The notes beneath the pieces are model-generated. The model was not told the DNA's origin. It searched no databases and saw only the letters and a list, made by a program, of their open reading frames with translations. Source: Candidatus Omnitrophota bacterium (GTDB lineage Bacteria; Omnitrophota; Gorgyraeia; Duberdicusellales; 4484-171). Taken from it: DNA of 64,000 nucleotides. Below, piece after piece: positions 1 through 64,000 of this stretch. Location: positions 32,342 through 96,341 of the forward strand of contig JAFGQU010000016.1 of assembly GCA_016935525.1 (NCBI GenBank), in the 5' to 3' direction. Positions within the stretch are counted from its first letter, which is position 1. Each line of letters begins with the position of its first letter. The translations under genes were made by a program, and so were the position numbers.

Positions 1-90
1 CGGGCTTTTCAATACAAACCCTTCCGACGACATCCCGTAGGCGGTAAGTGTAGTTACGAGTAAAACGAGAGTTACGAATATTTGTTTCAT
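1..90 (-). CDS. Partial CDS, N-terminus only; signal-peptide-like start MKQIFVTLVLLVTTLTAYG, gene continues beyond the window edge
   Basis: ATG on the minus strand at 88-90, followed by a hydrophobic signal-like N-terminus; the frame stays open to the window edge. Confidence 0.3.
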   Translation of the reverse strand, partial: MKQIFVTLVLLVTTLTAYGMSSEGFVLKSP

Positions 91-106
91 AGGGGCTCCT
101 TTTTTT

Positions 107-137
107 CGTAACGCGTAACGCGATACGCGTAACGCGT
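107..137 (+). repeat. CGTAACGCG tandem repeats (cgtaacgcgtaacgcgatacgcgtaacgcgtgg)
   Basis: 4 tandem 8-9 nt units between two minus-strand genes. Confidence 0.55.
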
Positions 138-237
138 GGAGAAAAGATATTATAGCATGATAAGGGGAGAGGGTACAGGGTGCCGGGGAAAATTACAATA
201 TACAATAAACAAATTACAAAGGGGGAAGGGATGTTAA

Positions 238-267
238 CCCGTTTGCCCGTTATCCCGTTCGCCCGTG
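238..267 (+). repeat. CCCGTT heptad direct repeats (cccgtttgcccgttatcccgttcgcccgtg)
   Basis: 4 tandem units; same family as 7150-7179. Confidence 0.6.
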
Positions 268-288
268 AGGAAGAAAGGTGAAGGGGAA

Positions 289-525
289 TTAGCTCAATTC
301 AGATATTAGTTTTTTGCCTCTTGGAGAATCTACAGGAACCATGTTGGACGCGCCACATTTGGGGCATGCTTCATAACGAGAAGTTAATCGCCAGAGAGAA
401 TATATAATGCCTGGCACAATAAACATAATCCATAAAGCTAATTCAATAATAAAACTCCCTTTTGTTACAACTTTTGCATGTCCTGAATTACCACAATTTG
501 GACATATCAAATCTTTCGCCATCAT
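289..525 (-). CDS. Small membrane protein with split zinc ribbon (CPNCG ... CPKCG) flanking one TM helix
   Basis: 78 aa ORF; two CxxC pairs; central hydrophobic segment ALWIMFIVPGIIYSLW. Confidence 0.45.
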   Translation of the reverse strand: MMAKDLICPNCGNSGHAKVVTKGSFIIELALWIMFIVPGIIYSLWRLTSRYEACPKCGASNMVPVDSPRGKKLISELS

Positions 526-600
526 TCATCTCCTACATCCATTTTTTCTCTTGTATTTCCTTCTATCATCCGACTTCACCTGTATAAAAACGTAACTTTT

Positions 601-969
601 TTATTCAATAGAAATCTCTAAAGGTTGTACGGGATTTGTTTCTATATATGAGTAATCTTTGACTACGCCGTTATCATCAAAATTAATTGTAAGGCCGTAT
701 GATGATGCCTGATAACTTGAGGTGAAAAGCCCAGATCTATGTTTTGACTTAGCTAACGAATAAGTCCACATTGTTCCTAATATGCCGGTTCGCATTTTTG
801 ACATGGGCTCACCGAACATAGTTAGTATTTCTGCTTGGGTTGTTGCTCCTTTAACGATTTTACTCACATTCTCCGGGATAATGTTTTTATTACCGTAAGT
901 TGTCTTCATCGTACTAGCACACCCACTAATTAAAATTAAGCCGATTATGATTAGATAAAATTGTTTCAT
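601..969 (-). CDS. Lipoprotein, BamE/SmpA-OmlA-like
   Basis: Lipobox LISGC after an N-terminal hydrophobic segment; 122 aa; GATTQAEILTMFGEP resembles the BamE fold motif. Confidence 0.45.
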   Translation of the reverse strand: MKQFYLIIIGLILISGCASTMKTTYGNKNIIPENVSKIVKGATTQAEILTMFGEPMSKMRTGILGTMWTYSLAKSKHRSGLFTSSYQASSYGLTINFDDNGVVKDYSYIETNPVQPLEISIE

Positions 970-1018
970 AAAATCTCCTTTATCACATTAATACCCGCTG
1001 GATTGAGTTGCCTATGAT

Positions 1019-1492
1019 TTATTTAAGTATCCATTTCCCATAAATATTGGGATTTGAAGTTTCACTGCCTCTCGCTTTTGTCTCACGAAAACTCTTTTCT
1101 GCAAAATGGTCTTTCAAGGATATTGTAATTTCAATATCCGCCACAGGGGCTTCTCGTTTTGCCTTTATTGTATTATCGGAGTAATCTATTATCTGATAAA
1201 CAGATCGTTGGTGATAAAGTAGATTCTCTTTTAAGATCGGTTGTTCTTTTGGTGTCCAGATAAAAGATTCAATCTCTTCACATGTCATGTCGTTAGTATC
1301 GCAGGATATAGATGCGAAATTAATTTTAGGAATAATGCCCAGACTGGTAGCCAATATTATTCCCCATCGTCCTTCTGCGAATACCAAATTTCCTTTTTGA
1401 ACTATATTTTTTTCAGGAGTTTCTATTCTATTTATGTCCGAACACCCTGCAAGGAGGATTATGGAAGATATAAGAAATATTATTTTATTCAT
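1019..1492 (-). CDS. Hypothetical lipoprotein
   Basis: Signal peptide plus lipobox LLAGC; 157 aa. Confidence 0.45.
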   Translation of the reverse strand: MNKIIFLISSIILLAGCSDINRIETPEKNIVQKGNLVFAEGRWGIILATSLGIIPKINFASISCDTNDMTCEEIESFIWTPKEQPILKENLLYHQRSVYQIIDYSDNTIKAKREAPVADIEITISLKDHFAEKSFRETKARGSETSNPNIYGKWILK

Positions 1493-1544
1493 TCTAATCG
1501 CTATACGCTATCCCTAGTCCGTTGGATTGAGTTTTTATGGGTTG

Positions 1545-1946
1545 TTAATATCCATAAGGATCATTATCTTCAGTATATCTTGGTGGATTCCAGTGGGGAT
1601 TATCTACAAAATGCACAAATTTGCAATCAGGTGTAGGACATTTATACTCCGTACTGGATACAAGTGTTCTAATTACTAAATGCGTTTTTCTTTTTTTTGA
1701 TCCCCCACAACCAGGACAATAAGGATATTCTTCTCCTTCAATATAATAGAATTTCCCATCAAATTTCATTTTTTGAGAATCATCGAGTTGCTTTTCTAAT
1801 TCTCTTATTTTTTTATCTTTTTCAGTGTTTGAATTCGATAATTCTAATGCTTGAGTTTGTATGTTAAGTATCTTCTGGTAGAGTTCAATATTATCCAGTT
1901 TTTGAACCACTCCAACTACATCTTTGAAATTTTCATATAATCCCAT
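1545..1946 (-). CDS. Hypothetical coiled-coil protein with C-terminal zinc ribbon (CPGCGG ... CPTPDC)
   Basis: 133 aa; Lys/Glu-rich coiled-coil N-half; C4 cysteine cluster; SD-like aagagga sits 6 nt upstream of the ATG. Confidence 0.45.
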   Translation of the reverse strand: MGLYENFKDVVGVVQKLDNIELYQKILNIQTQALELSNSNTEKDKKIRELEKQLDDSQKMKFDGKFYYIEGEEYPYCPGCGGSKKRKTHLVIRTLVSSTEYKCPTPDCKFVHFVDNPHWNPPRYTEDNDPYGY

Positions 1947-1986
1947 AAATCCTCTTTTTCTCTGTATCCCAACGCGTTAGGTGAAC

Positions 1987-2065
1987 TTGTTAGTTTTCAT
2001 CTATGGTCTATGGACTATCGACAGGCTTTCCTAGGCAGGTAATTCCAATTATACCGCTATTTTTA
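1987..2065. repeat. Copy 1 of an ~85-nt conserved intergenic element (ttgttRRttttcatctatggtcta...ccaattataccgctattt)
   Basis: Near-identical to 3099-3180; on the minus strand it carries TTGACT-N22-TATAAT and lies ~40 nt upstream of the 1946 start. Confidence 0.7.
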
Positions 2066-2216
2066 CTATTATCCCAGTCAAAAAACCCCCCTTATTCTAT
2101 TGGCGATTTTTACCATATCACACCTACGAGGTGTGATATTGAGGTTTAACGCCCTCGCAGGTAACCTTCTTGGCAATTCGTAGGTTGCCAAAGAGTTGTA
2201 AAATACCCCTGTTTTT

Positions 2217-2249
2217 ACGTGTGACTATGTGTCTATGTGACCTTGTGAC
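2217..2249 (+). promoter_or_regulatory. TGTGAC octamer tandem array (acgtgtgactatgtgtctatgtgaccttgtgac)
   Basis: Member of a 6-copy motif family in this window, all following ttttacg; this copy lies at the 3' side of the NYN gene. Confidence 0.5.
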
Positions 2250-2290
2250 TTTCGTCTTCGGCGGGGGATTGAGTTGTTAGGTTGAAATTA

Positions 2291-2926
2291 TTACCAGGAA
2301 CTGGGTTTACGAATTTCTTTGCCGTCGGATAGAATTACCGGATCAGGTAATTTATGGCGCAGGTATTGTTTTTTACTTATAGAAAAAGAGCCGGGAGCTA
2401 ATGAGAGTAATTCTTTATTTTTTCGAGCGAACGGAAAAGCGAATAGTATTTTTTTCTTTGGAAATAATTCAGTACACCTTCTCACGGCCGGGGAGAGATC
2501 GGTGTCGCCGGATATAATAACCACGCTATCGCAGGAATCAGTGAAAAGGATTTCTAGTAATTTTACGCCGATCGCGACATCGGTCTCTTTTTCTTCGTGT
2601 TTCAAGATCATACTTTTACATTGATCACAAAACACTTCTTTTTCTTTAAACCGTCCAAGCTCAACCTTGATACCTAACGATTCAAGACAGGTAATGTAAT
2701 TCTTATGTTTTGTGATTTTGCCGGGATCTTTCGCGCTTAAGTAGTGCGCTAACGCTGAAAAATAGTAGATGTCTTGAAGCCGAGCGTCTTTGCCGAATAA
2801 ATTCAGGTATGAGCTGCAGAGTGATGATAGATTAAGCCATTTTGCGCGATAGCCGGTACTCTTTTTCAGGCTTAAAATGGAATGGTAGACATTAAACCCG
2901 TCGATTAAAAATGTTACTCTATTCAT
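2291..2926 (-). CDS. NYN-domain (LabA-like, PIN-like) putative ribonuclease
   Basis: MNRVTFLIDGFNVYHS ... VVIISGDTDLSPAV matches the NYN/LabA signature; I moved the start to the internal ATG at 2926 (the ORF track extends to 2983 through a hairpin). Confidence 0.6.
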   Translation of the reverse strand: MNRVTFLIDGFNVYHSILSLKKSTGYRAKWLNLSSLCSSYLNLFGKDARLQDIYYFSALAHYLSAKDPGKITKHKNYITCLESLGIKVELGRFKEKEVFCDQCKSMILKHEEKETDVAIGVKLLEILFTDSCDSVVIISGDTDLSPAVRRCTELFPKKKILFAFPFARKNKELLSLAPGSFSISKKQYLRHKLPDPVILSDGKEIRKPSSW

Positions 2927-3098
2927 ATAAATAAAAAAACCTCTGGATCGTAACCCAGAGGTGGCTAGTGAGATAAATCCCACTAGGGATGATTACATTT
3001 AAAATATATAACATTTTACCAATATTGTCAATAATCATGATTTTTCCCTAATATACCAATAACTATCGATTTTTTCACGTGTTTCACGTTTCATGAAT

Positions 3099-3180
3099 TT
3101 GTTGATTTTCATCTATGGTCTATTGACTATGGACTATCGACAGGCTTTCCTGGGCAAGTATCCAATTATACCGCTATTTC
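3099..3180. repeat. Copy 2 of the ~85-nt conserved intergenic element
   Basis: About 90% identical to 1987-2065 with a 9-nt insertion; on the minus strand it sits upstream of the NYN gene. Confidence 0.7.
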
Positions 3181-3226
3181 TCTGTCTGGAAAAGTCAAAA
3201 AATCCCCCATTTCCCCCTCTATTTTT

Positions 3227-3260
3227 ACGTGTGACCTTGTGACTATGTGACCTTGTGACC
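3227..3260 (+). promoter_or_regulatory. TGTGAC octamer tandem array (acgtgtgaccttgtgactatgtgaccttgtgacc)
   Basis: Four tandem TGTGACYW units; lies in the divergent intergenic region between NYN (-) and nadX (+). Confidence 0.55.
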
Positions 3261-3340
3261 TGTATTTATAAACTTCTTGCCCAATATCCCTCTTGTAATA
3301 TAATAAGGTTTACAATATATAGTATTATTAACGTATTTCC

Positions 3341-3374
3341 ACGTGTGACGTGTGACCTTGTGACTATGTGACCT
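3341..3374 (+). promoter_or_regulatory. TGTGAC octamer tandem array immediately upstream of the nadX start (ATG 3384)
   Basis: acgtgtgacgtgtgaccttgtgactatgtgacc ends 10 nt before the ATG; no SD is present. Confidence 0.55.
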
Positions 3375-3383
3375 CGAATAATT

Positions 3384-4187
3384 ATGACTAATAAACTAAA
3401 GATTGGGATAATCGGCTGCGGGGCGATCGGCATGAAAACTGCCGAATATATCGTCACGGAACTTCGTGAGAAAACCGAACTGGTCGGCCTGTACGATAAA
3501 GATCCGGATAAACTTTCCGCGTTAAAAAGGATCGCGTCCGGTAAGATCGTGACCGATCTTGACGGTATTTTGAAAGAAGCCGATCTTATTGTGGAAGCGG
3601 CAAGTAAAGAAGCCGTACGTGACCTTATCCCGCGTATCGTTCAATATAATAAAGATCTTATTGTAATAAGTGTCGGCGCGTTTGTCGTGTATCCCGAAAT
3701 CTTAGAGATGACGAAACAATGTAAAGGGAACATCTATGTCCCGTCGGGGGCGATCATCGGGATCGACGGACTGAACAGCCTGCGGTTCGGGAACGTACGG
3801 TCGTTGACCCTTACGACCGCAAAACCTCCGCGATCGCTTAAAGGTGTGAAAACTGCCGACGGAGAAGCGGTCGAATCGGTAAAAGAAGAGAAAGTGTTGT
3901 TTGAAGGGGATATCATGCAGGCAATAAAACTGTTCCCGCGTAACATCAATGTCGCGGCAACGATATTCCTCGCGTCACGGTATGAAAACGTGAAAGTGAT
4001 CGTAAAAGTGAATCCGGCGCTTGAGAGGAACACGCATCGTATCGAGATCGACGCGGAGGAGGCGAAAATGCGGGTTGAAGTCGAGAATATTCCGTCAAAA
4101 GATAATCCGCGGACAAGTTATCTTACGATCCTTTCGATAAAAAGTATTTTACAGCGGATTACGTCGAACCTTAAGATTGGGAGTTAA
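3384..4187 (+). CDS. nadX: L-aspartate dehydrogenase family protein (NadX-like)
   Basis: [10 protein letters not shown] Rossmann motif at the N-terminus; [11 protein letters not shown] ... [12 protein letters not shown] ... [14 protein letters not shown] resembles TM1643-type AspDH. Confidence 0.7.
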
Positions 4188-4192
4188 TAAAA

Positions 4193-4242
4193 GTCACACG
4201 ACACACGCCCGCCTGTCGGCGAGCTAGTCACATAGACACACG
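4193..4242 (-). promoter_or_regulatory. Inverted-orientation copy of the TGTGAC array (gtcacacgacacacg ... gtcacatagacacacg)
   Basis: Reverse complement of the cgtgtgtcgtgtgac / cgtgtgtctatgtgac units; located just 3' of the nadX stop. Confidence 0.45.
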
Positions 4243-4243
4243 T

Positions 4244-4262
4244 AAACCTGCTTCGCAGGTTG
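4244..4262 (+). terminator. Candidate stem-loop (aacctgc-ttc-gcaggtt) after nadX
   Basis: Perfect 7-bp stem with a 3-nt loop; the downstream sequence is only weakly T-rich, so intrinsic-terminator status is uncertain. Confidence 0.3.
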
Positions 4263-4300
4263 ATTACACAACACATTTTAATTGTATTTTCTTTCTCTTC

Positions 4301-4334
4301 ACGTGTGACCTTGTGACTATGTGACCTTGTGACC
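4301..4334 (+). promoter_or_regulatory. TGTGAC octamer tandem array immediately upstream of uvrA
   Basis: acgtgtgaccttgtgactatgtgaccttgtgacc ends 9 nt before the ATG at 4344; no SD; the ORF-track GTG start at 4329 lies inside the motif. Confidence 0.55.
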
Positions 4335-4343
4335 TGTATAACT

Positions 4344-7130
4344 ATGATCGATACCATAAAAATCCAAGGCGCGAAAGAACATAATCTCCAGAACATCAGT
4401 GTAGAGATACCGAAGAACAAACTGGTCGTCGTGACCGGTGTATCGGGTTCAGGGAAATCGTCGCTCGCGTTTGATACCATTTATGCCGAAGGGCAACGCC
4501 GGTATGTCGAAAGTCTGTCCAGTTATGCCCGCCAGTTTCTTGAACAGTTACAGAAACCGCACGTCGATCATATCGAAGGGTTATCGCCGGCAATCGCGAT
4601 AGAACAACGTACTGCCGGCGGCTCGCCACGGTCGATCGTCGCGACCCAGACCGAAATATACGATTACCTGCGTTTATTGTTTGCCCGGATCGGGATACCT
4701 CATTGTTATAGTTGCGGAAAACCCGTCGTCCGGCAGACCTCAAGTGAGATCATCGAACGAGTGTTATCGTTAGGGAAAGACCATCGTATCCATATTTTAG
4801 CGCCGCTGGTACGCGGGAAAAAAGGTACGTACGAATCGTTGTTTGAGCGGCTTGTCAAGGAAGGGTTTCGCCGGGTACGCGTCGATGGGAAGACGTATGA
4901 TCTGGATGAAAAGATAAAACTCGACCGGTACCGGGCCCATACGATCGAGATCGTGATCGACCGGATAATGGTCGCGCCGAAATATAAACAACGTATTGCC
5001 GATTCGGTCGAGATCGCCCTGAAATATACGCAAGGATTGATCGGGATATACGATGAAACCGGGAATAAAGAACATCTGTTTAATACCCAGTTCAGTTGTC
5101 CGGATTGTGATGTAAGTTTCGCGGAACTCGAACCGCGGATGTTTTCGTTTAATTCCCCGTTCGGTGCCTGTCCGGAATGTAACGGGTTAGGGATGCATCT
5201 GGAGTTTGATCCTGAATTAGTCGTGTCCGACACGTCCCGCGCGTTAAGTGAAGGGGCGATCGAACCGTGGCGGCGCGGGTCAAAAGGGTATATGATGTAT
5301 TATCGCAGCCTTCTGCGGGAAGTTGCCGATGCGATCGGAGTCGATTGGGCACGTACGCCGTTTAAAAAAATACCGAAAAAACTGCAAAAAGTCGTCCTGT
5401 ACGGCGATAAGAACCTGTATATCTGGGATAAACCGTATGAAGGAGTGATCCCGCGTCTGGAACGGGTGTTCCGGGAGACCGATTCGGATTATGTGAAACA
5501 CGAACTTACCCAATATATGTCGAAACTCCCGTGCCCGAAGTGTCAGGGGATGCGGTTGAAACCGGAGAGTCTGGCGGTATTTATTGCCGGTAAATCTATC
5601 TGGGATGTCGTGAAGATGAGTATTGCCGAATGTGACGAGTTTTTTACGAACCTGAATTTATCGTCTTACCAACAGAAAATCGCGTATAATGCCCTTAAAG
5701 AGATAAAGAAACGCCTGCAGTTCTGTCTGCGGGTCGGGGTCGATTATCTTACTCTCGATCGGTTGTCTTCGAGCCTGTCCGGAGGAGAATCGCAACGGAT
5801 AAAACTTGCCACGCAAATCGGATCGGCCTTAAGCGGGGTGATCTATATTCTCGATGAACCGACCATAGGGTTACATCCCCGGGATAATACGAAACTGATT
5901 GAAACGCTTAAAAACTTGAGAGATGTCGGGAATACCGTGATCGTCGTCGAACATGACGAAGAGATGATCGAAAGTTCCGATTGGCTGGTAGATCTGGGGC
6001 CCGGCGCGGGTATCCATGGCGGAAAAATCGTGTTTAACGGTCCCAAAGAGAAGATACCGCAGTCTTCACTTACCGGGCAATACCTGCTCGGTAAAAAACA
6101 GATCGCGGTACCCGCCGCACGGCGTCCGGTGCAGAAAGGGATGTCCCTTACCGTACGCGGCGCGTCCGAACATAACCTTAAACATATCGATATCGAAATA
6201 CCGTTAGGCGTGTTTGTGTGTGTGACCGGGGTATCGGGATCAGGTAAATCGACGTTAGTCGAAGATATCCTTTACAAGACTCTTGCCCGTGAGCTTTACG
6301 ATTCGAAAGAGAAACCGGGTGAGTACCGGTCGATCGAAGGGTTAAAGAATATCGATAAAGTGATCATTGTCGATCAGACTCCTATCGGCCGGACACCGCG
6401 GTCGAACCCGGCGACCTATACCGGCGCGTTTACGTATATTCGTGAAGTGTTCAGCCAGTTACCGGAATCTAAAGTACGGGGATATAAACCGGCCCGGTTC
6501 AGTTTTAACGTTTCGGGGGGCAGGTGCGAAGCGTGCCGGGGTGACGGGATAAAAAAGATCGAGATGCATTTTTTACCGGACGTGTACGTACCGTGCGAAG
6601 TGTGCGCGGGGCACCGGTTCAATAATGAGACGCTGGAAATACGGTTTAAAGGGAAAAATATTTCCGATGTACTGGATATGAGTATGGAAGAAGCGTACCG
6701 GTTGTTCGAGAATTTTCCCCGGATACGGAATATCGTCGAAACGCTCAAAGATGTCGGGTTAGGATATATCAAAGTAGGCCAGTCGGCGACTACTCTTTCG
6801 GGCGGTGAAGCGCAACGGATAAAGTTAGCCGCGCAGTTAAGGAAAAAAGGGACCGGTAAGACTATCTATATTCTCGATGAACCGACGACCGGGCTGCATT
6901 TCGATGATACCCGTAAACTCCTTGCGGTACTGCAACGGCTGGTCGATAAAAAAAATACGGTTTTGGTTATCGAGCATAATATGGATGTGGTAAAATGTTG
7001 TGATTATGTGATCGATCTTGGCCCGGGCGGAGGAAATAACGGGGGCGAGGTGGTCGCCGCGGGCAGCCCTGAAGATATCCTGAAAGCCAAGAGGTCGTAT
7101 ACGGGTAAGTTCTTGAAAGAAAAACTGTGA
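4344..7130 (+). CDS. uvrA: Excinuclease ABC subunit A
   Basis: Two ABC ATPase modules ([23 protein letters not shown] and [13 protein letters not shown], each followed by LSGGE signatures) plus zinc-finger cysteine clusters; start set at [15 protein letters not shown]. Confidence 0.93.
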
Positions 7131-7149
7131 TAGAGAAGATACAAGTTCA

Positions 7150-7179
7150 CCCGTTTGCCCGTTACCCCGTTCACCCGTT
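7150..7179 (+). repeat. CCCGTT heptad direct repeats (cccgtttgcccgttaccccgttcacccgtt), followed by cgtaacgcgg
   Basis: 4 tandem CCCGTTNN units in the uvrA-TPR intergenic region; same family as 238-267, 37924-38012 and 39364-39442. Confidence 0.6.
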
Positions 7180-7215
7180 GGGGAGAAATCGTAACGCGGA
7201 AGAAAATAGAGAGAC

Positions 7216-9666
7216 ATGAATAGGAGATCAAAAAATATCAGAATAGGTGTGAAAATATTTATTTTCGCGGTAGTGATCATCAGTATCGCCGGTATCCATC
7301 CGGTCTTGTGCGCCGATAAAGGCGAAGAAGCGTTTTATGTCGCGGAAAAAGCGTATATGGATAAGTTTTACCAGGCCAGCGGTACTCTGTTTGAAAAGTT
7401 TATTCAGGATTTCCCGCAAAACAACCGGGTCGTGACGGCCCAGCTGTATATCGCTAAATCGCTCTATTTTCAGGAACAGTACGTGAAAGCGCTGAATATG
7501 TTAGAACAGTTAAAACGTGACCCGAAAGCGAAAAGTATCGCCGATCAGGTCGATTATTGGTTAGGACAGGTATCGTTCCAGGGGAAAAATTTTACCCAGG
7601 CGCTCGAATATGCCCAGAAGATCGTCGATACTTATCCTGATTCGCCGCTACGGGGATGGGGATATTATCTTGCCGCGGAATGTTATGCCCAGTTAGGCGA
7701 ATATGATGAAAGTGAAAAAACGCTTAAACTGATCCTGGACGAAAGTCAGGACCAGAAACTTATCGAAAAAGCCGTCCTGGACCTCCTTGAGACGTATTAT
7801 GTCCAGCAAAACTATACCGCGCTCGTGAGTGAAGCCGAACGGTTAGAGGAGCGCCTGGTGACCGATGAAGCGAAATCGCAGTTATTGTTTTATAAAGGCG
7901 AAGGCCTGTACGGCCGGGGAGATTTTGCGTTAGCAAAAGAAGTATTTGAGAAAGGGTTGAAATTCTCATCCGCAGAGAACCTGACCGACCTCTATTTACA
8001 GCGGTTAGGCGATTGCCTGTTCGCTCTGGGGAATGCCGCGCAGGCGAAACTCCAGTACGATAAGATAACGTCTTCCGAGATCAGCAGTTATTCGTTTGTC
8101 ACCTATTATCGTAACCTGAAACAGTGCCAGGATGTGCTTTCAAAAAGCGCGGACTTTATTGCCGGGTTTCCTTACAGTAAATATGTCCCCCAGGTATATC
8201 TTTATCAAGCCGATTGTCTGTATGAGACCGGCCGGATCCAGGATGCGCTCGGTATATATCAGAAGATCCTTACCGAACTGAGTGATTCCTCACCCCGTAA
8301 CGTCATCGATCAGGCTCATTACGGCCTGGCCTGGTGTTACCTGAAAATAGGAGAGTTCAAAAAAGCGATCGACGAGTTCAAAAATACCATCCAGTTTACG
8401 GCTAATTCGATCGTACGGATAAGTTCTCAGATCCAGATCGCCGACGCGTACCAGGAAAAAGAGATGCATGAAGCGGCGCTCCAGACCTATAACCAGATCC
8501 TTAAAGAATACCCTAATAACGTGTATTCCGATTATATCCAGTTCCAGATCGGGATGATCTTTCTCAGGAACGACCGGCTGGAAGAGGCGAAGTTCAGTTT
8601 TAAGAATTTAGAGAAAAACTTTCCTGAATCGAAATTGATCCCGCAGGCCCGTTATTATCTTGCCGCGAGCTATTTTTCCGAAGGGAACTATCCGGCCGCT
8701 CAGGATATTCTCGATGATTTTCCTAAAGATTTTCCCGGGAATAACCTCAGTGATCGGGCGCGGTATCTTTACGGGAAATGCGAGTTTAATCAGGGTAAAT
8801 ATAATGATGCGTTGGATATTTTTCAGAACCTTATTAAAACTACCGTCGATAACGAACTGAAACAGGTGATATGGATCGATACCGCGTACGTGTATATCAA
8901 TCTTAATAAATATGACCAGGCAAAAAACACGCTCGGGGAGTTTACCCAGCGGTTTAAACGGTCCCGTTACCTGCCTTCGGTACTGCTTAATCTCGGCAGC
9001 CTGTATGAACGGGAACGCGACCCGGTGAAAGCGAAAAAATATTATACCGAGATCGTCGAGAACTATTCCGGTCATTCGCTGATGTATGAGGCGAAACTCG
9101 CGTTAGCCCATCTGTCCTGGCAGGAAGGCGATCTGACCGGTGCCAAAAAATATCTTCAGGAATTGATCAACAGCACCAATACGACCGCGAAACAACGGGC
9201 GACTCTTTCTCTGGCGGATATCTACGCTCAAAACGGCGATACCCAGGAAGCGTTTAAACTTTATGAAGAACTGATCAAACTGGACGGGAACTTCAGTAAA
9301 GCGGCCCTGGCAAAAAAAGGGATGTTACTTAAAGAGACGAACCGTTACGCCGAAGCCGTGACTACTATCCGCCGGGCCCTTGAACGCGGGATAAAAGACC
9401 CGCAACTGCATTTCGCGTTAGGGTATTCTCTGGAAAAGATGAATGCCGCCAAAGAGGCGCTCGCGGAATATTTTAAGATCATATATCTTTATGATGAACT
9501 CAAGTATAAAGTAAAAGCGTATTTCCGTATTGCCAAGATCTACGAAGATCAGAACCGCCTGGTCCAGGCCCGGGAGATGTATGAAAAGGTCATCGGCTTA
9601 AACGCGGAAGAGGCGAAGATCGCGAAGTTAAGGATCGAAGAGATAGATACACAGTTGGGGAAATAA
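7216..9666 (+). CDS. Secreted/periplasmic TPR-repeat protein (YbgF/Tol-Pal-associated type)
   Basis: 816 aa; N-terminal signal/TM IFIFAVVIISIAG; many TPR-like helical repeats; sits upstream of exbB-exbD. Confidence 0.65.
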   Translation: MNRRSKNIRIGVKIFIFAVVIISIAGIHPVLCADKGEEAFYVAEKAYMDKFYQASGTLFEKFIQDFPQNNRVVTAQLYIAKSLYFQEQYVKALNMLEQLKRDPKAKSIADQVDYWLGQVSFQGKNFTQALEYAQKIVDTYPDSPLRGWGYYLAAECYAQLGEYDESEKTLKLILDESQDQKLIEKAVLDLLETYYVQQNYTALVSEAERLEERLVTDEAKSQLLFYKGEGLYGRGDFALAKEVFEKGLKFSSAENLTDLYLQRLGDCLFALGNAAQAKLQYDKITSSEISSYSFVTYYRNLKQCQDVLSKSADFIAGFPYSKYVPQVYLYQADCLYETGRIQDALGIYQKILTELSDSSPRNVIDQAHYGLAWCYLKIGEFKKAIDEFKNTIQFTANSIVRISSQIQIADAYQEKEMHEAALQTYNQILKEYPNNVYSDYIQFQIGMIFLRNDRLEEAKFSFKNLEKNFPESKLIPQARYYLAASYFSEGNYPAAQDILDDFPKDFPGNNLSDRARYLYGKCEFNQGKYNDALDIFQNLIKTTVDNELKQVIWIDTAYVYINLNKYDQAKNTLGEFTQRFKRSRYLPSVLLNLGSLYERERDPVKAKKYYTEIVENYSGHSLMYEAKLALAHLSWQEGDLTGAKKYLQELINSTNTTAKQRATLSLADIYAQNGDTQEAFKLYEELIKLDGNFSKAALAKKGMLLKETNRYAEAVTTIRRALERGIKDPQLHFALGYSLEKMNAAKEALAEYFKIIYLYDELKYKVKAYFRIAKIYEDQNRLVQAREMYEKVIGLNAEEAKIAKLRIEEIDTQLGK

Positions 9667-9689
9667 ATATGAATATAGAAATATGTTCA

Positions 9690-9835
9690 CTTACGCTCGC
9701 GAAATACGCCCACAGGGCGAAATAAGTGGCACTTCGTGCCACGAAATACAATTGTATTTCGCGGAGTGAAACGGAGCATATTTCACGAGTGTAGCGAGTA
9801 TATTTCGCAAAACGAAGTGCAGCATATTTCTATAT
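9690..9835. repeat. ~150-nt palindromic GAAATAC/GTATTTCG repeat element, copy 1
   Basis: Centre is a perfect 18-bp palindrome gaaatacaattgtatttc (9743-9760), with an adjacent hairpin gtggcac-ttc-gtgccac; the left arm carries cgaaatac repeats and the right arm tatttcgc repeats; homologous to 33285-33435. Confidence 0.65.
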
Positions 9836-9857
9836 ATTTAAATTAAGGAGGACCCAC

Positions 9858-10490
9858 ATGGTAGAGTTGATTATTAAAGGCGGATGGTTGATGGCTCCGA
9901 TCATTTTGAGTTCGGTGCTTTCTTTGACGATCATGATCGAACGGTTTATCTGTTTTGTCCGTATCCGGCTTAATGTGACGGAACTGCTGAACGAGATCTT
10001 CAGTTATGTCAAAAAGAACCGGATCAAAGAAGCGATAGACCTGTGCGTCAAGAATCCTTCGTATCTTACCAATATCCTGAAAGCCGGCTTGTTTCATTAC
10101 GACCAGTCTAAAGAAATAGTGAAAGAGTCGATGGAAAACGCTTCGTTATATGAAGTGCCCCGGCTGGAAAAGAACCTTAATTTTTTAAGTACCCTGGCGC
10201 ATATTACTCCGCTTCTGGGGCTTCTGGGGACGGTCGTGGGGTTGGTGAAATGTTTTGTGGTCATCGAGCAGAAAGCGATCAGCGTGGGGGTCGTGAACCC
10301 TTCGGATCTGGCCGGAGGGATATGGGAAGCGCTGCTTACTACCGCGGCCGGGCTATGTGTGGCGATCCCTACGTTTTTAGCGTACAATTATTTCGTCCAT
10401 AAGGTGAATATGTATATACTCGCGGCCGAACGGGCAAGCACGGAATTATTGGAAGTGCTTGCCGAAAGAAGTTATAGCAATGAAATTTAA
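9858..10490 (+). CDS. exbB: MotA/TolQ/ExbB proton-channel family protein
   Basis: Three TM segments; LSTLAHITPLLGLLGTVVGLVKCF is the family core; strong SD aaggagg upstream. Confidence 0.85.
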   Translation: MVELIIKGGWLMAPIILSSVLSLTIMIERFICFVRIRLNVTELLNEIFSYVKKNRIKEAIDLCVKNPSYLTNILKAGLFHYDQSKEIVKESMENASLYEVPRLEKNLNFLSTLAHITPLLGLLGTVVGLVKCFVVIEQKAISVGVVNPSDLAGGIWEALLTTAAGLCVAIPTFLAYNYFVHKVNMYILAAERASTELLEVLAERSYSNEI

Positions 10491-10878
10491 AAAACGCCTT
10501 ACCCCCGAAAGCGGGATCAAACAGCTGGAGATCACTCCGTTGCTCGATTGTATTTTCCTTCTGCTTATTTTCTTTATGCTTACTTCTAATTTCATCGTCG
10601 TTCCCGGGATCAATGTGAAGTTGCCTAAAGCCGTAAGCAGTGACGCGGTCAATACGCGTACGGCGACGATCGTGGTATCTTCGGAAAATATCATCTATTT
10701 AGACGGCGAACCGATCAGCCGAAAAGAGCTGGAAGAGTACCTGAAAGCCGGCAATACCGAATCGGTCTTTATCAAGTCCGACCGGGATACCAGTATGGGG
10801 ACGGTAGTGGAGATATGGGATATCTGTAAACGCCTGGGGATAGAAAAAATCGGTATTGCTACCACCTATGGGGATTGA
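10459..10878 (+). CDS. exbD: ExbD/TolR biopolymer transport protein
   Basis: ITPLLDCIFLLLIFFML single TM plus periplasmic domain; an alternative start MKFKKRL at 10480 is plausible. Confidence 0.8.
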   Translation: MPKEVIAMKFKKRLTPESGIKQLEITPLLDCIFLLLIFFMLTSNFIVVPGINVKLPKAVSSDAVNTRTATIVVSSENIIYLDGEPISRKELEEYLKAGNTESVFIKSDRDTSMGTVVEIWDICKRLGIEKIGIATTYGD

Positions 10879-11443
10879 TGGAAGATCCAAACCTTTTTCA
10901 AGAAGGTCTTCTTTGTTCTGGGCGTTTTTTTTCGCTCTGCTTTTTCATATCGTGATCTTTCTGTCGGTCCAGCCGACTCTTTATAAGCAGGATACCCCAG
11001 TGTTGACCAGCTGGTTGGGCTTGTTATCGATAGATGACCTGAAATCGTCTTCTTTGCACAAGAGTCCGCTCAGTAAAGAATTGATTCCGTCCCAGATCTC
11101 TAAAAGTTTTTTCCTGACCTTCCATCCCGACAGCTCAGTTCCCGGGCGGGTACACCAACGCGGGATATTTTCTAAAAAAGAAGCGCTTGCGTATGTATTC
11201 CGGGAAGAGGTCGTGTTATCAAAAGAATTTATTCCGTTTGCGCCGATCACCGATACCGAGTCGAGAGAGCTTATCTATCGGGCCGAAATATCGCCGCAAG
11301 GGCGGGTATTGCTGGTGACTCCGCTGATCTTACCTATCCATGTGAGTACCGAGAATTATGTGGAAGAATACTTAAAATCGTCGTTTTTTCGTCTGGGTGA
11401 AAATGATTTTATCTGGACAAACGTATATTTGGTGATAGAATGA
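10856..11443 (+). CDS. TonB/TolA-like energy-transducer candidate (N-terminal TM anchor, periplasmic C-domain)
   Basis: Position after exbBD; TM segment LFWAFFFALLFHIVIFLSV; no clear Pro-rich linker, so the assignment is tentative. Confidence 0.35.
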   Translation: MLPPMGIDGRSKPFSRRSSLFWAFFFALLFHIVIFLSVQPTLYKQDTPVLTSWLGLLSIDDLKSSSLHKSPLSKELIPSQISKSFFLTFHPDSSVPGRVHQRGIFSKKEALAYVFREEVVLSKEFIPFAPITDTESRELIYRAEISPQGRVLLVTPLILPIHVSTENYVEEYLKSSFFRLGENDFIWTNVYLVIE

Positions 11444-11658
11444 GACTTGATATTGGCCTGCTTTTTGTGTTATTTTTCTGTTTCGAATTAATAATAGTGT
11501 TTGCCAATATCCAGTTCGAGAATTATAGCTTTTTAAAAAGAAGGATCGCGAAAGCTAAAATAGTAAAGTGTGAAGTATGTTCATACGTGTATTTTAATTC
11601 GGCGATAACCGTGTACTCAAAATGCCCAATATGCCAGAGTATCGCAAAAACAACATGA
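11440..11658 (+). CDS. Small membrane zinc-ribbon protein
   Basis: 72 aa; N-terminal TM helix; CEVC ... CPIC pair. Confidence 0.3.
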   Translation: MRLDIGLLFVLFFCFELIIVFANIQFENYSFLKRRIAKAKIVKCEVCSYVYFNSAITVYSKCPICQSIAKTT

Positions 11659-11870
11659 TCACCGAAATCGGGATAGTCGCGGGGGAAATATGGCATTTTC
11701 TTGACCGTAACGGCGAGGTAAATATCGATGTCCTTTTCGCCGGTATTGAACGCCGTCAGGAAGTGGTTCTGATGAGCCTGGGATGGCTCGCCCGGGAAGG
11801 GCATGTCGTTCTCTGGTATATCGACGGAAAATATCAGGTCGGTTTAAGAAAACCCGGCGATGAGTATTAA
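11622..11870 (+). CDS. Hypothetical small protein, winged-helix-like
   Basis: 82 aa ORF continuing the + strand operon; no recognisable catalytic motif. Confidence 0.3.
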   Translation: MPNMPEYRKNNMITEIGIVAGEIWHFLDRNGEVNIDVLFAGIERRQEVVLMSLGWLAREGHVVLWYIDGKYQVGLRKPGDEY

Positions 11871-11950
11871 AATAAAAACTACAGTAAACAAAATCCTGCT
11901 TCTCGTATTGAAAATACACCTGTAAATATTATATAAATATCAGAGGGTCT

Positions 11951-12268
11951 ATGAACAGCACTGCAAAAAAAGGAGTGATTTTAGCGATTACGGCGATCAT
12001 GCTTATCGTCATATCTCTTCTGGCGCTTGTCGCCCTGTTTGTGATGACTCAGGAAGCCCGGGTCGCTGAACATAAGATCAAACGTATCCGGGCTTATTAT
12101 GCCGCCAAAGCCGGCCTGGTCTATGCGTTCGAAATGATCAACCGCGGTTCGGCTACAGTCAATACCGTACCTCCGCTTGATGTCGGGGACGTAACGGTTT
12201 CTTTTTCCGGTACCCCGAATGCCGGCCCCAATGAGACCGATACGCTTTCAGCTACGATCACCTACTGA
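11951..12268 (+). CDS. PilX N-terminal domain protein (type IV pilus minor-pilin associated)
   Basis: KKGVILAITAIMLIVISLLALVALFVMTQEARVAEHKIKRIRAYYAAKAGLVYAFEMI matches the PilX_N architecture (TM helix followed by conserved AYYAAEAG-like segment). Confidence 0.5.
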   Translation: MNSTAKKGVILAITAIMLIVISLLALVALFVMTQEARVAEHKIKRIRAYYAAKAGLVYAFEMINRGSATVNTVPPLDVGDVTVSFSGTPNAGPNETDTLSATITY

Positions 12269-12612
12269 TTCCCCCTTTTTTTACCGCTTACCTTATATAA
12301 TGAGAAGGTTATTCGAAATAGACCGGTTATATCTTGGATAGGGGATACCCTTTTATACGTATTATGGGATATACTGCGTGTGACAGACTGCGGTGAGGCA
12401 GTCGTATGACGTGCTTGCCCCGTTGTGAAACTTATGAGGTGTTGTGTGGCTTGACCTGTGGGTTCTGTGGTGAGATCGCGCTTATGAGGTACGCTTTCGA
12501 GGTATACTCCTCAAGGAGGGTGGGAGCCATTCGGAGGAGGCACAATATATTGTTATAGTAAGCAGGCGGCTACAATATGTATGAGATTATAAGAAAATTA
12601 TAGAGAAATGAC

Positions 12613-12641
12613 TTGACATAGGTTAAGATAACTATTTAAAT
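12613..12641 (+). promoter_or_regulatory. Sigma70-like promoter TTGACA-N17-TTAAAT upstream of the HTH-pilM operon
   Basis: ttgaca at 12613-12618, 17-nt spacer, ttaaat at 12636-12641, about 25 nt before the ATG at 12666. Confidence 0.4.
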
Positions 12642-12665
12642 GTATATATAAAGAAAGTTAACAAT

Positions 12666-12857
12666 ATGAAAAGAAAGAGTGAAAGAGATTTAATGGATGT
12701 TGATGAATTAGCCGAGTATCTGGGGTTGCGCAAGCAGACTATCTATAATTGGCTCCATAAACGTAAGATTTCCGGGATAAAGATCGGGAAAGTCTGGCGT
12801 TTTGAGCGGGATGAGATACAGAACTGGCTCCGGGAACATCGGGTTAAAAAGATATGA
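12666..12857 (+). CDS. Excisionase/MerR-family helix-turn-helix DNA-binding protein
   Basis: 63 aa; LMDVDELAEYLGLRKQTIYNWLHKRKISGIKIGKVWRFERDEI is a typical HTH_17 / excisionase-family signature; its stop overlaps the pilM ATG (ATATGA). Confidence 0.6.
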   Translation: MKRKSERDLMDVDELAEYLGLRKQTIYNWLHKRKISGIKIGKVWRFERDEIQNWLREHRVKKI

Positions 12858-14323
12858 GAGAAATAGGCCTATATTTAGGAAACCAGACCCTTTCGGCTGC
12901 GGCTACCGAAAATAAGAAAGTGATCTCTTTCAGTAATTATAGCCTCAGCGAAAGTGACGCGAAACCTCAGGATAACGAACTTAATTTCGAGGTTTCGCTC
13001 AATAAAGTATCCCGCGAACTGCAGCTCCAGCAAAATGAGACGATAAATCTTGCCATTGCCGATAAAGAATTTATTATCCGTTCGTTTGTGATTCCTTCGA
13101 TGAGCCGTAAAGAGATCGAAAGCAGTATGGAATTCGAGATCGATAAATATATCCCTTTTAAAATGGAGGATCTCGAGTGGAATTACAGTTATGAGCGGAT
13201 TTCCCGGGAAAATAAGATCCTGGTCTCTTTTATCGGGTATAAACGGAAGAATTTCACTCAATATACCGATTCGTTCAACCGGTTGGGGTTTACTCCTAAA
13301 GTGATTGAACCGGGGGGGCTGGCGCTCATGCGTATGGTCAAGAGTATGAGCCAGTATGTGAACCTGAAATGGTATGCCATTTTAGAGGTCGCTCCCAAAC
13401 AGGGAAATATTACGTTCTTTTACAATACGTTACCGGTGTTCAGCCGGGTAGTAAGTGTCGATCATGAGGGTAAAATAGATGCCGCGAAAGTCCTGGAAGA
13501 AACCCGGTTTTCTTTTCAATATTTTAAACGGGAATTTCGCGCCTATGACCTGGAAAAACTGCTCGTGATTACACAAGAAGCTCCTGAAAGTCTCGCGTCT
13601 ATGGGTGAAAGCCTGGAGTTACCGGTCGAATTTATCAATCCCGGTGAGCTGGTCGGCGCCGATCAGGTAGATGTTTCGCGGTTAAAAGCCTATAGTAGTG
13701 CTACTTTTGACCATTTCATCCGCCGGTTTAGTCCTTGTATCAAACTTGAATCTCCTTTTTTAGGGGGAGTGCCGGCAAAAGTCTCACCGTTTCGAACGGC
13801 GATCGCGATCGCGATCGTGGTAGTGGGGGTGGTGATCACTATTTTCATAAATGCTTCGTATCATCGTAAAATAGTCGCTCAGGAAAAGATGCTGGAACAG
13901 AAACAGAAAGAAGTCCAGTTAAGTGACGACTTAAAACGGCAAAATATAAGAAGTATCCGGCGTTATATCGAAGAAAAAGAAAAACAGATCAATGTGTTGG
14001 CGACAAGGACCAAAGCCCGTATCGAAGCAGCTCCGATCCTTAAACAGATAGAACAGGCGGTTTTGGACGGAGCCCAGGGGGTATGGTTGAGTAAGGTTAA
14101 CTTCAACGGCGGCCGGGGCAAAAACGACGCGAATATACGTATTACCGGATATATCTATCTAAACGACCCTAACGAGGAGACGCTCAGTTTAGACCGGCTG
14201 ATGCTTAATTTAAACCGTGACAGTAAGATCAAAGAATCATTTTCCCGTCTGGAATTGGGCGGAAAAGATAAAGAAAGTTACGAAGGATTTGAGGTAACCA
14301 TGTTCCAAATCAAGTTATACTGA
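12854..14323 (+). CDS. pilM: Type IV pilus assembly protein PilM fused to a PilN-like TM plus coiled-coil module
   Basis: The N-terminal ~310 aa have the actin-like PilM pattern (IGLYLGNQ ... KYIPFKMEDLEWNYSY); then a TM helix AIAIAIVVVGVVITIF and a coiled coil as in PilN. Confidence 0.6.
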   Translation: MREIGLYLGNQTLSAAATENKKVISFSNYSLSESDAKPQDNELNFEVSLNKVSRELQLQQNETINLAIADKEFIIRSFVIPSMSRKEIESSMEFEIDKYIPFKMEDLEWNYSYERISRENKILVSFIGYKRKNFTQYTDSFNRLGFTPKVIEPGGLALMRMVKSMSQYVNLKWYAILEVAPKQGNITFFYNTLPVFSRVVSVDHEGKIDAAKVLEETRFSFQYFKREFRAYDLEKLLVITQEAPESLASMGESLELPVEFINPGELVGADQVDVSRLKAYSSATFDHFIRRFSPCIKLESPFLGGVPAKVSPFRTAIAIAIVVVGVVITIFINASYHRKIVAQEKMLEQKQKEVQLSDDLKRQNIRSIRRYIEEKEKQINVLATRTKARIEAAPILKQIEQAVLDGAQGVWLSKVNFNGGRGKNDANIRITGYIYLNDPNEETLSLDRLMLNLNRDSKIKESFSRLELGGKDKESYEGFEVTMFQIKLY

Positions 14324-14832
14324 TGCAACAGCAGATATTACAATTTATCAATGATTATAAAAAAATAGTGGCTGCCGGTTTGATCCTGGTCGTATGTCTG
14401 TTCAGTATCTACCACAATAAGGTCCGTTACCAGGAAAAAGTCAAGGCTTTAGAACGGACAGTCAAAGAGTGGAATGAGAAGATGGCTCTCGGTAAAGATC
14501 TGACCAAGAGAGAACAGACCTACGAAAAGATCAATGAATATTTATTGCGTGACTTTTTCCAGTTAAAACAGATCATCGATGCCGCTGCCCGTAAAGAGAA
14601 CATCGTTTTTAATTCGCTCCGTCAATCATTAAAGGGAGAACAGGAATTGTTTCGTGAAATAAATGTCGAGGTCACCTTATTGGCTTCTTATGATCAGTTG
14701 GTAGACTTTCTCGCGGATCTGGAGAAAAATCCGGCGGTAAGCATGGAACAGTTAAATATAAATTTTAAAAATGACCCGAATGCTCTGGAAATTCAATTGA
14801 ATATAGTAGGGTTGATGAGGAAGACTCAATGA
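14323..14832 (+). CDS. PilO-like pilus assembly protein
   Basis: 169 aa; N-terminal TM; coiled coil; position after pilM/N. Confidence 0.45.
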   Translation: MQQQILQFINDYKKIVAAGLILVVCLFSIYHNKVRYQEKVKALERTVKEWNEKMALGKDLTKREQTYEKINEYLLRDFFQLKQIIDAAARKENIVFNSLRQSLKGEQELFREINVEVTLLASYDQLVDFLADLEKNPAVSMEQLNINFKNDPNALEIQLNIVGLMRKTQ

Positions 14833-15326
14833 GGTTATTCGCATGTATAGTGGCCGTGGTTATTATAGGTAACGGAGTGTCGTTTTTAGCTCAGGCTCAA
14901 CCGGCTCCGGTCAATATTTTTGAACCAAGAATACCGCAAACCAGGAAAACAAAATCAGCGACCACCAGCGAAACGGAGAGTCCTTCAAGGTCTTCGGGTA
15001 CGGTTTCTCAGTCTATGGGCTCCTCCCGCAGTACCAAACGGTTTTCTTCGGAGATAGAAAATGTCCCGGTTGCTCCGGAAAAGATCTCTTTGAATGTCGA
15101 AGGGGTGATCTGGGGTACGATCGTACCGAAGGCGATCATTGACGGCGACATCTACAGCGAAGGAGACCGGGTAATAATCGACGCGGGCAAAAAAGAAGCC
15201 CCGATTTCGGACGCGGTCATCCGCAAGATCGATAAATTAGGGGTGCATGTCGAATATGCCGGGAGGATGTATACTGTGGACGTTGTCGATAAGCCGAGTA
15301 GTAAGAAAAAAAATAAGAAAAAGTAA
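14829..15326 (+). CDS. PilP-like pilus assembly lipoprotein/periplasmic protein
   Basis: 165 aa; signal/TM; Ser/Thr/Pro-rich linker; C-terminal beta-rich domain; immediately upstream of the secretin. Confidence 0.4.
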   Translation: MRLFACIVAVVIIGNGVSFLAQAQPAPVNIFEPRIPQTRKTKSATTSETESPSRSSGTVSQSMGSSRSTKRFSSEIENVPVAPEKISLNVEGVIWGTIVPKAIIDGDIYSEGDRVIIDAGKKEAPISDAVIRKIDKLGVHVEYAGRMYTVDVVDKPSSKKKNKKK

Positions 15327-15422
15327 TCTCGTTCAGCCGGATACATTCATTGATAAATATCTGTCTTAGCTCATTTGTGTTATAAAATGATAGCGAATAA
15401 GATAAAAGAAGGAGGATAATCC

Positions 15423-16898
15423 ATGAGAAAATTACTTATAATTATACTGTTTCTTTTCTGTATTCCTCTCCTTGTCTATCCCGACATAGATATCGATAAT
15501 ATCTATGGCGATCATCTGATCACCCGCGCGAAGAAAAAAGTCTCGATGAACCTGGAGAACGTCGATCTGGTAGATCTGTTGAAAATATTATCGCAACAGA
15601 CCGGGCTTAACTTTATTTCTACCGAAGCGGTGCAATCGCGCAGTATCACGCTTTATATCGAAAACGCCCCGCTTAAAGAGGCGATGGATATCATTTTCAA
15701 GGCAAACCATCTGTCTTACGATTACTACCCGGAGGCGAATATGTTTATCGTCAAAGAAATGGGGCAGCCGGGATTAGAATTAAAGACGAAAGTATATAAG
15801 TTGAAATATACCCGGGTCCAGAGGACGCGTATACAAAGAGAAATAGAAGAAGTGATCTCTACCGACAGCGACGAACTTGAAGATGAAGAGGGGATTGTCG
15901 CCGCGATCGAGCGGGTATTGACTGTGAACGGTAAAGTCATTTCCGAACCGCTTTCCAATTCGATCGTAGTCGTCGATGTGCCTACTCAATTTCCGGTGAT
16001 CGATGATGTGATCGCTTATTTAGACGTACCTCAGCCGAAAGTGCTGATCGAAGTAGAAATGGTCGATGTGTCCAAGCAACTTATGGATAAAATGGGATTC
16101 CAATGGGGGTCCGGACAACAGCCCGGATTTACGGCAACGGTAACCGGAGGGGCTTATGATAATCCCTGGCCGTTCCCTAACAGGCTGCTGAACAGTATTG
16201 CCTGGTCGTCGACTCCCGAGCGTACGTTAACGTTAGGAACGCTTGACCTGACCAAGTTTCAGGCAGTTATGGAATTTGTCAAATCCGATACCGACAGCAA
16301 GATGCTTGCCCGTCCTAAAATACTTTCGCTCAATAACGAGACGTCCGAGGTAAATCTTACTACCGATGAAGCGATCGGGCTTATCACCACAGTTTCCGAT
16401 AGCGGGACTATTACTCAGGAGATCGAACGTACCGAAACCGGTACTAAATTACGGGTTACTCCTCAGATCAACCTGCGTACCCGGGAGGTCACTCTGGTAT
16501 TAGAGGTGTTTACCAAGACCGCCGAAGCCAGCGGTTTTGTGTTGACCGGGACTGCCGCGGGAACCGTCATGAACCCTACGCAACGGGGAACAAAATCGGT
16601 ATTACGCTTGAACGATAATCAGACCCTGCTTATCGGAGGGCTGATCCGGGAAGATAAAGAAAATACCCGGGTAAAAGTGCCTTTCCTGGGAAAGATCCCG
16701 TTTCTTGGCGGAGCGTTCCGTCATAAAAGTAAGACCGATGACTCACGGGAACTGTTGATTTTCCTGACCCCGCGTATTATCGACGATGATATCTATTACA
16801 GCGAAGCTCCTCAGTCGATACCCCGAGAACAGAGTGAACAGGGGATGAAACGAGATTTGATTCATACGACATTAGATAGATATTCGCCACGAAGATAA
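15423..16898 (+). CDS. pilQ: Type IV pilus / T2SS secretin (PilQ/GspD family)
   Basis: Signal peptide; the C-terminal secretin motif GGLIREDKENTRVKVPFLGKIPFLGGAFR ... ELLIFLTPRII is diagnostic. Confidence 0.8.
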   Translation: MRKLLIIILFLFCIPLLVYPDIDIDNIYGDHLITRAKKKVSMNLENVDLVDLLKILSQQTGLNFISTEAVQSRSITLYIENAPLKEAMDIIFKANHLSYDYYPEANMFIVKEMGQPGLELKTKVYKLKYTRVQRTRIQREIEEVISTDSDELEDEEGIVAAIERVLTVNGKVISEPLSNSIVVVDVPTQFPVIDDVIAYLDVPQPKVLIEVEMVDVSKQLMDKMGFQWGSGQQPGFTATVTGGAYDNPWPFPNRLLNSIAWSSTPERTLTLGTLDLTKFQAVMEFVKSDTDSKMLARPKILSLNNETSEVNLTTDEAIGLITTVSDSGTITQEIERTETGTKLRVTPQINLRTREVTLVLEVFTKTAEASGFVLTGTAAGTVMNPTQRGTKSVLRLNDNQTLLIGGLIREDKENTRVKVPFLGKIPFLGGAFRHKSKTDDSRELLIFLTPRIIDDDIYYSEAPQSIPREQSEQGMKRDLIHTTLDRYSPRR

Positions 16899-16908
16899 TT
16901 AGTAAACG

Positions 16909-18612
16909 ATGCCAAAACACAAACGTTTGGGAGAAATTCTTGTGGCTGAAGGGATGGTTACATCTGAACAGCTGCAGGAAGCTGTTGCTTTTCAGAAAGA
17001 AGACGGAGGAAGATTGGGTGATGTCCTCGTCAAGCTGGGGTATGTCACCGAAGAGCAGATCCTTATTGCCTTAAGTAAACAGCTGGCTATTCCCTACGTG
17101 ACGCTTACTTCCGGAAAATTAAAGCCGGATACCGACCAGAATCTGGAAGAGATCATCCCTTACGAGTTCGCGGTACGTAACCTTATCCTCCCGCTTTCCC
17201 GCAGTTATAATTCGCTTACCGCGGCTATTTTCGACCCGTTAGACCTGATCCTTATCGATAATGTCCGCAAGATGACCAATAGCGAGATCAATCCGGTATT
17301 GGCGACCAAGACCGATATCCTCAAAGCGATCGAAGATTTCTACGGCCGGGAGAAGATCTTTAAAGAAGCTATCCAGGCCGCCTACGGAGACGGGATCGAG
17401 GAAATCAAAGATATCTCTTCGGAAACGGAACTCAGTTTAGATAAACTTATCGCTAAAGCGGAAGAGGCACCGGTGATCAAACTGGTCGACCTTATGGTCC
17501 GCCAGGCGATCGAAGAAGGCGCGTCCGATATTCATATCGAACCGCAGCGGGATAAATTGCGTCTGAGGTACCGTATTGACGGGATCTTGTATGAGATCTC
17601 TCCTCCGACTAAAGCGTTGCACCTGCCTATTGTCTCGCGTATTAAGATCCTTGCCCGGATGGATATCGCCGAAAAGCGGCTTCCTCAGGACGGGAGTTTT
17701 ATGGTGAAGATCCATGAACGGCTGATCGATCTGCGGGTCTCCAGTGTCCCGACTATTTACGGCGAAAAGGTCGTTATGCGTATTTTGGATAAATCACGGG
17801 TCCCGTTAGATCTTTCCAAGATCGGGTTTCTCGGCCAGGAGTTAGGGATGATCAAAAAAGGTATTAATTATTCTTATGGATTAGTATTTTTAACCGGGCC
17901 GACCGGCTCAGGTAAATCGACTACATTGTATGCCGGGTTGAACGAGCTGAACGGGGCCGGTAAGAATATTACTACGATCGAGGATCCGGTTGAATACCGG
18001 TTAGACGGGGTGAACCAGGTCCAGGTGAAACCGGAGATCGGGCTTACGTTTGCCAACGTCCTGCGTAGTTTCCTGCGGCAGGATCCGGATATCATCCTGG
18101 TCGGAGAGGTCCGTGATCTTGAGACCGCGGAGATCTGTATCCGGTCGGCATTGACCGGCCATCTGGTTTTATCGACACTGCATACCAATGACGCGGTCGG
18201 GGCGGTAATGCGCCTGGTCGATATGGGGATTCCCAATTATCTGGTGGCCTCTTCCCTACGGCTGGTAGTAGCTCAACGGTTAGTAAGAAAGTTATGTCCG
18301 GCGTGTAAAGAGCCTTACGAAATAAAAAAAGGAGATATCCCGGCCGGCCTTAATCTCACTGCTTCGGTGATCCATAAGCCGAAAGGGTGTGAGGCGTGCC
18401 GGTATATCGGTTTTAAAGGCCGGACATTGATCACCGAGGTCATTCATGTCGATGAAGAGCTGAGAGAAGCGATCCAGCGTAAGATGAGCCCCTCGGAGAT
18501 CATGCAGATCGCGAAGAAGAAAGGGACTTTAAGCCTGCTTGAGAGCGGGATCAAGAGAGTTGAGGAAGGCACTACATCGTTAGAAGAGATATTGTCAGTT
18601 GTCGCCTATTAA
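16909..18612 (+). CDS. pilB: Type IV pilus assembly ATPase PilB / GspE family
   Basis: N-terminal T2SSE_N domain; Walker A LTGPTGSGKSTTLYA; Asp/His boxes; C-terminal CxxC ... CxxC zinc motif. Confidence 0.9.
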   Translation: MPKHKRLGEILVAEGMVTSEQLQEAVAFQKEDGGRLGDVLVKLGYVTEEQILIALSKQLAIPYVTLTSGKLKPDTDQNLEEIIPYEFAVRNLILPLSRSYNSLTAAIFDPLDLILIDNVRKMTNSEINPVLATKTDILKAIEDFYGREKIFKEAIQAAYGDGIEEIKDISSETELSLDKLIAKAEEAPVIKLVDLMVRQAIEEGASDIHIEPQRDKLRLRYRIDGILYEISPPTKALHLPIVSRIKILARMDIAEKRLPQDGSFMVKIHERLIDLRVSSVPTIYGEKVVMRILDKSRVPLDLSKIGFLGQELGMIKKGINYSYGLVFLTGPTGSGKSTTLYAGLNELNGAGKNITTIEDPVEYRLDGVNQVQVKPEIGLTFANVLRSFLRQDPDIILVGEVRDLETAEICIRSALTGHLVLSTLHTNDAVGAVMRLVDMGIPNYLVASSLRLVVAQRLVRKLCPACKEPYEIKKGDIPAGLNLTASVIHKPKGCEACRYIGFKGRTLITEVIHVDEELREAIQRKMSPSEIMQIAKKKGTLSLLESGIKRVEEGTTSLEEILSVVAY

Positions 18613-18639
18613 AGTGTAGGATAAAGAGAGGAATACATC

Positions 18640-19872
18640 ATGCCGTTATTTTATTATATCGCCAAAGGTAAAGACGGAAAGACCGTGAAAAACGTCGAGG
18701 ACGCCTCGTCGCGTGATGAGATCGTCAGTAAATTGAAAGGTAACGGGATGTTTATTATCTCTATCCGGGAAGCCGAACAGAAAGAGCGCGGAGGAGGCCG
18801 GCTTAAGATCGGCCGCGGGAAAAGAAAACATTCCGGTATCAACACGCTCGATGTCGCTTTTTTTGCGAGAAACCTGGCGACGACGTTATCGGCGGGAGTG
18901 CCGTTGTTGCGGAGTCTTGAGATCATGGCCGCGCAGACCGAGAGTAAAGACCTTTCGAAGATCTTAAGTGAAATAGTCTTAGGAATCAAAAAAGGCCTGT
19001 CGTTGAGCGAGTCGATCGCTCAATATCCCGCGATATTTTCTCCCCTATGGCGGGGGATCATCGAAGTAGGGGAGACTTCCGGTAATCTGCCGTTTGTACT
19101 CGATAAATTATCCGATTATCTGGAATTACGGGTCGAATTCGAACGTAAGATGAAAAGCGCGATGATCTATCCGATCATCCTGATGTGTGTCGCGTTCGGA
19201 GCGGTCCTTTTATTTTTTAAAGTCATCTTGCCTAAATTTACCACCCTGTTCGATCAGTTTAATATCGCCCTTCCGTTACCGACGCAAATACTGTTTAACC
19301 TGAGTAAATTCGTCGATGCCTATTTCTTTGTCCTTTTGTTTACGATGCTCATCCTCGGCGGGGTCGGATGGTACGCGCTTAAAAAACCGGCTACCAAAAA
19401 ATATCTCGACCGTCTGGTATTGACTCTTCCTTTGATCCGGGACGGAGCTTTATATAGTTATCTTGAACGGTTCTCATCGACCATGTACATCCTTCTTGAG
19501 AGCGGCGTTCCGATAGTCTATACCCTGGAAGTAGTATCGAAAAGTATAGGTAACAGCCTTATCGAGCATGAGATGCTTCAGATAAAAGAAAATGTCCGCC
19601 GGGGCAAAAGCCTTTCTTCGGAGCTGGAAAAACTTGATTTATTCCCGCCGCTGGTGACCGAGGTGGCTCATATCGGGGAGGAAGCCGGTAATCTGCCGGA
19701 GATGTTCAAAAAGATATCGACGCATTATCAGAAACAATTAACGACCATTATCGAACGGTTAGTCGCCGCGTTTGAACCGTTGATGATCGTGATGATGGGG
19801 ATCGTGATCGGGTCTATCGTTATTTCGCTCTTTTTACCCATGTTTAAGATCGCGACATTGGGTGGTGCTTGA
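18640..19872 (+). CDS. pilC: Type IV pilus inner-membrane platform protein PilC / GspF
   Basis: 410 aa with two GspF repeats; typical TM pattern. Confidence 0.9.
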   Translation: MPLFYYIAKGKDGKTVKNVEDASSRDEIVSKLKGNGMFIISIREAEQKERGGGRLKIGRGKRKHSGINTLDVAFFARNLATTLSAGVPLLRSLEIMAAQTESKDLSKILSEIVLGIKKGLSLSESIAQYPAIFSPLWRGIIEVGETSGNLPFVLDKLSDYLELRVEFERKMKSAMIYPIILMCVAFGAVLLFFKVILPKFTTLFDQFNIALPLPTQILFNLSKFVDAYFFVLLFTMLILGGVGWYALKKPATKKYLDRLVLTLPLIRDGALYSYLERFSSTMYILLESGVPIVYTLEVVSKSIGNSLIEHEMLQIKENVRRGKSLSSELEKLDLFPPLVTEVAHIGEEAGNLPEMFKKISTHYQKQLTTIIERLVAAFEPLMIVMMGIVIGSIVISLFLPMFKIATLGGA

Positions 19873-20060
19873 TAGAGAGAGGAGAATCTATAGGAAGTGT
19901 ATATATATCAATCGAGGAGGTGATGACTGTATTTGACGAACTGAAAATAATATGGTATAAATTATTGTTAGGGAGAAAAAGGATACGGTAAAACCAACAT
20001 AAACATAAAAACAGGTAAAAACAGGTAAGTATAAGTAACAATACAAGAAGGAGGTTTGCG

Positions 20061-20477
20061 ATGAGAAAAGGGTTTACGCTTATAGAATTATTGATCGTAG
20101 TTATCGTTATTGCTATCTTAGCCACGTTTGCTATCCCCCAATATATGAAAGCGGTAGAACGGGCAAAAGTATCGAAAGGCGCGCATCATATAGGACTTAT
20201 TGCTCAGGCAATGAAGATGTATCGTGCCGATACGGATGAATATCCCGATGCCAGTACCGGAGATTTCGGCGATACGTTCGTAGATTACGTTGAACTGAAT
20301 GAAATCGATAATGATAGTGATTGGGATTATACGGTGACCGGAGATGCTAACGGAGAGACCTTTACTATCACCGCAGATAGAACGGCCGGCCCTTATGCCG
20401 GACAGGTTCTTGAAATAAATGAGATGGGTGAATGGGACAATTCCGATCACCTTTTGTTCCGTATCCCCGGTGAATAA
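20061..20477 (+). CDS. Type IV pilin / pseudopilin (GspG-like), class III signal
   Basis: MRKG|FTLIELLIVVIVIAILATFAIPQY prepilin cleavage/methylation motif with Glu+5; SD aaggagg. Confidence 0.8.
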   Translation: MRKGFTLIELLIVVIVIAILATFAIPQYMKAVERAKVSKGAHHIGLIAQAMKMYRADTDEYPDASTGDFGDTFVDYVELNEIDNDSDWDYTVTGDANGETFTITADRTAGPYAGQVLEINEMGEWDNSDHLLFRIPGE

Positions 20478-20511
20478 TCGCCCGGATATTCAGAGAGAAC
20501 GGTACGTAGTT

Positions 20512-20907
20512 ATGTTACAGAAAATGACATATTCCAAGTGCGCTTTTACGTTGATCGAGCTTTTAATCGTGGTAAGTATCATCGCTCTGTTAGCTACGTT
20601 TGCCATGCCGGCATACCGCAGGGCCCAGGAACGGGCCCATGATAATGAAGCGACAGCGATGTTGAAGCTTATCCAACATTCCGAAAAGGTATATCATATG
20701 GAACGTCCTAATGAATACGCCGCCTGCGGCAATACGAGTGCCTGTAACGTCGCGTTGAATTTAAACCTTTCTGCGGCCTACTGGGCGTATAGCGTAAGCG
20801 CGGACGCAAGCGGTTTTTGTGCCGAGGCTACGCATTCGACCGGCGGCAACCCGCGGACCTGGTATATCAACGAAACCGACGAAGAGCCTAACGATAGCGG
20901 TTGTTAA
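20512..20907 (+). CDS. Type IV pilin-like protein with atypical leader (Ala at -1)
   Basis: MLQKMTYSKCA|FTLIELLIVVSIIALLATFAMPAY; start moved to the ATG at 20512; C-terminal Cys pair. Confidence 0.65.
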   Translation: MLQKMTYSKCAFTLIELLIVVSIIALLATFAMPAYRRAQERAHDNEATAMLKLIQHSEKVYHMERPNEYAACGNTSACNVALNLNLSAAYWAYSVSADASGFCAEATHSTGGNPRTWYINETDEEPNDSGC

Positions 20908-20940
20908 AAACATTCCTGCTGAGAGTAGAGTGTGTTGAGT

Positions 20941-21288
20941 ATGAAGAAGAAGGGATTCTCATTACTTGAGGTATTGATCTCCACGCTGATCCTTTCCATA
21001 GCGTTTGGCGGGATCATCGCGAGTTTCTCTTACGCGCGAGCCTATGTGTTACGGGCAAACCGCCGTCTGGTCGCCGCCAATCTCGCCCGCAGAGTGTTTG
21101 ATTCGCTTACCCCCCATGTGCGTCAGGATGAATGGGATGATGCGGCCAATCCTCTTAATCCGGCTTATGCCGACAAGACTTTTTCGGAAACGTTTGATGA
21201 CGGAATACATAACGTTACGTATACCGTGGAGGATGATCCGTTAGGATATCGCAAGGTAACGGTAACGGTAGATTATGAGGATTTATGA
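20941..21288 (+). CDS. Minor pilin / pseudopilin (GspI/PilV-like)
   Basis: MKKKG|FSLLEVLISTLILSIAFGGI; 115 aa. Confidence 0.6.
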   Translation: MKKKGFSLLEVLISTLILSIAFGGIIASFSYARAYVLRANRRLVAANLARRVFDSLTPHVRQDEWDDAANPLNPAYADKTFSETFDDGIHNVTYTVEDDPLGYRKVTVTVDYEDL

Positions 21289-21905
21289 GGAGACCGTTCA
21301 AACCCGCCGTTACTTTAATTGAACTGATTATTTCGGTCGTGTTGTTTTCAGTGATCATGCTTGGGATTGTCGCTTTTGATTCAGCCAGTCGCCGGTTTCT
21401 ACGTTCTACCGAACGCCGTACCAAAGTAGTGAATGAAGTAATGTTCATCCTCGACCATATTTCCAAGACAATGTCTACCGGTATCGGTGATATTACCGAT
21501 CCGGGGATAGAAGTCACCTGGCAGGCCTCAACGGAAGATTGCAACAGCGGTTCCCATAACTGTATTATTGATGTCCGTACTGCCGATCCTGCCGATGTAG
21601 CTACTCTATCGCCTCCGTATACGAACAGTATATGGCAAAGATATGAATATGATGCTGGTTCCCATACCCTGTCTTATTTCCCGGATAGGGATTTTGGTAG
21701 TTCCGAGGTTCTTTCCGCCAACCGTATCGTTGATTTTCAGGTATCGTCTCCGGCCAGTACCGGGGATTGCGATCGTATTCAGATCGACTCGTTGGTATTA
21801 CGTTACGAAGATGACGGCCCGGACGACGATCCTACGAATAATCCTACCGTAACGCTTGATGATGTCGATATCGGCCTGACCAGTTTTTCTCAATCCTGCC
21901 GTTGA
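21285..21905 (+). CDS. Minor pilin / pseudopilin (GspJ/PilW-like), Ala at -1
   Basis: MRRPFKPA|VTLIELIISVVLFSVIMLGI; 206 aa. Confidence 0.55.
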   Translation: MRRPFKPAVTLIELIISVVLFSVIMLGIVAFDSASRRFLRSTERRTKVVNEVMFILDHISKTMSTGIGDITDPGIEVTWQASTEDCNSGSHNCIIDVRTADPADVATLSPPYTNSIWQRYEYDAGSHTLSYFPDRDFGSSEVLSANRIVDFQVSSPASTGDCDRIQIDSLVLRYEDDGPDDDPTNNPTVTLDDVDIGLTSFSQSCR

Positions 21906-22221
21906 TTTACCGTGTACCCGTACATTTTGTTTCTTCTCCAGAATGGTTGAGTTATTTTGAGTATTAGATATAATATACTTTCCCCTTTGAGGGAAGCGTC
22001 GCTCGTGGACAGTATCTGGTGGAGGAAAAGAGACAAAAACTATATACTAGAGACCAGAGACTAGAGACTGAAATTAGCACATAATGGGCCGGTAGTTTCC
22101 CGATATCGCCCGATTTCTAGTAAGCTCATCGGGATCAGCCTGTATAAGAGAATTAAGGTCGCTGACAGTCGGGATTATATCTGTTTTAAGTACAAATGTT
22201 CATTATAGTAGTTATAAAAAT

Positions 22222-22294
22222 GGGCCGGTAGTTCAGTTGGGAGAACACTTCGTTCGCAACGAAGGGGTCGGCAGTTCGAATCTGCTCCGGTCCA
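22222..22294 (+). tRNA. tRNA-Ala (anticodon CGC); CCA not encoded
   Basis: Cloverleaf folded by hand: acceptor gggccgg/ccggtcc with G3:U70, D-stem gttc/gaac, anticodon stem cttcg/cgaag with loop ttCGCaa, T-stem ggcag/ctgct with loop ttcgaat, discriminator A. Confidence 0.85.
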
Positions 22295-22345
22295 TTTTAA
22301 ATAGCGTATAGCGGCTAGCGGATAGCGATTAGTGATAGATTGAAA
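22278..22345 (+). repeat. Direct repeat A: tRNA 3' end (17 nt) plus ~50 nt downstream flank
   Basis: About 90% identical to 22463-22530 (gaatctgctccggtccattttaaatagcgtatagcggctagcg...attgaaaa). Confidence 0.7.
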
Positions 22346-22462
22346 AGAGAGTAAGAAGAGAGAGGGCAGATGAGGACTTCGCAGCGAGAGCTGCGATGGA
22401 GGTCGCGAAAGCGCGCGAAGCGCGCTGGAGTCCATAGGGATTGCGTGCAATCCCGGTCATGG

Positions 22463-22530
22463 GAATCTGCTCCGGTCCATTTTAAATAGCGTATAGCGGC
22501 TAGCGATTAGCGGTTAGTGATAAATTGAAA
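22463..22530 (+). repeat. Direct repeat B: duplicated tRNA 3' fragment plus flank, attR-like
   Basis: The exact 17-mer gaatctgctccggtcca is present without the 5' half of the tRNA. Confidence 0.7.
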
Positions 22531-22671
22531 AAAATCGCCTCGCTGTCACCCCGGAGTAATATCAGGCAAGAGATTTTCTTTTTTAGTGGTACACTCTGTT
22601 AAAGAGAAAATGTGCCGGCAGCATAGGTAAATATACTCCATTGTAGACAAGAGATATCCCTCTATCAGTAT

Positions 22672-24177
22672 ATGCTCACGAAATCAGAGAATAACCTTTC
22701 TTTCGTTACATCCCTTTTACTGCTTGCTTCAACTATCGCGTATTATATTTTTATCCAGTTTGTCTCGCCGGTCCTTTATGGGGTCGACGGGTATTATCAT
22801 ATTGCCGTGGCCCGGTGTATTAAAGATTTCGGGCTGAAATACGGTTTCCCCTGGGCTCAGTTTTCTACTTTTACGAACGCGTTTTCCGATAAAGAACTGC
22901 TGTTCCATCTGCTGAGTGTCCCTTTCCTTTATGTGACCGATAATATAATCCTGGCCGCAAAATTTTCCGTTGTTTTTTATAACCTCCTGTTTTTCTCGGT
23001 GTTCATATTCATTTTGAGAAAATATGTGCCGTACTTTTTAATCGGCGTGTCCCTTTTATTCCTTGTCGCGTCCGGTTACTTCTCAGTCCGGTTTACCTGT
23101 CTGCGGCCGGAGATCCTCGCGATCATCCTTACTGTGTTAGGCGTATATTTTCTTATCAAGAAAAACCGCTGGGGAGTTTTTATCATTGGTGTGGTCTATT
23201 CGTTATCGCATATCTCGTTTTTCACCCTGTTCATCTTTGCCGTCTGCTGTGAAACTGTCCGGTACATAATGAAAAAAGAGGTGTGTGTACCGAATCTGTA
23301 TATGTCGTTTCTCGGTATCCTGTCCGGTAGCCTTATCCATCCTCATAATCCTTATAATTGGGTAAGTTTCCATCTTAACGCTATTCTGGTCCCTTTTTAT
23401 TCGATGAGGGAGGTAGCTCTTGACCTGGGGCCGGAACTGCTCTCTACCGATAGCAAGAAGATCTTTATAGAAAATATATCCTTATTCCTTTGCGGGAGCG
23501 GGATCATCGGGTTTGTTTTGATGCGTACTACAAAATTGAGTGTGGATACGGCCGTGTGGTGGGCGTGTTTCATGTTCTATTTTTTCTTAGGGTTCATCGG
23601 TTCGCGTTATTGGTACCCGGCAACCGCGCTTTTTATCGTTTTTGCCGCGTCTTTTGTGTATGACTGGACCGCCGGGAGAAATATCCGGGACATAACGGTT
23701 GCATTGCGGCCGGTTGTGTTGGCAGTAATGATCTTTTTAGGGCTCCATGCTTCCTACACCATAACCAAAATGGCAGAACATATCACCTTCTATACGTTCC
23801 GTAACGACCAATATGAAGAGGCCGCGTCATGGATGAAAAAAAATCTTCCCGCTCAACAGACCGTATACCACGCGAATTGGAGCGTTTCCCCTTATTTCAT
23901 CGCATTAAACCCAAAAGATAACTATCTCGTAGTGCTGGATCCGATCTATATGTTCTATCCTTATCCGGAAAAATATATGGTTTATAAGGAATTGTTCCAT
24001 GGAAAAGCGAAAGATCCTTACCGGGCCATAAAAGATAATTTCGGAGTGACCTACGGGTGTGTAGATAAAAACACGCGTTTGTACCGGCAGATAAAAGGGG
24101 ATAAAGATCATTTCCTTATGCTTCATGAAAATATTCGGGTTGCGGTATTCCGATTATTAGATAATAAAGAGCAATAA
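22672..24177 (+). CDS. Polytopic membrane protein, GT-C-like glycosyltransferase (ArnT/PMT-like) candidate
   Basis: 501 aa; ~10 TM helices in the N-terminal two-thirds plus a soluble C-terminal domain; the first periplasmic loop YGVDGYYH is reminiscent of GT-C acidic loop motifs; weak assignment. Confidence 0.35.
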   Translation: MLTKSENNLSFVTSLLLLASTIAYYIFIQFVSPVLYGVDGYYHIAVARCIKDFGLKYGFPWAQFSTFTNAFSDKELLFHLLSVPFLYVTDNIILAAKFSVVFYNLLFFSVFIFILRKYVPYFLIGVSLLFLVASGYFSVRFTCLRPEILAIILTVLGVYFLIKKNRWGVFIIGVVYSLSHISFFTLFIFAVCCETVRYIMKKEVCVPNLYMSFLGILSGSLIHPHNPYNWVSFHLNAILVPFYSMREVALDLGPELLSTDSKKIFIENISLFLCGSGIIGFVLMRTTKLSVDTAVWWACFMFYFFLGFIGSRYWYPATALFIVFAASFVYDWTAGRNIRDITVALRPVVLAVMIFLGLHASYTITKMAEHITFYTFRNDQYEEAASWMKKNLPAQQTVYHANWSVSPYFIALNPKDNYLVVLDPIYMFYPYPEKYMVYKELFHGKAKDPYRAIKDNFGVTYGCVDKNTRLYRQIKGDKDHFLMLHENIRVAVFRLLDNKEQ

Positions 24178-24188
24178 GGTGGATACGT

Positions 24189-25691
24189 ATGGGGTTTGAA
24201 TTAAGACGTACGCGGATGGTTTTGTGGGTATCGATGATCGGGTTGGTACTGGGAGGTATTTTTTGCCTGCCCGGGTATACTCAATTAGTGAAACCTCATG
24301 AATTTGCCGGCACGTTTTATCCTCAAAATAAAAACGATCTCACCCGGTATATTCAGTCGGTGCTCACCGAAGCGGCGGATGTCGCGTCAAAGGTGCCCGA
24401 GCATATTTTCGGGATCATCGTCCCGCATGCCGGTTACGTGTATTCCGCTCCCGTAGCGGCGGTCTCTTATAACGCGATCAAAGGTATGGATATTGATACG
24501 GTGATCCTTCTGGGCGCGTCTCACCGGTACCCTTACCGCGGTATTGCCGTCTGGCCGCAAGGCCGGTTCACGACGCCATTAGGATCTCTAGATGTTGACG
24601 AGAAGGTTGCCGAAGAATTTATGGAATTGAAATTCGTAGAGCCTCAGACCCGTTATTTCTATGATGAACATAGCCTGGAAGTACAACTTCCTTTTTTACA
24701 GACGATATTGCCGGGAGCAAAAATCGTCCCGCTTTTGTTCGGCGAGGTCACTTATGACCAGTTAGAGATGTGTGCCCGTACGCTCGCTGAGGTAGCTCGT
24801 ACCAAAAAAATACTGGTCGTGGTTTCTACCGACCTGTCGCATTACCATGAGTATAAAGAGGCCTGCAGTATCGACGCGCGGACGGTGGATTATGTTTCGC
24901 ATCAGGATTTTTTCAATCTCTGGACGAGCGTGCAGTTGGGAGAACAACGGGCTTGCGGGATAAAACCTCTCATCGCTTTTTTGATGTATACCGACCGTAT
25001 CGGGGGTGAGGTGAACATATTGAAATACGCGAATTCGGGGGATACTGCCGGTGATAAAACTAAAGTCGTAGGGTATATGAGTGCTGTTGCTTTTAAAGAA
25101 GAGAATGCCAATAAAAAGGAGACATTGATGGACCATCCCACATTGACCGATTCCGATAAAAAAGTATTATTACATATTGCCCGGTTGACTCTGGAGAATT
25201 ATCTGCGTGATCAACCGGTCCCGGAATTTGAACAAGGTTCGCCGATATTGTATGAAAAACGAGGCGCGTTCGTGACGTTGAAAGAACACGGCCAGTTACG
25301 CGGCTGTATCGGCCGGATAGTCGCCGATACGCCTCTTTATAAGGTGATCTCCGATTTTGCGATAAATGCCGCGGTCCATGACATGCGGTTTAAACCGGTC
25401 GAATATAAAGAGTTAAAGGATATCGAAATAGAGATATCGGTGTTGACTCCGTTTGAACGGGTCCAGTCGCTCGATGAGATCGAAGTCGGTACTCACGGGT
25501 TGATGATCCAGAAAGGGCCTTATTCCGGCTTGCTTCTTCCCCAGGTGCCTCTTGAATATCATTGGGACCGGGATACCTTTTTGGAACATCTCTGTTATAA
25601 GGCGGGGCTCCCTTCAGGTGCCTATAAAGATAAAGACGCGGTGATCTATAGATTTTCCGCTTCGGTCTTTTCCGAAAAAGAATTCAAGTAA
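24189..25691 (+). CDS. AmmeMemoRadiSam system protein B (MEMO1-like) fused to protein A (AMMECR1 domain), with N-terminal signal/TM segment
   Basis: N-half GTFYPQ ... IVPHAGYVYS ... LGASH (Memo family); C-half GAFVTLKEHGQLRGCIGRIV (AMMECR1 GCIG motif). Confidence 0.75.
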   Translation: MGFELRRTRMVLWVSMIGLVLGGIFCLPGYTQLVKPHEFAGTFYPQNKNDLTRYIQSVLTEAADVASKVPEHIFGIIVPHAGYVYSAPVAAVSYNAIKGMDIDTVILLGASHRYPYRGIAVWPQGRFTTPLGSLDVDEKVAEEFMELKFVEPQTRYFYDEHSLEVQLPFLQTILPGAKIVPLLFGEVTYDQLEMCARTLAEVARTKKILVVVSTDLSHYHEYKEACSIDARTVDYVSHQDFFNLWTSVQLGEQRACGIKPLIAFLMYTDRIGGEVNILKYANSGDTAGDKTKVVGYMSAVAFKEENANKKETLMDHPTLTDSDKKVLLHIARLTLENYLRDQPVPEFEQGSPILYEKRGAFVTLKEHGQLRGCIGRIVADTPLYKVISDFAINAAVHDMRFKPVEYKELKDIEIEISVLTPFERVQSLDEIEVGTHGLMIQKGPYSGLLLPQVPLEYHWDRDTFLEHLCYKAGLPSGAYKDKDAVIYRFSASVFSEKEFK

Positions 25692-25695
25692 TCTC

Positions 25696-26424
25696 ATGTC
25701 ACGGGTGCGTATTTTTCAAGCCTTACCGGCGATAGAGGATACTCTGCGGATCAGGGATATCGAGATCGTCCGGAAGATAAAGACCGTGTTACGGATGGAA
25801 CCGGGAGAGATCCTTTTCGTGTTTGACGGGGAAGGAAAAGAGTTCTCTTATACGGTCGAGACGATAAGTAAAAAAGAGCTCGTGTTACAAAAAAAAGGAT
25901 TGGTACGCCAGGAAAAAATACAACCGTTTTTGCTCGTCCTTGCCGTTCCGCTTCTGCGTGATGTAAAAATGGAATTTATCCTGCAGAAAACCTGCGAATT
26001 GGGAGTGACCCGTATTATCCCTTATATTTCTGCCCGCGGCACGGTACGCAAGGCGCCTTCGGCGGCAAAGAGCGCGCGGTGGATGAAAATAGTCACCGAA
26101 GCTGCCCGGCAATCGGAACGGCTCTGGATACCAAAGGTGGATCCCATACGTTCGGTAGAAGAAGTCGCGATAGAGCCGGCTGAACTGAAAATAGTCGCGC
26201 ATCAAACCGGAGATACGCGTGTCGGCTTGGTTCAGGAGAAAAAGCCGAACACGGCGCTGGTGATCGTCGGCCCGGAAGGAGATTTTTCCGAACACGAGTT
26301 GCAATTGTTTAAAGAGAACCGGTTCCATCCGCTATCTCTTTCTCAACAAATATTACGTACCGAGACCGCGGCAATATTCGCGGTGGGACTGATACGCTAC
26401 CTTGAGACAGCGTATAGCGGTTAG
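25696..26424 (+). CDS. rsmE: 16S rRNA (uracil1498-N3)-methyltransferase
   Basis: 242 aa; RsmE architecture with PUA-like N-terminus and SPOUT C-terminus (VIVGPEGDFSEHE). Confidence 0.75.
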   Translation: MSRVRIFQALPAIEDTLRIRDIEIVRKIKTVLRMEPGEILFVFDGEGKEFSYTVETISKKELVLQKKGLVRQEKIQPFLLVLAVPLLRDVKMEFILQKTCELGVTRIIPYISARGTVRKAPSAAKSARWMKIVTEAARQSERLWIPKVDPIRSVEEVAIEPAELKIVAHQTGDTRVGLVQEKKPNTALVIVGPEGDFSEHELQLFKENRFHPLSLSQQILRTETAAIFAVGLIRYLETAYSG

Positions 26425-26606
26425 CGGTGAGAGGATAGAGTGAAGAGAATTAGCAATGTCCAATTAGCAATTATCAGTTAGCAATGAGAGAAAGAATAGG
26501 GAGAGAAACTCCGGATTTTAAATTGCTAATTGCTAAATGCTAATTTTGCATTGATCATTTATATTAAACGTGTGATCGGCTTGTTTTCACCTGCGCGGCG
26601 GAGGTA

Positions 26607-27884
26607 ATGAAGAATATGATGAGAGAGAATAAGGCAAAATTGAAGGTAAAGTTTGTGACGCTCGGGTGTAAAGTGAACCAGTATGAGACTCAAGTGTTAC
26701 GGGAGGATTGCGCGCGTCACGGGATGGATGTGACCGAAGAGGCCGCCGATATCTATGTGATCAATACCTGTAGCGTTACCCATCGTGCCGATCGTAAGTC
26801 GCGGGATGCGATTGTACAGGCCCGGCGGGAAAATCCGAACAGTAAGATCGCCGCGGTCGGATGTCTGGCCGAACTGAACCGGGATATGCTCAAACGATTG
26901 GATGTTGAGTATATCCTCGGCCAACATGAAAAATATTCGTTAGGTAACGTGTTGGCCGGAGGCGAGATAAGCGAGATGTCGCCCTGGTCGTTTTCGGTAA
27001 CCTCAAGTGGTAATCACCGGGCGTTTGTAAAGGTCCAGGACGGGTGTGATAATCTTTGTTCGTTCTGTAAAATACCTCATTTGCGCGGCCGGTCACGAAG
27101 CCGGCCGATAGATGATATCATCGCCGAGATCGAACGGATAGAAGAGGATCATCACGAGATCGTTCTCTGCGGAGTCAATCTCAGCCTTTACGGGAAAGAT
27201 CTCTCGCCGGCACAGGACCTGTCGGGTCTGGTCGCTTGTTGTCTGGAAAGAAAGAGGCTCGGCCGGTTGAGGATAAGTTCTCTGGAATCGTTATACCTGG
27301 ATGAATCGTTATTACGGGTTTTGATTCACCCGCGGTTTTGTCCGCATCTTCATCTTTGTTTTCAAAGCGGCGATGACCGGGTCTTACGCGCGATGAATAA
27401 AAAGGAAACAGTTTCCCAGTACCGCGATCTTATCGCTCGAGCGAGAAAAGTAAACCCTGATGTAGCGATCAGCGGCGATATTATCGTAGGCTTTCCCGAA
27501 GAAGACGAAAAAAGTTTTAAAAATACTTTTGATTTCCTTAAGGAGATCAAACCCATGCGGCTGCATATATTTCGTTTCTCGCCGCGGGAAAAAACCGTCT
27601 TTGCCGGAATGCGTCCGGGTAACGGGAAAAAGATAAAAATCCGGTATACGGTATTAAAGGCCGCAGCCCAGAGGTGGTCTTTAGAATATAGCCGCCGGTT
27701 CGAAAACCGTCGGGTAGATGTTATTACCGAAGGGAAAAACGGCGACTATTTTTACGGGTATTCTCAGCATTATGTGCGGGTGCATTTTACCGGTGATGCC
27801 CGGTTAGGTGAAATTACCAAAGTAAAAGTTACCCAGATAAATCAGAAAGGCGTATTCGGGGAATCAATTAAGGAAAAATCCTAA
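26607..27884 (+). CDS. mtaB: Radical-SAM methylthiotransferase, MtaB-like (MiaB/RimO family)
   Basis: MTTase N-domain TLGCKVNQYETQ; radical SAM motif CDNLCSFCKIP; C-terminal TRAM-like domain. Confidence 0.8.
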   Translation: MKNMMRENKAKLKVKFVTLGCKVNQYETQVLREDCARHGMDVTEEAADIYVINTCSVTHRADRKSRDAIVQARRENPNSKIAAVGCLAELNRDMLKRLDVEYILGQHEKYSLGNVLAGGEISEMSPWSFSVTSSGNHRAFVKVQDGCDNLCSFCKIPHLRGRSRSRPIDDIIAEIERIEEDHHEIVLCGVNLSLYGKDLSPAQDLSGLVACCLERKRLGRLRISSLESLYLDESLLRVLIHPRFCPHLHLCFQSGDDRVLRAMNKKETVSQYRDLIARARKVNPDVAISGDIIVGFPEEDEKSFKNTFDFLKEIKPMRLHIFRFSPREKTVFAGMRPGNGKKIKIRYTVLKAAAQRWSLEYSRRFENRRVDVITEGKNGDYFYGYSQHYVRVHFTGDARLGEITKVKVTQINQKGVFGESIKEKS

Positions 27885-27996
27885 ACTCTAAGCACTAAAT
27901 TCTAAACAAATCCAAAGCTCTAAATTCAAAACAGGTATTCGTTCTCAAAATTAGGATTTAGGATTTGTTTTGGATTTAGAATTTAGGGTTTTTAAT

Positions 27997-28027
27997 CGTG
28001 TGACGTGTGACTATGTGTCGTGTGACT
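27997..28027 (+). promoter_or_regulatory. TGTGAC octamer tandem array immediately upstream of rluB
   Basis: cgtgtgacgtgtgactatgtgtcgtgtgac ends 5 nt before the ATG at 28033; no SD. Confidence 0.55.
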
Positions 28028-28032
28028 TGAAT

Positions 28033-28731
28033 ATGCGTTTAAACAAGTATATTGCCCAAAGCGGAGTGTGTTCCCGGCGGCACGCTGATGAACTTATCGG
28101 CGAAGGCCGGGTGAAAGTGAACGGTGAAGTCGTCCGTACGCCGGGGATACAGGTGGTTCCCGGTGATCAGGTGAGCGTGGACCATCAGCCGTTACGGGCT
28201 TCCGAGCTGGTGTATGTGATTATGAATAAACCGGCAGGCGTGACTTCCACGGTAGAGGATCCTTTTGCCCAAAAAAAGATCGTGGATATGGTCCCGTCCC
28301 GACTGGGGAGGCTTTATCCGGTCGGCCGGCTCGATAAAGATTCACGCGGCCTGATCATTTTGACCAACGATGGCGATTTATGCCAGAAGTTGACTCATCC
28401 CCGGTTTGAGATAGAGAAAGAATATGTGGTGTTAGCCGATGGCCGAGTCCCGCAAAGCGCGTGTCTACGGTTCAAACGGGGAATAAAAGACCAGGGAGAA
28501 TTATTGAAAGTGACTTCGGTGAGGATACAGGGATACCGGGGAGATCAAACCGTATTACAGGTGATCGTGAAAGAAGGGAAAAAAAGGCATCTGCGCCGGC
28601 TGTTCGCTTATGTGGGCTATCCTGTCCGCGATTTGAAAAGGGTACGTATCGGGAATATCCGGCTGGGTAATCTGGCTGAAGGGGAATTCAAAATAGTCGA
28701 CAAAAAAATAATATACGGGCTTATCCGGTAA
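28033..28731 (+). CDS. rluB: rRNA pseudouridine synthase, RsuA/RluB family (S4 domain plus PseudoU_synth_2)
   Basis: MRLNKYIAQSGVCSRRHADELIGEGRVKVNG (S4 domain); GRLDKDSRGLIILTNDG catalytic Asp motif; start moved from the ORF-track TTG at 27970. Confidence 0.8.
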   Translation: MRLNKYIAQSGVCSRRHADELIGEGRVKVNGEVVRTPGIQVVPGDQVSVDHQPLRASELVYVIMNKPAGVTSTVEDPFAQKKIVDMVPSRLGRLYPVGRLDKDSRGLIILTNDGDLCQKLTHPRFEIEKEYVVLADGRVPQSACLRFKRGIKDQGELLKVTSVRIQGYRGDQTVLQVIVKEGKKRHLRRLFAYVGYPVRDLKRVRIGNIRLGNLAEGEFKIVDKKIIYGLIR

Positions 28732-28786
28732 GGGAAAAGGCATTGCAATATCGTTAAGGAGATGGTAGGCTAATAACTTATATAAT

Positions 28787-29338
28787 ATGAATATAGTGTT
28801 TCTTGACCGTGACGGTGTGATCAATAAATTTCCCGGGAAAGGCCAATATGTGACCTCTCCAGGCGGATTTTCGTTTTTACCCGGCAGTATCGAAGCGATA
28901 AAAAAACTGAACGATAACGATTTTAAGGTGTATGTCGTTTCTAATCAGGCCGGAGTAGCCAAAGGATTGTATTCGCAAAAAGATCTTGATGCGATCGACC
29001 GTAAAATGACCGAAGGCCTGAAGAAGAAAAAAGCTCATGTTGACGGGATCTATTATTGTACCCATTCATCGGATGAGAAATGTTCCTGCCGTAAGCCCGC
29101 AACCGGGCTTCTCCAAAAAGCTATGGAAGGATATAAAGGGAACTCAGGTTGCGTTTTCTTTATCGGCGATTCGATGGTAGATATCGAAACGGCAAAAAAC
29201 CAGAATATCAATTCGATACTGGTGCTTTCCGGAAGAGTAAAATTGAGCGAACAGGATACCTGGCGGATGAGGCCCGATTACGTATTTGATAACCTGCTGC
29301 TCGCGGCGTATTATCTCTGTAATCATTATGGAAAATAA
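28787..29338 (+). CDS. gmhB: D-glycero-D-manno-heptose 1,7-bisphosphate phosphatase (HAD family)
   Basis: FLDRDGVIN HAD motif I; CxC ... C zinc site CTHSSDEKCSCRKP typical of GmhB. Confidence 0.7.
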   Translation: MNIVFLDRDGVINKFPGKGQYVTSPGGFSFLPGSIEAIKKLNDNDFKVYVVSNQAGVAKGLYSQKDLDAIDRKMTEGLKKKKAHVDGIYYCTHSSDEKCSCRKPATGLLQKAMEGYKGNSGCVFFIGDSMVDIETAKNQNINSILVLSGRVKLSEQDTWRMRPDYVFDNLLLAAYYLCNHYGK

Positions 29339-30398
29339 GATCCTTATCGTGCATGCCAGTTGCGGCCGGGGACATGAACATGCCGCAAAAGCTCTGGCTG
29401 AAGAATTCGGGTGTGATTGTCATGATATCCTGGATTTCGCGCCCGGTATATTTAAAATGGTATATTGCCGGGGGTACCGGTTCCTGGTCAAACATTGCCA
29501 TTGGGTATGGATACTTATATTTGAAATAAGCAAATGCGATCTTCTTAACCGGGTTACCCATTTTTTCAATACACTTATTTTTCGTAAATTCCTCGCCTAT
29601 GTGCGCCGGGAGAAGCCGGCGATCGTGATTTCGACCCATTTTTTCAGTTCTTCGCTTATTTCGGATATAAAAGATGAGATTGCCTGTAAGAATGTGGTGT
29701 TGGTCACCGATCTCGGAGTCCATCCGGTCTGGGTCAATAGGAACGTAGACCAGTATTATGTGGGGCTTGAGTGCACCGCAGAGGATCTCCTCGCCCAGGG
29801 TATCCCTCCGGAGAAGATCAAAGTGACCGGATTGCCGTTACGCGAAGGTTTTTACGCCGAGAGTGTCGAAAAAGACATCTATGAGATATTGGATCTCACT
29901 CGCGATAAACCGTGCATACTTTTTTTAGCGACTGATTTAAGAAGAATGACGTATTTGCCGGGAGTTTTAAAAAAACTTGATCCGGATTTCCATCTGGTAG
30001 TGAGTTACGGCGGTAATCTTAAATTAAAAGAAAGACTTGAGCAGTTGAACCTTGCCAATCTGAAATTATTTTCTTTTTCCGACTGTATCTGGGTATTGAT
30101 GCGCGGAGCCGAGATGATCGTGACTAAACCCGGAGGGCTTACCGTTTTTGAATCTTTTCAGTTGCGTAAACCGCTTGTATTCACTCATTTTATCTGGGGA
30201 CAGGAGAGAAGTAATATGGATGTCGCTTGTGCCCGGGGTGTAGGGTTTTATGCGCGATGCGCGCATGAGCTCATTGAGAAAGTGTATTTTGTCCATAATA
30301 ACCTTACCGCCATCACTCAGAAGATGTTCCCGGTGAGCAATGCCCGCAGCCTTATAAGAGAATATACGGATCAGTTATTCTCCTCGACCACTATTTGA
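29328..30398 (+). CDS. GT28-family glycosyltransferase, MGDG-synthase/UgtP-like
   Basis: MENKILIVHASCGRGHEHAAKALAEE N-terminal MGDG_synth motif; C-terminal GT-B domain; start moved to the ATG at 29328. Confidence 0.55.
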   Translation: MENKILIVHASCGRGHEHAAKALAEEFGCDCHDILDFAPGIFKMVYCRGYRFLVKHCHWVWILIFEISKCDLLNRVTHFFNTLIFRKFLAYVRREKPAIVISTHFFSSSLISDIKDEIACKNVVLVTDLGVHPVWVNRNVDQYYVGLECTAEDLLAQGIPPEKIKVTGLPLREGFYAESVEKDIYEILDLTRDKPCILFLATDLRRMTYLPGVLKKLDPDFHLVVSYGGNLKLKERLEQLNLANLKLFSFSDCIWVLMRGAEMIVTKPGGLTVFESFQLRKPLVFTHFIWGQERSNMDVACARGVGFYARCAHELIEKVYFVHNNLTAITQKMFPVSNARSLIREYTDQLFSSTTI

Positions 30399-30515
30399 GA
30401 GAGCTCTGAAAAAGTCTAAAAACCTGTGGAATTTCCTGATTACAGTGGCCGAAAAGACGAAAGTTTTTAATCTCCGGAATCATCCTTTAATCACTGTAAT
30501 CAGACGCTGGAAAAG

Positions 30516-32354
30516 ATGAAATATTCTGTCGCCCGTGTCGTGTTTAATCTTGGGGTGGATAAAGCGTTCGATTATCGTATCGGCTCCGGCCAGCATATCT
30601 TACCCGGTATGCGCGTATGGGTAGAGCTGAACGGCCGCGGGCGTATGGGAGTCGTGACTAAACTTCTCGGCCGTACTCAGCGCCGGGGGTTAAACCCGGT
30701 CCTGGAAATATTGGATGCCGCCCCTACCCTTTCTGAAGCTCAACTTGATTTTGCCTGCTATCTCACTCGTTATTATCCTTATCCTCTGGGAGAATTCTTA
30801 TTTATGATGATCCCGCGTAAATTAAAAGTCAGGAAAACCCGGTTTGAACCGCAAGAGACAATGATACACGCTTGTGTTCCGCGAAAAGGAGAAAACCGTT
30901 CACGGGTCACCTATATCCAGGCCGGTTTGTTAAAAGAGCGTATTGAAGCTTACCGCCGGTATATCCGGGAAGCTCTGAAAGAAGGGTCGGTGATCCTCAC
31001 GGTGCCGTTGGTGGCGACTCTTAAATATCTGCGCAAAGAGCTTGCGGGCGAGTTCAAAGATATGGTCGTCCTTTCCAGCTATCAACGCGATAACGAGATG
31101 TATTTTTCCTGGCAACACGCGCATTCTCAAAAAAAACTGATCTTGAGTACCCGGTTGGGACTGTTTCTTTTTCCGGCCGATGTGCGTCTTGTTATTGTGG
31201 AGGATGAAAGTAATAGCCATTACTTTTCTCAGGAGAAACCTTACTATTATTTCATCGATATTGCCCGGTATCTTAAGGAATGCCGGGGTATCGATCTTGT
31301 TGTCGGGTTCGATTATCCTTCATTGGAAACGTATAAATCAATAAAAGAAAAACAGGGCAATCCCGAGATCATCAGGATCCCTTTTGATTTGTGCGCGACG
31401 GAAATCATCTCGACGTTAAGTTTCTTTACTAAAAAGAAAGGGTTCCATTTTAACAATCTGTTTTTAGAATTGGTCCGTAAAAACCTCGATGAGCAGAAAC
31501 GGGTGCTTATCCTTTATAACCGGCGGGGATATGCGACGTTACTCAAATGTTCACAATGCGGCCATGTATACCGTTGTAAACGTTGTGAAAGCGTGCTGAA
31601 ATTTTCGGCCGCGGCCGACGAACAGAAAGGGGTCTGCCCGTTTTGTCATTACCAGGAAGATATCCCGAAAGTGTGTCCTCAATGTAATTCCGGATATATC
31701 CGGACCCTAGGGCTGGGAATAGAACGGTTGGAATCACATCTTAAAAAAGCTTTCCCGCAGCATAAGGTCGGTCTGGTTTCGCCGTCGGTTCCCCGGGATG
31801 CCGAAATCCTGGTAAGTACGTATGGGGTGCTCGACGGGCCCTATTTAGAGGCCAATAGGCCGGACGCGGTGTTTGTCTTGGACAGTGACCATTCTCTTGT
31901 CCGGATCGATTTCGAAGCGACCTTGCAGTTATATATCTATTTGCGCCGGTTGGCTGCGTATACGCGCACGCGGGTGTATATCTTTACGCTCAATAGAGAT
32001 CATTATGTGTGGGAAACATTATCGGATGAGTCCGATGTCTTTTACCTGGCCGAAAGCCGTCTGCGCAACCAGGCTCATTTACCGCCTTATTGTCATTTTG
32101 CCAAGATCTCGTTACGGGGCCGGGATGAGAAGAGGCTTTTCATCGGTGCCAATACAGTATACAATAAACTACATGACAACCCTCAATTAGAAGTGTACGG
32201 CCCGATTACGGATGTGCCGTTTAAACTGAGGGGTTATTTTTATTATTCGGTTATTGTAAAATCCAAACAGAAGGCCCCTTTATATCAGGCGGTCGAGGAG
32301 ATCACGAAACATTCACGAAGTAAAGCAACAAGGATAGCAGTCCAATTACGATGA
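30516..32354 (+). CDS. priA: Primosomal protein N' (PriA) homologue with degenerate ATPase motifs
   Basis: The N-terminal 3'-DNA-binding domain and the helicase-core segments (VIVEDESNSHYF, LILSTRLGLF) align with PriA; Cys-rich zinc-binding insert CSQCGHVYRCKRC ... CPFC ... CPQC present; the Walker A GxGKT is absent. Confidence 0.65.
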   Translation: MKYSVARVVFNLGVDKAFDYRIGSGQHILPGMRVWVELNGRGRMGVVTKLLGRTQRRGLNPVLEILDAAPTLSEAQLDFACYLTRYYPYPLGEFLFMMIPRKLKVRKTRFEPQETMIHACVPRKGENRSRVTYIQAGLLKERIEAYRRYIREALKEGSVILTVPLVATLKYLRKELAGEFKDMVVLSSYQRDNEMYFSWQHAHSQKKLILSTRLGLFLFPADVRLVIVEDESNSHYFSQEKPYYYFIDIARYLKECRGIDLVVGFDYPSLETYKSIKEKQGNPEIIRIPFDLCATEIISTLSFFTKKKGFHFNNLFLELVRKNLDEQKRVLILYNRRGYATLLKCSQCGHVYRCKRCESVLKFSAAADEQKGVCPFCHYQEDIPKVCPQCNSGYIRTLGLGIERLESHLKKAFPQHKVGLVSPSVPRDAEILVSTYGVLDGPYLEANRPDAVFVLDSDHSLVRIDFEATLQLYIYLRRLAAYTRTRVYIFTLNRDHYVWETLSDESDVFYLAESRLRNQAHLPPYCHFAKISLRGRDEKRLFIGANTVYNKLHDNPQLEVYGPITDVPFKLRGYFYYSVIVKSKQKAPLYQAVEEITKHSRSKATRIAVQLR

Positions 32355-33280
32355 GATTCGTTTACTTTGGTACTTCACAATTTGCTGCCGATTTTCTGAA
32401 ATTGCTTTGCGATAAAAACATTATACCGGAATTAGTAGTCAGCACTCCCGATGTCCACTCGGGAAGAGGGCTGAAACTGCAGAGTTCTCCGGTAAAATCG
32501 TGTGCCGCCGAAAAAGAGATACCCTGTATTACCCCTCAAGACCTGTCGGATCCCCGCTGTACCAAGAAGATACAGGATCTAGGAGCCGACCTCTTTGTCG
32601 TGGTCAGTTACGGCAAGCTTATTCCGCACAAGATGCTGTCTTCGGCGGGCAAATTCCCGTTAGGCGTTCATCCTTCTCTGCTTCCCCGCCTACGGGGCGC
32701 GGCTCCTATCCAGTGGTCGTTGATCAACGGCGAAGCAGTGACCGGAGTGACGGTCTTTGTGATCGACGAAAAAATAGACTCAGGCCCTATTTTAGTGCAG
32801 GAAAAACTGGTTATTCATAAAGACGACGACTATTTTTCTTTATGCCGGCGGCTCGTCGCTTTAGGCGTAGAATGTATCGTAGGGGCATTGCGACTGCTTT
32901 CTTCAGAGAAATATGAGCTTATCGAACAGGATAAAGCTCAGAGTACCTATTCCCGTAAATTGAAGAAATCCGACGGTAAGATCAATTGGCGAAAACGCGC
33001 GAAAGATATTGTCAATCTTATCCGCGGCACAAAAGAATGGCCCGGCGCGTATACGTTTCATAAAGGTAAACCGATCAAGATCATTCAGGCTGTAGAGGCT
33101 CAAAGCTGCGAATGCCCGCCGTCACCGGGTATCATCACGGTGAAAGAGGGGATGCTGTATGTACGGGCCGGCGATATCGCGGTCGCGGTCCTTAGGCTTA
33201 AACCGGCCGGGAAAAAAGAGATGCCGGCGGAAAGTTTTCTTAACGGATATAGAGTCAAAACGGGAGACCGTTTTGAATAA
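32351..33280 (+). CDS. fmt: Methionyl-tRNA formyltransferase
   Basis: Formyl_trans_N plus C-terminal domain; HPSLLPRLRGAAPIQWSLING motif. Confidence 0.85.
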   Translation: MRFVYFGTSQFAADFLKLLCDKNIIPELVVSTPDVHSGRGLKLQSSPVKSCAAEKEIPCITPQDLSDPRCTKKIQDLGADLFVVVSYGKLIPHKMLSSAGKFPLGVHPSLLPRLRGAAPIQWSLINGEAVTGVTVFVIDEKIDSGPILVQEKLVIHKDDDYFSLCRRLVALGVECIVGALRLLSSEKYELIEQDKAQSTYSRKLKKSDGKINWRKRAKDIVNLIRGTKEWPGAYTFHKGKPIKIIQAVEAQSCECPPSPGIITVKEGMLYVRAGDIAVAVLRLKPAGKKEMPAESFLNGYRVKTGDRFE

Positions 33281-33284
33281 ATCC

Positions 33285-33435
33285 GAAGCGCGAAAGAGCT
33301 TTAGAAAAATGCAGTCGAAATACGATAGAAATACATGGAAATACAATCGTATTTCACGCAGCATCAGCGGAGTGTATTTCGTGTAGCGTAGCGAAACATA
33401 TTTCGCGAAGTAGAACGAAGCATATTTCAGTAAAG
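33285..33435. repeat. ~150-nt palindromic GAAATAC/GTATTTCG repeat element, copy 2
   Basis: Central gaaatacaatcgtatttc (33339-33356); same arm composition as 9690-9835. Confidence 0.65.
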
Positions 33436-33439
33436 CGAT

Positions 33440-35741
<2,302 letters not shown>

Positions 35742-35790
35742 AGGCAAAGAATAGTTGATTTTTCTTATAAGCCGACTAAAATAGTCTATA

Positions 35791-36276
35791 ATGATGATAC
35801 GAAAAATAACTTCAGCGGTATTGATCTCGGCCCTGTTTTTATCGAGCGGATGTCTTACTCTCCGCAAGAAATTTGTCCGTAAAAAGAAATCGGAAACCGA
35901 ACCCGTCGCGTATGTCGATTTCAAAGAATATCCGGACGCCCCTTCAAAAGAGATATATCATAACTACTATATATTCGCTCAAGGCTGGTTGGGAGACCTT
36001 TATCAGGCGCTCACCGATACCGGTAATCGCAAAAAACAAAAACAGGCGATAGATGAAACGCTCATGAATGTCGAGCAGATGATTTCTTATTTTAACGAAG
36101 ACGGGAAAACCAAAACCGCGGGTATCTATGAAGAACTTCTTGAGGTCAAAAAGCAGATAAGTGCTCCGGTACTGAACGAGTTGGAAGTGGATTATCTGGC
36201 CAGAAAGGTTGAGCAATTGAAACGGCGGATAATCCGGGAATTAGACTGGCGGGTAGTGAGTGAATGGGTACATTAA
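35791..36276 (+). CDS. Hypothetical lipoprotein
   Basis: Signal peptide plus lipobox LSSGC; 161 aa. Confidence 0.45.
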   Translation: MMIRKITSAVLISALFLSSGCLTLRKKFVRKKKSETEPVAYVDFKEYPDAPSKEIYHNYYIFAQGWLGDLYQALTDTGNRKKQKQAIDETLMNVEQMISYFNEDGKTKTAGIYEELLEVKKQISAPVLNELEVDYLARKVEQLKRRIIRELDWRVVSEWVH

Positions 36277-36890
36277 AGATCAAATCTTTCTGTCTGGGCG
36301 ATCTGTTCACCAACGCATATCTGGTCATTAATCCCGATACCCACAATTGCGTGTTGATCGATGCCCCCTCCGGTTCGGGCGCGGTGTCTCAATATATCCG
36401 GGACCATGAGTATCATCTTCAATATATCCTTTTGACTCACGGCCATTGCGATCATATCGCCGGCCTTAAAGAGATCTCCTCTCCGGTCTACATCCATAGT
36501 AAAGATGTCCCGCTATTGAAAGATCCTTCCTTAAACTTCTCATTTCTGTTTAATCCGTTTACTATTGAACAGGTCCCTTTAGAACTTGCCGATAACCAGG
36601 CAGTATCTTTAGATGACCACAGGTTAAAGATACTCCATACTCCCGGGCATACCCCCGGTTCGTTATGTGTAGCCTGTGAAGGCCTGCTGTTCAGCGGGGA
36701 TACATTGTTTTTCGATTCGGTAGGCCGGACCGATATGCCGTATTCTTCAGGTTCCCAGCTGATCGATTCGATAAAAGCGAAATTATTCGCTTTACCCGGT
36801 GAGGTGAAAGTGTTTCCCGGGCATGGGCAGGACACTACGCTTAAACGGGAAATCGAACATAATCCTTACCTGCAGGCAACTACCCTGTAG
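36264..36890 (+). CDS. MBL-fold metallo-hydrolase (glyoxalase II-like)
   Basis: LLTHGHCDHIAGL HxHxDH motif plus downstream His/Asp ligands. Confidence 0.75.
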   Translation: MGTLKIKSFCLGDLFTNAYLVINPDTHNCVLIDAPSGSGAVSQYIRDHEYHLQYILLTHGHCDHIAGLKEISSPVYIHSKDVPLLKDPSLNFSFLFNPFTIEQVPLELADNQAVSLDDHRLKILHTPGHTPGSLCVACEGLLFSGDTLFFDSVGRTDMPYSSGSQLIDSIKAKLFALPGEVKVFPGHGQDTTLKREIEHNPYLQATTL

Positions 36891-37013
36891 GATACATAAT
36901 CCTCAGAATCGAGCGTAGAGTGTGTAGTGATGAGTAGTAATAGGGAAACCAGAAATTTCTTAAAAAATGGATTATCCGCTCACCGCTATCCGCTCACCGC
37001 TTGGAGTTAACCG

Positions 37014-37904
37014 GTGAGCATGGAAGTGTATGTAGAAGCTTTTCTGGATTATCTCAAAGTAGAAAAAGGGCTTGCGGCCAATTCGATCTTGTCCTATCAT
37101 CGCGACCTTAAAAAATATATCCGGTTTCTCGCGGCTCGGCATATTGGGGAGATAAAAAGCATAAAAAGAGAAGAGATCGTCGATTTTCTGTTTACCTTAA
37201 GAAAAAAGAACGCGACCAGCAGTATTGCCCGGATGGTATCCAGCTTGAAAAGTTTTCACCGGTTCCTTTTCCGGGAAAAGATCACCCGGGACGACCCGGC
37301 CGAACTCATCGATACTCCCCGGATGGATAAGAACATCCCCGATATCCTTTCCGGAGATGAAGTCCAGCGTCTCCTGAAATCGCCCAATCCTAAGAACCGG
37401 CAGGGAATACGCGACCGGGCTATGTTAGAGCTTATGTACGCGACGGGATTAAGAGTTTCGGAAGTATCGACTTTGACGGTTGAAAATATTAATATGGATG
37501 TAGGGTTCTTGCGGTGCCGCGGTAAAGGTTCCAAAGAACGGATAGTCCCGCTGGGCGGTATGGCCAGAAAATTTATTTTGCGATATTTGGAAACAGCCCG
37601 TCCCCAGCTTCTCAAAAACAAAAACAGTACCTATCTGTTTTTAGCTCAAGGCGGGCGGATTTTGAGCCGCCAGAGTATCTGGAAAATGATCAAAAGACTG
37701 GTAAAAGAAGCAAAGATCAAAAAACGGGTCACGCCCCATACGTTGCGCCATTCGTTTGCGACCCATCTTTTGGAACATGGCGCCGATCTGCGCAGCGTAC
37801 AGGAAATGCTGGGGCATGCCAGTATTACTACTACTCAGCTCTATACGCATATTAACCGGTCACGGTTAAAAGAGATCCATACCCGGTTTCATCCGAGAGC
37901 CTAA
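37014..37904 (+). CDS. xerD: Tyrosine recombinase XerC/XerD
   Basis: N-terminal SAM-like domain; C-terminal R ... HxxR ... Y catalytic residues (HTLRHSFATHLL ... LGHASITTTQLYTH). Confidence 0.8.
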   Translation: MSMEVYVEAFLDYLKVEKGLAANSILSYHRDLKKYIRFLAARHIGEIKSIKREEIVDFLFTLRKKNATSSIARMVSSLKSFHRFLFREKITRDDPAELIDTPRMDKNIPDILSGDEVQRLLKSPNPKNRQGIRDRAMLELMYATGLRVSEVSTLTVENINMDVGFLRCRGKGSKERIVPLGGMARKFILRYLETARPQLLKNKNSTYLFLAQGGRILSRQSIWKMIKRLVKEAKIKKRVTPHTLRHSFATHLLEHGADLRSVQEMLGHASITTTQLYTHINRSRLKEIHTRFHPRA

Positions 37905-37923
37905 GGGGAGAGAATGAAGGTTA

Positions 37924-38012
37924 GCCCGTTGACCCGTTTGCCCGTTCAACCCGTTCTAAAAACGGGATAACGGGAATCCCCCTGTGGCGGGAAACGCGAG
38001 CACGGGCGAACC
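37924..38012 (+). repeat. Bipartite CCCGTT-heptad / AACGGG inverted-repeat element with conserved tail (aatcccNctgNggcgggaaacgcg), copy upstream of the cca gene
   Basis: cccgttgacccgtttgcccgttcaacccgtt-ctaaaa-acgggataacggg forms a long imperfect hairpin, followed by a second small hairpin. Confidence 0.6.
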
Positions 38013-38032
38013 GGTTGAAAGGTTAGAAAAAG

Positions 38033-39319
38033 ATGTTTGTAAAGAAGATCGAAAAATTACCGTCGAACGTAAAAAGGGTACTGAAAAGATCTTCGGTCCT
38101 TTCCCGAAAACTGGATGTCGCGATATATCTGGTAGGCGGGATCGTCCGTGATTTTATCTTAGGCCGGGATAATTTTGACCTGGATATTGTCGTTGAAGGG
38201 GACGGGCTTAAATTTGCGCATGCGTTGGGAGAGCATTATAAAGCCGATTTTCGTAAACACCATTCTTTCGGTACGGCAACGGTGTATTTCAAAGGATTTA
38301 AAGTAGATATCGCGACGGCCCGCCGGGAATCCTACCCTCATCCGGGAGCGCTCCCGGTCATTACCCGATCAACGTTAAAAGAAGACCTTATCCGCCGGGA
38401 TTTTTCGATTAACGCGATGGCACTCAGTCTTAACCGGGATGATTACGGCGGGTTGATCGATTATTATAAAGGATATACCGACCTTCGAGACGGGATAATC
38501 CGGGTGCTCCATGACCGGAGTTTCACCGACGACCCGACCCGTATTTTTCGTGCCATACGCTTTGAACAGAGATTCGGCTTCCGCATGAGGAGGGGTACTC
38601 TTAAGTTACTCAAAAGCGCTCTGGCTAAAGGAGCGCTTAAGACCGTGAATGAACAACGCCTTCGTGACGAATTGGCGCTTATGTTTGAAGAAGAACATCC
38701 TTCCCGTTGCGTAAAAAGGGTACAGGCTCTTATCGGCTGGAGATTTTTAAACGCGCAGGTACGGTTATCGTCGAAAGAGCTGGCGTTATTCCGCCATTTA
38801 GACGAGACCGTCCGGGTATACCAAAAATCCTTTCCACATTACCCTAAAGTAGACCGGAGAGCATTGTATTTTGCCGGGTTACTTTTGCCGTTGGACGTAA
38901 AAGAGGTCCTTACGGTTTCGGCCCGGTTCGGGTTACGTAAAAACGAACGGACAGTGGCCCTTGCCGTCGGGAAAGCCTATCGTAAGATATACCGGGTATG
39001 CCGGGGCCGGATCGATCCGGTGAGATTGTATACGGTCCTTTCCGGTTATCCGCTGGAAGTGATTTTGTTTTGTTACGCGTATTATTACCGTAACCGCACT
39101 GTAAAGAAGAACCTTTTATTTTATCTGGATAAACTGTTCGGAGTATCGTTAAAAGTCCGCGGTCGGGACTTGAAAAAACTGGGGTTCGGCCCGGAAAGAT
39201 CTTACAGTAAAGTGTTCACTAAACTGTTACATAAAAAGATCGAAAAGGATTTCCGTTCGCGCCGGGAAGAGTTAAAAGAGCTTAAAAAGTTGGCAAAAGA
39301 CCATTTGCGCAAGAAGTGA
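38033..39319 (+). CDS. tRNA nucleotidyltransferase / poly(A) polymerase family protein
   Basis: PolyA_pol head domain LVGGIVRDFILGRDNFDLDIVVEGDG; RNA-binding C-terminal region. Confidence 0.7.
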   Translation: MFVKKIEKLPSNVKRVLKRSSVLSRKLDVAIYLVGGIVRDFILGRDNFDLDIVVEGDGLKFAHALGEHYKADFRKHHSFGTATVYFKGFKVDIATARRESYPHPGALPVITRSTLKEDLIRRDFSINAMALSLNRDDYGGLIDYYKGYTDLRDGIIRVLHDRSFTDDPTRIFRAIRFEQRFGFRMRRGTLKLLKSALAKGALKTVNEQRLRDELALMFEEEHPSRCVKRVQALIGWRFLNAQVRLSSKELALFRHLDETVRVYQKSFPHYPKVDRRALYFAGLLLPLDVKEVLTVSARFGLRKNERTVALAVGKAYRKIYRVCRGRIDPVRLYTVLSGYPLEVILFCYAYYYRNRTVKKNLLFYLDKLFGVSLKVRGRDLKKLGFGPERSYSKVFTKLLHKKIEKDFRSRREELKELKKLAKDHLRKK

Positions 39320-39363
39320 CTTTAAGGTATAATTTAGGGTTTTAGAAGGCAGAAATAGGTTCG

Positions 39364-39442
39364 CCCGTGTACTCGTTACCCCGTGTGCCTGTTTTTGAAG
39401 AACGGGAGAACGGGAATCCCGCCTGCGGCGGGGAACGCGCCA
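39364..39442 (+). repeat. Second full copy of the CCCGTT/AACGGG bipartite element, downstream of the cca gene
   Basis: cccgtgtactcgttaccccgtgtgcc ... aacgggagaacgggaatcccgcctgcggcggggaacgcg; tail hairpin cccgcc-tgc-ggcggg. Confidence 0.6.
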
Positions 39443-39465
39443 ACCTCAGATACACAACGGGCCAT

Positions 39466-39744
39466 ATGTTTATCGGATATTTGCGGGTAGAACTTTTTAT
39501 CCCTCATAGCCGGTCTTTGAAAGACAAGCGGCAAGTCGTACTCAGTATTAAACAGCGCCTGCGGCAGCGGTTTAATATCTCGATCGCGGAAGAACCTTCG
39601 GATAAATGGCAGCGGTGCCGGCTTGCCTGTGTCTATGTGAACTATCATCGTGGGGAAGTAGGCAATACTCTTGCCAAGGTCGAAGAGAATGTTCGTAATC
39701 ATATCCATTTTCAGGTGATCGATTCGGAATACGAGGTGTTTTGA
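39466..39744 (+). CDS. DUF503 (YlxP-like) protein
   Basis: About 93 aa from MFIGYLRVELFIPHSRSLKDKRQVV; conserved position immediately upstream of rbfA; the ORF-track start at 39367 runs through the repeat element. Confidence 0.6.
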   Translation: MFIGYLRVELFIPHSRSLKDKRQVVLSIKQRLRQRFNISIAEEPSDKWQRCRLACVYVNYHRGEVGNTLAKVEENVRNHIHFQVIDSEYEVF

Positions 39745-39747
39745 GAA

Positions 39748-40116
39748 ATGGGAATGCGTCTGGATAAAGTGAATGCCGAGATCAAAAGGAGAGTGATGGA
39801 GATCATCCAGCAGGAACTGGACGACCCTCATCTGGGCATGGTGAGCGTGACCAGGGTAGACACCTGTGCCGACCTGAAGACGAGCCGGGTCTATTTCAGT
39901 GTCCTTAATAACGATGACTTCGAACGTACCGGGAAAATACTCGCCTCGATGAGCGGATTTATCCGCAGGCTTCTGGGTAAAAAAATGAGGATAAAGATCC
40001 TGCCTACACTCGTCTTTTTACCGGATACCAGTATACAATATAGCGTGGATATCTATGCCAAGATAGAGGAGGTTATGGGTGATCAGGAAGATAATCGAGA
40101 TTCTCAAAAACAATAA
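39748..40116 (+). CDS. rbfA: Ribosome-binding factor A
   Basis: KH-like RbfA fold motif VSVTRVDTCADLKTSRVYFSV. Confidence 0.85.
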   Translation: MGMRLDKVNAEIKRRVMEIIQQELDDPHLGMVSVTRVDTCADLKTSRVYFSVLNNDDFERTGKILASMSGFIRRLLGKKMRIKILPTLVFLPDTSIQYSVDIYAKIEEVMGDQEDNRDSQKQ

Positions 40117-41035
40117 AAAGTTTTTAATCACCGCTCACATGAATCTGGAAGGCGACGCGTTAGGGGCGCAGCTTGCGATGTATTGCCTGCTCAAACATCT
40201 TAAAAAACAGGCGTATATCTGCGATAACGACCCGGTCCCCCGGGCGTACTCATTCCTGCCTCATGTCAAAAAGATCAGGACCGAGGTCCCCGATATCCAG
40301 TTTGATGCGGCACTCGTGCTTGATTGTTCGGATTCGTTCAGGACCGGCATGATCAAGAATCATCTGAGCCGGGCGCGCTATATCGTCAATATCGACCATC
40401 ATATAAGTAATACTTTTTTCGGAGATGTGAATTGGGTCGATCCCTATTCTTCTTCGGCCTGTGAGATCGTGTACCGTCTCTGTAAAAAAATGGGGATCAT
40501 GGATCGTCAGATCGCCCTTTGCCTTTATACCGGGATATTCACCGACACCGGCAATTTTACCTATGCCAATACGACCAAACGAGTCCATAAGATCGCCAGT
40601 GAACTGATCGAATACAACATCTCACCCCATAAGATAGACGAACATCTGCATAGTTTCTGCGATATGAAAGATCTCGACCTTATCGGCAGCATCGTGAAAT
40701 CGCTCAAAGTAAATTCTAACGGTAAGATTGTCTGGGCGGTGATTCAGCATTGGCCCGAAAAAGAGTACGATCTTACTGAGATAATTTTTTCTATTATGCG
40801 TTTATTGCACGATGTGGAGGTGTTCGTGCTGTTCAAAAAAGTCTCGGCTCACCGAGTACGGGTAAACCTTCGCTCCCGTTCACGGGTTGATGTAAACCGG
40901 GTCGCAAAATTTTTCGGCGGCGGCGGGCATAAACGCGCCAGCGGCGCGACCGTTGACGGGACGTTACCTGTGGTCGAAAAGCAAGTGATTTCATTCATCC
41001 GCCGTTTTACGAACGGACGGGGACGGAAATCATGA
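40079..41035 (+). CDS. nrnA: DHH/DHHA1 phosphoesterase, NrnA-like oligoribonuclease / pAp phosphatase
   Basis: DHH motif NIDHHISN; DHHA1 motif GGGGHKRASGA. Confidence 0.75.
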   Translation: MIRKIIEILKNNKKFLITAHMNLEGDALGAQLAMYCLLKHLKKQAYICDNDPVPRAYSFLPHVKKIRTEVPDIQFDAALVLDCSDSFRTGMIKNHLSRARYIVNIDHHISNTFFGDVNWVDPYSSSACEIVYRLCKKMGIMDRQIALCLYTGIFTDTGNFTYANTTKRVHKIASELIEYNISPHKIDEHLHSFCDMKDLDLIGSIVKSLKVNSNGKIVWAVIQHWPEKEYDLTEIIFSIMRLLHDVEVFVLFKKVSAHRVRVNLRSRSRVDVNRVAKFFGGGGHKRASGATVDGTLPVVEKQVISFIRRFTNGRGRKS

Positions 41036-41703
41036 AACGCGAAGGCCTCATTTTGATCAATAAACCCAAAGGTATTACCAGCCATGATGTCGTCGACGTT
41101 ATCCGTAAAAAATTTTCTATCCGGAAAGTAGGCCATGCCGGGACTCTTGACCCTCAGGCTACCGGCCTTTTGCCTATCCTGGTCGGCCGGTATACCAAAC
41201 TTTTTCCTCAATTCGTAAATTTTGATAAAGAGTATATCGGGATCATGAAACTGGGCGAGGTGACGACGACCGGCGACAGCGAAGGGGAAATGATTTCCCG
41301 GTCGCCCTGGGAGCACCTCGGTGAAGACGAGATCCGGGACGCTTTTTCTAAATTCCACGGTGAGATCGAACAGATCCCGCCTATGGTAAGCGCGTTGCGC
41401 GTGAACGGTAAACGGCTTTATAAACTTGCCCGGCGCGGGATAGAGGTCGAACGCAAACCGCGTAAGATCAACATCTATCAATTAGAGATCCAGCGTATCG
41501 ACCGGCCGTTTATAGAATTTTATGTAAAATGTTCCAAGGGAACCTATATCCGTAAGCTTGCCGAAGATATCGGAGCAGAACTTAAATGCGGCGCTCATGT
41601 GGTAAGTATTACCCGTACGGCGATCGGCCCGTTTCGCCTGGCTGACGCGGTAGGGCTTGAGGAATGCGGAGACGCTCATCTTACCGCATATACTTTTAAA
41701 TAA
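41032..41703 (+). CDS. truB: tRNA pseudouridine(55) synthase
   Basis: GHAGTLDP catalytic motif; TruB_N domain. Confidence 0.9.
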   Translation: MKREGLILINKPKGITSHDVVDVIRKKFSIRKVGHAGTLDPQATGLLPILVGRYTKLFPQFVNFDKEYIGIMKLGEVTTTGDSEGEMISRSPWEHLGEDEIRDAFSKFHGEIEQIPPMVSALRVNGKRLYKLARRGIEVERKPRKINIYQLEIQRIDRPFIEFYVKCSKGTYIRKLAEDIGAELKCGAHVVSITRTAIGPFRLADAVGLEECGDAHLTAYTFK

Positions 41704-41764
41704 CCTGTATTATTAAGAAAAAAGGTCGATAAGTACTCATAACCAGGTTGATATTTTTTCTTTT

Positions 41765-41796
41765 ACGCGTTACGCATGTCGCGTTACGCGTTACGG
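41765..41796 (-). repeat. CGTAACGCG tandem repeats (minus orientation) immediately upstream of ribF
   Basis: acgcgttacgcatgtcgcgttacgcgttacggg; same family as 107-137. Confidence 0.55.
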
Positions 41797-41805
41797 GTAG
41801 CACCA

Positions 41806-42720
41806 ATGATCCTTCATTCCAGTACCGGCGGGAAAAAAATAAAATGTGTCGCGACCATCGGCGCTTTTGACGGAGTGCACCGGGGACATCTGTATCTGCT
41901 TAAACAGGTCCTTGATTCTTCCCGTACCATACGCCTGGCTTCGGTCCTGATCACTTTCTGGCCGTTACCGTCGGTAGCTTTGAACAAAAATCCTCATGGA
42001 TTCCTTACCGATCTTGAACAAAAAATAAAGATCATCAAAGACCTCGGGTTCGATCATTTTTTAATACTTAAAACCGACTCCCGTCTGTTACAGACCGAAG
42101 GAGAAGATTTTTTCAAAAAGATCGCCAGGAATCTGGATATCAAAAAACTTATTGTCGGCGAAGATTTCCGTTTTGGCCGGGGCGCGAAAAAAAACGCCAT
42201 AAGCCTTAAACAAATCTCCCTGCGGAGCGGGTTCTCCGTGGATATCGTCAAAAAAAGAAAGTATCGCGGAGCTATCATCAGTAGTTCTTTTATCCGCAGG
42301 GCGCTCGCCGGCGGCGACCTTAAAAAGGTAAAAGCGTTCCTGGGAAGAAATTACCTGGTCATCGGAAAAAGGATCCGGGGAAAAGGGATCGGGACTCAAA
42401 TAGGATATCCTACGGTGAACCTTGATCTGGGGGGATTTGTCGTCCCGGCCAACGGCGTCTATGCGGTACGCGTATTCAGCGGTACCCGATCGTTCCTGGG
42501 GGCGTGTAGCGTGGGAGAGAACCCGACGTTACAAAAAAATAAAAAGATCCGTGTGGAAATACATTTATTACATTATTTTAAAACCGTTTTAAAAGAACGG
42601 CTTGGTGTCGAATTTCTGGAATATATCCGCCCGCAGAGACGTTTTTCTTCACTGGCTGAATTAACAGGAGCTATTTCCCGCGATATTCATCATTTTATCC
42701 TGCCTAAATATAGTAGGTAG
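41806..42720 (+). CDS. ribF: Bifunctional riboflavin kinase / FMN adenylyltransferase
   Basis: N-terminal FAD-synthetase domain (GAFDGVHRGH); C-terminal riboflavin kinase domain; start moved to the ATG at 41806, downstream of the repeats. Confidence 0.85.
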   Translation: MILHSSTGGKKIKCVATIGAFDGVHRGHLYLLKQVLDSSRTIRLASVLITFWPLPSVALNKNPHGFLTDLEQKIKIIKDLGFDHFLILKTDSRLLQTEGEDFFKKIARNLDIKKLIVGEDFRFGRGAKKNAISLKQISLRSGFSVDIVKKRKYRGAIISSSFIRRALAGGDLKKVKAFLGRNYLVIGKRIRGKGIGTQIGYPTVNLDLGGFVVPANGVYAVRVFSGTRSFLGACSVGENPTLQKNKKIRVEIHLLHYFKTVLKERLGVEFLEYIRPQRRFSSLAELTGAISRDIHHFILPKYSR

Positions 42721-42833
42721 TCCCACCGATATCCACAACTTGTTGTGTTCCAATGATTTATTTAGAAAAATTCTTGACAGAGAAAAAGAGGGGTATTATT
42801 ATAAATATGTGTAATAAAGTGGAGTGAAGTGGA

Positions 42834-43265
42834 ATGTGGTACGGAACCTATACTCATACTCTGGACGTAAAAGATCGTTTTATTCTTCCTGCTAAATTCC
42901 GCGAAAAGATTAAAGAATTAGGGTCAAGAAAGTTTTATTTAACCCGTGGCCTCGATGGTTGTTTATTCCTGTTTGCGTATGAGGTGTGGAGAGATTTGGA
43001 AGAAAAGCTTAAAAGCCTTTCGTTTACCAAACAACAGTCACGGTTTTTTAATCGTCTCTATTTTAGCGGAGCATCCGAAGTCGAGATCGATTCTCAAGGG
43101 AGAGTTACGTTGCCTCATTACTTGAAAGAGTATGGGGCGATTTCCAAAGATATTGTGATTATCGGGGTCGCTGACCGTATCGAAATATGGGATCGTAAAA
43201 AATGGGAAGAATTTGATGAAAATAATAGAGAACGATTTGAAGAAATGGCCGAAGGACTCTTTTAG
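42834..43265 (+). CDS. mraZ: Transcriptional regulator MraZ
   Basis: Two SpoVT-AbrB/MraZ repeats (DVKDRFILPAKFRE, DSQGRVTLPHYLKE). Confidence 0.9.
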   Translation: MWYGTYTHTLDVKDRFILPAKFREKIKELGSRKFYLTRGLDGCLFLFAYEVWRDLEEKLKSLSFTKQQSRFFNRLYFSGASEVEIDSQGRVTLPHYLKEYGAISKDIVIIGVADRIEIWDRKKWEEFDENNRERFEEMAEGLF

Positions 43266-44157
43266 TGACGGAGAGATACATTATCCGGTCATGTGCCGTG
43301 AGGTGATCGAATACCTTGCGCTTGCCGATAAAAAGGTAGTGGTCGACTGTACCGTCGGAGTAGGGTCTCATGCTCTTTCTCTTATTCCCCGGATGGCTCC
43401 CGGCGGGTTATATGTCGGGATCGACAAAGATAATGATTCGTTGGAAATCGCCAAAGAACGGTTAGGCGATTTTGTCGGTAGGTTCATATTGATCAAAGAA
43501 GATTTTCGGGCAGTGGACAGCGTGCTTGAGCAATTGCAGATATCCCGGGTAGATGCGTTTTTATTCGATCTGGGCATTTCCAGTTTTCAGTTGACTCAAG
43601 CCGAACGGGGATTCAGTTTCCTGAAAGAAGGGCCGCTCGATATGCGGATGGACCGGGAATCTTTTTTATGCGCGTATGACCTGGTCAATAATCTGAGTGA
43701 ACGGGAATTACGCATGATTTTCGAGAAATTCGGCGAAGAACGGTATTCCCGGCGGATCGCCCATCACCTCATCGAGAAACGCCGTAAGACCCCGCTCTAT
43801 ACTACCCGTCAGCTGGTCGAAGCTATTACCGAATCGGTCCCTTACCGGAGTTTCCGGTATAAGATCCATCCGGCTACACGGGTATTCCAGGCGTTACGTA
43901 TTGCCGTCAATCGTGAGCTGGACTGTCTTTCTCAAGGATTGGATAAAGCGTTCCCTTATTTATCGGCACAGGGGCGGATGGCGGTTATTTCGTTCCATTC
44001 TCTCGAAGACAGGGAAGTGAAACATACGTTTCGCAATTATGCCGCGCAAGGGCACGCGCAGATCATTACTAAAAAGCCGCTTACTCCTTCAGAAGAAGAA
44101 TTGGTTGAAAATAACGCTTCTCGGTCGGCGAAATTACGGGTCATAGAGAAACTGTAA
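43213..44157 (+). CDS. rsmH: 16S rRNA m4C1402 methyltransferase
   Basis: SAM-binding motif DCTVGVGSH; RsmH/MraW family conservation throughout. Confidence 0.9.
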   Translation: MMKIIENDLKKWPKDSFSDGEIHYPVMCREVIEYLALADKKVVVDCTVGVGSHALSLIPRMAPGGLYVGIDKDNDSLEIAKERLGDFVGRFILIKEDFRAVDSVLEQLQISRVDAFLFDLGISSFQLTQAERGFSFLKEGPLDMRMDRESFLCAYDLVNNLSERELRMIFEKFGEERYSRRIAHHLIEKRRKTPLYTTRQLVEAITESVPYRSFRYKIHPATRVFQALRIAVNRELDCLSQGLDKAFPYLSAQGRMAVISFHSLEDREVKHTFRNYAAQGHAQIITKKPLTPSEEELVENNASRSAKLRVIEKL

Positions 44158-44171
44158 AAAAGTTTTTTGAT

Positions 44172-44582
44172 ATGTTAAAAAAAGTTATCTCGACAATCCT
44201 GATCTTCCTGTTTTGTTTAGGATATCTTCATCAAAAAATAGCCCTTTCCGTCGAAGCTTACCGGCTTACCGACCACTACCGAAAGTACCGTCAGCTTGTT
44301 GATAAGCGGGATGTTTTGTTATATAATCTTTCTGAAAAAACATCCTTAGCTGAGATCAATGTCTGGGCCCGTCACCACCAGTTTGAATTCGCTCCCAGTG
44401 AGAAAGTCATCGCGTTACGGATGAATACTGAGCCTCAGCGTAGTACGCATCAAGGGGTCGATACGATCATGCAACTGGCGACCCGCTTATTCAAGGTGCC
44501 CGGAGAATCTGAGGTACTCGCAAAAGAAAAGACCAAAAAGGGACTCCCGCAAAATGCTTCAGTCCCTGATTACAGTGATTGA
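44172..44582 (+). CDS. ftsL: Cell division protein FtsL-like (small bitopic)
   Basis: 136 aa; single N-terminal TM followed by a coiled coil; canonical position between rsmH and ftsI. Confidence 0.5.
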   Translation: MLKKVISTILIFLFCLGYLHQKIALSVEAYRLTDHYRKYRQLVDKRDVLLYNLSEKTSLAEINVWARHHQFEFAPSEKVIALRMNTEPQRSTHQGVDTIMQLATRLFKVPGESEVLAKEKTKKGLPQNASVPDYSD

Positions 44583-44701
44583 TCTAAGATTACAGTGATG
44601 AGAGACTTTAGTGTTTTTAATCGCTGAAATCATGTGTGAATTATTGAAATCAAGTGCTGGTGTTATTATCCACCAGCACTAAAATAGTCCCCTTGTGAAA
44701 A

Positions 44702-46387
44702 GTGAAAAAACTTCGAGTCTCAACGCGCTACCGTGTTATATACCTTTTTTTCTCTGCGCTTTTCATTATCCTCTGGATAAAAATTTTTTATCTTCAGATA
44801 TTGCGGGTCGATTTTTTCCATAATTTGGCTCGTAAACAGTACAACAGTATCGTATCGATTACAGGGGGCCGCGGCCGTATTTATGATGCCAAAGACAGGA
44901 TTCTCGCGACTAATATTACCTCTTATTCGGTATATGCCGATCCCCAGATCGTGACCGATAAAGAACATACCGCCCGGATACTGGCTGAAGAGCTTTCTCT
45001 CGATAAAGACGATGTACTGGAAAAACTTAACCGTTCCCGGCGGTTCGTATGGATCAAACGGCAGATCCCCTGGCCGGAAAAAGAAGCCGTCGAAGAACAC
45101 AATCTGCCGGGAGTGGGCTTGAGGCGTAAGATAAAACGGTTTTATCCTCAGAAAACGATCGCCGCGCATGTGTTGGGTATGGTCGATATCGATAATCAGG
45201 GATTGGAAGGAATCGAGTTGAAATATGACGAAGTATTGAGGGGAAAAGAAGGGTTTATCCAAAGATTTAAAGATTCGGCGGCCCGGGGGCTGATCTTTCT
45301 TCCCGAGTCGCTTACGCCTCAGGAAGGGGCTGATGTGTATCTTACTCTTGACGGACAGATCCAGTATTGGGCCGAAAAGTATTTAGCCGAGACGATAGAC
45401 AAGTTCGGGGCAAAAGGCGGGTCGGTGGTGGTGCTCGATACTCAGAGCGGAGGAGTGCTGGCGTTGGTGAATTTTCCTGATTTTAATCCGAATAAGCCGG
45501 GTTCCTCTCAGGCATCTGAACGCAAGAACCAGGCATTGACCGATATGTTCGAACCGGGTTCGGTCTTCAAAATCGTGACGTTAATCGCCGCCCTTAATGA
45601 AGGGGCGTTTAATGAGGATGATATGTTTTTTTGTGAAAACGGAGAATATAAGATCCCCGGGACGGTCCTTCATGATTATCATCCTTACGGAAATTTAAGC
45701 TTTCGCGAGGTATTCAGTAAATCATCTAATATCGGCGTGGCAAAAATCGCGCAAAGTCTCGGAAAAAACACCCTGTACCGTTATATCAAAAAACTGCAGT
45801 TCGCAAAAGCAACCGGTATCGACCTGCCCGGCGAGATCAACGGATTTATGAAAGAACCGAACCAGTGGAGCAAGACCTCCGGGTACATTGTCCCGATAGG
45901 GCAGGAAGTGGGAGTGACCCTTATTCAGTTAGCTCAGGCGATGTCTATTATTGTTTCCGAAGGTGAGCTTATCCAGCCCTATGTGGTCAAAAAAGTAGTC
46001 CATGAGCATTATACCAACGAAATACCGCCTATAAAGAAAAACGTCCTTTCACCCCGGGTATGTGAACGGGCTAAAGCCGTCCTTATCGATGTCGTGGAAA
46101 ACGGGACGGGACGCTCTGCCTGGATCGAAGGAGCTTTAGTCGGAGGCAAGACCGGGACGGCCCAGAAGTTTGATGTTTCGATCCGGCGATATTCGCCTAA
46201 TAAGTACCGGGCTTCGTTTGTCGGGTTTATAGAAAAAGAAGATATTTCTTTAGTGATTGCAATAAGTATTGATGAACCGCGTAAATCGCATTTAGGCGGT
46301 ACGGTCGCCGCGCCCTTGTTCGGGATGATCGGGAAAGAAACGCTGCGTTATTTGCGGTATCAAAACAGTTCGTCTCGATTACAATGA
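44702..46387 (+). CDS. ftsI: Peptidoglycan D,D-transpeptidase FtsI (class B PBP)
   Basis: PBP dimerisation domain plus transpeptidase motifs SxxK (SVFK), SSN (SSN), KTG (KTGTA). Confidence 0.85.
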   Translation: MKKLRVSTRYRVIYLFFSALFIILWIKIFYLQILRVDFFHNLARKQYNSIVSITGGRGRIYDAKDRILATNITSYSVYADPQIVTDKEHTARILAEELSLDKDDVLEKLNRSRRFVWIKRQIPWPEKEAVEEHNLPGVGLRRKIKRFYPQKTIAAHVLGMVDIDNQGLEGIELKYDEVLRGKEGFIQRFKDSAARGLIFLPESLTPQEGADVYLTLDGQIQYWAEKYLAETIDKFGAKGGSVVVLDTQSGGVLALVNFPDFNPNKPGSSQASERKNQALTDMFEPGSVFKIVTLIAALNEGAFNEDDMFFCENGEYKIPGTVLHDYHPYGNLSFREVFSKSSNIGVAKIAQSLGKNTLYRYIKKLQFAKATGIDLPGEINGFMKEPNQWSKTSGYIVPIGQEVGVTLIQLAQAMSIIVSEGELIQPYVVKKVVHEHYTNEIPPIKKNVLSPRVCERAKAVLIDVVENGTGRSAWIEGALVGGKTGTAQKFDVSIRRYSPNKYRASFVGFIEKEDISLVIAISIDEPRKSHLGGTVAAPLFGMIGKETLRYLRYQNSSSRLQ

Positions 46388-47832
46388 TCATAAGTGAATT
46401 GTTCAACCAGCTTCCTCACGGGACTCCTTTCGCGCGACGAGAGGTGAGGGGTATTTCCCGGGATAGCCGTCAACTGAGCGGAGGCGAGGCCTTTTTCGTC
46501 ATCGAAGGAGATAAATTCGATATATTCAAAGCTCTTGAAGATATCAGCCGGAAAGTCTCTTTGTTGGTGGTAGAGGAAAAACATAAAGGGAAAATACCGT
46601 CTTCGATCAAAGATGTTCCGCTGGTGTATGTCGATGATGTCAAAAAAGAGTTTAACCGTGCCGTCGATATTTTTTATCCGGTTGATCTTAGCCGTTTCGG
46701 ATTTATCGGGGTGACCGGTACCAACGGTAAGACTACGACTGCCCATATCATGTATCAATTGATCCGTCATTTCGATCTGCCGGCTTCGCTTCTGGGAACG
46801 GTCCATTATTGTATCGAGGACGAATGCATCGATGCCCCTTATACTACGCCGGATTATTTTCTATTACGTAAACTTCTCTCGACGATAAAAGAAGATGATA
46901 TCCGCTATGTGGTAATGGAAGTCTCCTCTCACGGGCTGGTGCAGGAACGGATCTGGGGGATCCCTTTCCGACGGTGTATTTTTACCAATTTAAGCCATGA
47001 CCATCTTGATTATCACGGTACTATGGAAGAATATTTTCAGGCAAAAACATCGTTCTTTTCGATGAATCCGCAAAGCCTGGCAGTCTTGAACGTGGACGAT
47101 CCTTACGGGCAGAGGCTCCGGGAACGTATCCCTCACAAAAAGATCACGTATGCCACTTCCGGTGATGCCGATTTCCTGGCCAAAAATATCAAACCGTATC
47201 CCGGCGGTACGGATTTTACGTTACGGTTCAATCAGGAAGAGTTTCCGGTCCGTACCGGGCTTATCGGGATCCATAATGTCTCTAATATCCTGGCCGCCCT
47301 GGCGACCCTTTATTCTTACGGATTCGATATGAAAAAATGCATCCGCTATGTAAAATGTCTGAAAGCCCCTTGCGGGAGGATGGAGGAGGTTATCGAGAAC
47401 GTGTATGTGGATTATGCCCATACTCCCGATGCGTTGGAGAAAGCGCTCGTGACGTTAAAACAATCGGGATATAAAGAAGTGATCTGTGTATTCGGGTGCG
47501 GGGGTGACCGCGATAAAAGTAAACGTCCGGTTATGGGACAGATCGCGACCCAATATGCCGATGAGACTATTATTACGTCCGATAATCCCCGCAGCGAAGA
47601 TCCTCTGGCGATTTGCCGGGAAATCGAAAAAGGATGCTCACCGGGGAGGTACTCGGTAATTGCCGACCGTCGTCAGGCGATAACTCAGGCGTTGATGAGC
47701 CGGGATAGGCGTCCGCATTCGGCAGTATTGATCGCCGGGAAAGGCCATGAAGCGTACCAGATCGTCGGAGCCCGAAGGTTCCCGTTTAAAGACCAGGATG
47801 TGATCAGCGAGGTATATTGTAAAGAAAAATGA
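46384..47832 (+). CDS. murE: UDP-N-acetylmuramoyl-L-alanyl-D-glutamate--2,6-diaminopimelate ligase
   Basis: Mur ligase P-loop GVTGTNGKTTT; DNPR motif (SDNPRSEDP) indicates DAP specificity. Confidence 0.9.
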   Translation: MIISELFNQLPHGTPFARREVRGISRDSRQLSGGEAFFVIEGDKFDIFKALEDISRKVSLLVVEEKHKGKIPSSIKDVPLVYVDDVKKEFNRAVDIFYPVDLSRFGFIGVTGTNGKTTTAHIMYQLIRHFDLPASLLGTVHYCIEDECIDAPYTTPDYFLLRKLLSTIKEDDIRYVVMEVSSHGLVQERIWGIPFRRCIFTNLSHDHLDYHGTMEEYFQAKTSFFSMNPQSLAVLNVDDPYGQRLRERIPHKKITYATSGDADFLAKNIKPYPGGTDFTLRFNQEEFPVRTGLIGIHNVSNILAALATLYSYGFDMKKCIRYVKCLKAPCGRMEEVIENVYVDYAHTPDALEKALVTLKQSGYKEVICVFGCGGDRDKSKRPVMGQIATQYADETIITSDNPRSEDPLAICREIEKGCSPGRYSVIADRRQAITQALMSRDRRPHSAVLIAGKGHEAYQIVGARRFPFKDQDVISEVYCKEK

Positions 47833-49169
47833 GTATGTTTACCTATGAAGCTATGGAAGGGGTGATCCGCCCCAAAAAAGTCATAAAGAGGTCATTGTGG
47901 CGGACACCGCAGAAGATCTCTATCGATTCACGGACGATTTCGTCCGGTGACGGGTTTCTCGCCCTGCGCGGTAAGTGGCATGACGGCCACCGGTTTATTA
48001 AAGAAGCCTGCCGTAGGGGAGCGCGATTTGTTATCGCCCAGGACGAAACCGCGTGCCGTGACGTGAACGCCTGCTCTTATATCGTCGCCGATCCTTACCG
48101 GGCGTTAGAAAAGATCAGCTGTTATATAAGGAAAACGGTGAATCCCCGCGCGATCGCGGTGACCGGCTCGATCGGGAAGACCACGACGAAAGAAATAATC
48201 GCCTATCTTTTACAGCATACGTATTCGGTCCTTAAGAACGAGAAGACCGAGAATAATTTTCTGGGAGTCTCAAAGACCATATTACGGCTTGCCGATGAGG
48301 AATTCATTGTGTTAGAATTAGGGACTAATTCTCCCGGTGAGATCAAACAGCTTACTGCTATAGTGCGTCCGGATATAGGAGTGATCACCTATATCAAACC
48401 GGTGCATACTGAAAAATTACCGACACTCAGGGATATTTTTGAAGAAAAAAAAGAAATAGTCACCCGTTACGCTCACACAAAAGCGGTCCTCAATTATGAT
48501 GATCCGTATTTAAGAAAGATAAAGGCGAAAAAGAAAATCGTCTGGTTCGGTACTAAAAAAGGGGCGACGGTACGGGGCCGGTTTTTAAGCGGGAACGAAA
48601 AAGAAACGGTATTTTTAATCAATGGAAAATATAAAATGCGGCTTAAGACCCCGTTTCGTTTTTATATCTATAATACCCTGGCCGCCCTGGGCGCGGTGTA
48701 TGCTTCAGGCGAAGAATTGCCGGGATATATCGCGATGATGGATGAGTTCGGATTTAATTTCCCGATGCGGATGGAGGAGACCAGAAAACGAGGCATGTTT
48801 TTTATTAATGACGCCTATAATTCCAATCCGTTCGCGCTCAAAACGGCGCTTGAGAATCTTGATTGTTACCGTTACCCTAAAATAGCGGTGATCGGCGATA
48901 TGCGTGAACTGGGCCGGCTCGCCTTTGCGTGCCATCGTCACCTTGCCGCGGATATCCTGCGTCAGGATTTTGAATACGTGCTTACCCTGGGCTTTTACAG
49001 CCGGGTATTAAAAGAGAAACTCGACGCGTTAGGGTATCGCCGCGCGTTTCATTTCGCATCACATGATGAGGTGGTCGCTTTTCTTAAAAAACTGTCGCGT
49101 AAAAAATATCTGGTGTTCGTCAAAGGCTCCCGGGGAATGGAGATGGAGAAGATAATTGAGAAATACTGA
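47829..49169 (+). CDS. murF: UDP-N-acetylmuramoyl-tripeptide--D-alanyl-D-alanine ligase
   Basis: Mur ligase domains; P-loop TGSIGKTTTKE. Confidence 0.85.
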   Translation: MSMFTYEAMEGVIRPKKVIKRSLWRTPQKISIDSRTISSGDGFLALRGKWHDGHRFIKEACRRGARFVIAQDETACRDVNACSYIVADPYRALEKISCYIRKTVNPRAIAVTGSIGKTTTKEIIAYLLQHTYSVLKNEKTENNFLGVSKTILRLADEEFIVLELGTNSPGEIKQLTAIVRPDIGVITYIKPVHTEKLPTLRDIFEEKKEIVTRYAHTKAVLNYDDPYLRKIKAKKKIVWFGTKKGATVRGRFLSGNEKETVFLINGKYKMRLKTPFRFYIYNTLAALGAVYASGEELPGYIAMMDEFGFNFPMRMEETRKRGMFFINDAYNSNPFALKTALENLDCYRYPKIAVIGDMRELGRLAFACHRHLAADILRQDFEYVLTLGFYSRVLKEKLDALGYRRAFHFASHDEVVAFLKKLSRKKYLVFVKGSRGMEMEKIIEKY

Positions 49170-49259
49170 TAAATAGTCGCTGGTCGCTAGTCTCTAGTAT
49201 TTAGTGAAAAATGAAATAAAATACCAGAAACCAGAGACCGTAGACTGGAGATTTTAAAA

Positions 49260-50342
49260 ATGTTATATCATCTCTTCTATTCATTAAGCGATACATTTGG
49301 TATGTTTAATCTGTTCAAATATATTACGTTCCGCAGCGGTGCCAGTTTTATGTGCTCTTTTTTCTTGAGTTTTGTCCTCTGGCAATGGTTTAAAAGATAT
49401 TTCCGCCGGCTTAATTTCAAGGAATCTATCGATATGTACGGCCATGTCCATCTGGAAGCGCTGCATAAATCGAAGAAAGGGACCCCTACGATGGGCGGGC
49501 TTATCCTGATCGGCGCGGTCGGGATCTCTACGTTACTCTGGGCAAAATTGACGGTAAGTTTTGTCTGGTATGTGCTTTTGATTATGATCTTACTGGGAGC
49601 GTTGGGGTTCAGCGACGATTATCTCAAAAGTACCCGGGGGAAAGGATTAAGCCGGAAACATAAATTGATCGTGCAGATAGGGATCGGTGTTTTTTTAGGG
49701 TTGGTAATATTCCTTGACCGGAATATTTCTACTACTCTCGATGTCCCGTTTTTTAAAAAGGTCGTATTTGATCTGGGATTTTTTTATATATTCTGGACGG
49801 CGCTGGTCATAGTCGCCACATCGAACGCGGTCAATTTTACCGACGGCTTAGACGGGTTGGCGATCGGCGGGATCATTACTAATTCTCTGGTATTTGCGGG
49901 TTTGAGTTATTTAACCGGCCATCTCGAGTTCGCCAATTACTTGTTTATCCCGCATATCGCCGATGCCGGAGAACTCGCGGTGATCTGCGCGGCGCTCTTA
50001 GGGGCGGGGCTTGGGTTCCTCTGGTTTAATTCTTATCCGGCTGAAGTGTTCATGGGCGATACCGGAGCGTTGTCTTTAGGCGGGATCATCGGAGTGATCG
50101 CTCTGTTCATAAAAAAAGAGTTTCTTTTGATCATTGCCGGAGGGATATTTGTCCTTGAGGCTTTGAGCGTGGTATTACAGATATGTTCGGTAAGGATGAG
50201 CGGGCGGCGGATATTCCGTGCCGCGCCGTTACATCATCATTTTCAGTTGAAAGGATGGCCGGAATCAAAGATCATCATCCGGTTCTGGATAGTCTCTTTG
50301 ATCTGCGCGATGTGTGCGCTCTTAACCCTTAAATTACGATGA
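49260..50342 (+). CDS. mraY: Phospho-N-acetylmuramoyl-pentapeptide transferase
   Basis: 10-TM glycosyltransferase family 4; NAVNFTDGLDGLA motif. Confidence 0.93.
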   Translation: MLYHLFYSLSDTFGMFNLFKYITFRSGASFMCSFFLSFVLWQWFKRYFRRLNFKESIDMYGHVHLEALHKSKKGTPTMGGLILIGAVGISTLLWAKLTVSFVWYVLLIMILLGALGFSDDYLKSTRGKGLSRKHKLIVQIGIGVFLGLVIFLDRNISTTLDVPFFKKVVFDLGFFYIFWTALVIVATSNAVNFTDGLDGLAIGGIITNSLVFAGLSYLTGHLEFANYLFIPHIADAGELAVICAALLGAGLGFLWFNSYPAEVFMGDTGALSLGGIIGVIALFIKKEFLLIIAGGIFVLEALSVVLQICSVRMSGRRIFRAAPLHHHFQLKGWPESKIIIRFWIVSLICAMCALLTLKLR

Positions 50343-51610
50343 TGCTCGATTCATTTTCCCGTATCGGAATAATCGGTTTTAAACGGTCAGGTATCGCGCT
50401 GTGCCGGATGCTTCTTGATTATGGCAAACAGGTGAAAGTGAGCGATACGGGGTTTGAGGATTCTTTTTCGAAGATCCTGATCGAACGGTTAGGCGCCCGG
50501 GGGGTCCGGTTCGAGTTTGAAAAAAATTCTTGTGAATTTTTAAGTGATTGTGATCTCGTGGTCGTCTCACCCGGTGTCGATGTGGCCGCCTCAGGTATCG
50601 GTGAGTATACCTGTGCCCGCGGTATCCCGGTATACGGGGAGATGGAAGTGGCGTCCTGGGTAAACCGTGCCCGGATCGTCGCGATTACCGGTACCAACGG
50701 TAAGACTACCACTACGTTTCTCGCCTATAGCGTGCTTAAAAGTAAGTTTCCCGGTAGAGTCTATCTTGCCGGAAATATCGGGATCCCTTTTTCCGAAGTA
50801 GCTCCCCGTACTAAAGAAGGAGATATCGTGGTGCTTGAGGTGAGTTCTTTTCAATTGGAAACGATCAGGGATTTTCACCCTGCGGTGAGCTGTATTACCA
50901 ATATCGAACCCGATCATCTTGACCGGTACGCTCAGGTTTCTGACTATGTCCGCGCTAAAAAAAATATTTTTTCTAACCAGACCGCAAATGATTTCGCCGT
51001 ACTGAACAGGAATTGCGCTTTTTCTGACGAATTGAAATCGTCGATACATTCCCAGGTCCGTTATTTCAGCGATGAGTTCGAAAACGAAAATTATTCGGCG
51101 GTATCGGTCATTGCCGGAATATTCGCGATGACTAAAGAAGAATGCGCCCGGGTTTTCTCGGAATTTCGCGGCCTACCGCATCGGATGCAGAAAGTCAGAG
51201 AATTCGGGGGAGTCACTTTTATCAATGATTCTAAAGCGACGAATCCCTCTTCGACTATCTGGGCATTGAAGAATACCAAAGGTCCCGTGCGATTGATCGC
51301 CGGAGGGAAAGACAAAGGGTTGGAATACGGCGAGATCGCACCTTATCTTAATCAAGTAAAAAAGATATATCTTTACGGGCAGGCCCGCACGGCGATTACG
51401 CAGGCCCTCTCTTTTTATCCCGATATCGCCCGGTATGACGGTGTAGAGGAAGCTGTCCGTTCTGCGGCTCAGGATGCGCGTCGCGGTGAGGTGGTCCTTT
51501 TTTCTCCGATGTGTTCGAGTTTTGATCTTTTCAAAAATTATCAGGAACGCGGTAAATTTTTTATCCAAGTAGTAAATAATCTTAATGCAGAAACTTCAAC
51601 GAGAACGTAG
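50339..51610 (+). CDS. murD: UDP-N-acetylmuramoylalanine--D-glutamate ligase
   Basis: P-loop ITGTNGKTTTT; MurD domain order. Confidence 0.9.
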   Translation: MMLDSFSRIGIIGFKRSGIALCRMLLDYGKQVKVSDTGFEDSFSKILIERLGARGVRFEFEKNSCEFLSDCDLVVVSPGVDVAASGIGEYTCARGIPVYGEMEVASWVNRARIVAITGTNGKTTTTFLAYSVLKSKFPGRVYLAGNIGIPFSEVAPRTKEGDIVVLEVSSFQLETIRDFHPAVSCITNIEPDHLDRYAQVSDYVRAKKNIFSNQTANDFAVLNRNCAFSDELKSSIHSQVRYFSDEFENENYSAVSVIAGIFAMTKEECARVFSEFRGLPHRMQKVREFGGVTFINDSKATNPSSTIWALKNTKGPVRLIAGGKDKGLEYGEIAPYLNQVKKIYLYGQARTAITQALSFYPDIARYDGVEEAVRSAAQDARRGEVVLFSPMCSSFDLFKNYQERGKFFIQVVNNLNAETSTRT

Positions 51611-52688
51611 AAAAATATTTCTTACCGTTTTTGCCCTTTCTCTTTTCGGTCTATTAATGATTTACGAGGCTTCTTCGATCTATGCCTTGCGGTTGACCGG
51701 GGACAGCGGCTATTTTTTTAAACGTCAACTGGTATATTTCCTTTTAGGGATCGGTTTTTTCTTCGGGACACTGGCAGTTGATATCGAGTTTTTGAGAAAA
51801 AGATCGGCCGTTATTCTGGGAATCAATCTGTTCCTGCTGGTGCTTGCGCTTCTGGTGGGAAAACAGGTCGGCGGCGCGCGGCGCTGGTTGAGTCTATTCG
51901 GGTTCGGTATTCAGCCTTCGGAATTCCTGAAATTCTCTTTTCTGCTTTACGCGGTAGATTATCTTTATCGTAAACGGGGTTTTATCCGTAATTTTTCCCG
52001 GGGAATCCTTCCGCTTTTGGTGATCGGCGGGATAAGCGCGTTTTTGATAGTGTTAGGGCCGGACTTGGGTACGGTGATGTTCTGGTTAGGCTGGTTATTT
52101 CTCATGCTGTTTATTGCCAATGCCCGTAAAAAACACCTTTTGTATCTTGTCCTGGTCGGGATGCTTGCCGCCGGGGCGCTCGTGAAAGTGTATCCTTACC
52201 GTATGCAGCGGATTACTTCTTATCTTAATCCCTGGGCGGATTCGCAAGGGTCGGGATTCCAGCTTATTCAGTCGCAGATATCGTATGGTGCCGGAGGGAT
52301 TGCCGGGGTCGGGTTAGGGGAGAGCCGTCAGAAATTTCTGTTCCTGCCGGCAGCACACACTGATTTTATTTTTTCGATTATTGCCGAAGAGTTTGGTTTT
52401 ATCGGGGTTTCAATAGTGTTAGGATTGTTTTTTTTCCTGTTTTCCAGTATGTTCGAACTGACGTTACGGATCGGTGACCCTTTCCGACGGATGCTGGTCA
52501 TGGGTATCGTTCTGATAACAGGATCCGAGGTAATAGTCAATATCGGGGTCAGCTGCGGGCTGTTTCCGACAAAAGGGCTGTCGTTACCATTTGTAAGTTA
52601 CGGCGGAAGCAATTTGATCGTCCATTATATATTGTTAGGGCTACTGTTTCGTGCGACTAAAGAAGATGAAAATATTATTAGTCACTGA
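51585..52688 (+). CDS. ftsW: Peptidoglycan glycosyltransferase FtsW (SEDS family)
   Basis: 10-TM FtsW/RodA/SpoVE family; position within the dcw cluster. Confidence 0.88.
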   Translation: MQKLQRERRKIFLTVFALSLFGLLMIYEASSIYALRLTGDSGYFFKRQLVYFLLGIGFFFGTLAVDIEFLRKRSAVILGINLFLLVLALLVGKQVGGARRWLSLFGFGIQPSEFLKFSFLLYAVDYLYRKRGFIRNFSRGILPLLVIGGISAFLIVLGPDLGTVMFWLGWLFLMLFIANARKKHLLYLVLVGMLAAGALVKVYPYRMQRITSYLNPWADSQGSGFQLIQSQISYGAGGIAGVGLGESRQKFLFLPAAHTDFIFSIIAEEFGFIGVSIVLGLFFFLFSSMFELTLRIGDPFRRMLVMGIVLITGSEVIVNIGVSCGLFPTKGLSLPFVSYGGSNLIVHYILLGLLFRATKEDENIISH

Positions 52689-53706
52689 CCGCAGTGCCGG
52701 CCATCTTTTTCCTGCCCTTGCGCTTGCCCGGGCGGCCCAAACGGCTGGACATAACGTGACATTGTTTACGACATCGGCTTATCTTGGCGAGTATGTGCCC
52801 GAAGATATTGCCTGTATTGTCGGTAAAGACCTGAACCGAGCCTGGCTTTTAAGAGAAATGTTCCTGCGCAGCATCGAAGCGGTCCGGATTATTTTTTGTA
52901 TGCGGCCGGATAAGATCATCGGGTTCGGCGGCCGGGGCAGTTTATTTTTTATCCTCTTTGGCGCTCTCTTTTTACGTGATACCGGATTATACGAGCCGAA
53001 TGTCCGGATGGGGAAAGCGAACCGGTTCCTGCGGCACCTGGTAAGGGCAATATGGTACGGGTTACCTCCGCACAATATCACCGCTACGATGAAATCTGCC
53101 GGTATTCCCCGGCATCCCGGTATCCGGCATTATGAGAAAGACCAGGCCCGGAAAAAACTGGGCCTTGATCTTTATCGCCCGGTAGTATTTTGTTTCGGCG
53201 GAAGCCAGGGATCGGAGTTCCTTAATGAGACGTTTAAGAAAATAATTCAGGAAGATGTTTTTTTCCAGGCGATCCATCTTACCGGAGAGAGAGACTATTA
53301 TCAATTTTGTGAGTTTTATGATAAAATAATGAGAAAAGAATATTTTGTTAAGAAGTCTTATAAAGATATCGGCTTGTTATATTCGGCAGCTGATATCGTG
53401 ATCTGCCGGGCCGGCGCGTTAACTATTGCCGAAATCGTCTTTTTCCGGATCCCGGCAATTCTTATTCCTTATCCCGGCGCCGAAGGCCATCAACGGGCGA
53501 ATGCCCTTTTTTTAACCGGGAAGGGAGCTGCGTATTATTGTGAACAAAATGAATCGGCATATGCCGGTTGCGCCAGTATATTACGTGAGGCCTTTGCCGA
53601 TAGGCAAAAACTGGATATGATCAGAGAAAAACTGTCTTCAGTTTCGATAAGTGTCGATGACGGCACGTTCTATTCCAGTATATTTTCTGGCGAGAAAAAA
53701 GATTAA
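52666..53706 (+). CDS. murG: UDP-GlcNAc:lipid I GlcNAc transferase MurG (N-terminal G-loop divergent)
   Basis: C-terminal GT-B signature FGGSQGS ... ICRAGALTIAEI is conserved; the N-terminal GGTGGH reads DRSAGH. Confidence 0.75.
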   Translation: MKILLVTDRSAGHLFPALALARAAQTAGHNVTLFTTSAYLGEYVPEDIACIVGKDLNRAWLLREMFLRSIEAVRIIFCMRPDKIIGFGGRGSLFFILFGALFLRDTGLYEPNVRMGKANRFLRHLVRAIWYGLPPHNITATMKSAGIPRHPGIRHYEKDQARKKLGLDLYRPVVFCFGGSQGSEFLNETFKKIIQEDVFFQAIHLTGERDYYQFCEFYDKIMRKEYFVKKSYKDIGLLYSAADIVICRAGALTIAEIVFFRIPAILIPYPGAEGHQRANALFLTGKGAAYYCEQNESAYAGCASILREAFADRQKLDMIREKLSSVSISVDDGTFYSSIFSGEKKD

Positions 53707-53767
53707 AGGAAGAAAAACCGGCAATAGATGCTCTGCGGGACCTGAACGCAGAGTGGTTGATAGAATA

Positions 53768-55150
53768 ATGCAGCACGAGAATATCCTCACACATATCAAG
53801 AACATACATCTCATCGGTATCGGCGGGGTCGGGATGAGCGCCCTGGCGATGTTATTAAAAGAAAAAGGCTACCGGGTAAGCGGGTCCGATATCAGAGAGG
53901 GGTATTATTTTAAAAAGGCCGAAAGTTGCGGGATCAATGTCCTTACGGGACATCGTGCCGCCCATATCGAAGGTGCCGATATCGTCTGCTATTCTTCGGC
54001 GATCCGGCCGGATAATCCCGAGATAGTCGCTGCGCGAGCAAAAGGGATCGGTGTATACCGTCGTGCCGAGATCCTGGGGATGATCTCTCAGGGAGAGCGG
54101 GTCGTTGCGGTATGCGGCAGTCACGGTAAGACGACTACTTCGGCACTCCTGGTCTTTTTAGCGACGAGTTTAAAATATAAACCGACCGCATTCATCGGCG
54201 CTCAACCGTTAAATTACGAAAAAATGGCATGGTGGGGTAACGATTTTTTTATTATCGAAGCCGATGAGAGTGACGGGAGTTTTCATTCCTACTCGCCCTG
54301 GGTATCGATTCTCACCAATATCGATAACGAACATCTCGATTTCTACGGAACCCGAGAAAAACTGGACGAAAACTTCCTTGAGTTTGCCCGGCATACTCAG
54401 GAGCTTACTATCGGGTGGGGTGATGATGAAGCAGTATCCGGTATCCTGCGGCAAGTCCCTTCACTTTCTTACGGGAAAGATCCCGGGAATCCGGTCCGGG
54501 CCGAAGGGATTCACTACCGGGGCGGATATACTTATTTTGACCTTTATATAAAAGGCCGCTGTTACCCGCAGGTATGCCTGCCGCTTTTAGGCGAACATAA
54601 TGTGCTCAATACCCTTGCGGTAATAAGTTTTTTTGAATTTATCGGCGCGGATATAAAAGAATTGATCCGAGTGTTGCCGGAATTTAAAAGTACAAAACGG
54701 AGGTTCCAGCTTAAAAGTTGTGCCGAAGGGGTTATTTTTATCGATGATTATGCGCACCATCCTACCGAGATAAAAGCTACCTTAGCTGCCGCGCGTGCGC
54801 TTGGGTCCCGTCGACTGGTTGTGTTATTTCAACCCCATCGTTATTCCCGCCTGATGCGGCTTTTGAATGAGTTCGCTTTGTGTTTCGGTGCTGCCGATTG
54901 CCTGATCTTTACCGATGTGTACGCTGCGGGAGAAGAGAAACCTTACGATTTCGATGAACTGGCTCTGGGGCGCCGCCTGCAGGAAGGATTTAACGGTGAA
55001 CTGCATTATGTAGCTAAGGAAAAGTTGGCGGGGGAGGTATCGGGATTCATCAAAGAAGGAGATGTCGTGATCAGTGTAGGAGCCGGAGATATCAGTAAGA
55101 TTACCGATGAAGTTATCAGCGAATTTACCAGAACAAGAATTAAAGCCTGA
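53768..55150 (+). CDS. murC: UDP-N-acetylmuramate--L-alanine ligase
   Basis: IHLIGIGGVGMSALA N-terminal motif; P-loop CGSHGKTTTS; start moved to the ATG at 53768 (the ORF track extends upstream into the murG 3' end). Confidence 0.9.
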   Translation: MQHENILTHIKNIHLIGIGGVGMSALAMLLKEKGYRVSGSDIREGYYFKKAESCGINVLTGHRAAHIEGADIVCYSSAIRPDNPEIVAARAKGIGVYRRAEILGMISQGERVVAVCGSHGKTTTSALLVFLATSLKYKPTAFIGAQPLNYEKMAWWGNDFFIIEADESDGSFHSYSPWVSILTNIDNEHLDFYGTREKLDENFLEFARHTQELTIGWGDDEAVSGILRQVPSLSYGKDPGNPVRAEGIHYRGGYTYFDLYIKGRCYPQVCLPLLGEHNVLNTLAVISFFEFIGADIKELIRVLPEFKSTKRRFQLKSCAEGVIFIDDYAHHPTEIKATLAAARALGSRRLVVLFQPHRYSRLMRLLNEFALCFGAADCLIFTDVYAAGEEKPYDFDELALGRRLQEGFNGELHYVAKEKLAGEVSGFIKEGDVVISVGAGDISKITDEVISEFTRTRIKA

Positions 55151-55988
55151 TTACCCTTTAAGTGGTCTGACTACGATGAAGATCGGGGGGAATGCCCGGT
55201 ATTTCCTTGTACCTGCTACTCAGGAAGAACTTATCCGGAGTATCTTGAGATTGACCAAAGAAGGTATTCCTTATGTCGTGTTGGGGCGCGGGTCGAACAT
55301 CCTTATCTGCGACGACGTCATCCCCGCGGCGGTGATCAAGCTGGGTGAGGGGTTTAGGTGTATCAATCCTGTCTCATCCTACGTGTGTGCGGTGGGGGCT
55401 GCTACGGCTTTAGCGACCGTATTACGTTATTGTATCGAGAACCGTCTGGGGGGCCTTGAAATGTTCGCCGGGATCCCGGCGACAATCGGCGGCCTGGCCT
55501 GTATGAACGCATCGTGTTTCAAACGAGATTTCCTTTCGCTGGTCGAAGAAGTGCGGGTGATCGACCGGAAAGGGAAAGAACATTCGTTATCCCGCAATGT
55601 CATCCGTTACGGGTATCGTAAAAGTAATTTAGACCGGTTTATCATTACAGAAGTGGTCCTTAAATTTAAACCGGAAGAAAATGTAAAGAAAAATATTGCC
55701 GCTTTTCTCGCTCAAAGGATCGCTACTCAGGATTTCCGGTTTCCCAGCCTGGGATGTATTTTTAAAAATCCTCCCGGTTATTCGGCCGGGGCTTTGATCG
55801 ATGAATGCGGACTGAAAGGGTTGCGTATCGGCGATGCGGCGGTATCGGATATCCATGCCAACTTTATTGTGAATCATGGCCATGCCCGTGCCGGCGAGGT
55901 CGATCAGTTGATAAAAACGATTAAAGATAAAGTCTGGGATAAATTCAAGATCATGCTTTCCGAGGAGATCCGCCGATGGGGTTGTTGA
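55107..55988 (+). CDS. murB: UDP-N-acetylenolpyruvoylglucosamine reductase
   Basis: FAD-binding domain (TMKIGGNARYF ... VLGRGSNIL) plus MurB C-terminal domain. Confidence 0.85.
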   Translation: MKLSANLPEQELKPDYPLSGLTTMKIGGNARYFLVPATQEELIRSILRLTKEGIPYVVLGRGSNILICDDVIPAAVIKLGEGFRCINPVSSYVCAVGAATALATVLRYCIENRLGGLEMFAGIPATIGGLACMNASCFKRDFLSLVEEVRVIDRKGKEHSLSRNVIRYGYRKSNLDRFIITEVVLKFKPEENVKKNIAAFLAQRIATQDFRFPSLGCIFKNPPGYSAGALIDECGLKGLRIGDAAVSDIHANFIVNHGHARAGEVDQLIKTIKDKVWDKFKIMLSEEIRRWGC

Positions 55989-56926
55989 ATAAAGACAGAA
56001 TACGTATCGCGATATTACAGGGAGGAGTCTCCGGAGAACGGGAGATTTCTTTCCTTTCGGCACAACAGGTATACGTTTCCTGCCGGCATTTGGGATTAGA
56101 CGCGGTGCCGGTCACTATCGATACCAGAGACGCCAAAGAAATAGAACGGCTGTTGATCGATCAAGGTATTGAATTCGCTTTTATAGCGTTACATGGCGAA
56201 TTTGGCGAAGACGGTTCGATTCAAAAGATTCTGGATGGTATCGGGATTCCTTATACCGGTTCAGGGGCGGCCGCAAGTTACCTTGCGATGGATAAGATCG
56301 CTTCAAAAGAGCTGTTTTTGACTCACGGGATACCTACGCCGGATTTTACGATAGTAGAAAGAAAGAACCTTTCGGTCAAGGTCGATTGCTATCCTAAGGT
56401 CATCAAACCGCATTTCGGCGGGTCCAGCCAGGGGATCCATATAGTGCATAATATCGGAGAGCTTAAAGAAGCTTTGGCCGATGCCGCTTCGTTCAGTGAA
56501 CGGGTGTTAATCGAACAATATATCGAAGGTACCGAGTATACCGTAGGGATACTCGATGAACAGCCGTTGGGGGTAGTCCAGATCGTCCCGCGCAATGGCT
56601 GGTACGATTTTACGGCAAAATATGCCGATGATATGACCGACTTTATCGCGCCGGCGCCGCTGGAAAAAAAGTTGTACCGGCAGGTACAGGAGTATGCTCA
56701 AAAAGCGCATACAACCCTTGGCTGTCGTCATTTCTCCCGGGTCGATCTGCGCCTTGATGTCCAGATGCGGCCGTACGTGTTGGAGGTGAATTCTATTCCC
56801 GGGCTTACTTCGCACAGTCTGCTTCCTCTTTCGGCCCGGTGTGATAATATCGGTTTTGATGAACTTATGCGCAGGATGATAGAACTCGCTCTTAGAGATA
56901 CGTTCAAGATAAAGGCGGGACGATAG
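55976..56926 (+). CDS. ddl: D-alanine--D-alanine ligase
   Basis: ATP-grasp; N-terminal IAILQGGVSGEREISFLS; C-terminal EVNSIPGLT motif. Confidence 0.9.
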   Translation: MGLLNKDRIRIAILQGGVSGEREISFLSAQQVYVSCRHLGLDAVPVTIDTRDAKEIERLLIDQGIEFAFIALHGEFGEDGSIQKILDGIGIPYTGSGAAASYLAMDKIASKELFLTHGIPTPDFTIVERKNLSVKVDCYPKVIKPHFGGSSQGIHIVHNIGELKEALADAASFSERVLIEQYIEGTEYTVGILDEQPLGVVQIVPRNGWYDFTAKYADDMTDFIAPAPLEKKLYRQVQEYAQKAHTTLGCRHFSRVDLRLDVQMRPYVLEVNSIPGLTSHSLLPLSARCDNIGFDELMRRMIELALRDTFKIKAGR

Positions 56927-56928
56927 GG

Positions 56929-57690
56929 ATGGGACGCCGCCGCGGCCGGCCCAGGTCATTTAAACGTCGGATACCGAAAATCCCTTTTCCGGTTGTGGTG
57001 GCCCTTTTGATCCTTATCTTTACGGCCGTTGCCGCCAGTTACGCCCTCAAAAGGATTACTCCGCTTACCTTTTTCAGAGTGAAGACCGTTCGTATCGACG
57101 GGAACGAGGATGGGCGACAGATCAAAACAATCGTAAGCGACTATGCGTTGGGTAAATCGTTACTGTCCCTTGATCTGAAAAGTATCCGCACTACCGTCAT
57201 GCAACGTTATCCGGATCTTGAGGAACTTACTTTTCTTAAAGAATTTCCCGATACGGTTGATGTCAATGTCTTGCGCAGTAAAGCTTTCTTACAGATAAAA
57301 AGCGACCGTTATTATATTTTAAACGAAGCGTTGAAGATCATCGAGGAAGAACGGGGCCCGCGATCGGGACTGGTGACTGTGGAAGTAGACGGGTTTACCC
57401 AGGATATCGCTGCCGGAGCCTATATTGATGACGAACGGGTAAGGCAGGCCGCTCGTCTGTTAGAAGTGCTGTTACGTTCCGACTTATTTTCGCCTACCAC
57501 CATTCTTGCTCATCGTTTGGATAATCTGTCGTTTTTTACTCACGGTACAAAAGTGATATTAGGAGAGCAGGATTTCGAAAAAAAGCTTAAGATATTAGAA
57601 GCATTAATGCGTGAGAATTACGATAACGATTTTTCTACATTACGTTACATCGATCTGCGTTACAGTAAAGTATATATTGGGAAACGATGA
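56929..57690 (+). CDS. ftsQ: Cell division protein FtsQ/DivIB (TM plus POTRA)
   Basis: Arg-rich N-terminus followed by a TM (VVVALLILIFTAVAASYAL) and a POTRA-like region; canonical position after ddl. Confidence 0.65.
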   Translation: MGRRRGRPRSFKRRIPKIPFPVVVALLILIFTAVAASYALKRITPLTFFRVKTVRIDGNEDGRQIKTIVSDYALGKSLLSLDLKSIRTTVMQRYPDLEELTFLKEFPDTVDVNVLRSKAFLQIKSDRYYILNEALKIIEEERGPRSGLVTVEVDGFTQDIAAGAYIDDERVRQAARLLEVLLRSDLFSPTTILAHRLDNLSFFTHGTKVILGEQDFEKKLKILEALMRENYDNDFSTLRYIDLRYSKVYIGKR

Positions 57691-58832
57691 AGCAGGGAAT
57701 GTGCGGTATTGCCCTAGAAGATGGGATACTCTCGGTATTGCTTTGTGCCCGTGAGCGGGCCCAGTTGATCCCGTGTGCCGAATTCTCTCTGCCCGCCGGA
57801 AGTGACGATCTCCTTGAGGTTCTTGGTAAAAATATCGAGAAACTCGACGAAGAAATCACAAAACACGAAGAAGAAAAATCGATCGTCGTAGATCAGGTAT
57901 ATTGTGTGTTGCCGTTTGGCTGGCAACGGTTCAAGATCGCCGACGATATATTCCCTTTGGCGAAAGATAAAAAGAAAGCCGTATTCGCAAAAGAGATCGT
58001 TCAGGCTAAAGACCATATGGAAGGGGTAATGCTGGATTGGAACGAACGGTGTATCCATAATATCATCCTGGAATATCATCTTGATGGGGAGGTCTTCCGC
58101 CAATTGCCGGCACAGGTTTCCGCCCGGAAGCTGAAACTTAAATCACTTCTGGTGTCGATCGAACGAAAGATCTTTTCGGAAATTCAAGCTCTTTTTCATA
58201 ACATTGACCGGCAATTTATGGCGTTTATCTGGTGGCCGCTGGCTGAGTTGAGCGTAAATGCTTCCGATAAGATCCCGGTCCCTTATGTAACCGTAGATAT
58301 ACGCCGTCACGAGACTTATTGTTCGATCCTTTCTGATGAAGGTATCGTGTTCGAGAAATTCGATATGAACAGCGTGCAGATCCAGCGTAAGATCGCCGAA
58401 AAATTTTCGCTTTCACCCCAGGTATGTCAGGATATCCTTGACCATTACGTAGGGTTTCAAAGTGTGATGTCCGGTAAAGAGGTGGTGATGAAAGAGGCCG
58501 GCCGTTATGTGAGTATAAATACGACGGCGATCAGCCAGTATTTACAGGAAATCCTCAGAGAAGAATTATCGGAAATAATCGAGTTTATAAAAAGATATAT
58601 CAGCCAGGAATATAAAATACTCTTTTTGGGGCAATTTGCCGTATTAAAAGGGTTTACCGCATTTATCCGCGGCCAGTTCCCGGGATTACAGACCGAAATC
58701 TCTTCTTTTCGTTCTTCTTCGTCTTACCTCTTAGGATGTGTGAAATATGGCTGCCAGCGGTATCTGGAACGCACCATCCCTCAGGCCGGCATCTTTAACC
58801 GCCTGATGAATATGTACCGCGATTATTTTTGA
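57687..58832 (+). CDS. Divergent FtsA-like (actin/ASKHA-fold) protein at the ftsA position
   Basis: 381 aa; sits where ftsA is expected, after ftsQ; only a weak resemblance to FtsA motifs, and shorter than canonical FtsA. Confidence 0.4.
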   Translation: MKQGMCGIALEDGILSVLLCARERAQLIPCAEFSLPAGSDDLLEVLGKNIEKLDEEITKHEEEKSIVVDQVYCVLPFGWQRFKIADDIFPLAKDKKKAVFAKEIVQAKDHMEGVMLDWNERCIHNIILEYHLDGEVFRQLPAQVSARKLKLKSLLVSIERKIFSEIQALFHNIDRQFMAFIWWPLAELSVNASDKIPVPYVTVDIRRHETYCSILSDEGIVFEKFDMNSVQIQRKIAEKFSLSPQVCQDILDHYVGFQSVMSGKEVVMKEAGRYVSINTTAISQYLQEILREELSEIIEFIKRYISQEYKILFLGQFAVLKGFTAFIRGQFPGLQTEISSFRSSSSYLLGCVKYGCQRYLERTIPQAGIFNRLMNMYRDYF

Positions 58833-58835
58833 ACT

Positions 58836-60794
58836 ATGGTAAATGAGATTTTACTCAAACAATTATTGCGTACTATGAGGATTGCCTTTATCAATGCCGG
58901 GATGTATCATGAAGAACATCCCTTAGTGGCAAAGTCGATCGATGCGTTAAGTGACACGTTACATGAAGTGCTCAAAGACCAGATGTCGGTAGAAATAGGG
59001 TTTACTTCCGAACATATTATGGTCGGTACAGAAGAGTTCAAAGGCGACCGGTTATATGAAGAAGAGGCGCGTTATTTTCATATCCGTAAAGTGAAGTCTA
59101 TCCGTATTTCGACCGGTGTCGATACGTCGGAACTGGCTCTTTTTGTGAAGGAATTATCTGCTTCGCCCCGCGCCCTCGATGAAGCCGGAGGATTGAAGGT
59201 CTTCATAGAAAAAAATGACTTACCTCATATCCATATCAGCGCGCTCGATTATTCTCCTTTCTTAGGGAGCAGCGGCCAGGAGATCTCCGAAGACGTGTGG
59301 AATTATCTTTTGGGAGAAGTAGGAACGCTTCAAACCCAGGAAGACACTAATGGATTCATTTCCCGGTTAACCCAGGCGATTGAGCAAATGAACTTCCATG
59401 AATTGAAAAGCGATTCAGAGGATTTTCTGCGCCTGCAGGATATTGTCGGGCAATTAAAAGAAAAGATGCCGGATGTCTCTCAGTCGCTGGGAAAAGAAGT
59501 GCTTAAAGCGGTCCTTAAGAAGCAGGAACAGATCCAGGATGAAAAAGTGTTAGAGCAGGTGCGGTCTCTTTTTTCCCGGTTAAGCCGTAAAAGTCAAATC
59601 GATACGCTTTGGAACGAAGTGTTCGGCAGCAAGAGTTTCAACCCGGTGATCTTTTCGGTTTTTGACCGGTTGGTGGAAAAAGATAATAAAGAAGAATATC
59701 TCCAAGAATGGGATCAAAAACTGAAAGACCATACCGAACTTGTCAACGACCCCCATTTGCGTGAAAGAGTGAAAAATATGCTGGTGATGGAAGAAACCAA
59801 TGTCTATATGCCCCAGATGTACCGGTATACGCTTACGTTGCTGTCATCTCGAATAGGGGTCGACCTTAAGATGATGCTTAACAAAAACGCTTTATTCCGT
59901 AATTATCTTTTTGCTCTTTTGAACCTGTTGTCATGGGAAGGCCACTGTGAAAGCATTATCCCGCTATGTGATGAGTTGCTCAAAAATACCGAAGAGGTTT
60001 CTCATGTCCACCAGATAGAATTATTGCGCCAGTTTCATCAGGCGCTGAGTATGAAACTGGTTCACCTCGACGATGCCCGGATAAAAGAAGAGATCCGTCA
60101 GCGGGAAGGAGTGCTGTTAACTAAGATCGAAGAAGTCATAGTGGAAGGAACGATCACGATAGACGAGGATACGTTCGAATATTTTATCGGTATCCTTGAA
60201 CGTAGCCAATTTTCCTCAGACCTGTATTTTAAAAAAATATTCGGATTACATCCGCGGCGGCAACATGTGGTGCGGCTTTTTTTGAAGTTCTTCCCGCACC
60301 TCAATAATGCCTTCCTTGAACAATTAAAAAAAGAAAGTACAAACGTAGGGTTTTTAAAAGAGGTCATCGAGGCGTTGAACAAGGTAGATACCCGCCAGGT
60401 ATACTCTATCCTGAAAAATATTTTTTTAACGGCAAATCCTCTGGTAAAAATAGAGGTGCTTAAGGCGATGCAGAATTCTTCTTACGTCGAAGATGATTTT
60501 GTCCTTGAGAATTTACGGCAGGATAACGTATTTCTCAAAAAAGAATTGGTTGCGATAGTAAAGAAAAAAACTCCCGAAGTACAGAAGAAGGCGGGCGAAC
60601 TGTTGCTCTCGGTGTTTAACCTTTTCGGTATCAATAACCGTATTCTTCTTGAGAACATCCGGCTTATCCGTGACGCGCAGCTCGCCAGCAGCCGGGAAAA
60701 ACTCGCGGATCTATTGAAATGGTTTTTGTGTTGGGGCGGTACTCCTTTAAAAACCGAGATTGAACGGACCCTTTCCGAATTCAGGAAACTGTAA
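58836..60794 (+). CDS. Hypothetical 652-aa helical protein sharing an N-terminal domain with the downstream HD-GYP protein; no HD motif
   Basis: The N-terminal ~110 aa are paralogous to the N-terminus of the 60794 protein (YHxxHP ... pattern); its stop overlaps the next start (TAATG). Confidence 0.45.
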   Translation: MVNEILLKQLLRTMRIAFINAGMYHEEHPLVAKSIDALSDTLHEVLKDQMSVEIGFTSEHIMVGTEEFKGDRLYEEEARYFHIRKVKSIRISTGVDTSELALFVKELSASPRALDEAGGLKVFIEKNDLPHIHISALDYSPFLGSSGQEISEDVWNYLLGEVGTLQTQEDTNGFISRLTQAIEQMNFHELKSDSEDFLRLQDIVGQLKEKMPDVSQSLGKEVLKAVLKKQEQIQDEKVLEQVRSLFSRLSRKSQIDTLWNEVFGSKSFNPVIFSVFDRLVEKDNKEEYLQEWDQKLKDHTELVNDPHLRERVKNMLVMEETNVYMPQMYRYTLTLLSSRIGVDLKMMLNKNALFRNYLFALLNLLSWEGHCESIIPLCDELLKNTEEVSHVHQIELLRQFHQALSMKLVHLDDARIKEEIRQREGVLLTKIEEVIVEGTITIDEDTFEYFIGILERSQFSSDLYFKKIFGLHPRRQHVVRLFLKFFPHLNNAFLEQLKKESTNVGFLKEVIEALNKVDTRQVYSILKNIFLTANPLVKIEVLKAMQNSSYVEDDFVLENLRQDNVFLKKELVAIVKKKTPEVQKKAGELLLSVFNLFGINNRILLENIRLIRDAQLASSREKLADLLKWFLCWGGTPLKTEIERTLSEFRKL

Positions 60795-62128
60795 TGGCTC
60801 AAGAGATCGAAAAACTTATCCACGAATTGTTTGCTTTTATGCAAACGTTTTATGTCTACCCTCAAGGGCATCCTAAACTTAAGGAAGGGATTGAACGGGT
60901 CTACGGGATGCTTAAAGATGCGTTTGCCCAACGCGACGAACTCGTGATCGGTATCGTCGGCGATGAAGTCGCATTCGAGAAAGAAATATTTTTTGAATTG
61001 AGTAAACGGTTCGAGACACTGATTCATCAATTGAATAACAAACAGATAGAAAGAATAGTTTTTCTTAAAAATGTGACTCCCGACGAACTGGTGCGGTTTC
61101 TGAAAGCTTTGACCGAACGCAGCAAGGACTTAGAGTCTTATCAGGAATATTTGACTATGCTGGGCGTGGAGAACATCCGTATCGGGAAAATGACTCATGC
61201 CGGGCAACTGCTCCCTCCCGGCGCTCACGGGGAAATAACCGTCCCGATAAAGAAGCCTGATCATAAAGAGGAGGGAGGGGAAATAGATACGGTATTCGAT
61301 TCTTTCTCTAATATCCTTAAAGGAGAAGACCTGGATTTTATCAAACTCCAGATGACTTTGAACGGTTTTTTAACCGATGCCTACCAACAGAAGAAACTTT
61401 TTAGAGAAGCCGGTTTTTTAAGGAATTATGATGTAAGTACGTTTTTGCATTCGGTGAACGTATCGCTGCTATCGATGTATTTCGTTTCAGCGTTGGGATA
61501 CAGCAAAGAAGAGATCTTACAGGTCGGAGTCGCCGGCCTCCTTCATGATATGGGGAAGATCGCGGTGAGCCGCGATATCATCCAGAAACCGGGGGCTTTG
61601 ACCGAAGAAGAGTTCGGGAAGATCAAAAACCATTCTCAACTGGGCGCGAAGATCCTGCTTAAATACGTATATTCTTTAGGGGTGTTGCCGGTAGTGGTGG
61701 CGCTGGAACATCATGTCTCTTATGATTTAAGCGGGTACCCTCAGCTGGATTATCCCGTAAAACCGAACATAATCTCTTCACTGGTGGGGATTTGTGATTT
61801 TTACGACGCGTTACGTTCCCGGCGGGCCTATAAAAAGGAATATCTGCCCGAGAAGATCTATGAGATCATGATGCAGGAGAAAGGAAAACGGTTCGATCCG
61901 TATCTTATAGACCGGTTTTTCCAGGAATTAGGCGTGTATCCTGTCGGTACGAACGTGAGATTATCCGACGGAAGTATCGCCATCGTCAGATCCCAGAATA
62001 AAGAGGATATTTTCCGTCCCCACGTGGAAATAATCAGTCCTGCCGAATTACACGGGACTTACCGTGACCTGAGTAAGCTTCAAGAGATATCCATTAAAGA
62101 ATCGGTATCCTCAAGCCCTGGACCATAA
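60794..62128 (+). CDS. HD-GYP domain cyclic-di-GMP phosphodiesterase family protein
   Basis: HD motif LLHDMGK; HHVSYDLSGYP (HD-GYP signature) in the C-terminal half. Confidence 0.8.
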   Translation: MAQEIEKLIHELFAFMQTFYVYPQGHPKLKEGIERVYGMLKDAFAQRDELVIGIVGDEVAFEKEIFFELSKRFETLIHQLNNKQIERIVFLKNVTPDELVRFLKALTERSKDLESYQEYLTMLGVENIRIGKMTHAGQLLPPGAHGEITVPIKKPDHKEEGGEIDTVFDSFSNILKGEDLDFIKLQMTLNGFLTDAYQQKKLFREAGFLRNYDVSTFLHSVNVSLLSMYFVSALGYSKEEILQVGVAGLLHDMGKIAVSRDIIQKPGALTEEEFGKIKNHSQLGAKILLKYVYSLGVLPVVVALEHHVSYDLSGYPQLDYPVKPNIISSLVGICDFYDALRSRRAYKKEYLPEKIYEIMMQEKGKRFDPYLIDRFFQELGVYPVGTNVRLSDGSIAIVRSQNKEDIFRPHVEIISPAELHGTYRDLSKLQEISIKESVSSSPGP

Positions 62129-62255
62129 CATTTCCCTGTTTCTATGTATTTTTTCCGGAGAAAACAGGTATTGCTGCGGGATATAGTCTATGGTAAAATT
62201 AACCGCTATAAAGTAGTAGTAATGCCGATTCAACACTTTATAAAGGGAAAGCGTT

Positions 62256-63278
62256 ATGAAACTGAGTTCCAATCAACTTCAGAAAATACCGGGAAAATTT
62301 AAGGGGAAAAAAGTGCTGGTCGTAGGGGACCTCATCCTTGACCATTACATTTTCGGTGATGCCGAACGTATTTCTCCGGAGGCTCCGGTCCCGGTAGTAT
62401 GGGCTAATAAAGAGTCATTTGTCGGCGGGGGAGCGGTGAACGTGGCCCTTAACCTGATCGATCTGGGTGCTCGGGTCTCGTTGTGCGGAGTAGTCGGGAA
62501 TGACCATTTTGGTAAGGTGTTGGTATCGCTCGTGAAAGGAAAGGGGATCGATACCGGTTTCGTCGCAAAAGACCGTAGCCGGCCCACTACCTTAAAGAGC
62601 AGGGTAGTTGCCGTACAGCAACAGGTTGTCCGTATCGACTGGGAATCTCAGGAATTTCTTCCGCTTTCTATCAATAGCCGGGTACTGGACCGGATTAAAA
62701 AGAGCATTCACCAGTTTGACGGGGTCATTATTGAAGATTATGGTAAAGGAGTGATCAACCCGTCGTTAGTCGACCAGTTGGTACGGATATGTAAAAAATA
62801 CGATAAGATCATTACCGTCGATCCTAAAGAAGAGCATTTCGATTATTATGAGAATGTAACGGCAATGACTCCTAACTTAAAAGAAGCCCAGATCGCCGGC
62901 CAGATGACGGTGCGCAGTAAAGAACAGATCAACCTTCTCGGTGAAGTCATTATGGACCGGTTTAAACTAAAAGGCCTTTTGATCACGATGGGAAAAGAGG
63001 GGATGCGTTTGTTCTTAGATAATGGTAAGAGTTTTCATATCCCTACGTATGCGTTGGAAGTGTATGATGTCACCGGAGCCGGAGACACGGTTGTCGCAGT
63101 ATTTACTCTTGCGCTTTTGTCCGGAGCTTCCTATCTTGAGGCGGCAGTAATCGCCAATTTTGCTGCCGGAGTGGTGGTCGGCAAACTGGGAGCCGCTACC
63201 GCGACTAAAGATGAGATCATTCAGCGTATCAAAAAAAATAAAGATCCGATTTATCTGCATACAAAATGGAAATTGTAG
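62256..63278 (+). CDS. hldE: D-glycero-beta-D-manno-heptose-7-phosphate kinase (RfaE domain I / HldA-type, kinase only)
   Basis: PfkB-family sugar kinase; VLVVGDLILDHYIFG ... TGAGDTVVA motifs; 340 aa with no adenylyltransferase domain. Confidence 0.8.
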   Translation: MKLSSNQLQKIPGKFKGKKVLVVGDLILDHYIFGDAERISPEAPVPVVWANKESFVGGGAVNVALNLIDLGARVSLCGVVGNDHFGKVLVSLVKGKGIDTGFVAKDRSRPTTLKSRVVAVQQQVVRIDWESQEFLPLSINSRVLDRIKKSIHQFDGVIIEDYGKGVINPSLVDQLVRICKKYDKIITVDPKEEHFDYYENVTAMTPNLKEAQIAGQMTVRSKEQINLLGEVIMDRFKLKGLLITMGKEGMRLFLDNGKSFHIPTYALEVYDVTGAGDTVVAVFTLALLSGASYLEAAVIANFAAGVVVGKLGAATATKDEIIQRIKKNKDPIYLHTKWKL

Positions 63279-64000
63279 GAATTATTCCGGCTCGATACCA
63301 TTCGCAGCGGTTACCTCAGAAACTCCTGAGGCTGCTTCTGGGGAAGCCGCTTCTCCAGTGGACTTGGGAGAGGGCGCGGCAGGCGCGTTGTCTTGACCGT
63401 TTGATCATTGCCTGTGATAACGTGCAGGTCCAGCGGGCTGCTTGTGATTTCGGTGCCGAGGTGGTGATGACTTCACCCGAACATTCTTCCGGCACTGATC
63501 GTATCGCGGAAGCAGTCCGTGATCTCGATACAAAATATGTGATCAATATCCAGGCTGACGAACCGCTTATTCACCCTACTACCATCAATGTCTTGGGCGC
63601 TACGATTGCCGGTGATAATCATCCCGTAATGGCATCGATAAAAACGAAACTCATTGACCCCGATGACCGGGATAATCCTAATGTAGTGAAGGTGGTCGTC
63701 GACAAAAACGACAATGCTCTTTATTTTTCACGTGCTCCGATCCCGTACCGGCGCGAGGCGGATCAGGAAGCCATCTACTATAAACATATCGGTATTTACG
63801 CGTATACCAAAGATTTTCTGTATACGTTTAAGAACCTGCCGGCGTCACAGCTTGAGGGGGCCGAGAAGCTCGAACAATTAAGGGCTCTGGAAGCAGGATA
63901 TAAGATCAAAGTCGTGACCACACAATTCGATTCTCACGGGGTCGATACCGAAGATGATTTCAAAAAAGTCGAACGGATATTGATCCAGAACGGGCACAGC
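63266..64000 (+). CDS. kdsB: 3-deoxy-manno-octulosonate cytidylyltransferase (partial, 3' end beyond the window)
   Basis: MEIVGIIPARYHSQRLPQK ... NIQADEPLI, the CMP-KDO synthetase signature; runs off the window edge. Confidence 0.85.
   Translation, partial: MEIVGIIPARYHSQRLPQKLLRLLLGKPLLQWTWERARQARCLDRLIIACDNVQVQRAACDFGAEVVMTSPEHSSGTDRIAEAVRDLDTKYVINIQADEPLIHPTTINVLGATIAGDNHPVMASIKTKLIDPDDRDNPNVVKVVVDKNDNALYFSRAPIPYRREADQEAIYYKHIGIYAYTKDFLYTFKNLPASQLEGAEKLEQLRALEAGYKIKVVTTQFDSHGVDTEDDFKKVERILIQNGHS

Follow-up and report, generated by a model that had tools for sequence, protein, structure and literature searches.

Repeat elements around the CCA-enzyme gene

Examination of a 64,000-nucleotide stretch of Candidatus Omnitrophota DNA, hereafter the window, revealed a gene of the CCA-adding enzyme/poly(A) polymerase family (38033-39319, + strand) that is bracketed by two full elements of about 90 nt. 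Both elements, 78% identical in alignment, are present on either side of this gene as the original prediction had stated. Copy 1 (37919-38012, + strand; 113.9 bits with the covariance model) lies in the xerD-to-cca spacer, where it begins 15 nt past the xerD stop and ends 20 nt short of the cca ATG. Copy 2 (39357-39446, + strand; 104.2 bits) lies in the 5' leader of DUF503-rbfA-nrnA-truB and its 3' end falls 19 nt before the DUF503 ATG at 39466. The elements had been placed correctly at 37924-38012 and 39364-39442, but both are longer than these limits.

A full element is an imperfect palindrome made of four forward units CCCGTTNN, two plus two to three inverse units AACGGGNN and a small GC side hairpin. 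The repeat unit of its arrays measures 8 nt according to TRF and is not the heptad read earlier. In copy 1, the four forward units (37925-37955) are followed by two inverse units, AACGGGAT and AACGGG (37961-37974), pairing with forward units 4 and 3, then by the side hairpin CCCCC-TGT-GGCGGG (37978-37991) and by the distal inverse units AACGCGAG CACGGGCG AACC (37993-38012), whose pairing with forward units 2 and 1 closes the long hairpin. In copy 2, the forward units (39364-39393) are degenerate (CCCGTG, CTCGTT, CCCGTG, CCTGTT), with the same degenerate pattern in the orthologs; they precede two inverse units, AACGGGAG and AACGGG (39401-39414), the side hairpin CCCGCC-TGC-GGCGGG (39418-39432) and the distal inverse units AACGCGCC AACCT (39434-39446), which pair with AGGTTCGCCCGT at 39357-39368. 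All of these components were read on the + strand. The first forward unit is GGTTAGCCCGT or GGTTCGCCCGT, and its partners are the inverse units distal to what had been described as a conserved tail. The pairing of the forward repeats with AACGGGA units was thus rightly seen, but its extent of about 14 bp was underestimated because the first forward unit also pairs beyond the tail; the whole element is an imperfect hairpin of about 30 pairs plus the side hairpin. It fills almost the entire spacer, with its base 19-20 nt 5' of the next start codon (12 nt at metX, the site of a third copy).

Exactly two occurrences of the signature AACGGGANAACGGGAATCCC were counted in the window, where 0.01 would be expected. 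Three consecutive CCCGTTNN units, with up to 3 mismatches, match 12 times against 0.09 expected, and the matches fall in four intergenic clusters of the + strand (238-267, 7150-7179, 37925-37955 and 39364-39393).

The open reading frame of DUF503 had been over-extended across copy 2. Its start within the element, remarked on from the outset, is an annotation artefact, and the corrected coding sequence spans 39466-39744 (+ strand), with the Pfam DUF503 domain covering residues 3-88 counted from the ATG at 39466. The GTG-started frame 39367-39744 was rejected as coding since stop codons interrupt it in the ortholog L128, and a coding sequence or leader peptide through copy 2 was likewise rejected because L128 shows two indels of 1 nt as well as stops in frame. 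Just 5' of copy 2 lies a promoter-like TTGCGC-17 nt-TATAAT (39305-39333, + strand), read from the sequence and absent from the consensus-scan list, its -35 hexamer matching at 3 of 6 positions only. Four genomes share the TATAAT without change, and the distant relative L133 has TTGATA-17-TATAAT at the matching position. Inspection of the arrays themselves by eye gave no convincing match to an ECF-type or sigma-70 promoter. An intrinsic (Rho-independent) terminator, one of the functions first proposed, was rejected: neither element holds a listed + strand site, no T-run follows the arms and the sense strand has no U-tract after any arm. Copy 2, moreover, sits 3' of the promoter-like site, within the DUF503 leader.

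Conservation at orthologous sites

A search with the covariance model detected a third full copy in the same genome (L137 1013-1102; 69 bits, E = 1e-17), situated 5' of metX and inverted relative to its genes. The three full copies refer to the approximately 82 kb of this genome that were read. Extension of the window contig past its end genes yielded only short Logan contigs, which added about 5.3 kb at one end and about 0.85 kb at the other. In every case the copy begins 1-37 nt past a stop codon, and 12-20 nt separate its end from the next ATG; the positions of the elements are clearly non-random relative to genes.

All three copies have a counterpart in the orthologous spacer of GCA_964483625.1 (two in L128 and one in L067). 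Copy 1 is 79% identical to its ortholog (L128 8116-8240) and copy 2 84% identical to its own (L128 9528-9675) and 92% identical to that of L127, while the metX copy and its L067 counterpart share 53% identity only. Against the same genome, four-fold sites in the flanking genes are 26-42% identical, that is, saturated, and most other spacers are 30-55% identical. Comparable conservation of spacers was found only at the mraZ promoter/operator region (79%) and in regions with TGTGAC arrays. Set against these saturated sites and divergent spacers, the identities of 79% and 84% argue that both window elements have been under purifying selection; they have stayed intact far longer than neutral DNA and therefore probably have a function of some kind.

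Copies within one genome are about 70-78% alike. The orthologs have in common copy-specific degenerate units and one copy-specific deletion, which indicates that their similarity is vertical and local and does not stem from the copies having been homogenised to a consensus of the family. Over the entire leader of copy 2, unique sequence included, conservation is 84-92%. The elements are nevertheless dispensable, as L130 is devoid of both and L127 of the upstream one, and their presence and absence are discordant with the tree (W+, L127-, L128+, L130-).

Tandem arrays across the window

Tandem arrays with a period of 6-9 nt are far more numerous in the window than expected from Markov simulations (26 against 0.8), and 19 of the 26 are intergenic, in 7.8% of the window, where 0.1 are expected. 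Like long simple sequence repeats, they are longer than composition predicts and mostly non-coding, and they often occur as inverted pairs able to form hairpins. Folding z-scores below -2 were obtained for 10/21 spacers of the window against 2/25 coding controls; spacers able to form hairpins are thus common throughout this window, and the element is one instance of a genome-wide repeat habit. The unit families CCCGTT, TGTGACCT, TAGCGG and AGAGACT recur at different places in both genomes.

Two sites consist of four CCCGTTNN units alone. The first (238-267, + strand) lies 22 nt past the stop of a minus-strand ORF (289-525), in a spacer (90-288) that folds with a z of -2.7. The same spacer holds the heptamer array CGTAACG x4.4 (107-137, + strand), which contains AACGCG, the hexamer of the distal inverse units of full elements, and which is possibly an imperfect partner of the array at 238-267. 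The second site (7150-7179, + strand) lies 36 nt 5' of the ATG (7216) of a TPR gene and is absent as a conserved feature in the relative L136. The arrays that had been predicted as half-elements at these sites are real, but they are not equivalent to full elements, the array at 7150 being unconserved in a relative.

A search of genome contigs with CCCGTTNNCCCGTTNNCCCGTT gave at least 120 loci from many phyla, nearly all of them plain tandem octamer arrays, which are thus widespread; among the matches listed, about 9% had inverse arrays nearby. A search of metagenomes with AACGGGANAACGGGAATCCC returned five matches, all due to chance and inside coding sequence. Nothing specific was found in the literature on repeats of Omnitrophota.

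This abundance of arrays, together with the occurrence of CCCGTTNN arrays in many phyla, is compatible with functionless remains of a non-autonomous mobile element (MITE- or REPIN-like) or with slippage repeats, kept by concerted evolution between units or arms. As in MITEs, the ends are inverted repeats of the form GGTT(A/C)GCCCGT (GGTTAGCCCGT agrees with the reverse complement of ACGGGCGAACC at 10/11 positions), and over 24 nt the complementarity between the end of copy 1 (3') and the beginning of copy 2 (5') reaches 83%. Copy 1 lies between two direct occurrences of the 8-nt sequence AAGGTTAG, and AAAGGTT flanks its L128 counterpart; copies are found in both orientations and, as described above, their distribution does not follow the tree. 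Orthologous sites devoid of the element are present in L127 and L130, where they hold other arrays or a shorter leader in place of a clean empty site. However, no clear target-site duplication was seen at the other two copies. The limited resemblance of copies within the genome speaks against recent spread, and orthologous copies have remained 79-84% identical despite saturated neutral sites and neighbouring spacers that have turned over. Homogenisation does not account for the conservation of copy-specific degenerate units and of unique loop and leader sequences either. We consider this origin rather improbable.

The arrays could instead, as the original prediction also allowed, be bound as double-stranded DNA by a lineage-specific protein that occupies successive direct or inverted 8-bp units and controls the downstream genes. 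Ribbon-helix-helix proteins are known to bind unit arrays of this sort: MetJ recognises tandem 8-bp metboxes, and omega and ParG recognise units of 7-8 bp. Such an operator would fit the conservation of the CCCGTT core in each unit next to two variable spacer bases, the conservation of sequence and not of pairing alone, the recurrence of several unit families at various places in both genomes, the existence of sites with arrays only and the location of copy 2 just 3' of the promoter-like site. Duplex recognition would also tolerate both orientations relative to genes. On the other hand, no candidate protein was identified, many unit families in a small genome would require many regulators, an operator would not be expected to contain a central GC hairpin that is conserved but has variable loops, and the array-only site at 7150 is unconserved. 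An operator array is accordingly judged unlikely, if still worth weighing.

The minus strand of the copy 1 array reads G3N5G3N5G3N6G3, a canonical G-quadruplex motif, and 3/5 canonical motifs of the 64-kb window are the minus strands of CCCGTT arrays, at 238, 7150 and 37925. Each of these arrays has exactly four G3 tracts, and L067 has four perfect units. With their placement between aligned ORFs and their G-rich strand non-coding 5' of the ORF, they recall the GGGNATC repeats (PMC4692102), and a G-quadruplex or i-motif formed by the tracts opposite the genes might modulate transcription or replication, the inverse units providing a competing hairpin. Four tracts of the type G3+N1-7 are nevertheless missing from copy 2 and L128_dn: in copy 2 and its L128 ortholog, which form the best conserved pair, just two C3 tracts are present. 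Most other array families (TGTGACCT, AATTAGC, CGTAACG, TAGCGG) are incapable of forming such a structure, and the array at 7150, although capable of it, is unconserved. The probability of this explanation appears very small.

RNA folding and comparison with known families

All copies fold better than dinucleotide shuffles (z from -2.2 to -5.5), copy 1 with an MFE of -39.1 (z -2.8) and copy 2 with an MFE of -37.9 (z -2.2). Paired cells make up 98.6% of the fitted alignment. Non-Watson-Crick cells on the C-first strand comprise 7 G-T against 0 A-C, a bias that derives from an alignment fitted to that strand, and the folding energies of single sequences do not consistently favour either strand. 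The small hairpin predicted in the tail was recovered as the GC side hairpin of each copy, its stem kept in all of them, with variable loops (TGT, TGC, TAT, TTT, TTCAG) and one compensatory change from U-A to A-U. Of the two properties that the original prediction had proposed as a check, non-random placement relative to genes was confirmed, whereas compensatory changes were essentially lacking over the element as a whole: 18 of the 27 pairs are invariant across the alignment, and the single compensatory pair among the 27 represents a level reached in 113/500 shuffles, the sequences being few and too similar. Conservation of the elements is at the sequence level, loops included, which is more than a purely structural role requires.

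We read the element as an intergenic palindrome that is specific to this lineage, is maintained by selection and consists of 8-nt units with an embedded GC hairpin; its family is real, conserved at orthologous sites, foldable and regularly placed relative to genes. The explanation that we prefer, tentatively and with somewhat less than even confidence, is an intercistronic or 5'-UTR RNA hairpin of the REP/ERIC kind. The element would be transcribed within the mRNA, copy 1 and the metX copy being intercistronic and copy 2 lying within a 5' leader, 3' of the conserved -10 box. The transcript would fold into a three-way hairpin of about 30 pairs and act like REP, ERIC or other intercistronic stem-loops, by blocking exonucleases, by offering a site for double-strand-specific processing or by uncoupling the stability and translation of adjacent cistrons. 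From the sequences we infer transcription, action at the RNA level and an effect on stability, processing or translation. In support of an RNA hairpin we count the three copies, their orthologous conservation, the folding z-scores, the G-T bias, the regular spacing to genes, the conserved TATAAT and the richness of the spacers in hairpins. Against it we count the insignificant covariation, the strand-neutral folding energies, the absence of the element from relatives, the array-only sites, which are incapable of forming the hairpin, and the metX copy, whose inversion relative to its genes rules out a sequence-specific RNA role common to every copy.

The two window copies are found 5' of genes for tRNA and ribosome maturation, and the repeat units permit several pairing registers. 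Together with the conservation of the entire copy 2 leader, unique sequence too, this might point to a leader RNA with a specific regulatory role, responsive to a protein, a ligand or temperature and controlling the RNA-maturation genes cca and DUF503-rbfA-nrnA-truB, with array and anti-array as alternative partners. The inverted third copy 5' of metX, the lack of covariation, the lack of an Rfam family even at E up to 10 and the close relatives that manage without the element make such a leader quite improbable, and the more general RNA hairpin remains our preferred explanation.

A more speculative idea, in which we place little confidence, is that 7-8-nt arrays (CCCGTTNN, TGTGACCT and others) located 5-40 nt 5' of start codons form a recognition code of lineage-specific trans-acting factors that control transcription or the initiation of translation. 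Under this idea the CCCGTT/AACGGG element would represent a self-masking version of the code, in which array and anti-array make a switchable hairpin. If true, this would constitute a new type of cis-regulatory architecture and not a REP-like passenger. Tandem repeats of 7-8 nt in spacers have long been catalogued in Xanthomonas, Nostoc and Beggiatoaceae without an assigned function. Here, individual arrays and array palindromes carry a demonstrable signature of purifying selection: they have remained 79-95% identical against a background of saturated synonymous sites and of free turnover in adjacent spacers and other arrays. This provides a testable set of functional and non-functional repeats in one lineage. 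Our findings suggest that part of Omnitrophota gene regulation runs through such elements.

No Rfam family was found to include the element. At Rfam gathering scores only a tRNA-Ala was matched, and at E up to 10 over 37800-39560 three chance-level matches were obtained, all below their gathering scores; one of them, the eukaryotic lncRNA model RF02175, overlaps copy 2 at 39386-39517 with 15.7 bits against a gathering score of 60. The predicted likeness to REP sequences is fair as a functional analogy: like REP/BIME, ERIC and REPINs, the elements are imperfect palindromes (about 40-130 nt in these families) that occur in either orientation, can form long hairpins, are dispersed in co-directional spacers, transcribed in the known families, and are variably present at orthologous sites. 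The analogy does not extend to the REP/REPIN head, GT(A/G)G in a palindrome of 20-40 nt, which was not found: the ends are GGTT(A/C)GCCCGT and, unlike REP, the element has no GTAG-type head and its arms consist of tandem 8-nt units. The hallmark of REP/REPIN is the presence of hundreds of extragenic copies with a cognate RAYT (Y1 transposase) gene. Here, the roughly 82 kb read contained three full copies, which are 70-78% alike and each conserved at its own locus over a deep split. We know of no RAYT transposase for the Omnitrophota copies.

Integron attC sites are imperfect palindromes of 57-141 nt that follow each ORF in a co-directional array and are recognised as folded single strands. The element is likewise a spacer-filling palindrome, and a tyrosine recombinase gene adjoins copy 1. 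An attC site or gene cassette was nonetheless rejected: the polarity of the boxes is reversed (GTT... 5' and ...AAC 3' on both strands, against RYYYAAC...GTTRRRY in attC), and the bracketed genes are housekeeping genes whose order xerD-cca-DUF503-rbfA is kept in relatives without the element, a synteny in which the recombinase, a 296-aa XerC/D-type protein, is conserved as well.

The quadruplex-forming heptamers GGGNATC and GGGGA(C/T)T of Xanthomonas and Nostoc have a G3 tract per unit and a preference for four units, and are found between aligned ORFs, just 5' of the ORF and with the G-rich strand non-coding; inverted arrays able to form stem-loops were noted, and no function was assigned (Rehm et al. 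2015, PMC4692102). The arrays described here resemble them in their short units with a G3 tract, four-unit arrays, intergenic location and inverted arrays. They differ in having an 8-nt unit of another sequence and a fixed architecture with a side hairpin, and the best conserved Omnitrophota copy has lost its G4 potential.

Direct repeats of the heptamer TAACTGA, for which a post-transcriptional role was proposed, are found 5' of start codons in Beggiatoaceae, Cyanobacteria and Bacteroidetes (MacGregor 2015, PMC4679880), and long simple sequence repeats with units of 5-11 nt were described by Mrazek et al. (2007), as cited in PMC4679880. The Omnitrophota arrays share with these repeats their 2-6 tandem units of 7-8 nt near start codons and their occurrence in scattered repeat-rich genomes. 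In contrast to the TAACTGA repeats, many unit families coexist in the Omnitrophota genome, arrays are frequently paired with their own reverse complement, and some of them are conserved across saturated divergence.

Architecture and predicted folding of the elements

Two stretches flanking the gene for the PolyA_pol/CCA enzyme (cca, 38033-39319) align with one another at 78% identity, which confirms the duplication described in the original prediction. The window belongs to a Candidatus Omnitrophica MAG, and its CCA-enzyme protein shares 100% identity with an NCBI entry on a 103,506-nt contig. Genes in this region run in the order ligA, a hypothetical gene, an MBL-fold gene, an xerD-type recombinase (37014-37904), cca, DUF503, rbfA, DHH/DHHA1 and truB. 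Exactly two instances of the 20-nt signature AACGGGANAACGGGAATCCC are present in the window, where 0.01 would be expected, and a threefold CCCGTTNN pattern with at most 3 mismatches matches 12 times (0.09 expected). The matches group at four intergenic sites on the + strand (238-267, 7150-7179, 37925-37955 and 39364-39393), the first two being the half-elements described earlier. The units, first described as heptads, have a period of 8 in TRF and are octamers.

Copy 1 (37919-38012, + strand) lies in the xerD-cca spacer and consists of GGTTAG, four CCCGTTNN units, a 5-nt loop, the inverse units AACGGGAT and AACGGGAA, a small side hairpin (CCCCC-TGT-GGCGGG) and the distal units AACGCGAG CACGGGCG AACC. 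Copy 2 (39357-39446, + strand), in the leader of DUF503, is laid out likewise, except that its forward units are degenerate and one of the distal inverse units is missing. The back-pairing foreseen earlier stands, but not its extent of ~14 bp: because the first forward units are partnered by the distal units, each element is modelled as an imperfect hairpin of ~30 pairs with a side hairpin, and can thus form a long branched structure in which several pairing registers are possible, the arms being repeats. Folding energies are -39.1 kcal/mol for copy 1 (z = -2.8 relative to dinucleotide shuffles) and -37.9 kcal/mol for copy 2 (z = -2.2). The ORF running through copy 2 from GTG 39367 is an artefact, its frame having stops and two 1-nt indels in the ortholog, and the Pfam DUF503 domain covers the protein starting at ATG 39466.

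A pattern scan revealed a related palindrome directly upstream of metX on contig L067, which belongs to the same assembly as L128, a relative carrying both cca-flanking elements. The ortholog of L067 in the window genome, L137, comes from the SRA sample that also yielded the window's Logan contigs, and harbors a third full element upstream of metX (1013-1102, antisense to the flanking genes) that includes GGGAATCCCGCC-TAT-GGCGGGAAACGCGGGCACGGG and scores 69 bits (E = 1e-17) against a covariance model built from the cca-flanking copies only. The window genome therefore has three full copies within ~82 kb. Both orientations occur among them, and every copy is matched by an ortholog in the other genome. 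Identity within the metX pair is 53%, the array beside the ATG being retained and L067 having lost the side hairpin. Every copy starts 1-37 nt past a stop codon, and in the window genome the base of the element stands 12-20 nt before the next ATG. A simpler CCCGTT/AACGGG hairpin is found 15 nt before a start codon in another Omnitrophota MAG (L098). The elements are established as a real family whose members, whichever way they are oriented, keep a regular position relative to the start codon that follows.

Paired cells make up 98.6% of the alignment behind the six-sequence model, and 18 of 27 pairs are invariant. A single compensatory pair was observed, where the side hairpin has A-U in place of U-A at its base, and the covariation measures were reached in 113 of 500 shuffles, the sequences being too conserved for covariation to weigh for or against the fold. 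On the strand on which the CCCGTT units read, non-Watson-Crick cells comprise 7 G-T (three from the independent, inverted metX copy) and 0 A-C, which hints that this is the folding strand, with the caveat that the alignment was fitted to it. Single-sequence folding energies favour this strand in four copies and the opposite one in three.

Conservation and turnover among relatives

Relatives were fetched contigs with cca homologs, and a tree from cca, xerD and rbfA identities groups them as ((W, L127), (L128, L130)), W being the window genome, with identities of 89-97% for W-L127, 75-90% for L128-L130 and 62-83% across clades. In L128 (GCA_964483625.1) the orthologous spacers carry both elements, 79% (upstream) and 84% (downstream) identical to those of W, and four-fold degenerate sites in xerD, cca, DUF503 and rbfA are saturated (26-42% identical). 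Most other spacers compared between these genomes are 8-55% identical, often with differing arrays, and a similar degree of conservation is reached only by the TGTGAC-array regions near uvrA and by the ribF-mraZ promoter/operator region (79%). The latter spacer (42721-42833) contains TTGACA, a TATTAT box and GTGGA-type repeats directly before mraZ, presumably a conserved mraZ promoter and MraZ operator. Conservation does not extend to the array-only site at 7150, the spacer in the related contig L136 having GCGGATC repeats instead.

Orthologs of the elements have copy-specific traits in common, namely the degenerate units of copy 2, its missing distal unit, the loop sequences and the unique leader GGGTTTTAGAAGGCAGAAATAGG, which argues that the similarity is local and vertical and does not come from homogenisation to a family consensus. 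We read this conservation as purifying selection. The elements are established as old, as vertically inherited and as maintained by selection at specific spacers. A relic mobile element is a less likely explanation of them.

L127 has the downstream element, its upstream spacer carrying TAGCGG and AGAGACT arrays instead; L130 is without either element and has the same upstream spacer as L127. Synteny is identical in the more distant L133 and L134 (cca 48% identity), whose spacers are small (4 and 119 nt upstream of cca, 47 and 14 nt upstream of DUF503), almost devoid of arrays and without the element. This distribution shows that the elements are dispensable and were acquired within this sub-lineage, and the pattern of the upstream one requires at least two events.

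The two forms of the xerD-cca spacer cut across the tree, the CCCGTT element (window 37905-38032, L128 8116-8240) against the TAGCGG and AGAGACT arrays (L127 719-783, L130 1808-1866), which implies that the forms were replaced in parallel, lost differentially from a composite ancestor, or exchanged. Copy 1 is flanked by an 8-nt direct repeat, AAGGTTAG (37917-37924 and 38019-38026; AAAGGTT in L128), which could be a target-site duplication or merely part of the repeat pattern.

Repeat arrays in intergenic spacers

Tandem arrays of period 6-9 and 2.7 or more copies number 26 in the window, where Markov simulations give 0.8; 19 lie in intergenic DNA, which makes up 7.8% of the window, and three more at doubtful gene starts. 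Unit families include TGTGACCT, CGTAACG, TAGCGG, AGAGACT, AATTAGC, TTAGGAT and TAGTCGC. Many arrays share a spacer with their own reverse complement, such as GTCACA with TGTGAC (4192-4338), AATTAGC (5.4 copies) with GCTAATT/AATTGCT (3.6 copies) 35 nt later (26448-26545), and GAAATAC followed by GTATTTC (9667-9857 and 33281-33439). Among spacers of 60-200 nt, 10 of 21 fold with z < -2, compared with 2 of 25 coding controls. From these inverted pairs and folding counts, the CCCGTT element is a local instance of the general way in which this lineage builds spacers.

The GAAATAC/GTATTTC spacers form a further family of very stable inverted-array hairpins (z of -7.9 at 9667-9857 and -3.0 at 33281-33439). 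On contig L132 (7508-7548) AATTAGC-family units adjoin CCCGTT and TAGCGG arrays, indicating that spacers are mosaics of unit families. Octamer arrays of TGTGACCT (3230-3261, 3344-3374 and 4300-4338; also 2220-2250 and 27997-28026) end 5-10 nt before the starts of an Asp-dehydrogenase-like gene (3384) and uvrA (4344), at both of which a Shine-Dalgarno sequence is absent. By eye, these arrays and much of the surrounding 5' region are near-identical to their L136 counterparts (2168-2431 and 3235-3371), with four-fold sites ~40% identical, a conservation visibly tighter than that of the CCCGTT elements; overall identity is 81% for the uvrA spacer and 47% for the full 3384 spacer. For uvrA (window 4329-4343), the GTG at 4329 that opens the longest ORF falls inside the array, the NCBI start being five codons later (928 vs 933 aa). 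The 3' end of tRNA-Ala(CGC) and ~60 nt downstream, including a TAGCGG array, are repeated ~200 nt on at ~22470-22540 (window 22221-22540), resembling a partial tRNA duplication of the att type that encloses a very short insert.

Beyond this lineage, spacers in many phyla carry tandem CCCGTTNN arrays with copy numbers from 3 to more than 10 (loci L001-L120), with hosts such as Longimicrobium, Gemmatimonadota, Streptomyces, Chloroflexota, Desulfobacterales, Bacteroidales and Acidobacteriota. They often adjoin other C-tract octamers such as CACCCTCA, and in Streptomyces come directly after GC-rich terminator-like hairpins.

Possible function and comparison with known repeats

A promoter-like TTGCGC-17-TATAAT (39305-39333) stands ahead of copy 2, overlapping the end of cca. 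W, L127, L128 and L130 show no variation in the TATAAT or its surroundings, and the 47-nt spacer of L133 contains TTGATA-17-TATAAT. Judging from sequence, the insertion of copy 2 evidently separated an ancestral promoter from the start of DUF503, and this copy should be part of the 5' UTR. Copies 1 and 3, which fill spacers starting right after the upstream stop, would be intercistronic. An intercistronic or 5'-UTR hairpin in RNA, which might act on processing, exonuclease protection or the uncoupling of adjacent cistrons, fits where the copies lie, the general richness of spacers in hairpins, and the fact that a near-symmetric hairpin is independent of orientation. We favour this mechanism tentatively, its main rival being an operator array read in duplex DNA, which better explains the conservation of the hexamer cores and even of the loops, and the recurrence of the same unit families elsewhere. 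Of the REP-like terminator or processing structure first suggested, the terminator falls away, as no U-tract follows any arm on the sense strand, and the REP likeness survives as a possible one of function (REP/ERIC-like) but not of class. The elements lack the defining features of REP, attC and terminator classes alike. No Rfam family matches them, and a dedicated riboregulator is a less likely reading.

Genomes rich in 5-11-nt repeats are phylogenetically scattered, according to the account of Mrazek et al. 2007 in PMC4679880. TAACTGA repeats lie directly upstream of start codons, and a post-transcriptional regulator was proposed for them (MacGregor 2015; PMC4679880). GGGNATC repeats prefer four units and sit between aligned ORFs, no more than 50 bp upstream of an ORF and with their G-rich strand on its non-coding side; they formed G4 in vitro, inverted copies capable of stem-loops were noted, and a function was not found (Rehm et al. 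2015; PMC4692102). Of the five canonical G4 motifs in the window, three are the minus strand of CCCGTT arrays. Copy 2, the best conserved, has lost G4 potential and most other unit families cannot form G4; a G4 element is less likely. The element, which no curated RNA family includes, is a new variant in which short-unit tandem repeats are combined with intergenic palindromic repeats, each a known kind, and is unusual and useful in that its conservation can be demonstrated across saturated divergence.

Follow-up and report, generated by a model that had tools for sequence, protein, structure and literature searches.

An FtsA derivative and a 652-aa/HD-GYP protein pair close a dcw cluster that lacks ftsZ in an Omnitrophota bacterium

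The dcw cluster of an Omnitrophota bacterium ends with a gene encoding a degenerate FtsA derivative, and ftsZ is gone from the slot that follows. Two genes, for a 652-aa protein and an HD-GYP phosphodiesterase, stand there instead. Our main reading, to which we assign a probability of about 0.55, is that the FtsA derivative serves as a scaffold in the absence of a Z-ring, with the downstream pair possibly coupling signalling to division. FtsA usually acts as a membrane tether and regulator of FtsZ, and adjacency of ftsA and ftsZ is normally highly conserved.

Results

Organisation of the locus

The DNA analysed is a 64-kb stretch of a Candidatus Omnitrophica MAG (the window). An ORF map matched exactly the gene coordinates given beforehand. 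The genes are arranged mraZ-rsmH-(ftsL-like)-ftsI-murEF-mraY-murD-ftsW-murGCB-ddl-ftsQ, followed by the 381-, 652- and 444-aa genes and then by heptose/Kdo genes. The features are as follows.

42834..57690, + strand: dcw cluster (mraZ, rsmH, ftsL-like, ftsI, murE, murF, mraY, murD, ftsW, murG, murC, murB, ddl, ftsQ), from Pfam, ORF map and synteny
42834-43265, + strand: mraZ, named from position and sequence only
44172-44582, + strand: ftsL-like gene, named only from its position and a hydrophobic N-terminal stretch
56929..57690, + strand: ftsQ, 253 aa; POTRA_1 (27.9 bits) and FtsQ_DivIB_C (22.7 bits) exceed their cut-offs
57687..58832, + strand: FtsA-derived actin-fold protein, 381 aa, from profiles, AF2 and Foldseek; nucleotide-binding motifs degenerate
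58836..60794, + strand: 652-aa cytoplasmic protein, seen here only in Omnitrophota-type loci
60794..62128, + strand: HD-GYP phosphodiesterase, 444 aa; HD_5 47.9 bits (cut-off 27.2), HD 43.9 bits
62256..63278, + strand: PfkB-family sugar kinase (PfkB 139.7 bits) in an HldE/RfaE-type position; first heptose/Kdo gene

An earlier interpretation made from the DNA alone (the sequence-only reading) had described a canonical order from mraZ to ftsQ, with LPS genes beyond the HD-GYP gene. Both descriptions are borne out. Pfam matches in the window identify rsmH, ftsI, murE, murF, mraY, ftsW, murG and ftsQ, while murD, murC, murB and ddl are named via syntenic orthologues in the relatives L001 and L002 that have the expected Pfam families. 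The naming of mraZ follows from position and sequence and that of ftsL from position; the ftsL-like product has no family match. FtsQ has a single transmembrane segment (approximately residues 18-36; hydropathy maximum 2.66). Past the PfkB kinase, L001 and L002, which share the gene order, carry kdsB, kdsA, kdsD and kdsC-type genes.

Spacing at the end of the cluster is tight. The ftsQ stop codon and the start of the 381-aa gene overlap (ATGA), the 381- and 652-aa genes are separated by 3 nt, and the 652-aa stop overlaps the HD-GYP start by 1 nt (TAATG). An assembly artefact is ruled out because the identical order recurs in L001, a Logan assembly made independently, and in further genomes.

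The 381-aa protein is an FtsA derivative

The sequence-only reading called the product of the gene in the ftsA position only weakly FtsA-like and, at the level of sequence, this is correct. The protein misses the curated FtsA thresholds (Pfam PF14450/PF02491 and TIGR01174). SHS2_FTSA reaches 12.8 of the 25.4 bits required, TIGR01174 reaches 29.8 of 175.85 bits (E=3e-7), and a Pfam scan gave no match to PF14450. A single-sequence search of the PDB with the protein returned nothing. Profile searches define a family of ~70 clusters; a narrower family alignment, used as the query, retrieved 2 genome loci. Next to the family come Pfam-verified FtsAs. These are the closest sequences outside it and their genes likewise adjoin ftsQ. 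The 381-aa gene itself lies directly 3' of ftsQ in the dcw cluster, as expected for ftsA.

Comparison of a predicted structure with FtsA, PilM and MreB had been proposed along with the sequence-only reading. An AF2 model built from a 55-sequence family alignment had a pLDDT of 93.8 and a pTM of 0.90; a model from a two-sequence alignment (pLDDT 40.5) was discarded. The model has an actin/ASKHA fold in which a 1C (SHS2) subdomain replaces 1B.

57927..58166, + strand: 1C (SHS2) subdomain, residues 81-160 of the 381-aa protein, with a beta-alpha-beta-beta-beta pattern in the model

This subdomain lies within the region aligned to FtsA, and residues E112, L116, H124 and P141 are near-invariant. 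In Foldseek searches with the model, the best 19 matches were all FtsA (E ~1e-21, TM 0.70).

We considered whether the protein might instead be PilM-type, or some other actin-like ATPase, placed after ftsQ by chance and not descended from FtsA. PilM shares the actin-like fold and a 1C-type subdomain, PilM and MreB both occur among the Foldseek matches, and the Pfam FtsA models stay below threshold. However, the structural match to PilM is far weaker (E 1e-14, TM 0.53), as is the profile match; the family profile hits FtsA in the PDB with E=7e-17 and PilM with E=8e-4. The genomic context also differs from that of PilM. The nearest outside relatives are the ftsQ-adjoining FtsAs, and a separate PilM-like gene sits in the window's pilus/secretion cluster at 12854-14323. 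Finally, the 381-aa protein has a C-terminal tail like the membrane-targeting tail of FtsA (see below); PilM is not known to have such a tail. A PilM identity is rejected on structure, profile, context and C-terminal tail, and we regard an origin outside FtsA as highly improbable. Calling the 381-aa protein FtsA-like understates the relationship; it truly derives from FtsA.

Nucleotide-binding motifs are lost and the C-terminal helix is kept

We aligned the 381-aa protein with P0098, a Pfam-verified FtsA that has canonical motifs, and with E. coli FtsA. The phosphate-2 motif DIGGGT is replaced by DIRRHET, the phosphate-1 motif DxG by ALE (in GIALED), and the adenosine GG by GQ (in LGQF). Across the whole degenerate FtsA family, phosphate-1 DxG[TS], phosphate-2 DxGGGT and adenosine GG have likewise disappeared. 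Since all three glycine-rich loops are missing, canonical ATP binding has probably gone.

58788..58829, + strand: C-terminal amphipathic helix GIFNRLMNMYRDYF of the 381-aa protein, from the AF2 helix and hydrophobic moment

In the model, a helix (residues 369-380) follows a lower-confidence linker. Its hydrophobic moment is 0.57, compared with a family mean of 0.58, an internal 95th percentile of 0.54 and a value of 0.62 for the E. coli FtsA tail. Residues Y380 and F381 are invariant across the family, and the amphipathic family tail, ...Y[KR][ED]YF, resembles the ...RKEF tail of the E. coli protein. The helix is a probable membrane-targeting sequence.

The 381-aa protein thus resembles canonical FtsA (E. 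coli 7Q6D, S. aureus 3WQT and T. maritima 4A2A) in fold and 1C/SHS2 subdomain (TM ~0.70), in having a gene that closes the dcw cluster directly behind ftsQ, and in its amphipathic C-terminal helix with an aromatic tail (...EYF/...KEF). Conversely, identity is only 10-16%, the protein is ~30-40 residues shorter and below Pfam/TIGR thresholds, the ATP motifs are lost and ftsZ is not the next gene.

Less degenerate proteins of Omnitrophota type were also found (P0069, P0077 and P0081; loci L006-8, L014 and L015), of which only P0081 carries an Omnitrophica name. These too are encoded after ftsQ, end in ...EYF, have no ftsZ downstream and have already lost the phosphate-2 GGGT. Unlike the 381-aa protein, they pass Pfam thresholds for FtsA/SHS2; the phosphate-1 DxG and adenosine GG survive in most of them, and their genes are not followed by the 652-aa/HD-GYP-type pair.

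The ftsZ gene is missing from its slot

The sequence-only reading had seen no ftsZ within 6 kb downstream. The 5.2 kb left in the window contain none, nor does the 64-kb window as a whole; in relatives, the next 10 kb are also free of it. Tubulin motif and phmmer searches of the window plus 23 related loci (~370 kb) found no ftsZ, and at no locus does a partner ftsZ adjoin the FtsA-like gene. The gene order recurs in relatives and in none does ftsZ follow ftsA; the dcw clusters of every Omnitrophota lineage read stop at ftsA. In one lineage, ftsA is directly followed by a yggS-proC-...-ileS-lspA-rluD block, which in Firmicutes follows ftsZ.

Published surveys differ. Pende et al. (2021) did not find FtsZ ('NA') in four of five 'Omnitrophica' genomes, three of which retained FtsA. 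The fifth, FtsZ-positive, genome is OLB16, which is misclassified according to Seymour et al. (2023). Conversely, Henriques (2025) and two Rivas-Marin/Devos reviews credit Omnitrophota with FtsZ or conserved dcw genes; Omnitrophota rows are absent from the Henriques (2025) supplements. The conflict appears to stem from one genome, OLB16.

The sequence-only reading had left two options, that ftsZ was relocated or that the lineage divides by a non-canonical route. If ftsZ lay in another part of the genome, the 381-aa protein could be a fast-evolving but ordinary FtsA that tethers FtsZ, and the downstream genes would be unrelated. The sequence read amounts to 64 kb of the MAG and 1.7-21 kb per relative, which leaves room for this, as do the reviews that credit the phylum with FtsZ or dcw genes. 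Furthermore, residues F257, E265 and Y274 of the 2B region are near-invariant in the 381-aa family, so a peptide-binding surface may persist. However, the survey of Pende et al. (2021) and the reported misclassification of its one positive genome argue against this explanation. So do the loss of ATP motifs required for canonical FtsA behaviour and the missing ftsA-ftsZ adjacency in all lineages read. We consider it unlikely. Across the window, the related loci and the published surveys, the evidence favours loss of ftsZ rather than relocation. By those surveys ftsZ is probably lacking phylum-wide and, from the 64 kb of MAG read here, the locus points to division without FtsZ in this bacterium.

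The 652-aa and HD-GYP proteins share an N-terminal domain

Identification of the 444-aa gene product as an HD-GYP protein stands; in addition to the Pfam scores above, both HD and GYP motifs are present (LLHDMGK and EHHVSYDLSGYP) and conserved across three orthologues.

61397..61930, + strand: HD-GYP catalytic domain, residues 202-379, from alignment to PmGH and conservation over three orthologues
60800..61198, + strand: domain that the HD-GYP protein shares with the 652-aa protein, at its N terminus (residues 3-135), from hhalign and alignment
58848..59252, + strand: N-terminal ~135-aa domain of the 652-aa protein, with a YxxxHP motif, shared with the HD-GYP protein

The protein matches PmGH (PDB 4mcw) with E=1.8e-22. 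Residues H219, H251-D252, H280, H306-H307, GYP 314-316 and D335/D338 align with the PmGH metal ligands and signature. The acidic residue that provides an extra ligand for the third metal of PmGH aligns with Ser215. By these motifs, the protein is apparently a catalytically competent cyclic-dinucleotide phosphodiesterase. The HD, H, HH...D..GYP and downstream D positions also align with V. cholerae V-cGAP3 (5Z7C) and PA4781 (4R8Z), as with PmGH (4MCW). Unlike these proteins, the 444-aa protein has no REC or GAF sensor; the ~135-aa N-terminal domain, which matches no database family, takes that place.

The helical 652-aa protein has no significant match in profile searches of Pfam, NCBIfam and the PDB, just 6 relatives in the database and no transmembrane segment by hydropathy. 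The two proteins had been described as paralogous. Aligned by hhalign, residues 5-139 of the 652-aa protein match residues 3-135 of the HD-GYP protein with 95.3% probability (E=2.2e-8), and reciprocal HMM cross-matches between the N-terminal domains range from 1e-6 to 1e-12 in most loci. In a 23-sequence alignment of the domain, the Y and H are invariant and common to both proteins. A BLASTP comparison of the 652- and 444-aa proteins was not significant; the shared domain is visible to profiles only. Hence, the common N-terminal domain is upheld but paralogy is limited to these ~135 residues. The domain was found only in fragments and one named Omnitrophota protein.

Linkage of the pair to the FtsA-like gene

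The sequence-only reading proposed the FtsA-like gene and the pair as division-associated signalling components. A 652-aa-type gene lies directly upstream of the HD-GYP gene at every locus covering that sequence. In eight of nine contexts a ~650-aa gene follows degenerate FtsA, and ftsQ adjoins too. This adjacency spans both main branches of the family NJ tree and persists at 20-55% FtsA-like identity. Conversely, in three loci (L019, L020 and L023) the pair lies away from dcw, with DUF1846/beta-CASP-like genes and hydrogenase-like or glutamate dehydrogenase genes as neighbours; in L010/L011 the FtsA-like gene stands without the pair. Hence, linkage is not obligatory. In the three FtsA lineages that are less degenerate and Pfam-positive, the pair is not next door, so its adjacency tracks the degenerate FtsA family.

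These exceptions could mean that the FtsA derivative functions in FtsZ-less division while the pair is a general cyclic-dinucleotide module, its position after dcw being incidental. The unrelated neighbours in three loci, the solitary FtsA-like gene of L010/L011 and the wide variation among lineages in genes past dcw all fit. However, adjacency in eight of nine contexts over such divergence is not readily incidental, and nor are the tight spacing and the restriction to degenerate FtsA. We think the incidental arrangement possible, though we lean against it. Given adjacency in most contexts and a pair that also occurs away from dcw, the proposal survives in part; a division-signalling role for the ~650-aa/HD-GYP pair is plausible but unproven.

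Discussion

Our preferred explanation is that ftsZ was lost from its ancestral slot after ftsA and that an FtsA derivative was retained. The derivative keeps the actin-like core with its 1C/SHS2 subdomain, and a C-terminal helix predicted to bind membranes. As a constitutive scaffold at the membrane, it could use the well-conserved 1C to organise the septal peptidoglycan machinery (FtsQ/L and FtsW/I) where no Z-ring forms. The 652-aa and HD-GYP genes, which encode cytoplasmic proteins and were both seen here only in loci of Omnitrophota type, are probably translationally coupled to the FtsA-like gene. Through their shared ~135-aa domain the two proteins may pair or dock to the same partner, and the pair may tie turnover of cyclic-di-GMP (or cGAMP) to division. 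A bolder version would make Omnitrophota a third FtsZ-less lineage with a nucleotide-independent FtsA scaffold, on which the pair in the ftsZ slot docks to gate septation by cyclic-dinucleotide levels. We offer this speculatively and would sooner bet against it.

If the main explanation is true, a widespread lineage with an FtsA derivative, FtsQ/L/W/I and peptidoglycan synthesis, and apparently no FtsZ, amounts to a natural experiment on the abilities of FtsA alone and on how a septal wall synthase can be organised without a Z-ring. The presence or absence of FtsZ in Omnitrophota is a factual point for PVC cell biology on which the literature is divided. Further work has concrete proteins to start from in the FtsA derivative, with its degenerate ATP site and conserved 1C, and in the conserved neighbouring ~650-aa/HD-GYP pair.

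The closest parallel is the FtsZ-less division of Planctomycetota and Chlamydiota. Like these, the bacterium belongs to a PVC-associated lineage in which peptidoglycan and dcw genes are kept and ftsZ is undetected in the cluster. Planctomycetota and Chlamydiota are reported to lack FtsA too. In contrast, the window keeps a complete collinear dcw cluster, and with it the genes for peptidoglycan synthesis, together with an FtsA derivative.

Gene order at the end of the dcw cluster

The sequence-only reading placed a 381-aa gene, a 652-aa gene and an HD-GYP gene directly after ftsQ, at the end of the dcw cluster. The ORF map agrees exactly with this order and with the gene positions.

Genes of the dcw region in the window (ORF map; mraZ assigned from position and sequence)
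42834-43265, mraZ
56929-57690, ftsQ
57687-58832, 381-aa gene at the ftsA position
58836-60794, 652-aa gene
60794-62128, 444-aa HD-GYP gene
62256-63278, PfkB kinase gene

Upstream, rsmH, ftsI, murE, murF, mraY, ftsW and murG were confirmed with Pfam in the window. The identities of murD, murC, murB and ddl come from syntenic orthologues in L001, an independent Logan assembly, and in the related locus L002, where the expected Pfam families were found. The product of the gene at the ftsL position (136 aa) has an N-terminal hydrophobic stretch as its sole feature and gave no family match. Read from its GTG codon, the longest murC ORF (499 aa) shares 56 nt with the end of murG (window 53651-53800). 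As MurC is ~460 aa in relatives, translation probably begins at an internal ATG near MQHENIL.

The ftsQ and 381-aa genes overlap at an ATGA, a gap of 3 nt precedes the 652-aa gene, and the latter overlaps the HD-GYP gene at a TAATG. The same order is found in L001 and in other genomes, which excludes an assembly artefact. MBN2483695.1 (locus tag JXD21_05805), encoded on a 103.5-kb contig of a Candidatus Omnitrophica MAG, has exactly the sequence of the 381-aa protein.

The 381-aa protein is an FtsA derivative

By sequence, the 381-aa protein is as weakly FtsA-like as originally described. Scores against Pfam SHS2_FTSA (12.8 bits, cut-off 25.4) and TIGR01174 (29.8 bits, E=3e-7, cut-off 175.85) were below threshold, and a PDB search with the sequence alone returned no match. 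Searching 1.84 billion representatives with a profile yielded 114 matches. About 70 form a family of proteins ~380 aa long, here called the degenerate FtsA family; every named member whose record was consulted is from 'Candidatus Omnitrophica/Omnitrophota'. Weaker matches among the 114 exceed the Pfam FtsA and SHS2_FTSA thresholds.

A profile of 55 family sequences matched the FtsA crystal structure 7q6d with E=7e-17 and FtsA structures 3wqt/3wt0 with E ~1e-12 (residues 4-338); PilM reached only E=8e-4. An AlphaFold model from the same alignment had a pLDDT of 93.8 and a pTM of 0.90. All top 19 Foldseek PDB matches to the model are FtsA (E ~1e-21, TM 0.70), followed by PilM (E 1e-14, TM ~0.53) and then MreB. 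The model contains the 1C/SHS2 insertion (residues 81-160) with a beta-alpha-beta-beta-beta pattern. Hence, the profile matches, the predicted fold and this insertion show that the gene at the ftsA position encodes a true derivative of FtsA.

Motifs were compared in an alignment of the family, Pfam-verified FtsAs and an E. coli FtsA sequence. The phosphate-2 loop DIGGGT is DIRRHET in the 381-aa protein (family consensus N-I-G/R-Y-x-x), and the HMMER alignment to 7q6d sets the same residues opposite VVDIGGGT. Phosphate-1, DxG[TS], reads GIALED, the glycine being D or E in most family members, and the adenosine GG is replaced by G-Q (G-R in the family). Since G315 is the sole motif glycine left, we infer that canonical ATP binding has been lost.

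Near-invariant residues in the family include E112, L116, H124 and P141 in 1C, and F257, E265 and Y274 in the 2B region. An amphipathic helix forms the C-terminus and finishes with an invariant Y-F (...YRDYF here, consensus ...YKEYF). Its hydrophobic moment is 0.57 (family mean 0.58; 95th percentile of internal segments 0.54), compared with 0.62 for the membrane-targeting tail of E. coli FtsA. We found no earlier description in the literature of the FtsA retained in Omnitrophota as a derivative devoid of nucleotide motifs.

ftsZ is missing from its slot in the window and in the relatives read

As first noted, ftsZ does not follow the ftsA-like gene. None of the frames of the window contains a tubulin signature. 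A broader signature scan, which took in related loci besides the window, was negative, and phmmer with an E. coli FtsZ sequence (E up to 10) gave no match across the window and 23 loci (~370 kb). The remaining window genes include uvrA, a TPR protein gene, a pilus/secretion cluster with a PilM-like gene, priA, fmt, ligA, a Xer-type recombinase gene, truB and ribF; none encodes a Z-ring factor.

In place of the standard ftsQAZ order, the dcw cluster terminates at the ftsA homologue in every related genome read. This applies to the six genomes bearing all three genes, henceforth the trio (the window, L002/L004, L005, L009, L012 and L013), to L024 and L025, short contigs that run out within the orthologue of the 652-aa gene (the 650-aa gene), and to three lineages with a Pfam-passing FtsA (L006-8, L014 and L015). 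In L015 (GCA_018400015.1, 8001-16208) a short Pfam-positive ftsA is followed by yggS/ylmE-like, proC and PNP_UDP_1 genes, then ileS, a dksA-type zinc finger gene, lspA and rluD. We take the block yggS(ylmE)-proC-...-ileS-dksA-like-lspA-rluD to lie downstream of ftsZ in Firmicutes (B. subtilis map). As it directly follows ftsA in L015, ftsZ looks to have been deleted in place.

The literature already presents Omnitrophota as FtsZ-less, in one figure legend and one supplementary table, and other papers contradict this. Henriques et al. (2025) and two reviews attribute FtsZ or conserved dcw genes to Omnitrophota. Omnitrophica were named among the FtsZ-less PVC phyla by Pende et al. (2021), whose table gives FtsZ and SepF as 'NA' in four of five Omnitrophica genomes. 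Three of the four have FtsA, and OLB16 alone has FtsZ. Rivas-Marin et al. (2016) likewise list FtsZ in OLB16 only, and the OLB16/SURF_12 lineage was later called misclassified as Omnitrophica (Seymour et al., 2023). Hence, reviews describing Omnitrophica as FtsZ-positive appear to rest on OLB16.

The scans, the synteny and the published tables favour absence of ftsZ, to which, with the 64-kb window and 23 loci scanned, we assign a probability of about three in four. Relocation, the other option raised initially, would put ftsZ elsewhere in the MAG, beyond the window; it is the less likely reading but retains some weight.

The nucleotide site in other Omnitrophota-type FtsAs

Pfam-positive homologues are also without GGGT in phosphate-2, which reads DIGSELT, NLGRAKL or DVGDTLT; P0098, a canonical FtsA from the same match list, has DIGGGTTD. 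Only P0081 among the Pfam-positive Omnitrophota-type homologues bears an Omnitrophica name. In a rough NJ tree, drawn without support values, the degenerate family is one clade nested among Pfam-positive FtsAs. The phosphate-2 changes and this nesting would fit a progressive relaxation of the nucleotide site following FtsZ loss.

The 652-aa and HD-GYP proteins share an N-terminal domain

The assignment of the third gene as HD-GYP is borne out. Its 444-aa product matches HD_5 (47.9 bits), carries the motifs LLHDMGK and EHHVSYDLSGYP, and aligns with the Persephonella HD-GYP structure 4mcw (E=1.8e-22, residues 202-379), with the H, HD, H, HH and D positions all conserved. Judged by these motifs, it is a genuine HD-GYP enzyme. 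Ser215 occupies the position of an acidic residue that we take to be an extra third-metal ligand in the 4mcw enzyme, which suggests a two-metal site.

Searches of Pfam, NCBIfam and PDB gave no significant match to the 652-aa protein, which has no transmembrane segment and just six database relatives. The N-terminal domain said to be common to both proteins was recovered by hhalign (95.3% probability, E=2.2e-8; residues 5-139 of the 652-aa protein against 3-135 of the 444-aa protein), although BLASTP gave no link. HMMs of the two families match each other reciprocally in most loci, and an invariant Y-x3-H-P motif is common to both in a 23-sequence alignment. A database search with the domain returned 13 fragments only, the single named one being from Omnitrophota.

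Linkage of the three genes

Wherever the sequence upstream of the HD-GYP gene is present, the 650-aa gene directly precedes it (L002, L005, L009, L012, L013, L016-L020, L022 and L023). The degenerate FtsA family was seen in nine independent contexts, and in eight of them (the window, L002, L005, L009, L012, L013, L024 and L025) the order is ftsQ, FtsA-like gene, 650-aa gene. Across these eight, FtsA-like identity is 20% to 55%, and both main branches of the NJ tree are occupied. Three exceptions weaken the link. Omnitrophica bacterium 4484_70.1 has an FtsA-like gene without the pair, between a Macro/NUDIX gene and comEC; L019, L020 and L023 have the pair amid unrelated metabolic genes; and different genes adjoin ftsA in the three Pfam-positive lineages. 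Therefore, the 650-aa/HD-GYP pair is a self-contained module, and its adjacency goes strongly with the degenerate FtsA family, though with exceptions. We found no earlier account of such a lineage-specific pair habitually following this FtsA.

For a lineage with a non-canonical division system, the sequence-only reading regarded the trio as candidate division-associated signalling components. The conserved adjacency lends this support and the exceptions above weaken it, so that a division role for the pair is plausible. Because the 1C subdomain of FtsA recruits late divisome proteins, the derivative may serve the FtsQ/L and FtsW/I machinery as a membrane scaffold that is constitutive. Through the shared N-terminal domain, the HD-GYP enzyme and the 652-aa protein could bind each other or a common partner, which would tie cyclic-dinucleotide turnover to septation.

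Other features of the window and related loci

In the more distant Omnitrophota loci L009 (14571-16129), L012 (12393-13941) and L013 (12619-14226), further genes lie downstream of the trio. They encode a stand-alone receiver domain (119-122 aa), then another HD-GYP protein, shorter than the first (393-395 aa), and an MGDG-synthase-like glycosyltransferase. In L009 and L013 a lipid A acyltransferase comes next; the L012 sequence stops at the glycosyltransferase. The MGDG_synth gene of the window sits elsewhere (29286-30398). A second recurrent neighbourhood occurs where the pair is outside dcw (L019, 9507-13172; L016, 2809-5821; L022/L023). Downstream are a ~507-aa protein (start MKK.GFDNEKYLKEQT), presumably DUF1846-like, and/or a 464-482-aa metallo-beta-lactamase/beta-CASP-like protein.

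In L005 (11150-13106) the 650-aa orthologue is seemingly split into ORFs of 539 and 129 aa. The translation contains a run of X and, hence, the split probably reflects masking or a defect in the assembly, with no real frameshift. L004 and L005, TPA MAGs with the trio, are titled 'uncultured Planctomycetia bacterium', probably a taxonomy-mapping inconsistency; every NCBI-named family member checked is Candidatus Omnitrophica/Omnitrophota.

Several Omnitrophota dcw clusters have a Peptidase_MA_2 gene between murG and murC. It is missing from the window and its closest relatives and so may be a useful synteny marker of sub-lineages.

Peptidase_MA_2 inserts in related loci
L009, 5118-5924
L012, 3337-4128
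L013, 3188-4000
L014, 3196-4023
L015, 3290-4069

The pilus/secretion cluster of the window (12854-19872) encodes a PilM-like protein, a secretin, a T2SSE ATPase and a T2SSF platform protein. The PilM-like protein is unusually long (489 aa), with the PilM_2 match confined to its N-terminal 200 residues. A 501-aa ORF (22672-24177) with no Pfam match whatever precedes a gene (24189-25691) for a 500-aa fusion of a Memo-like domain and an AMMECR1 domain.
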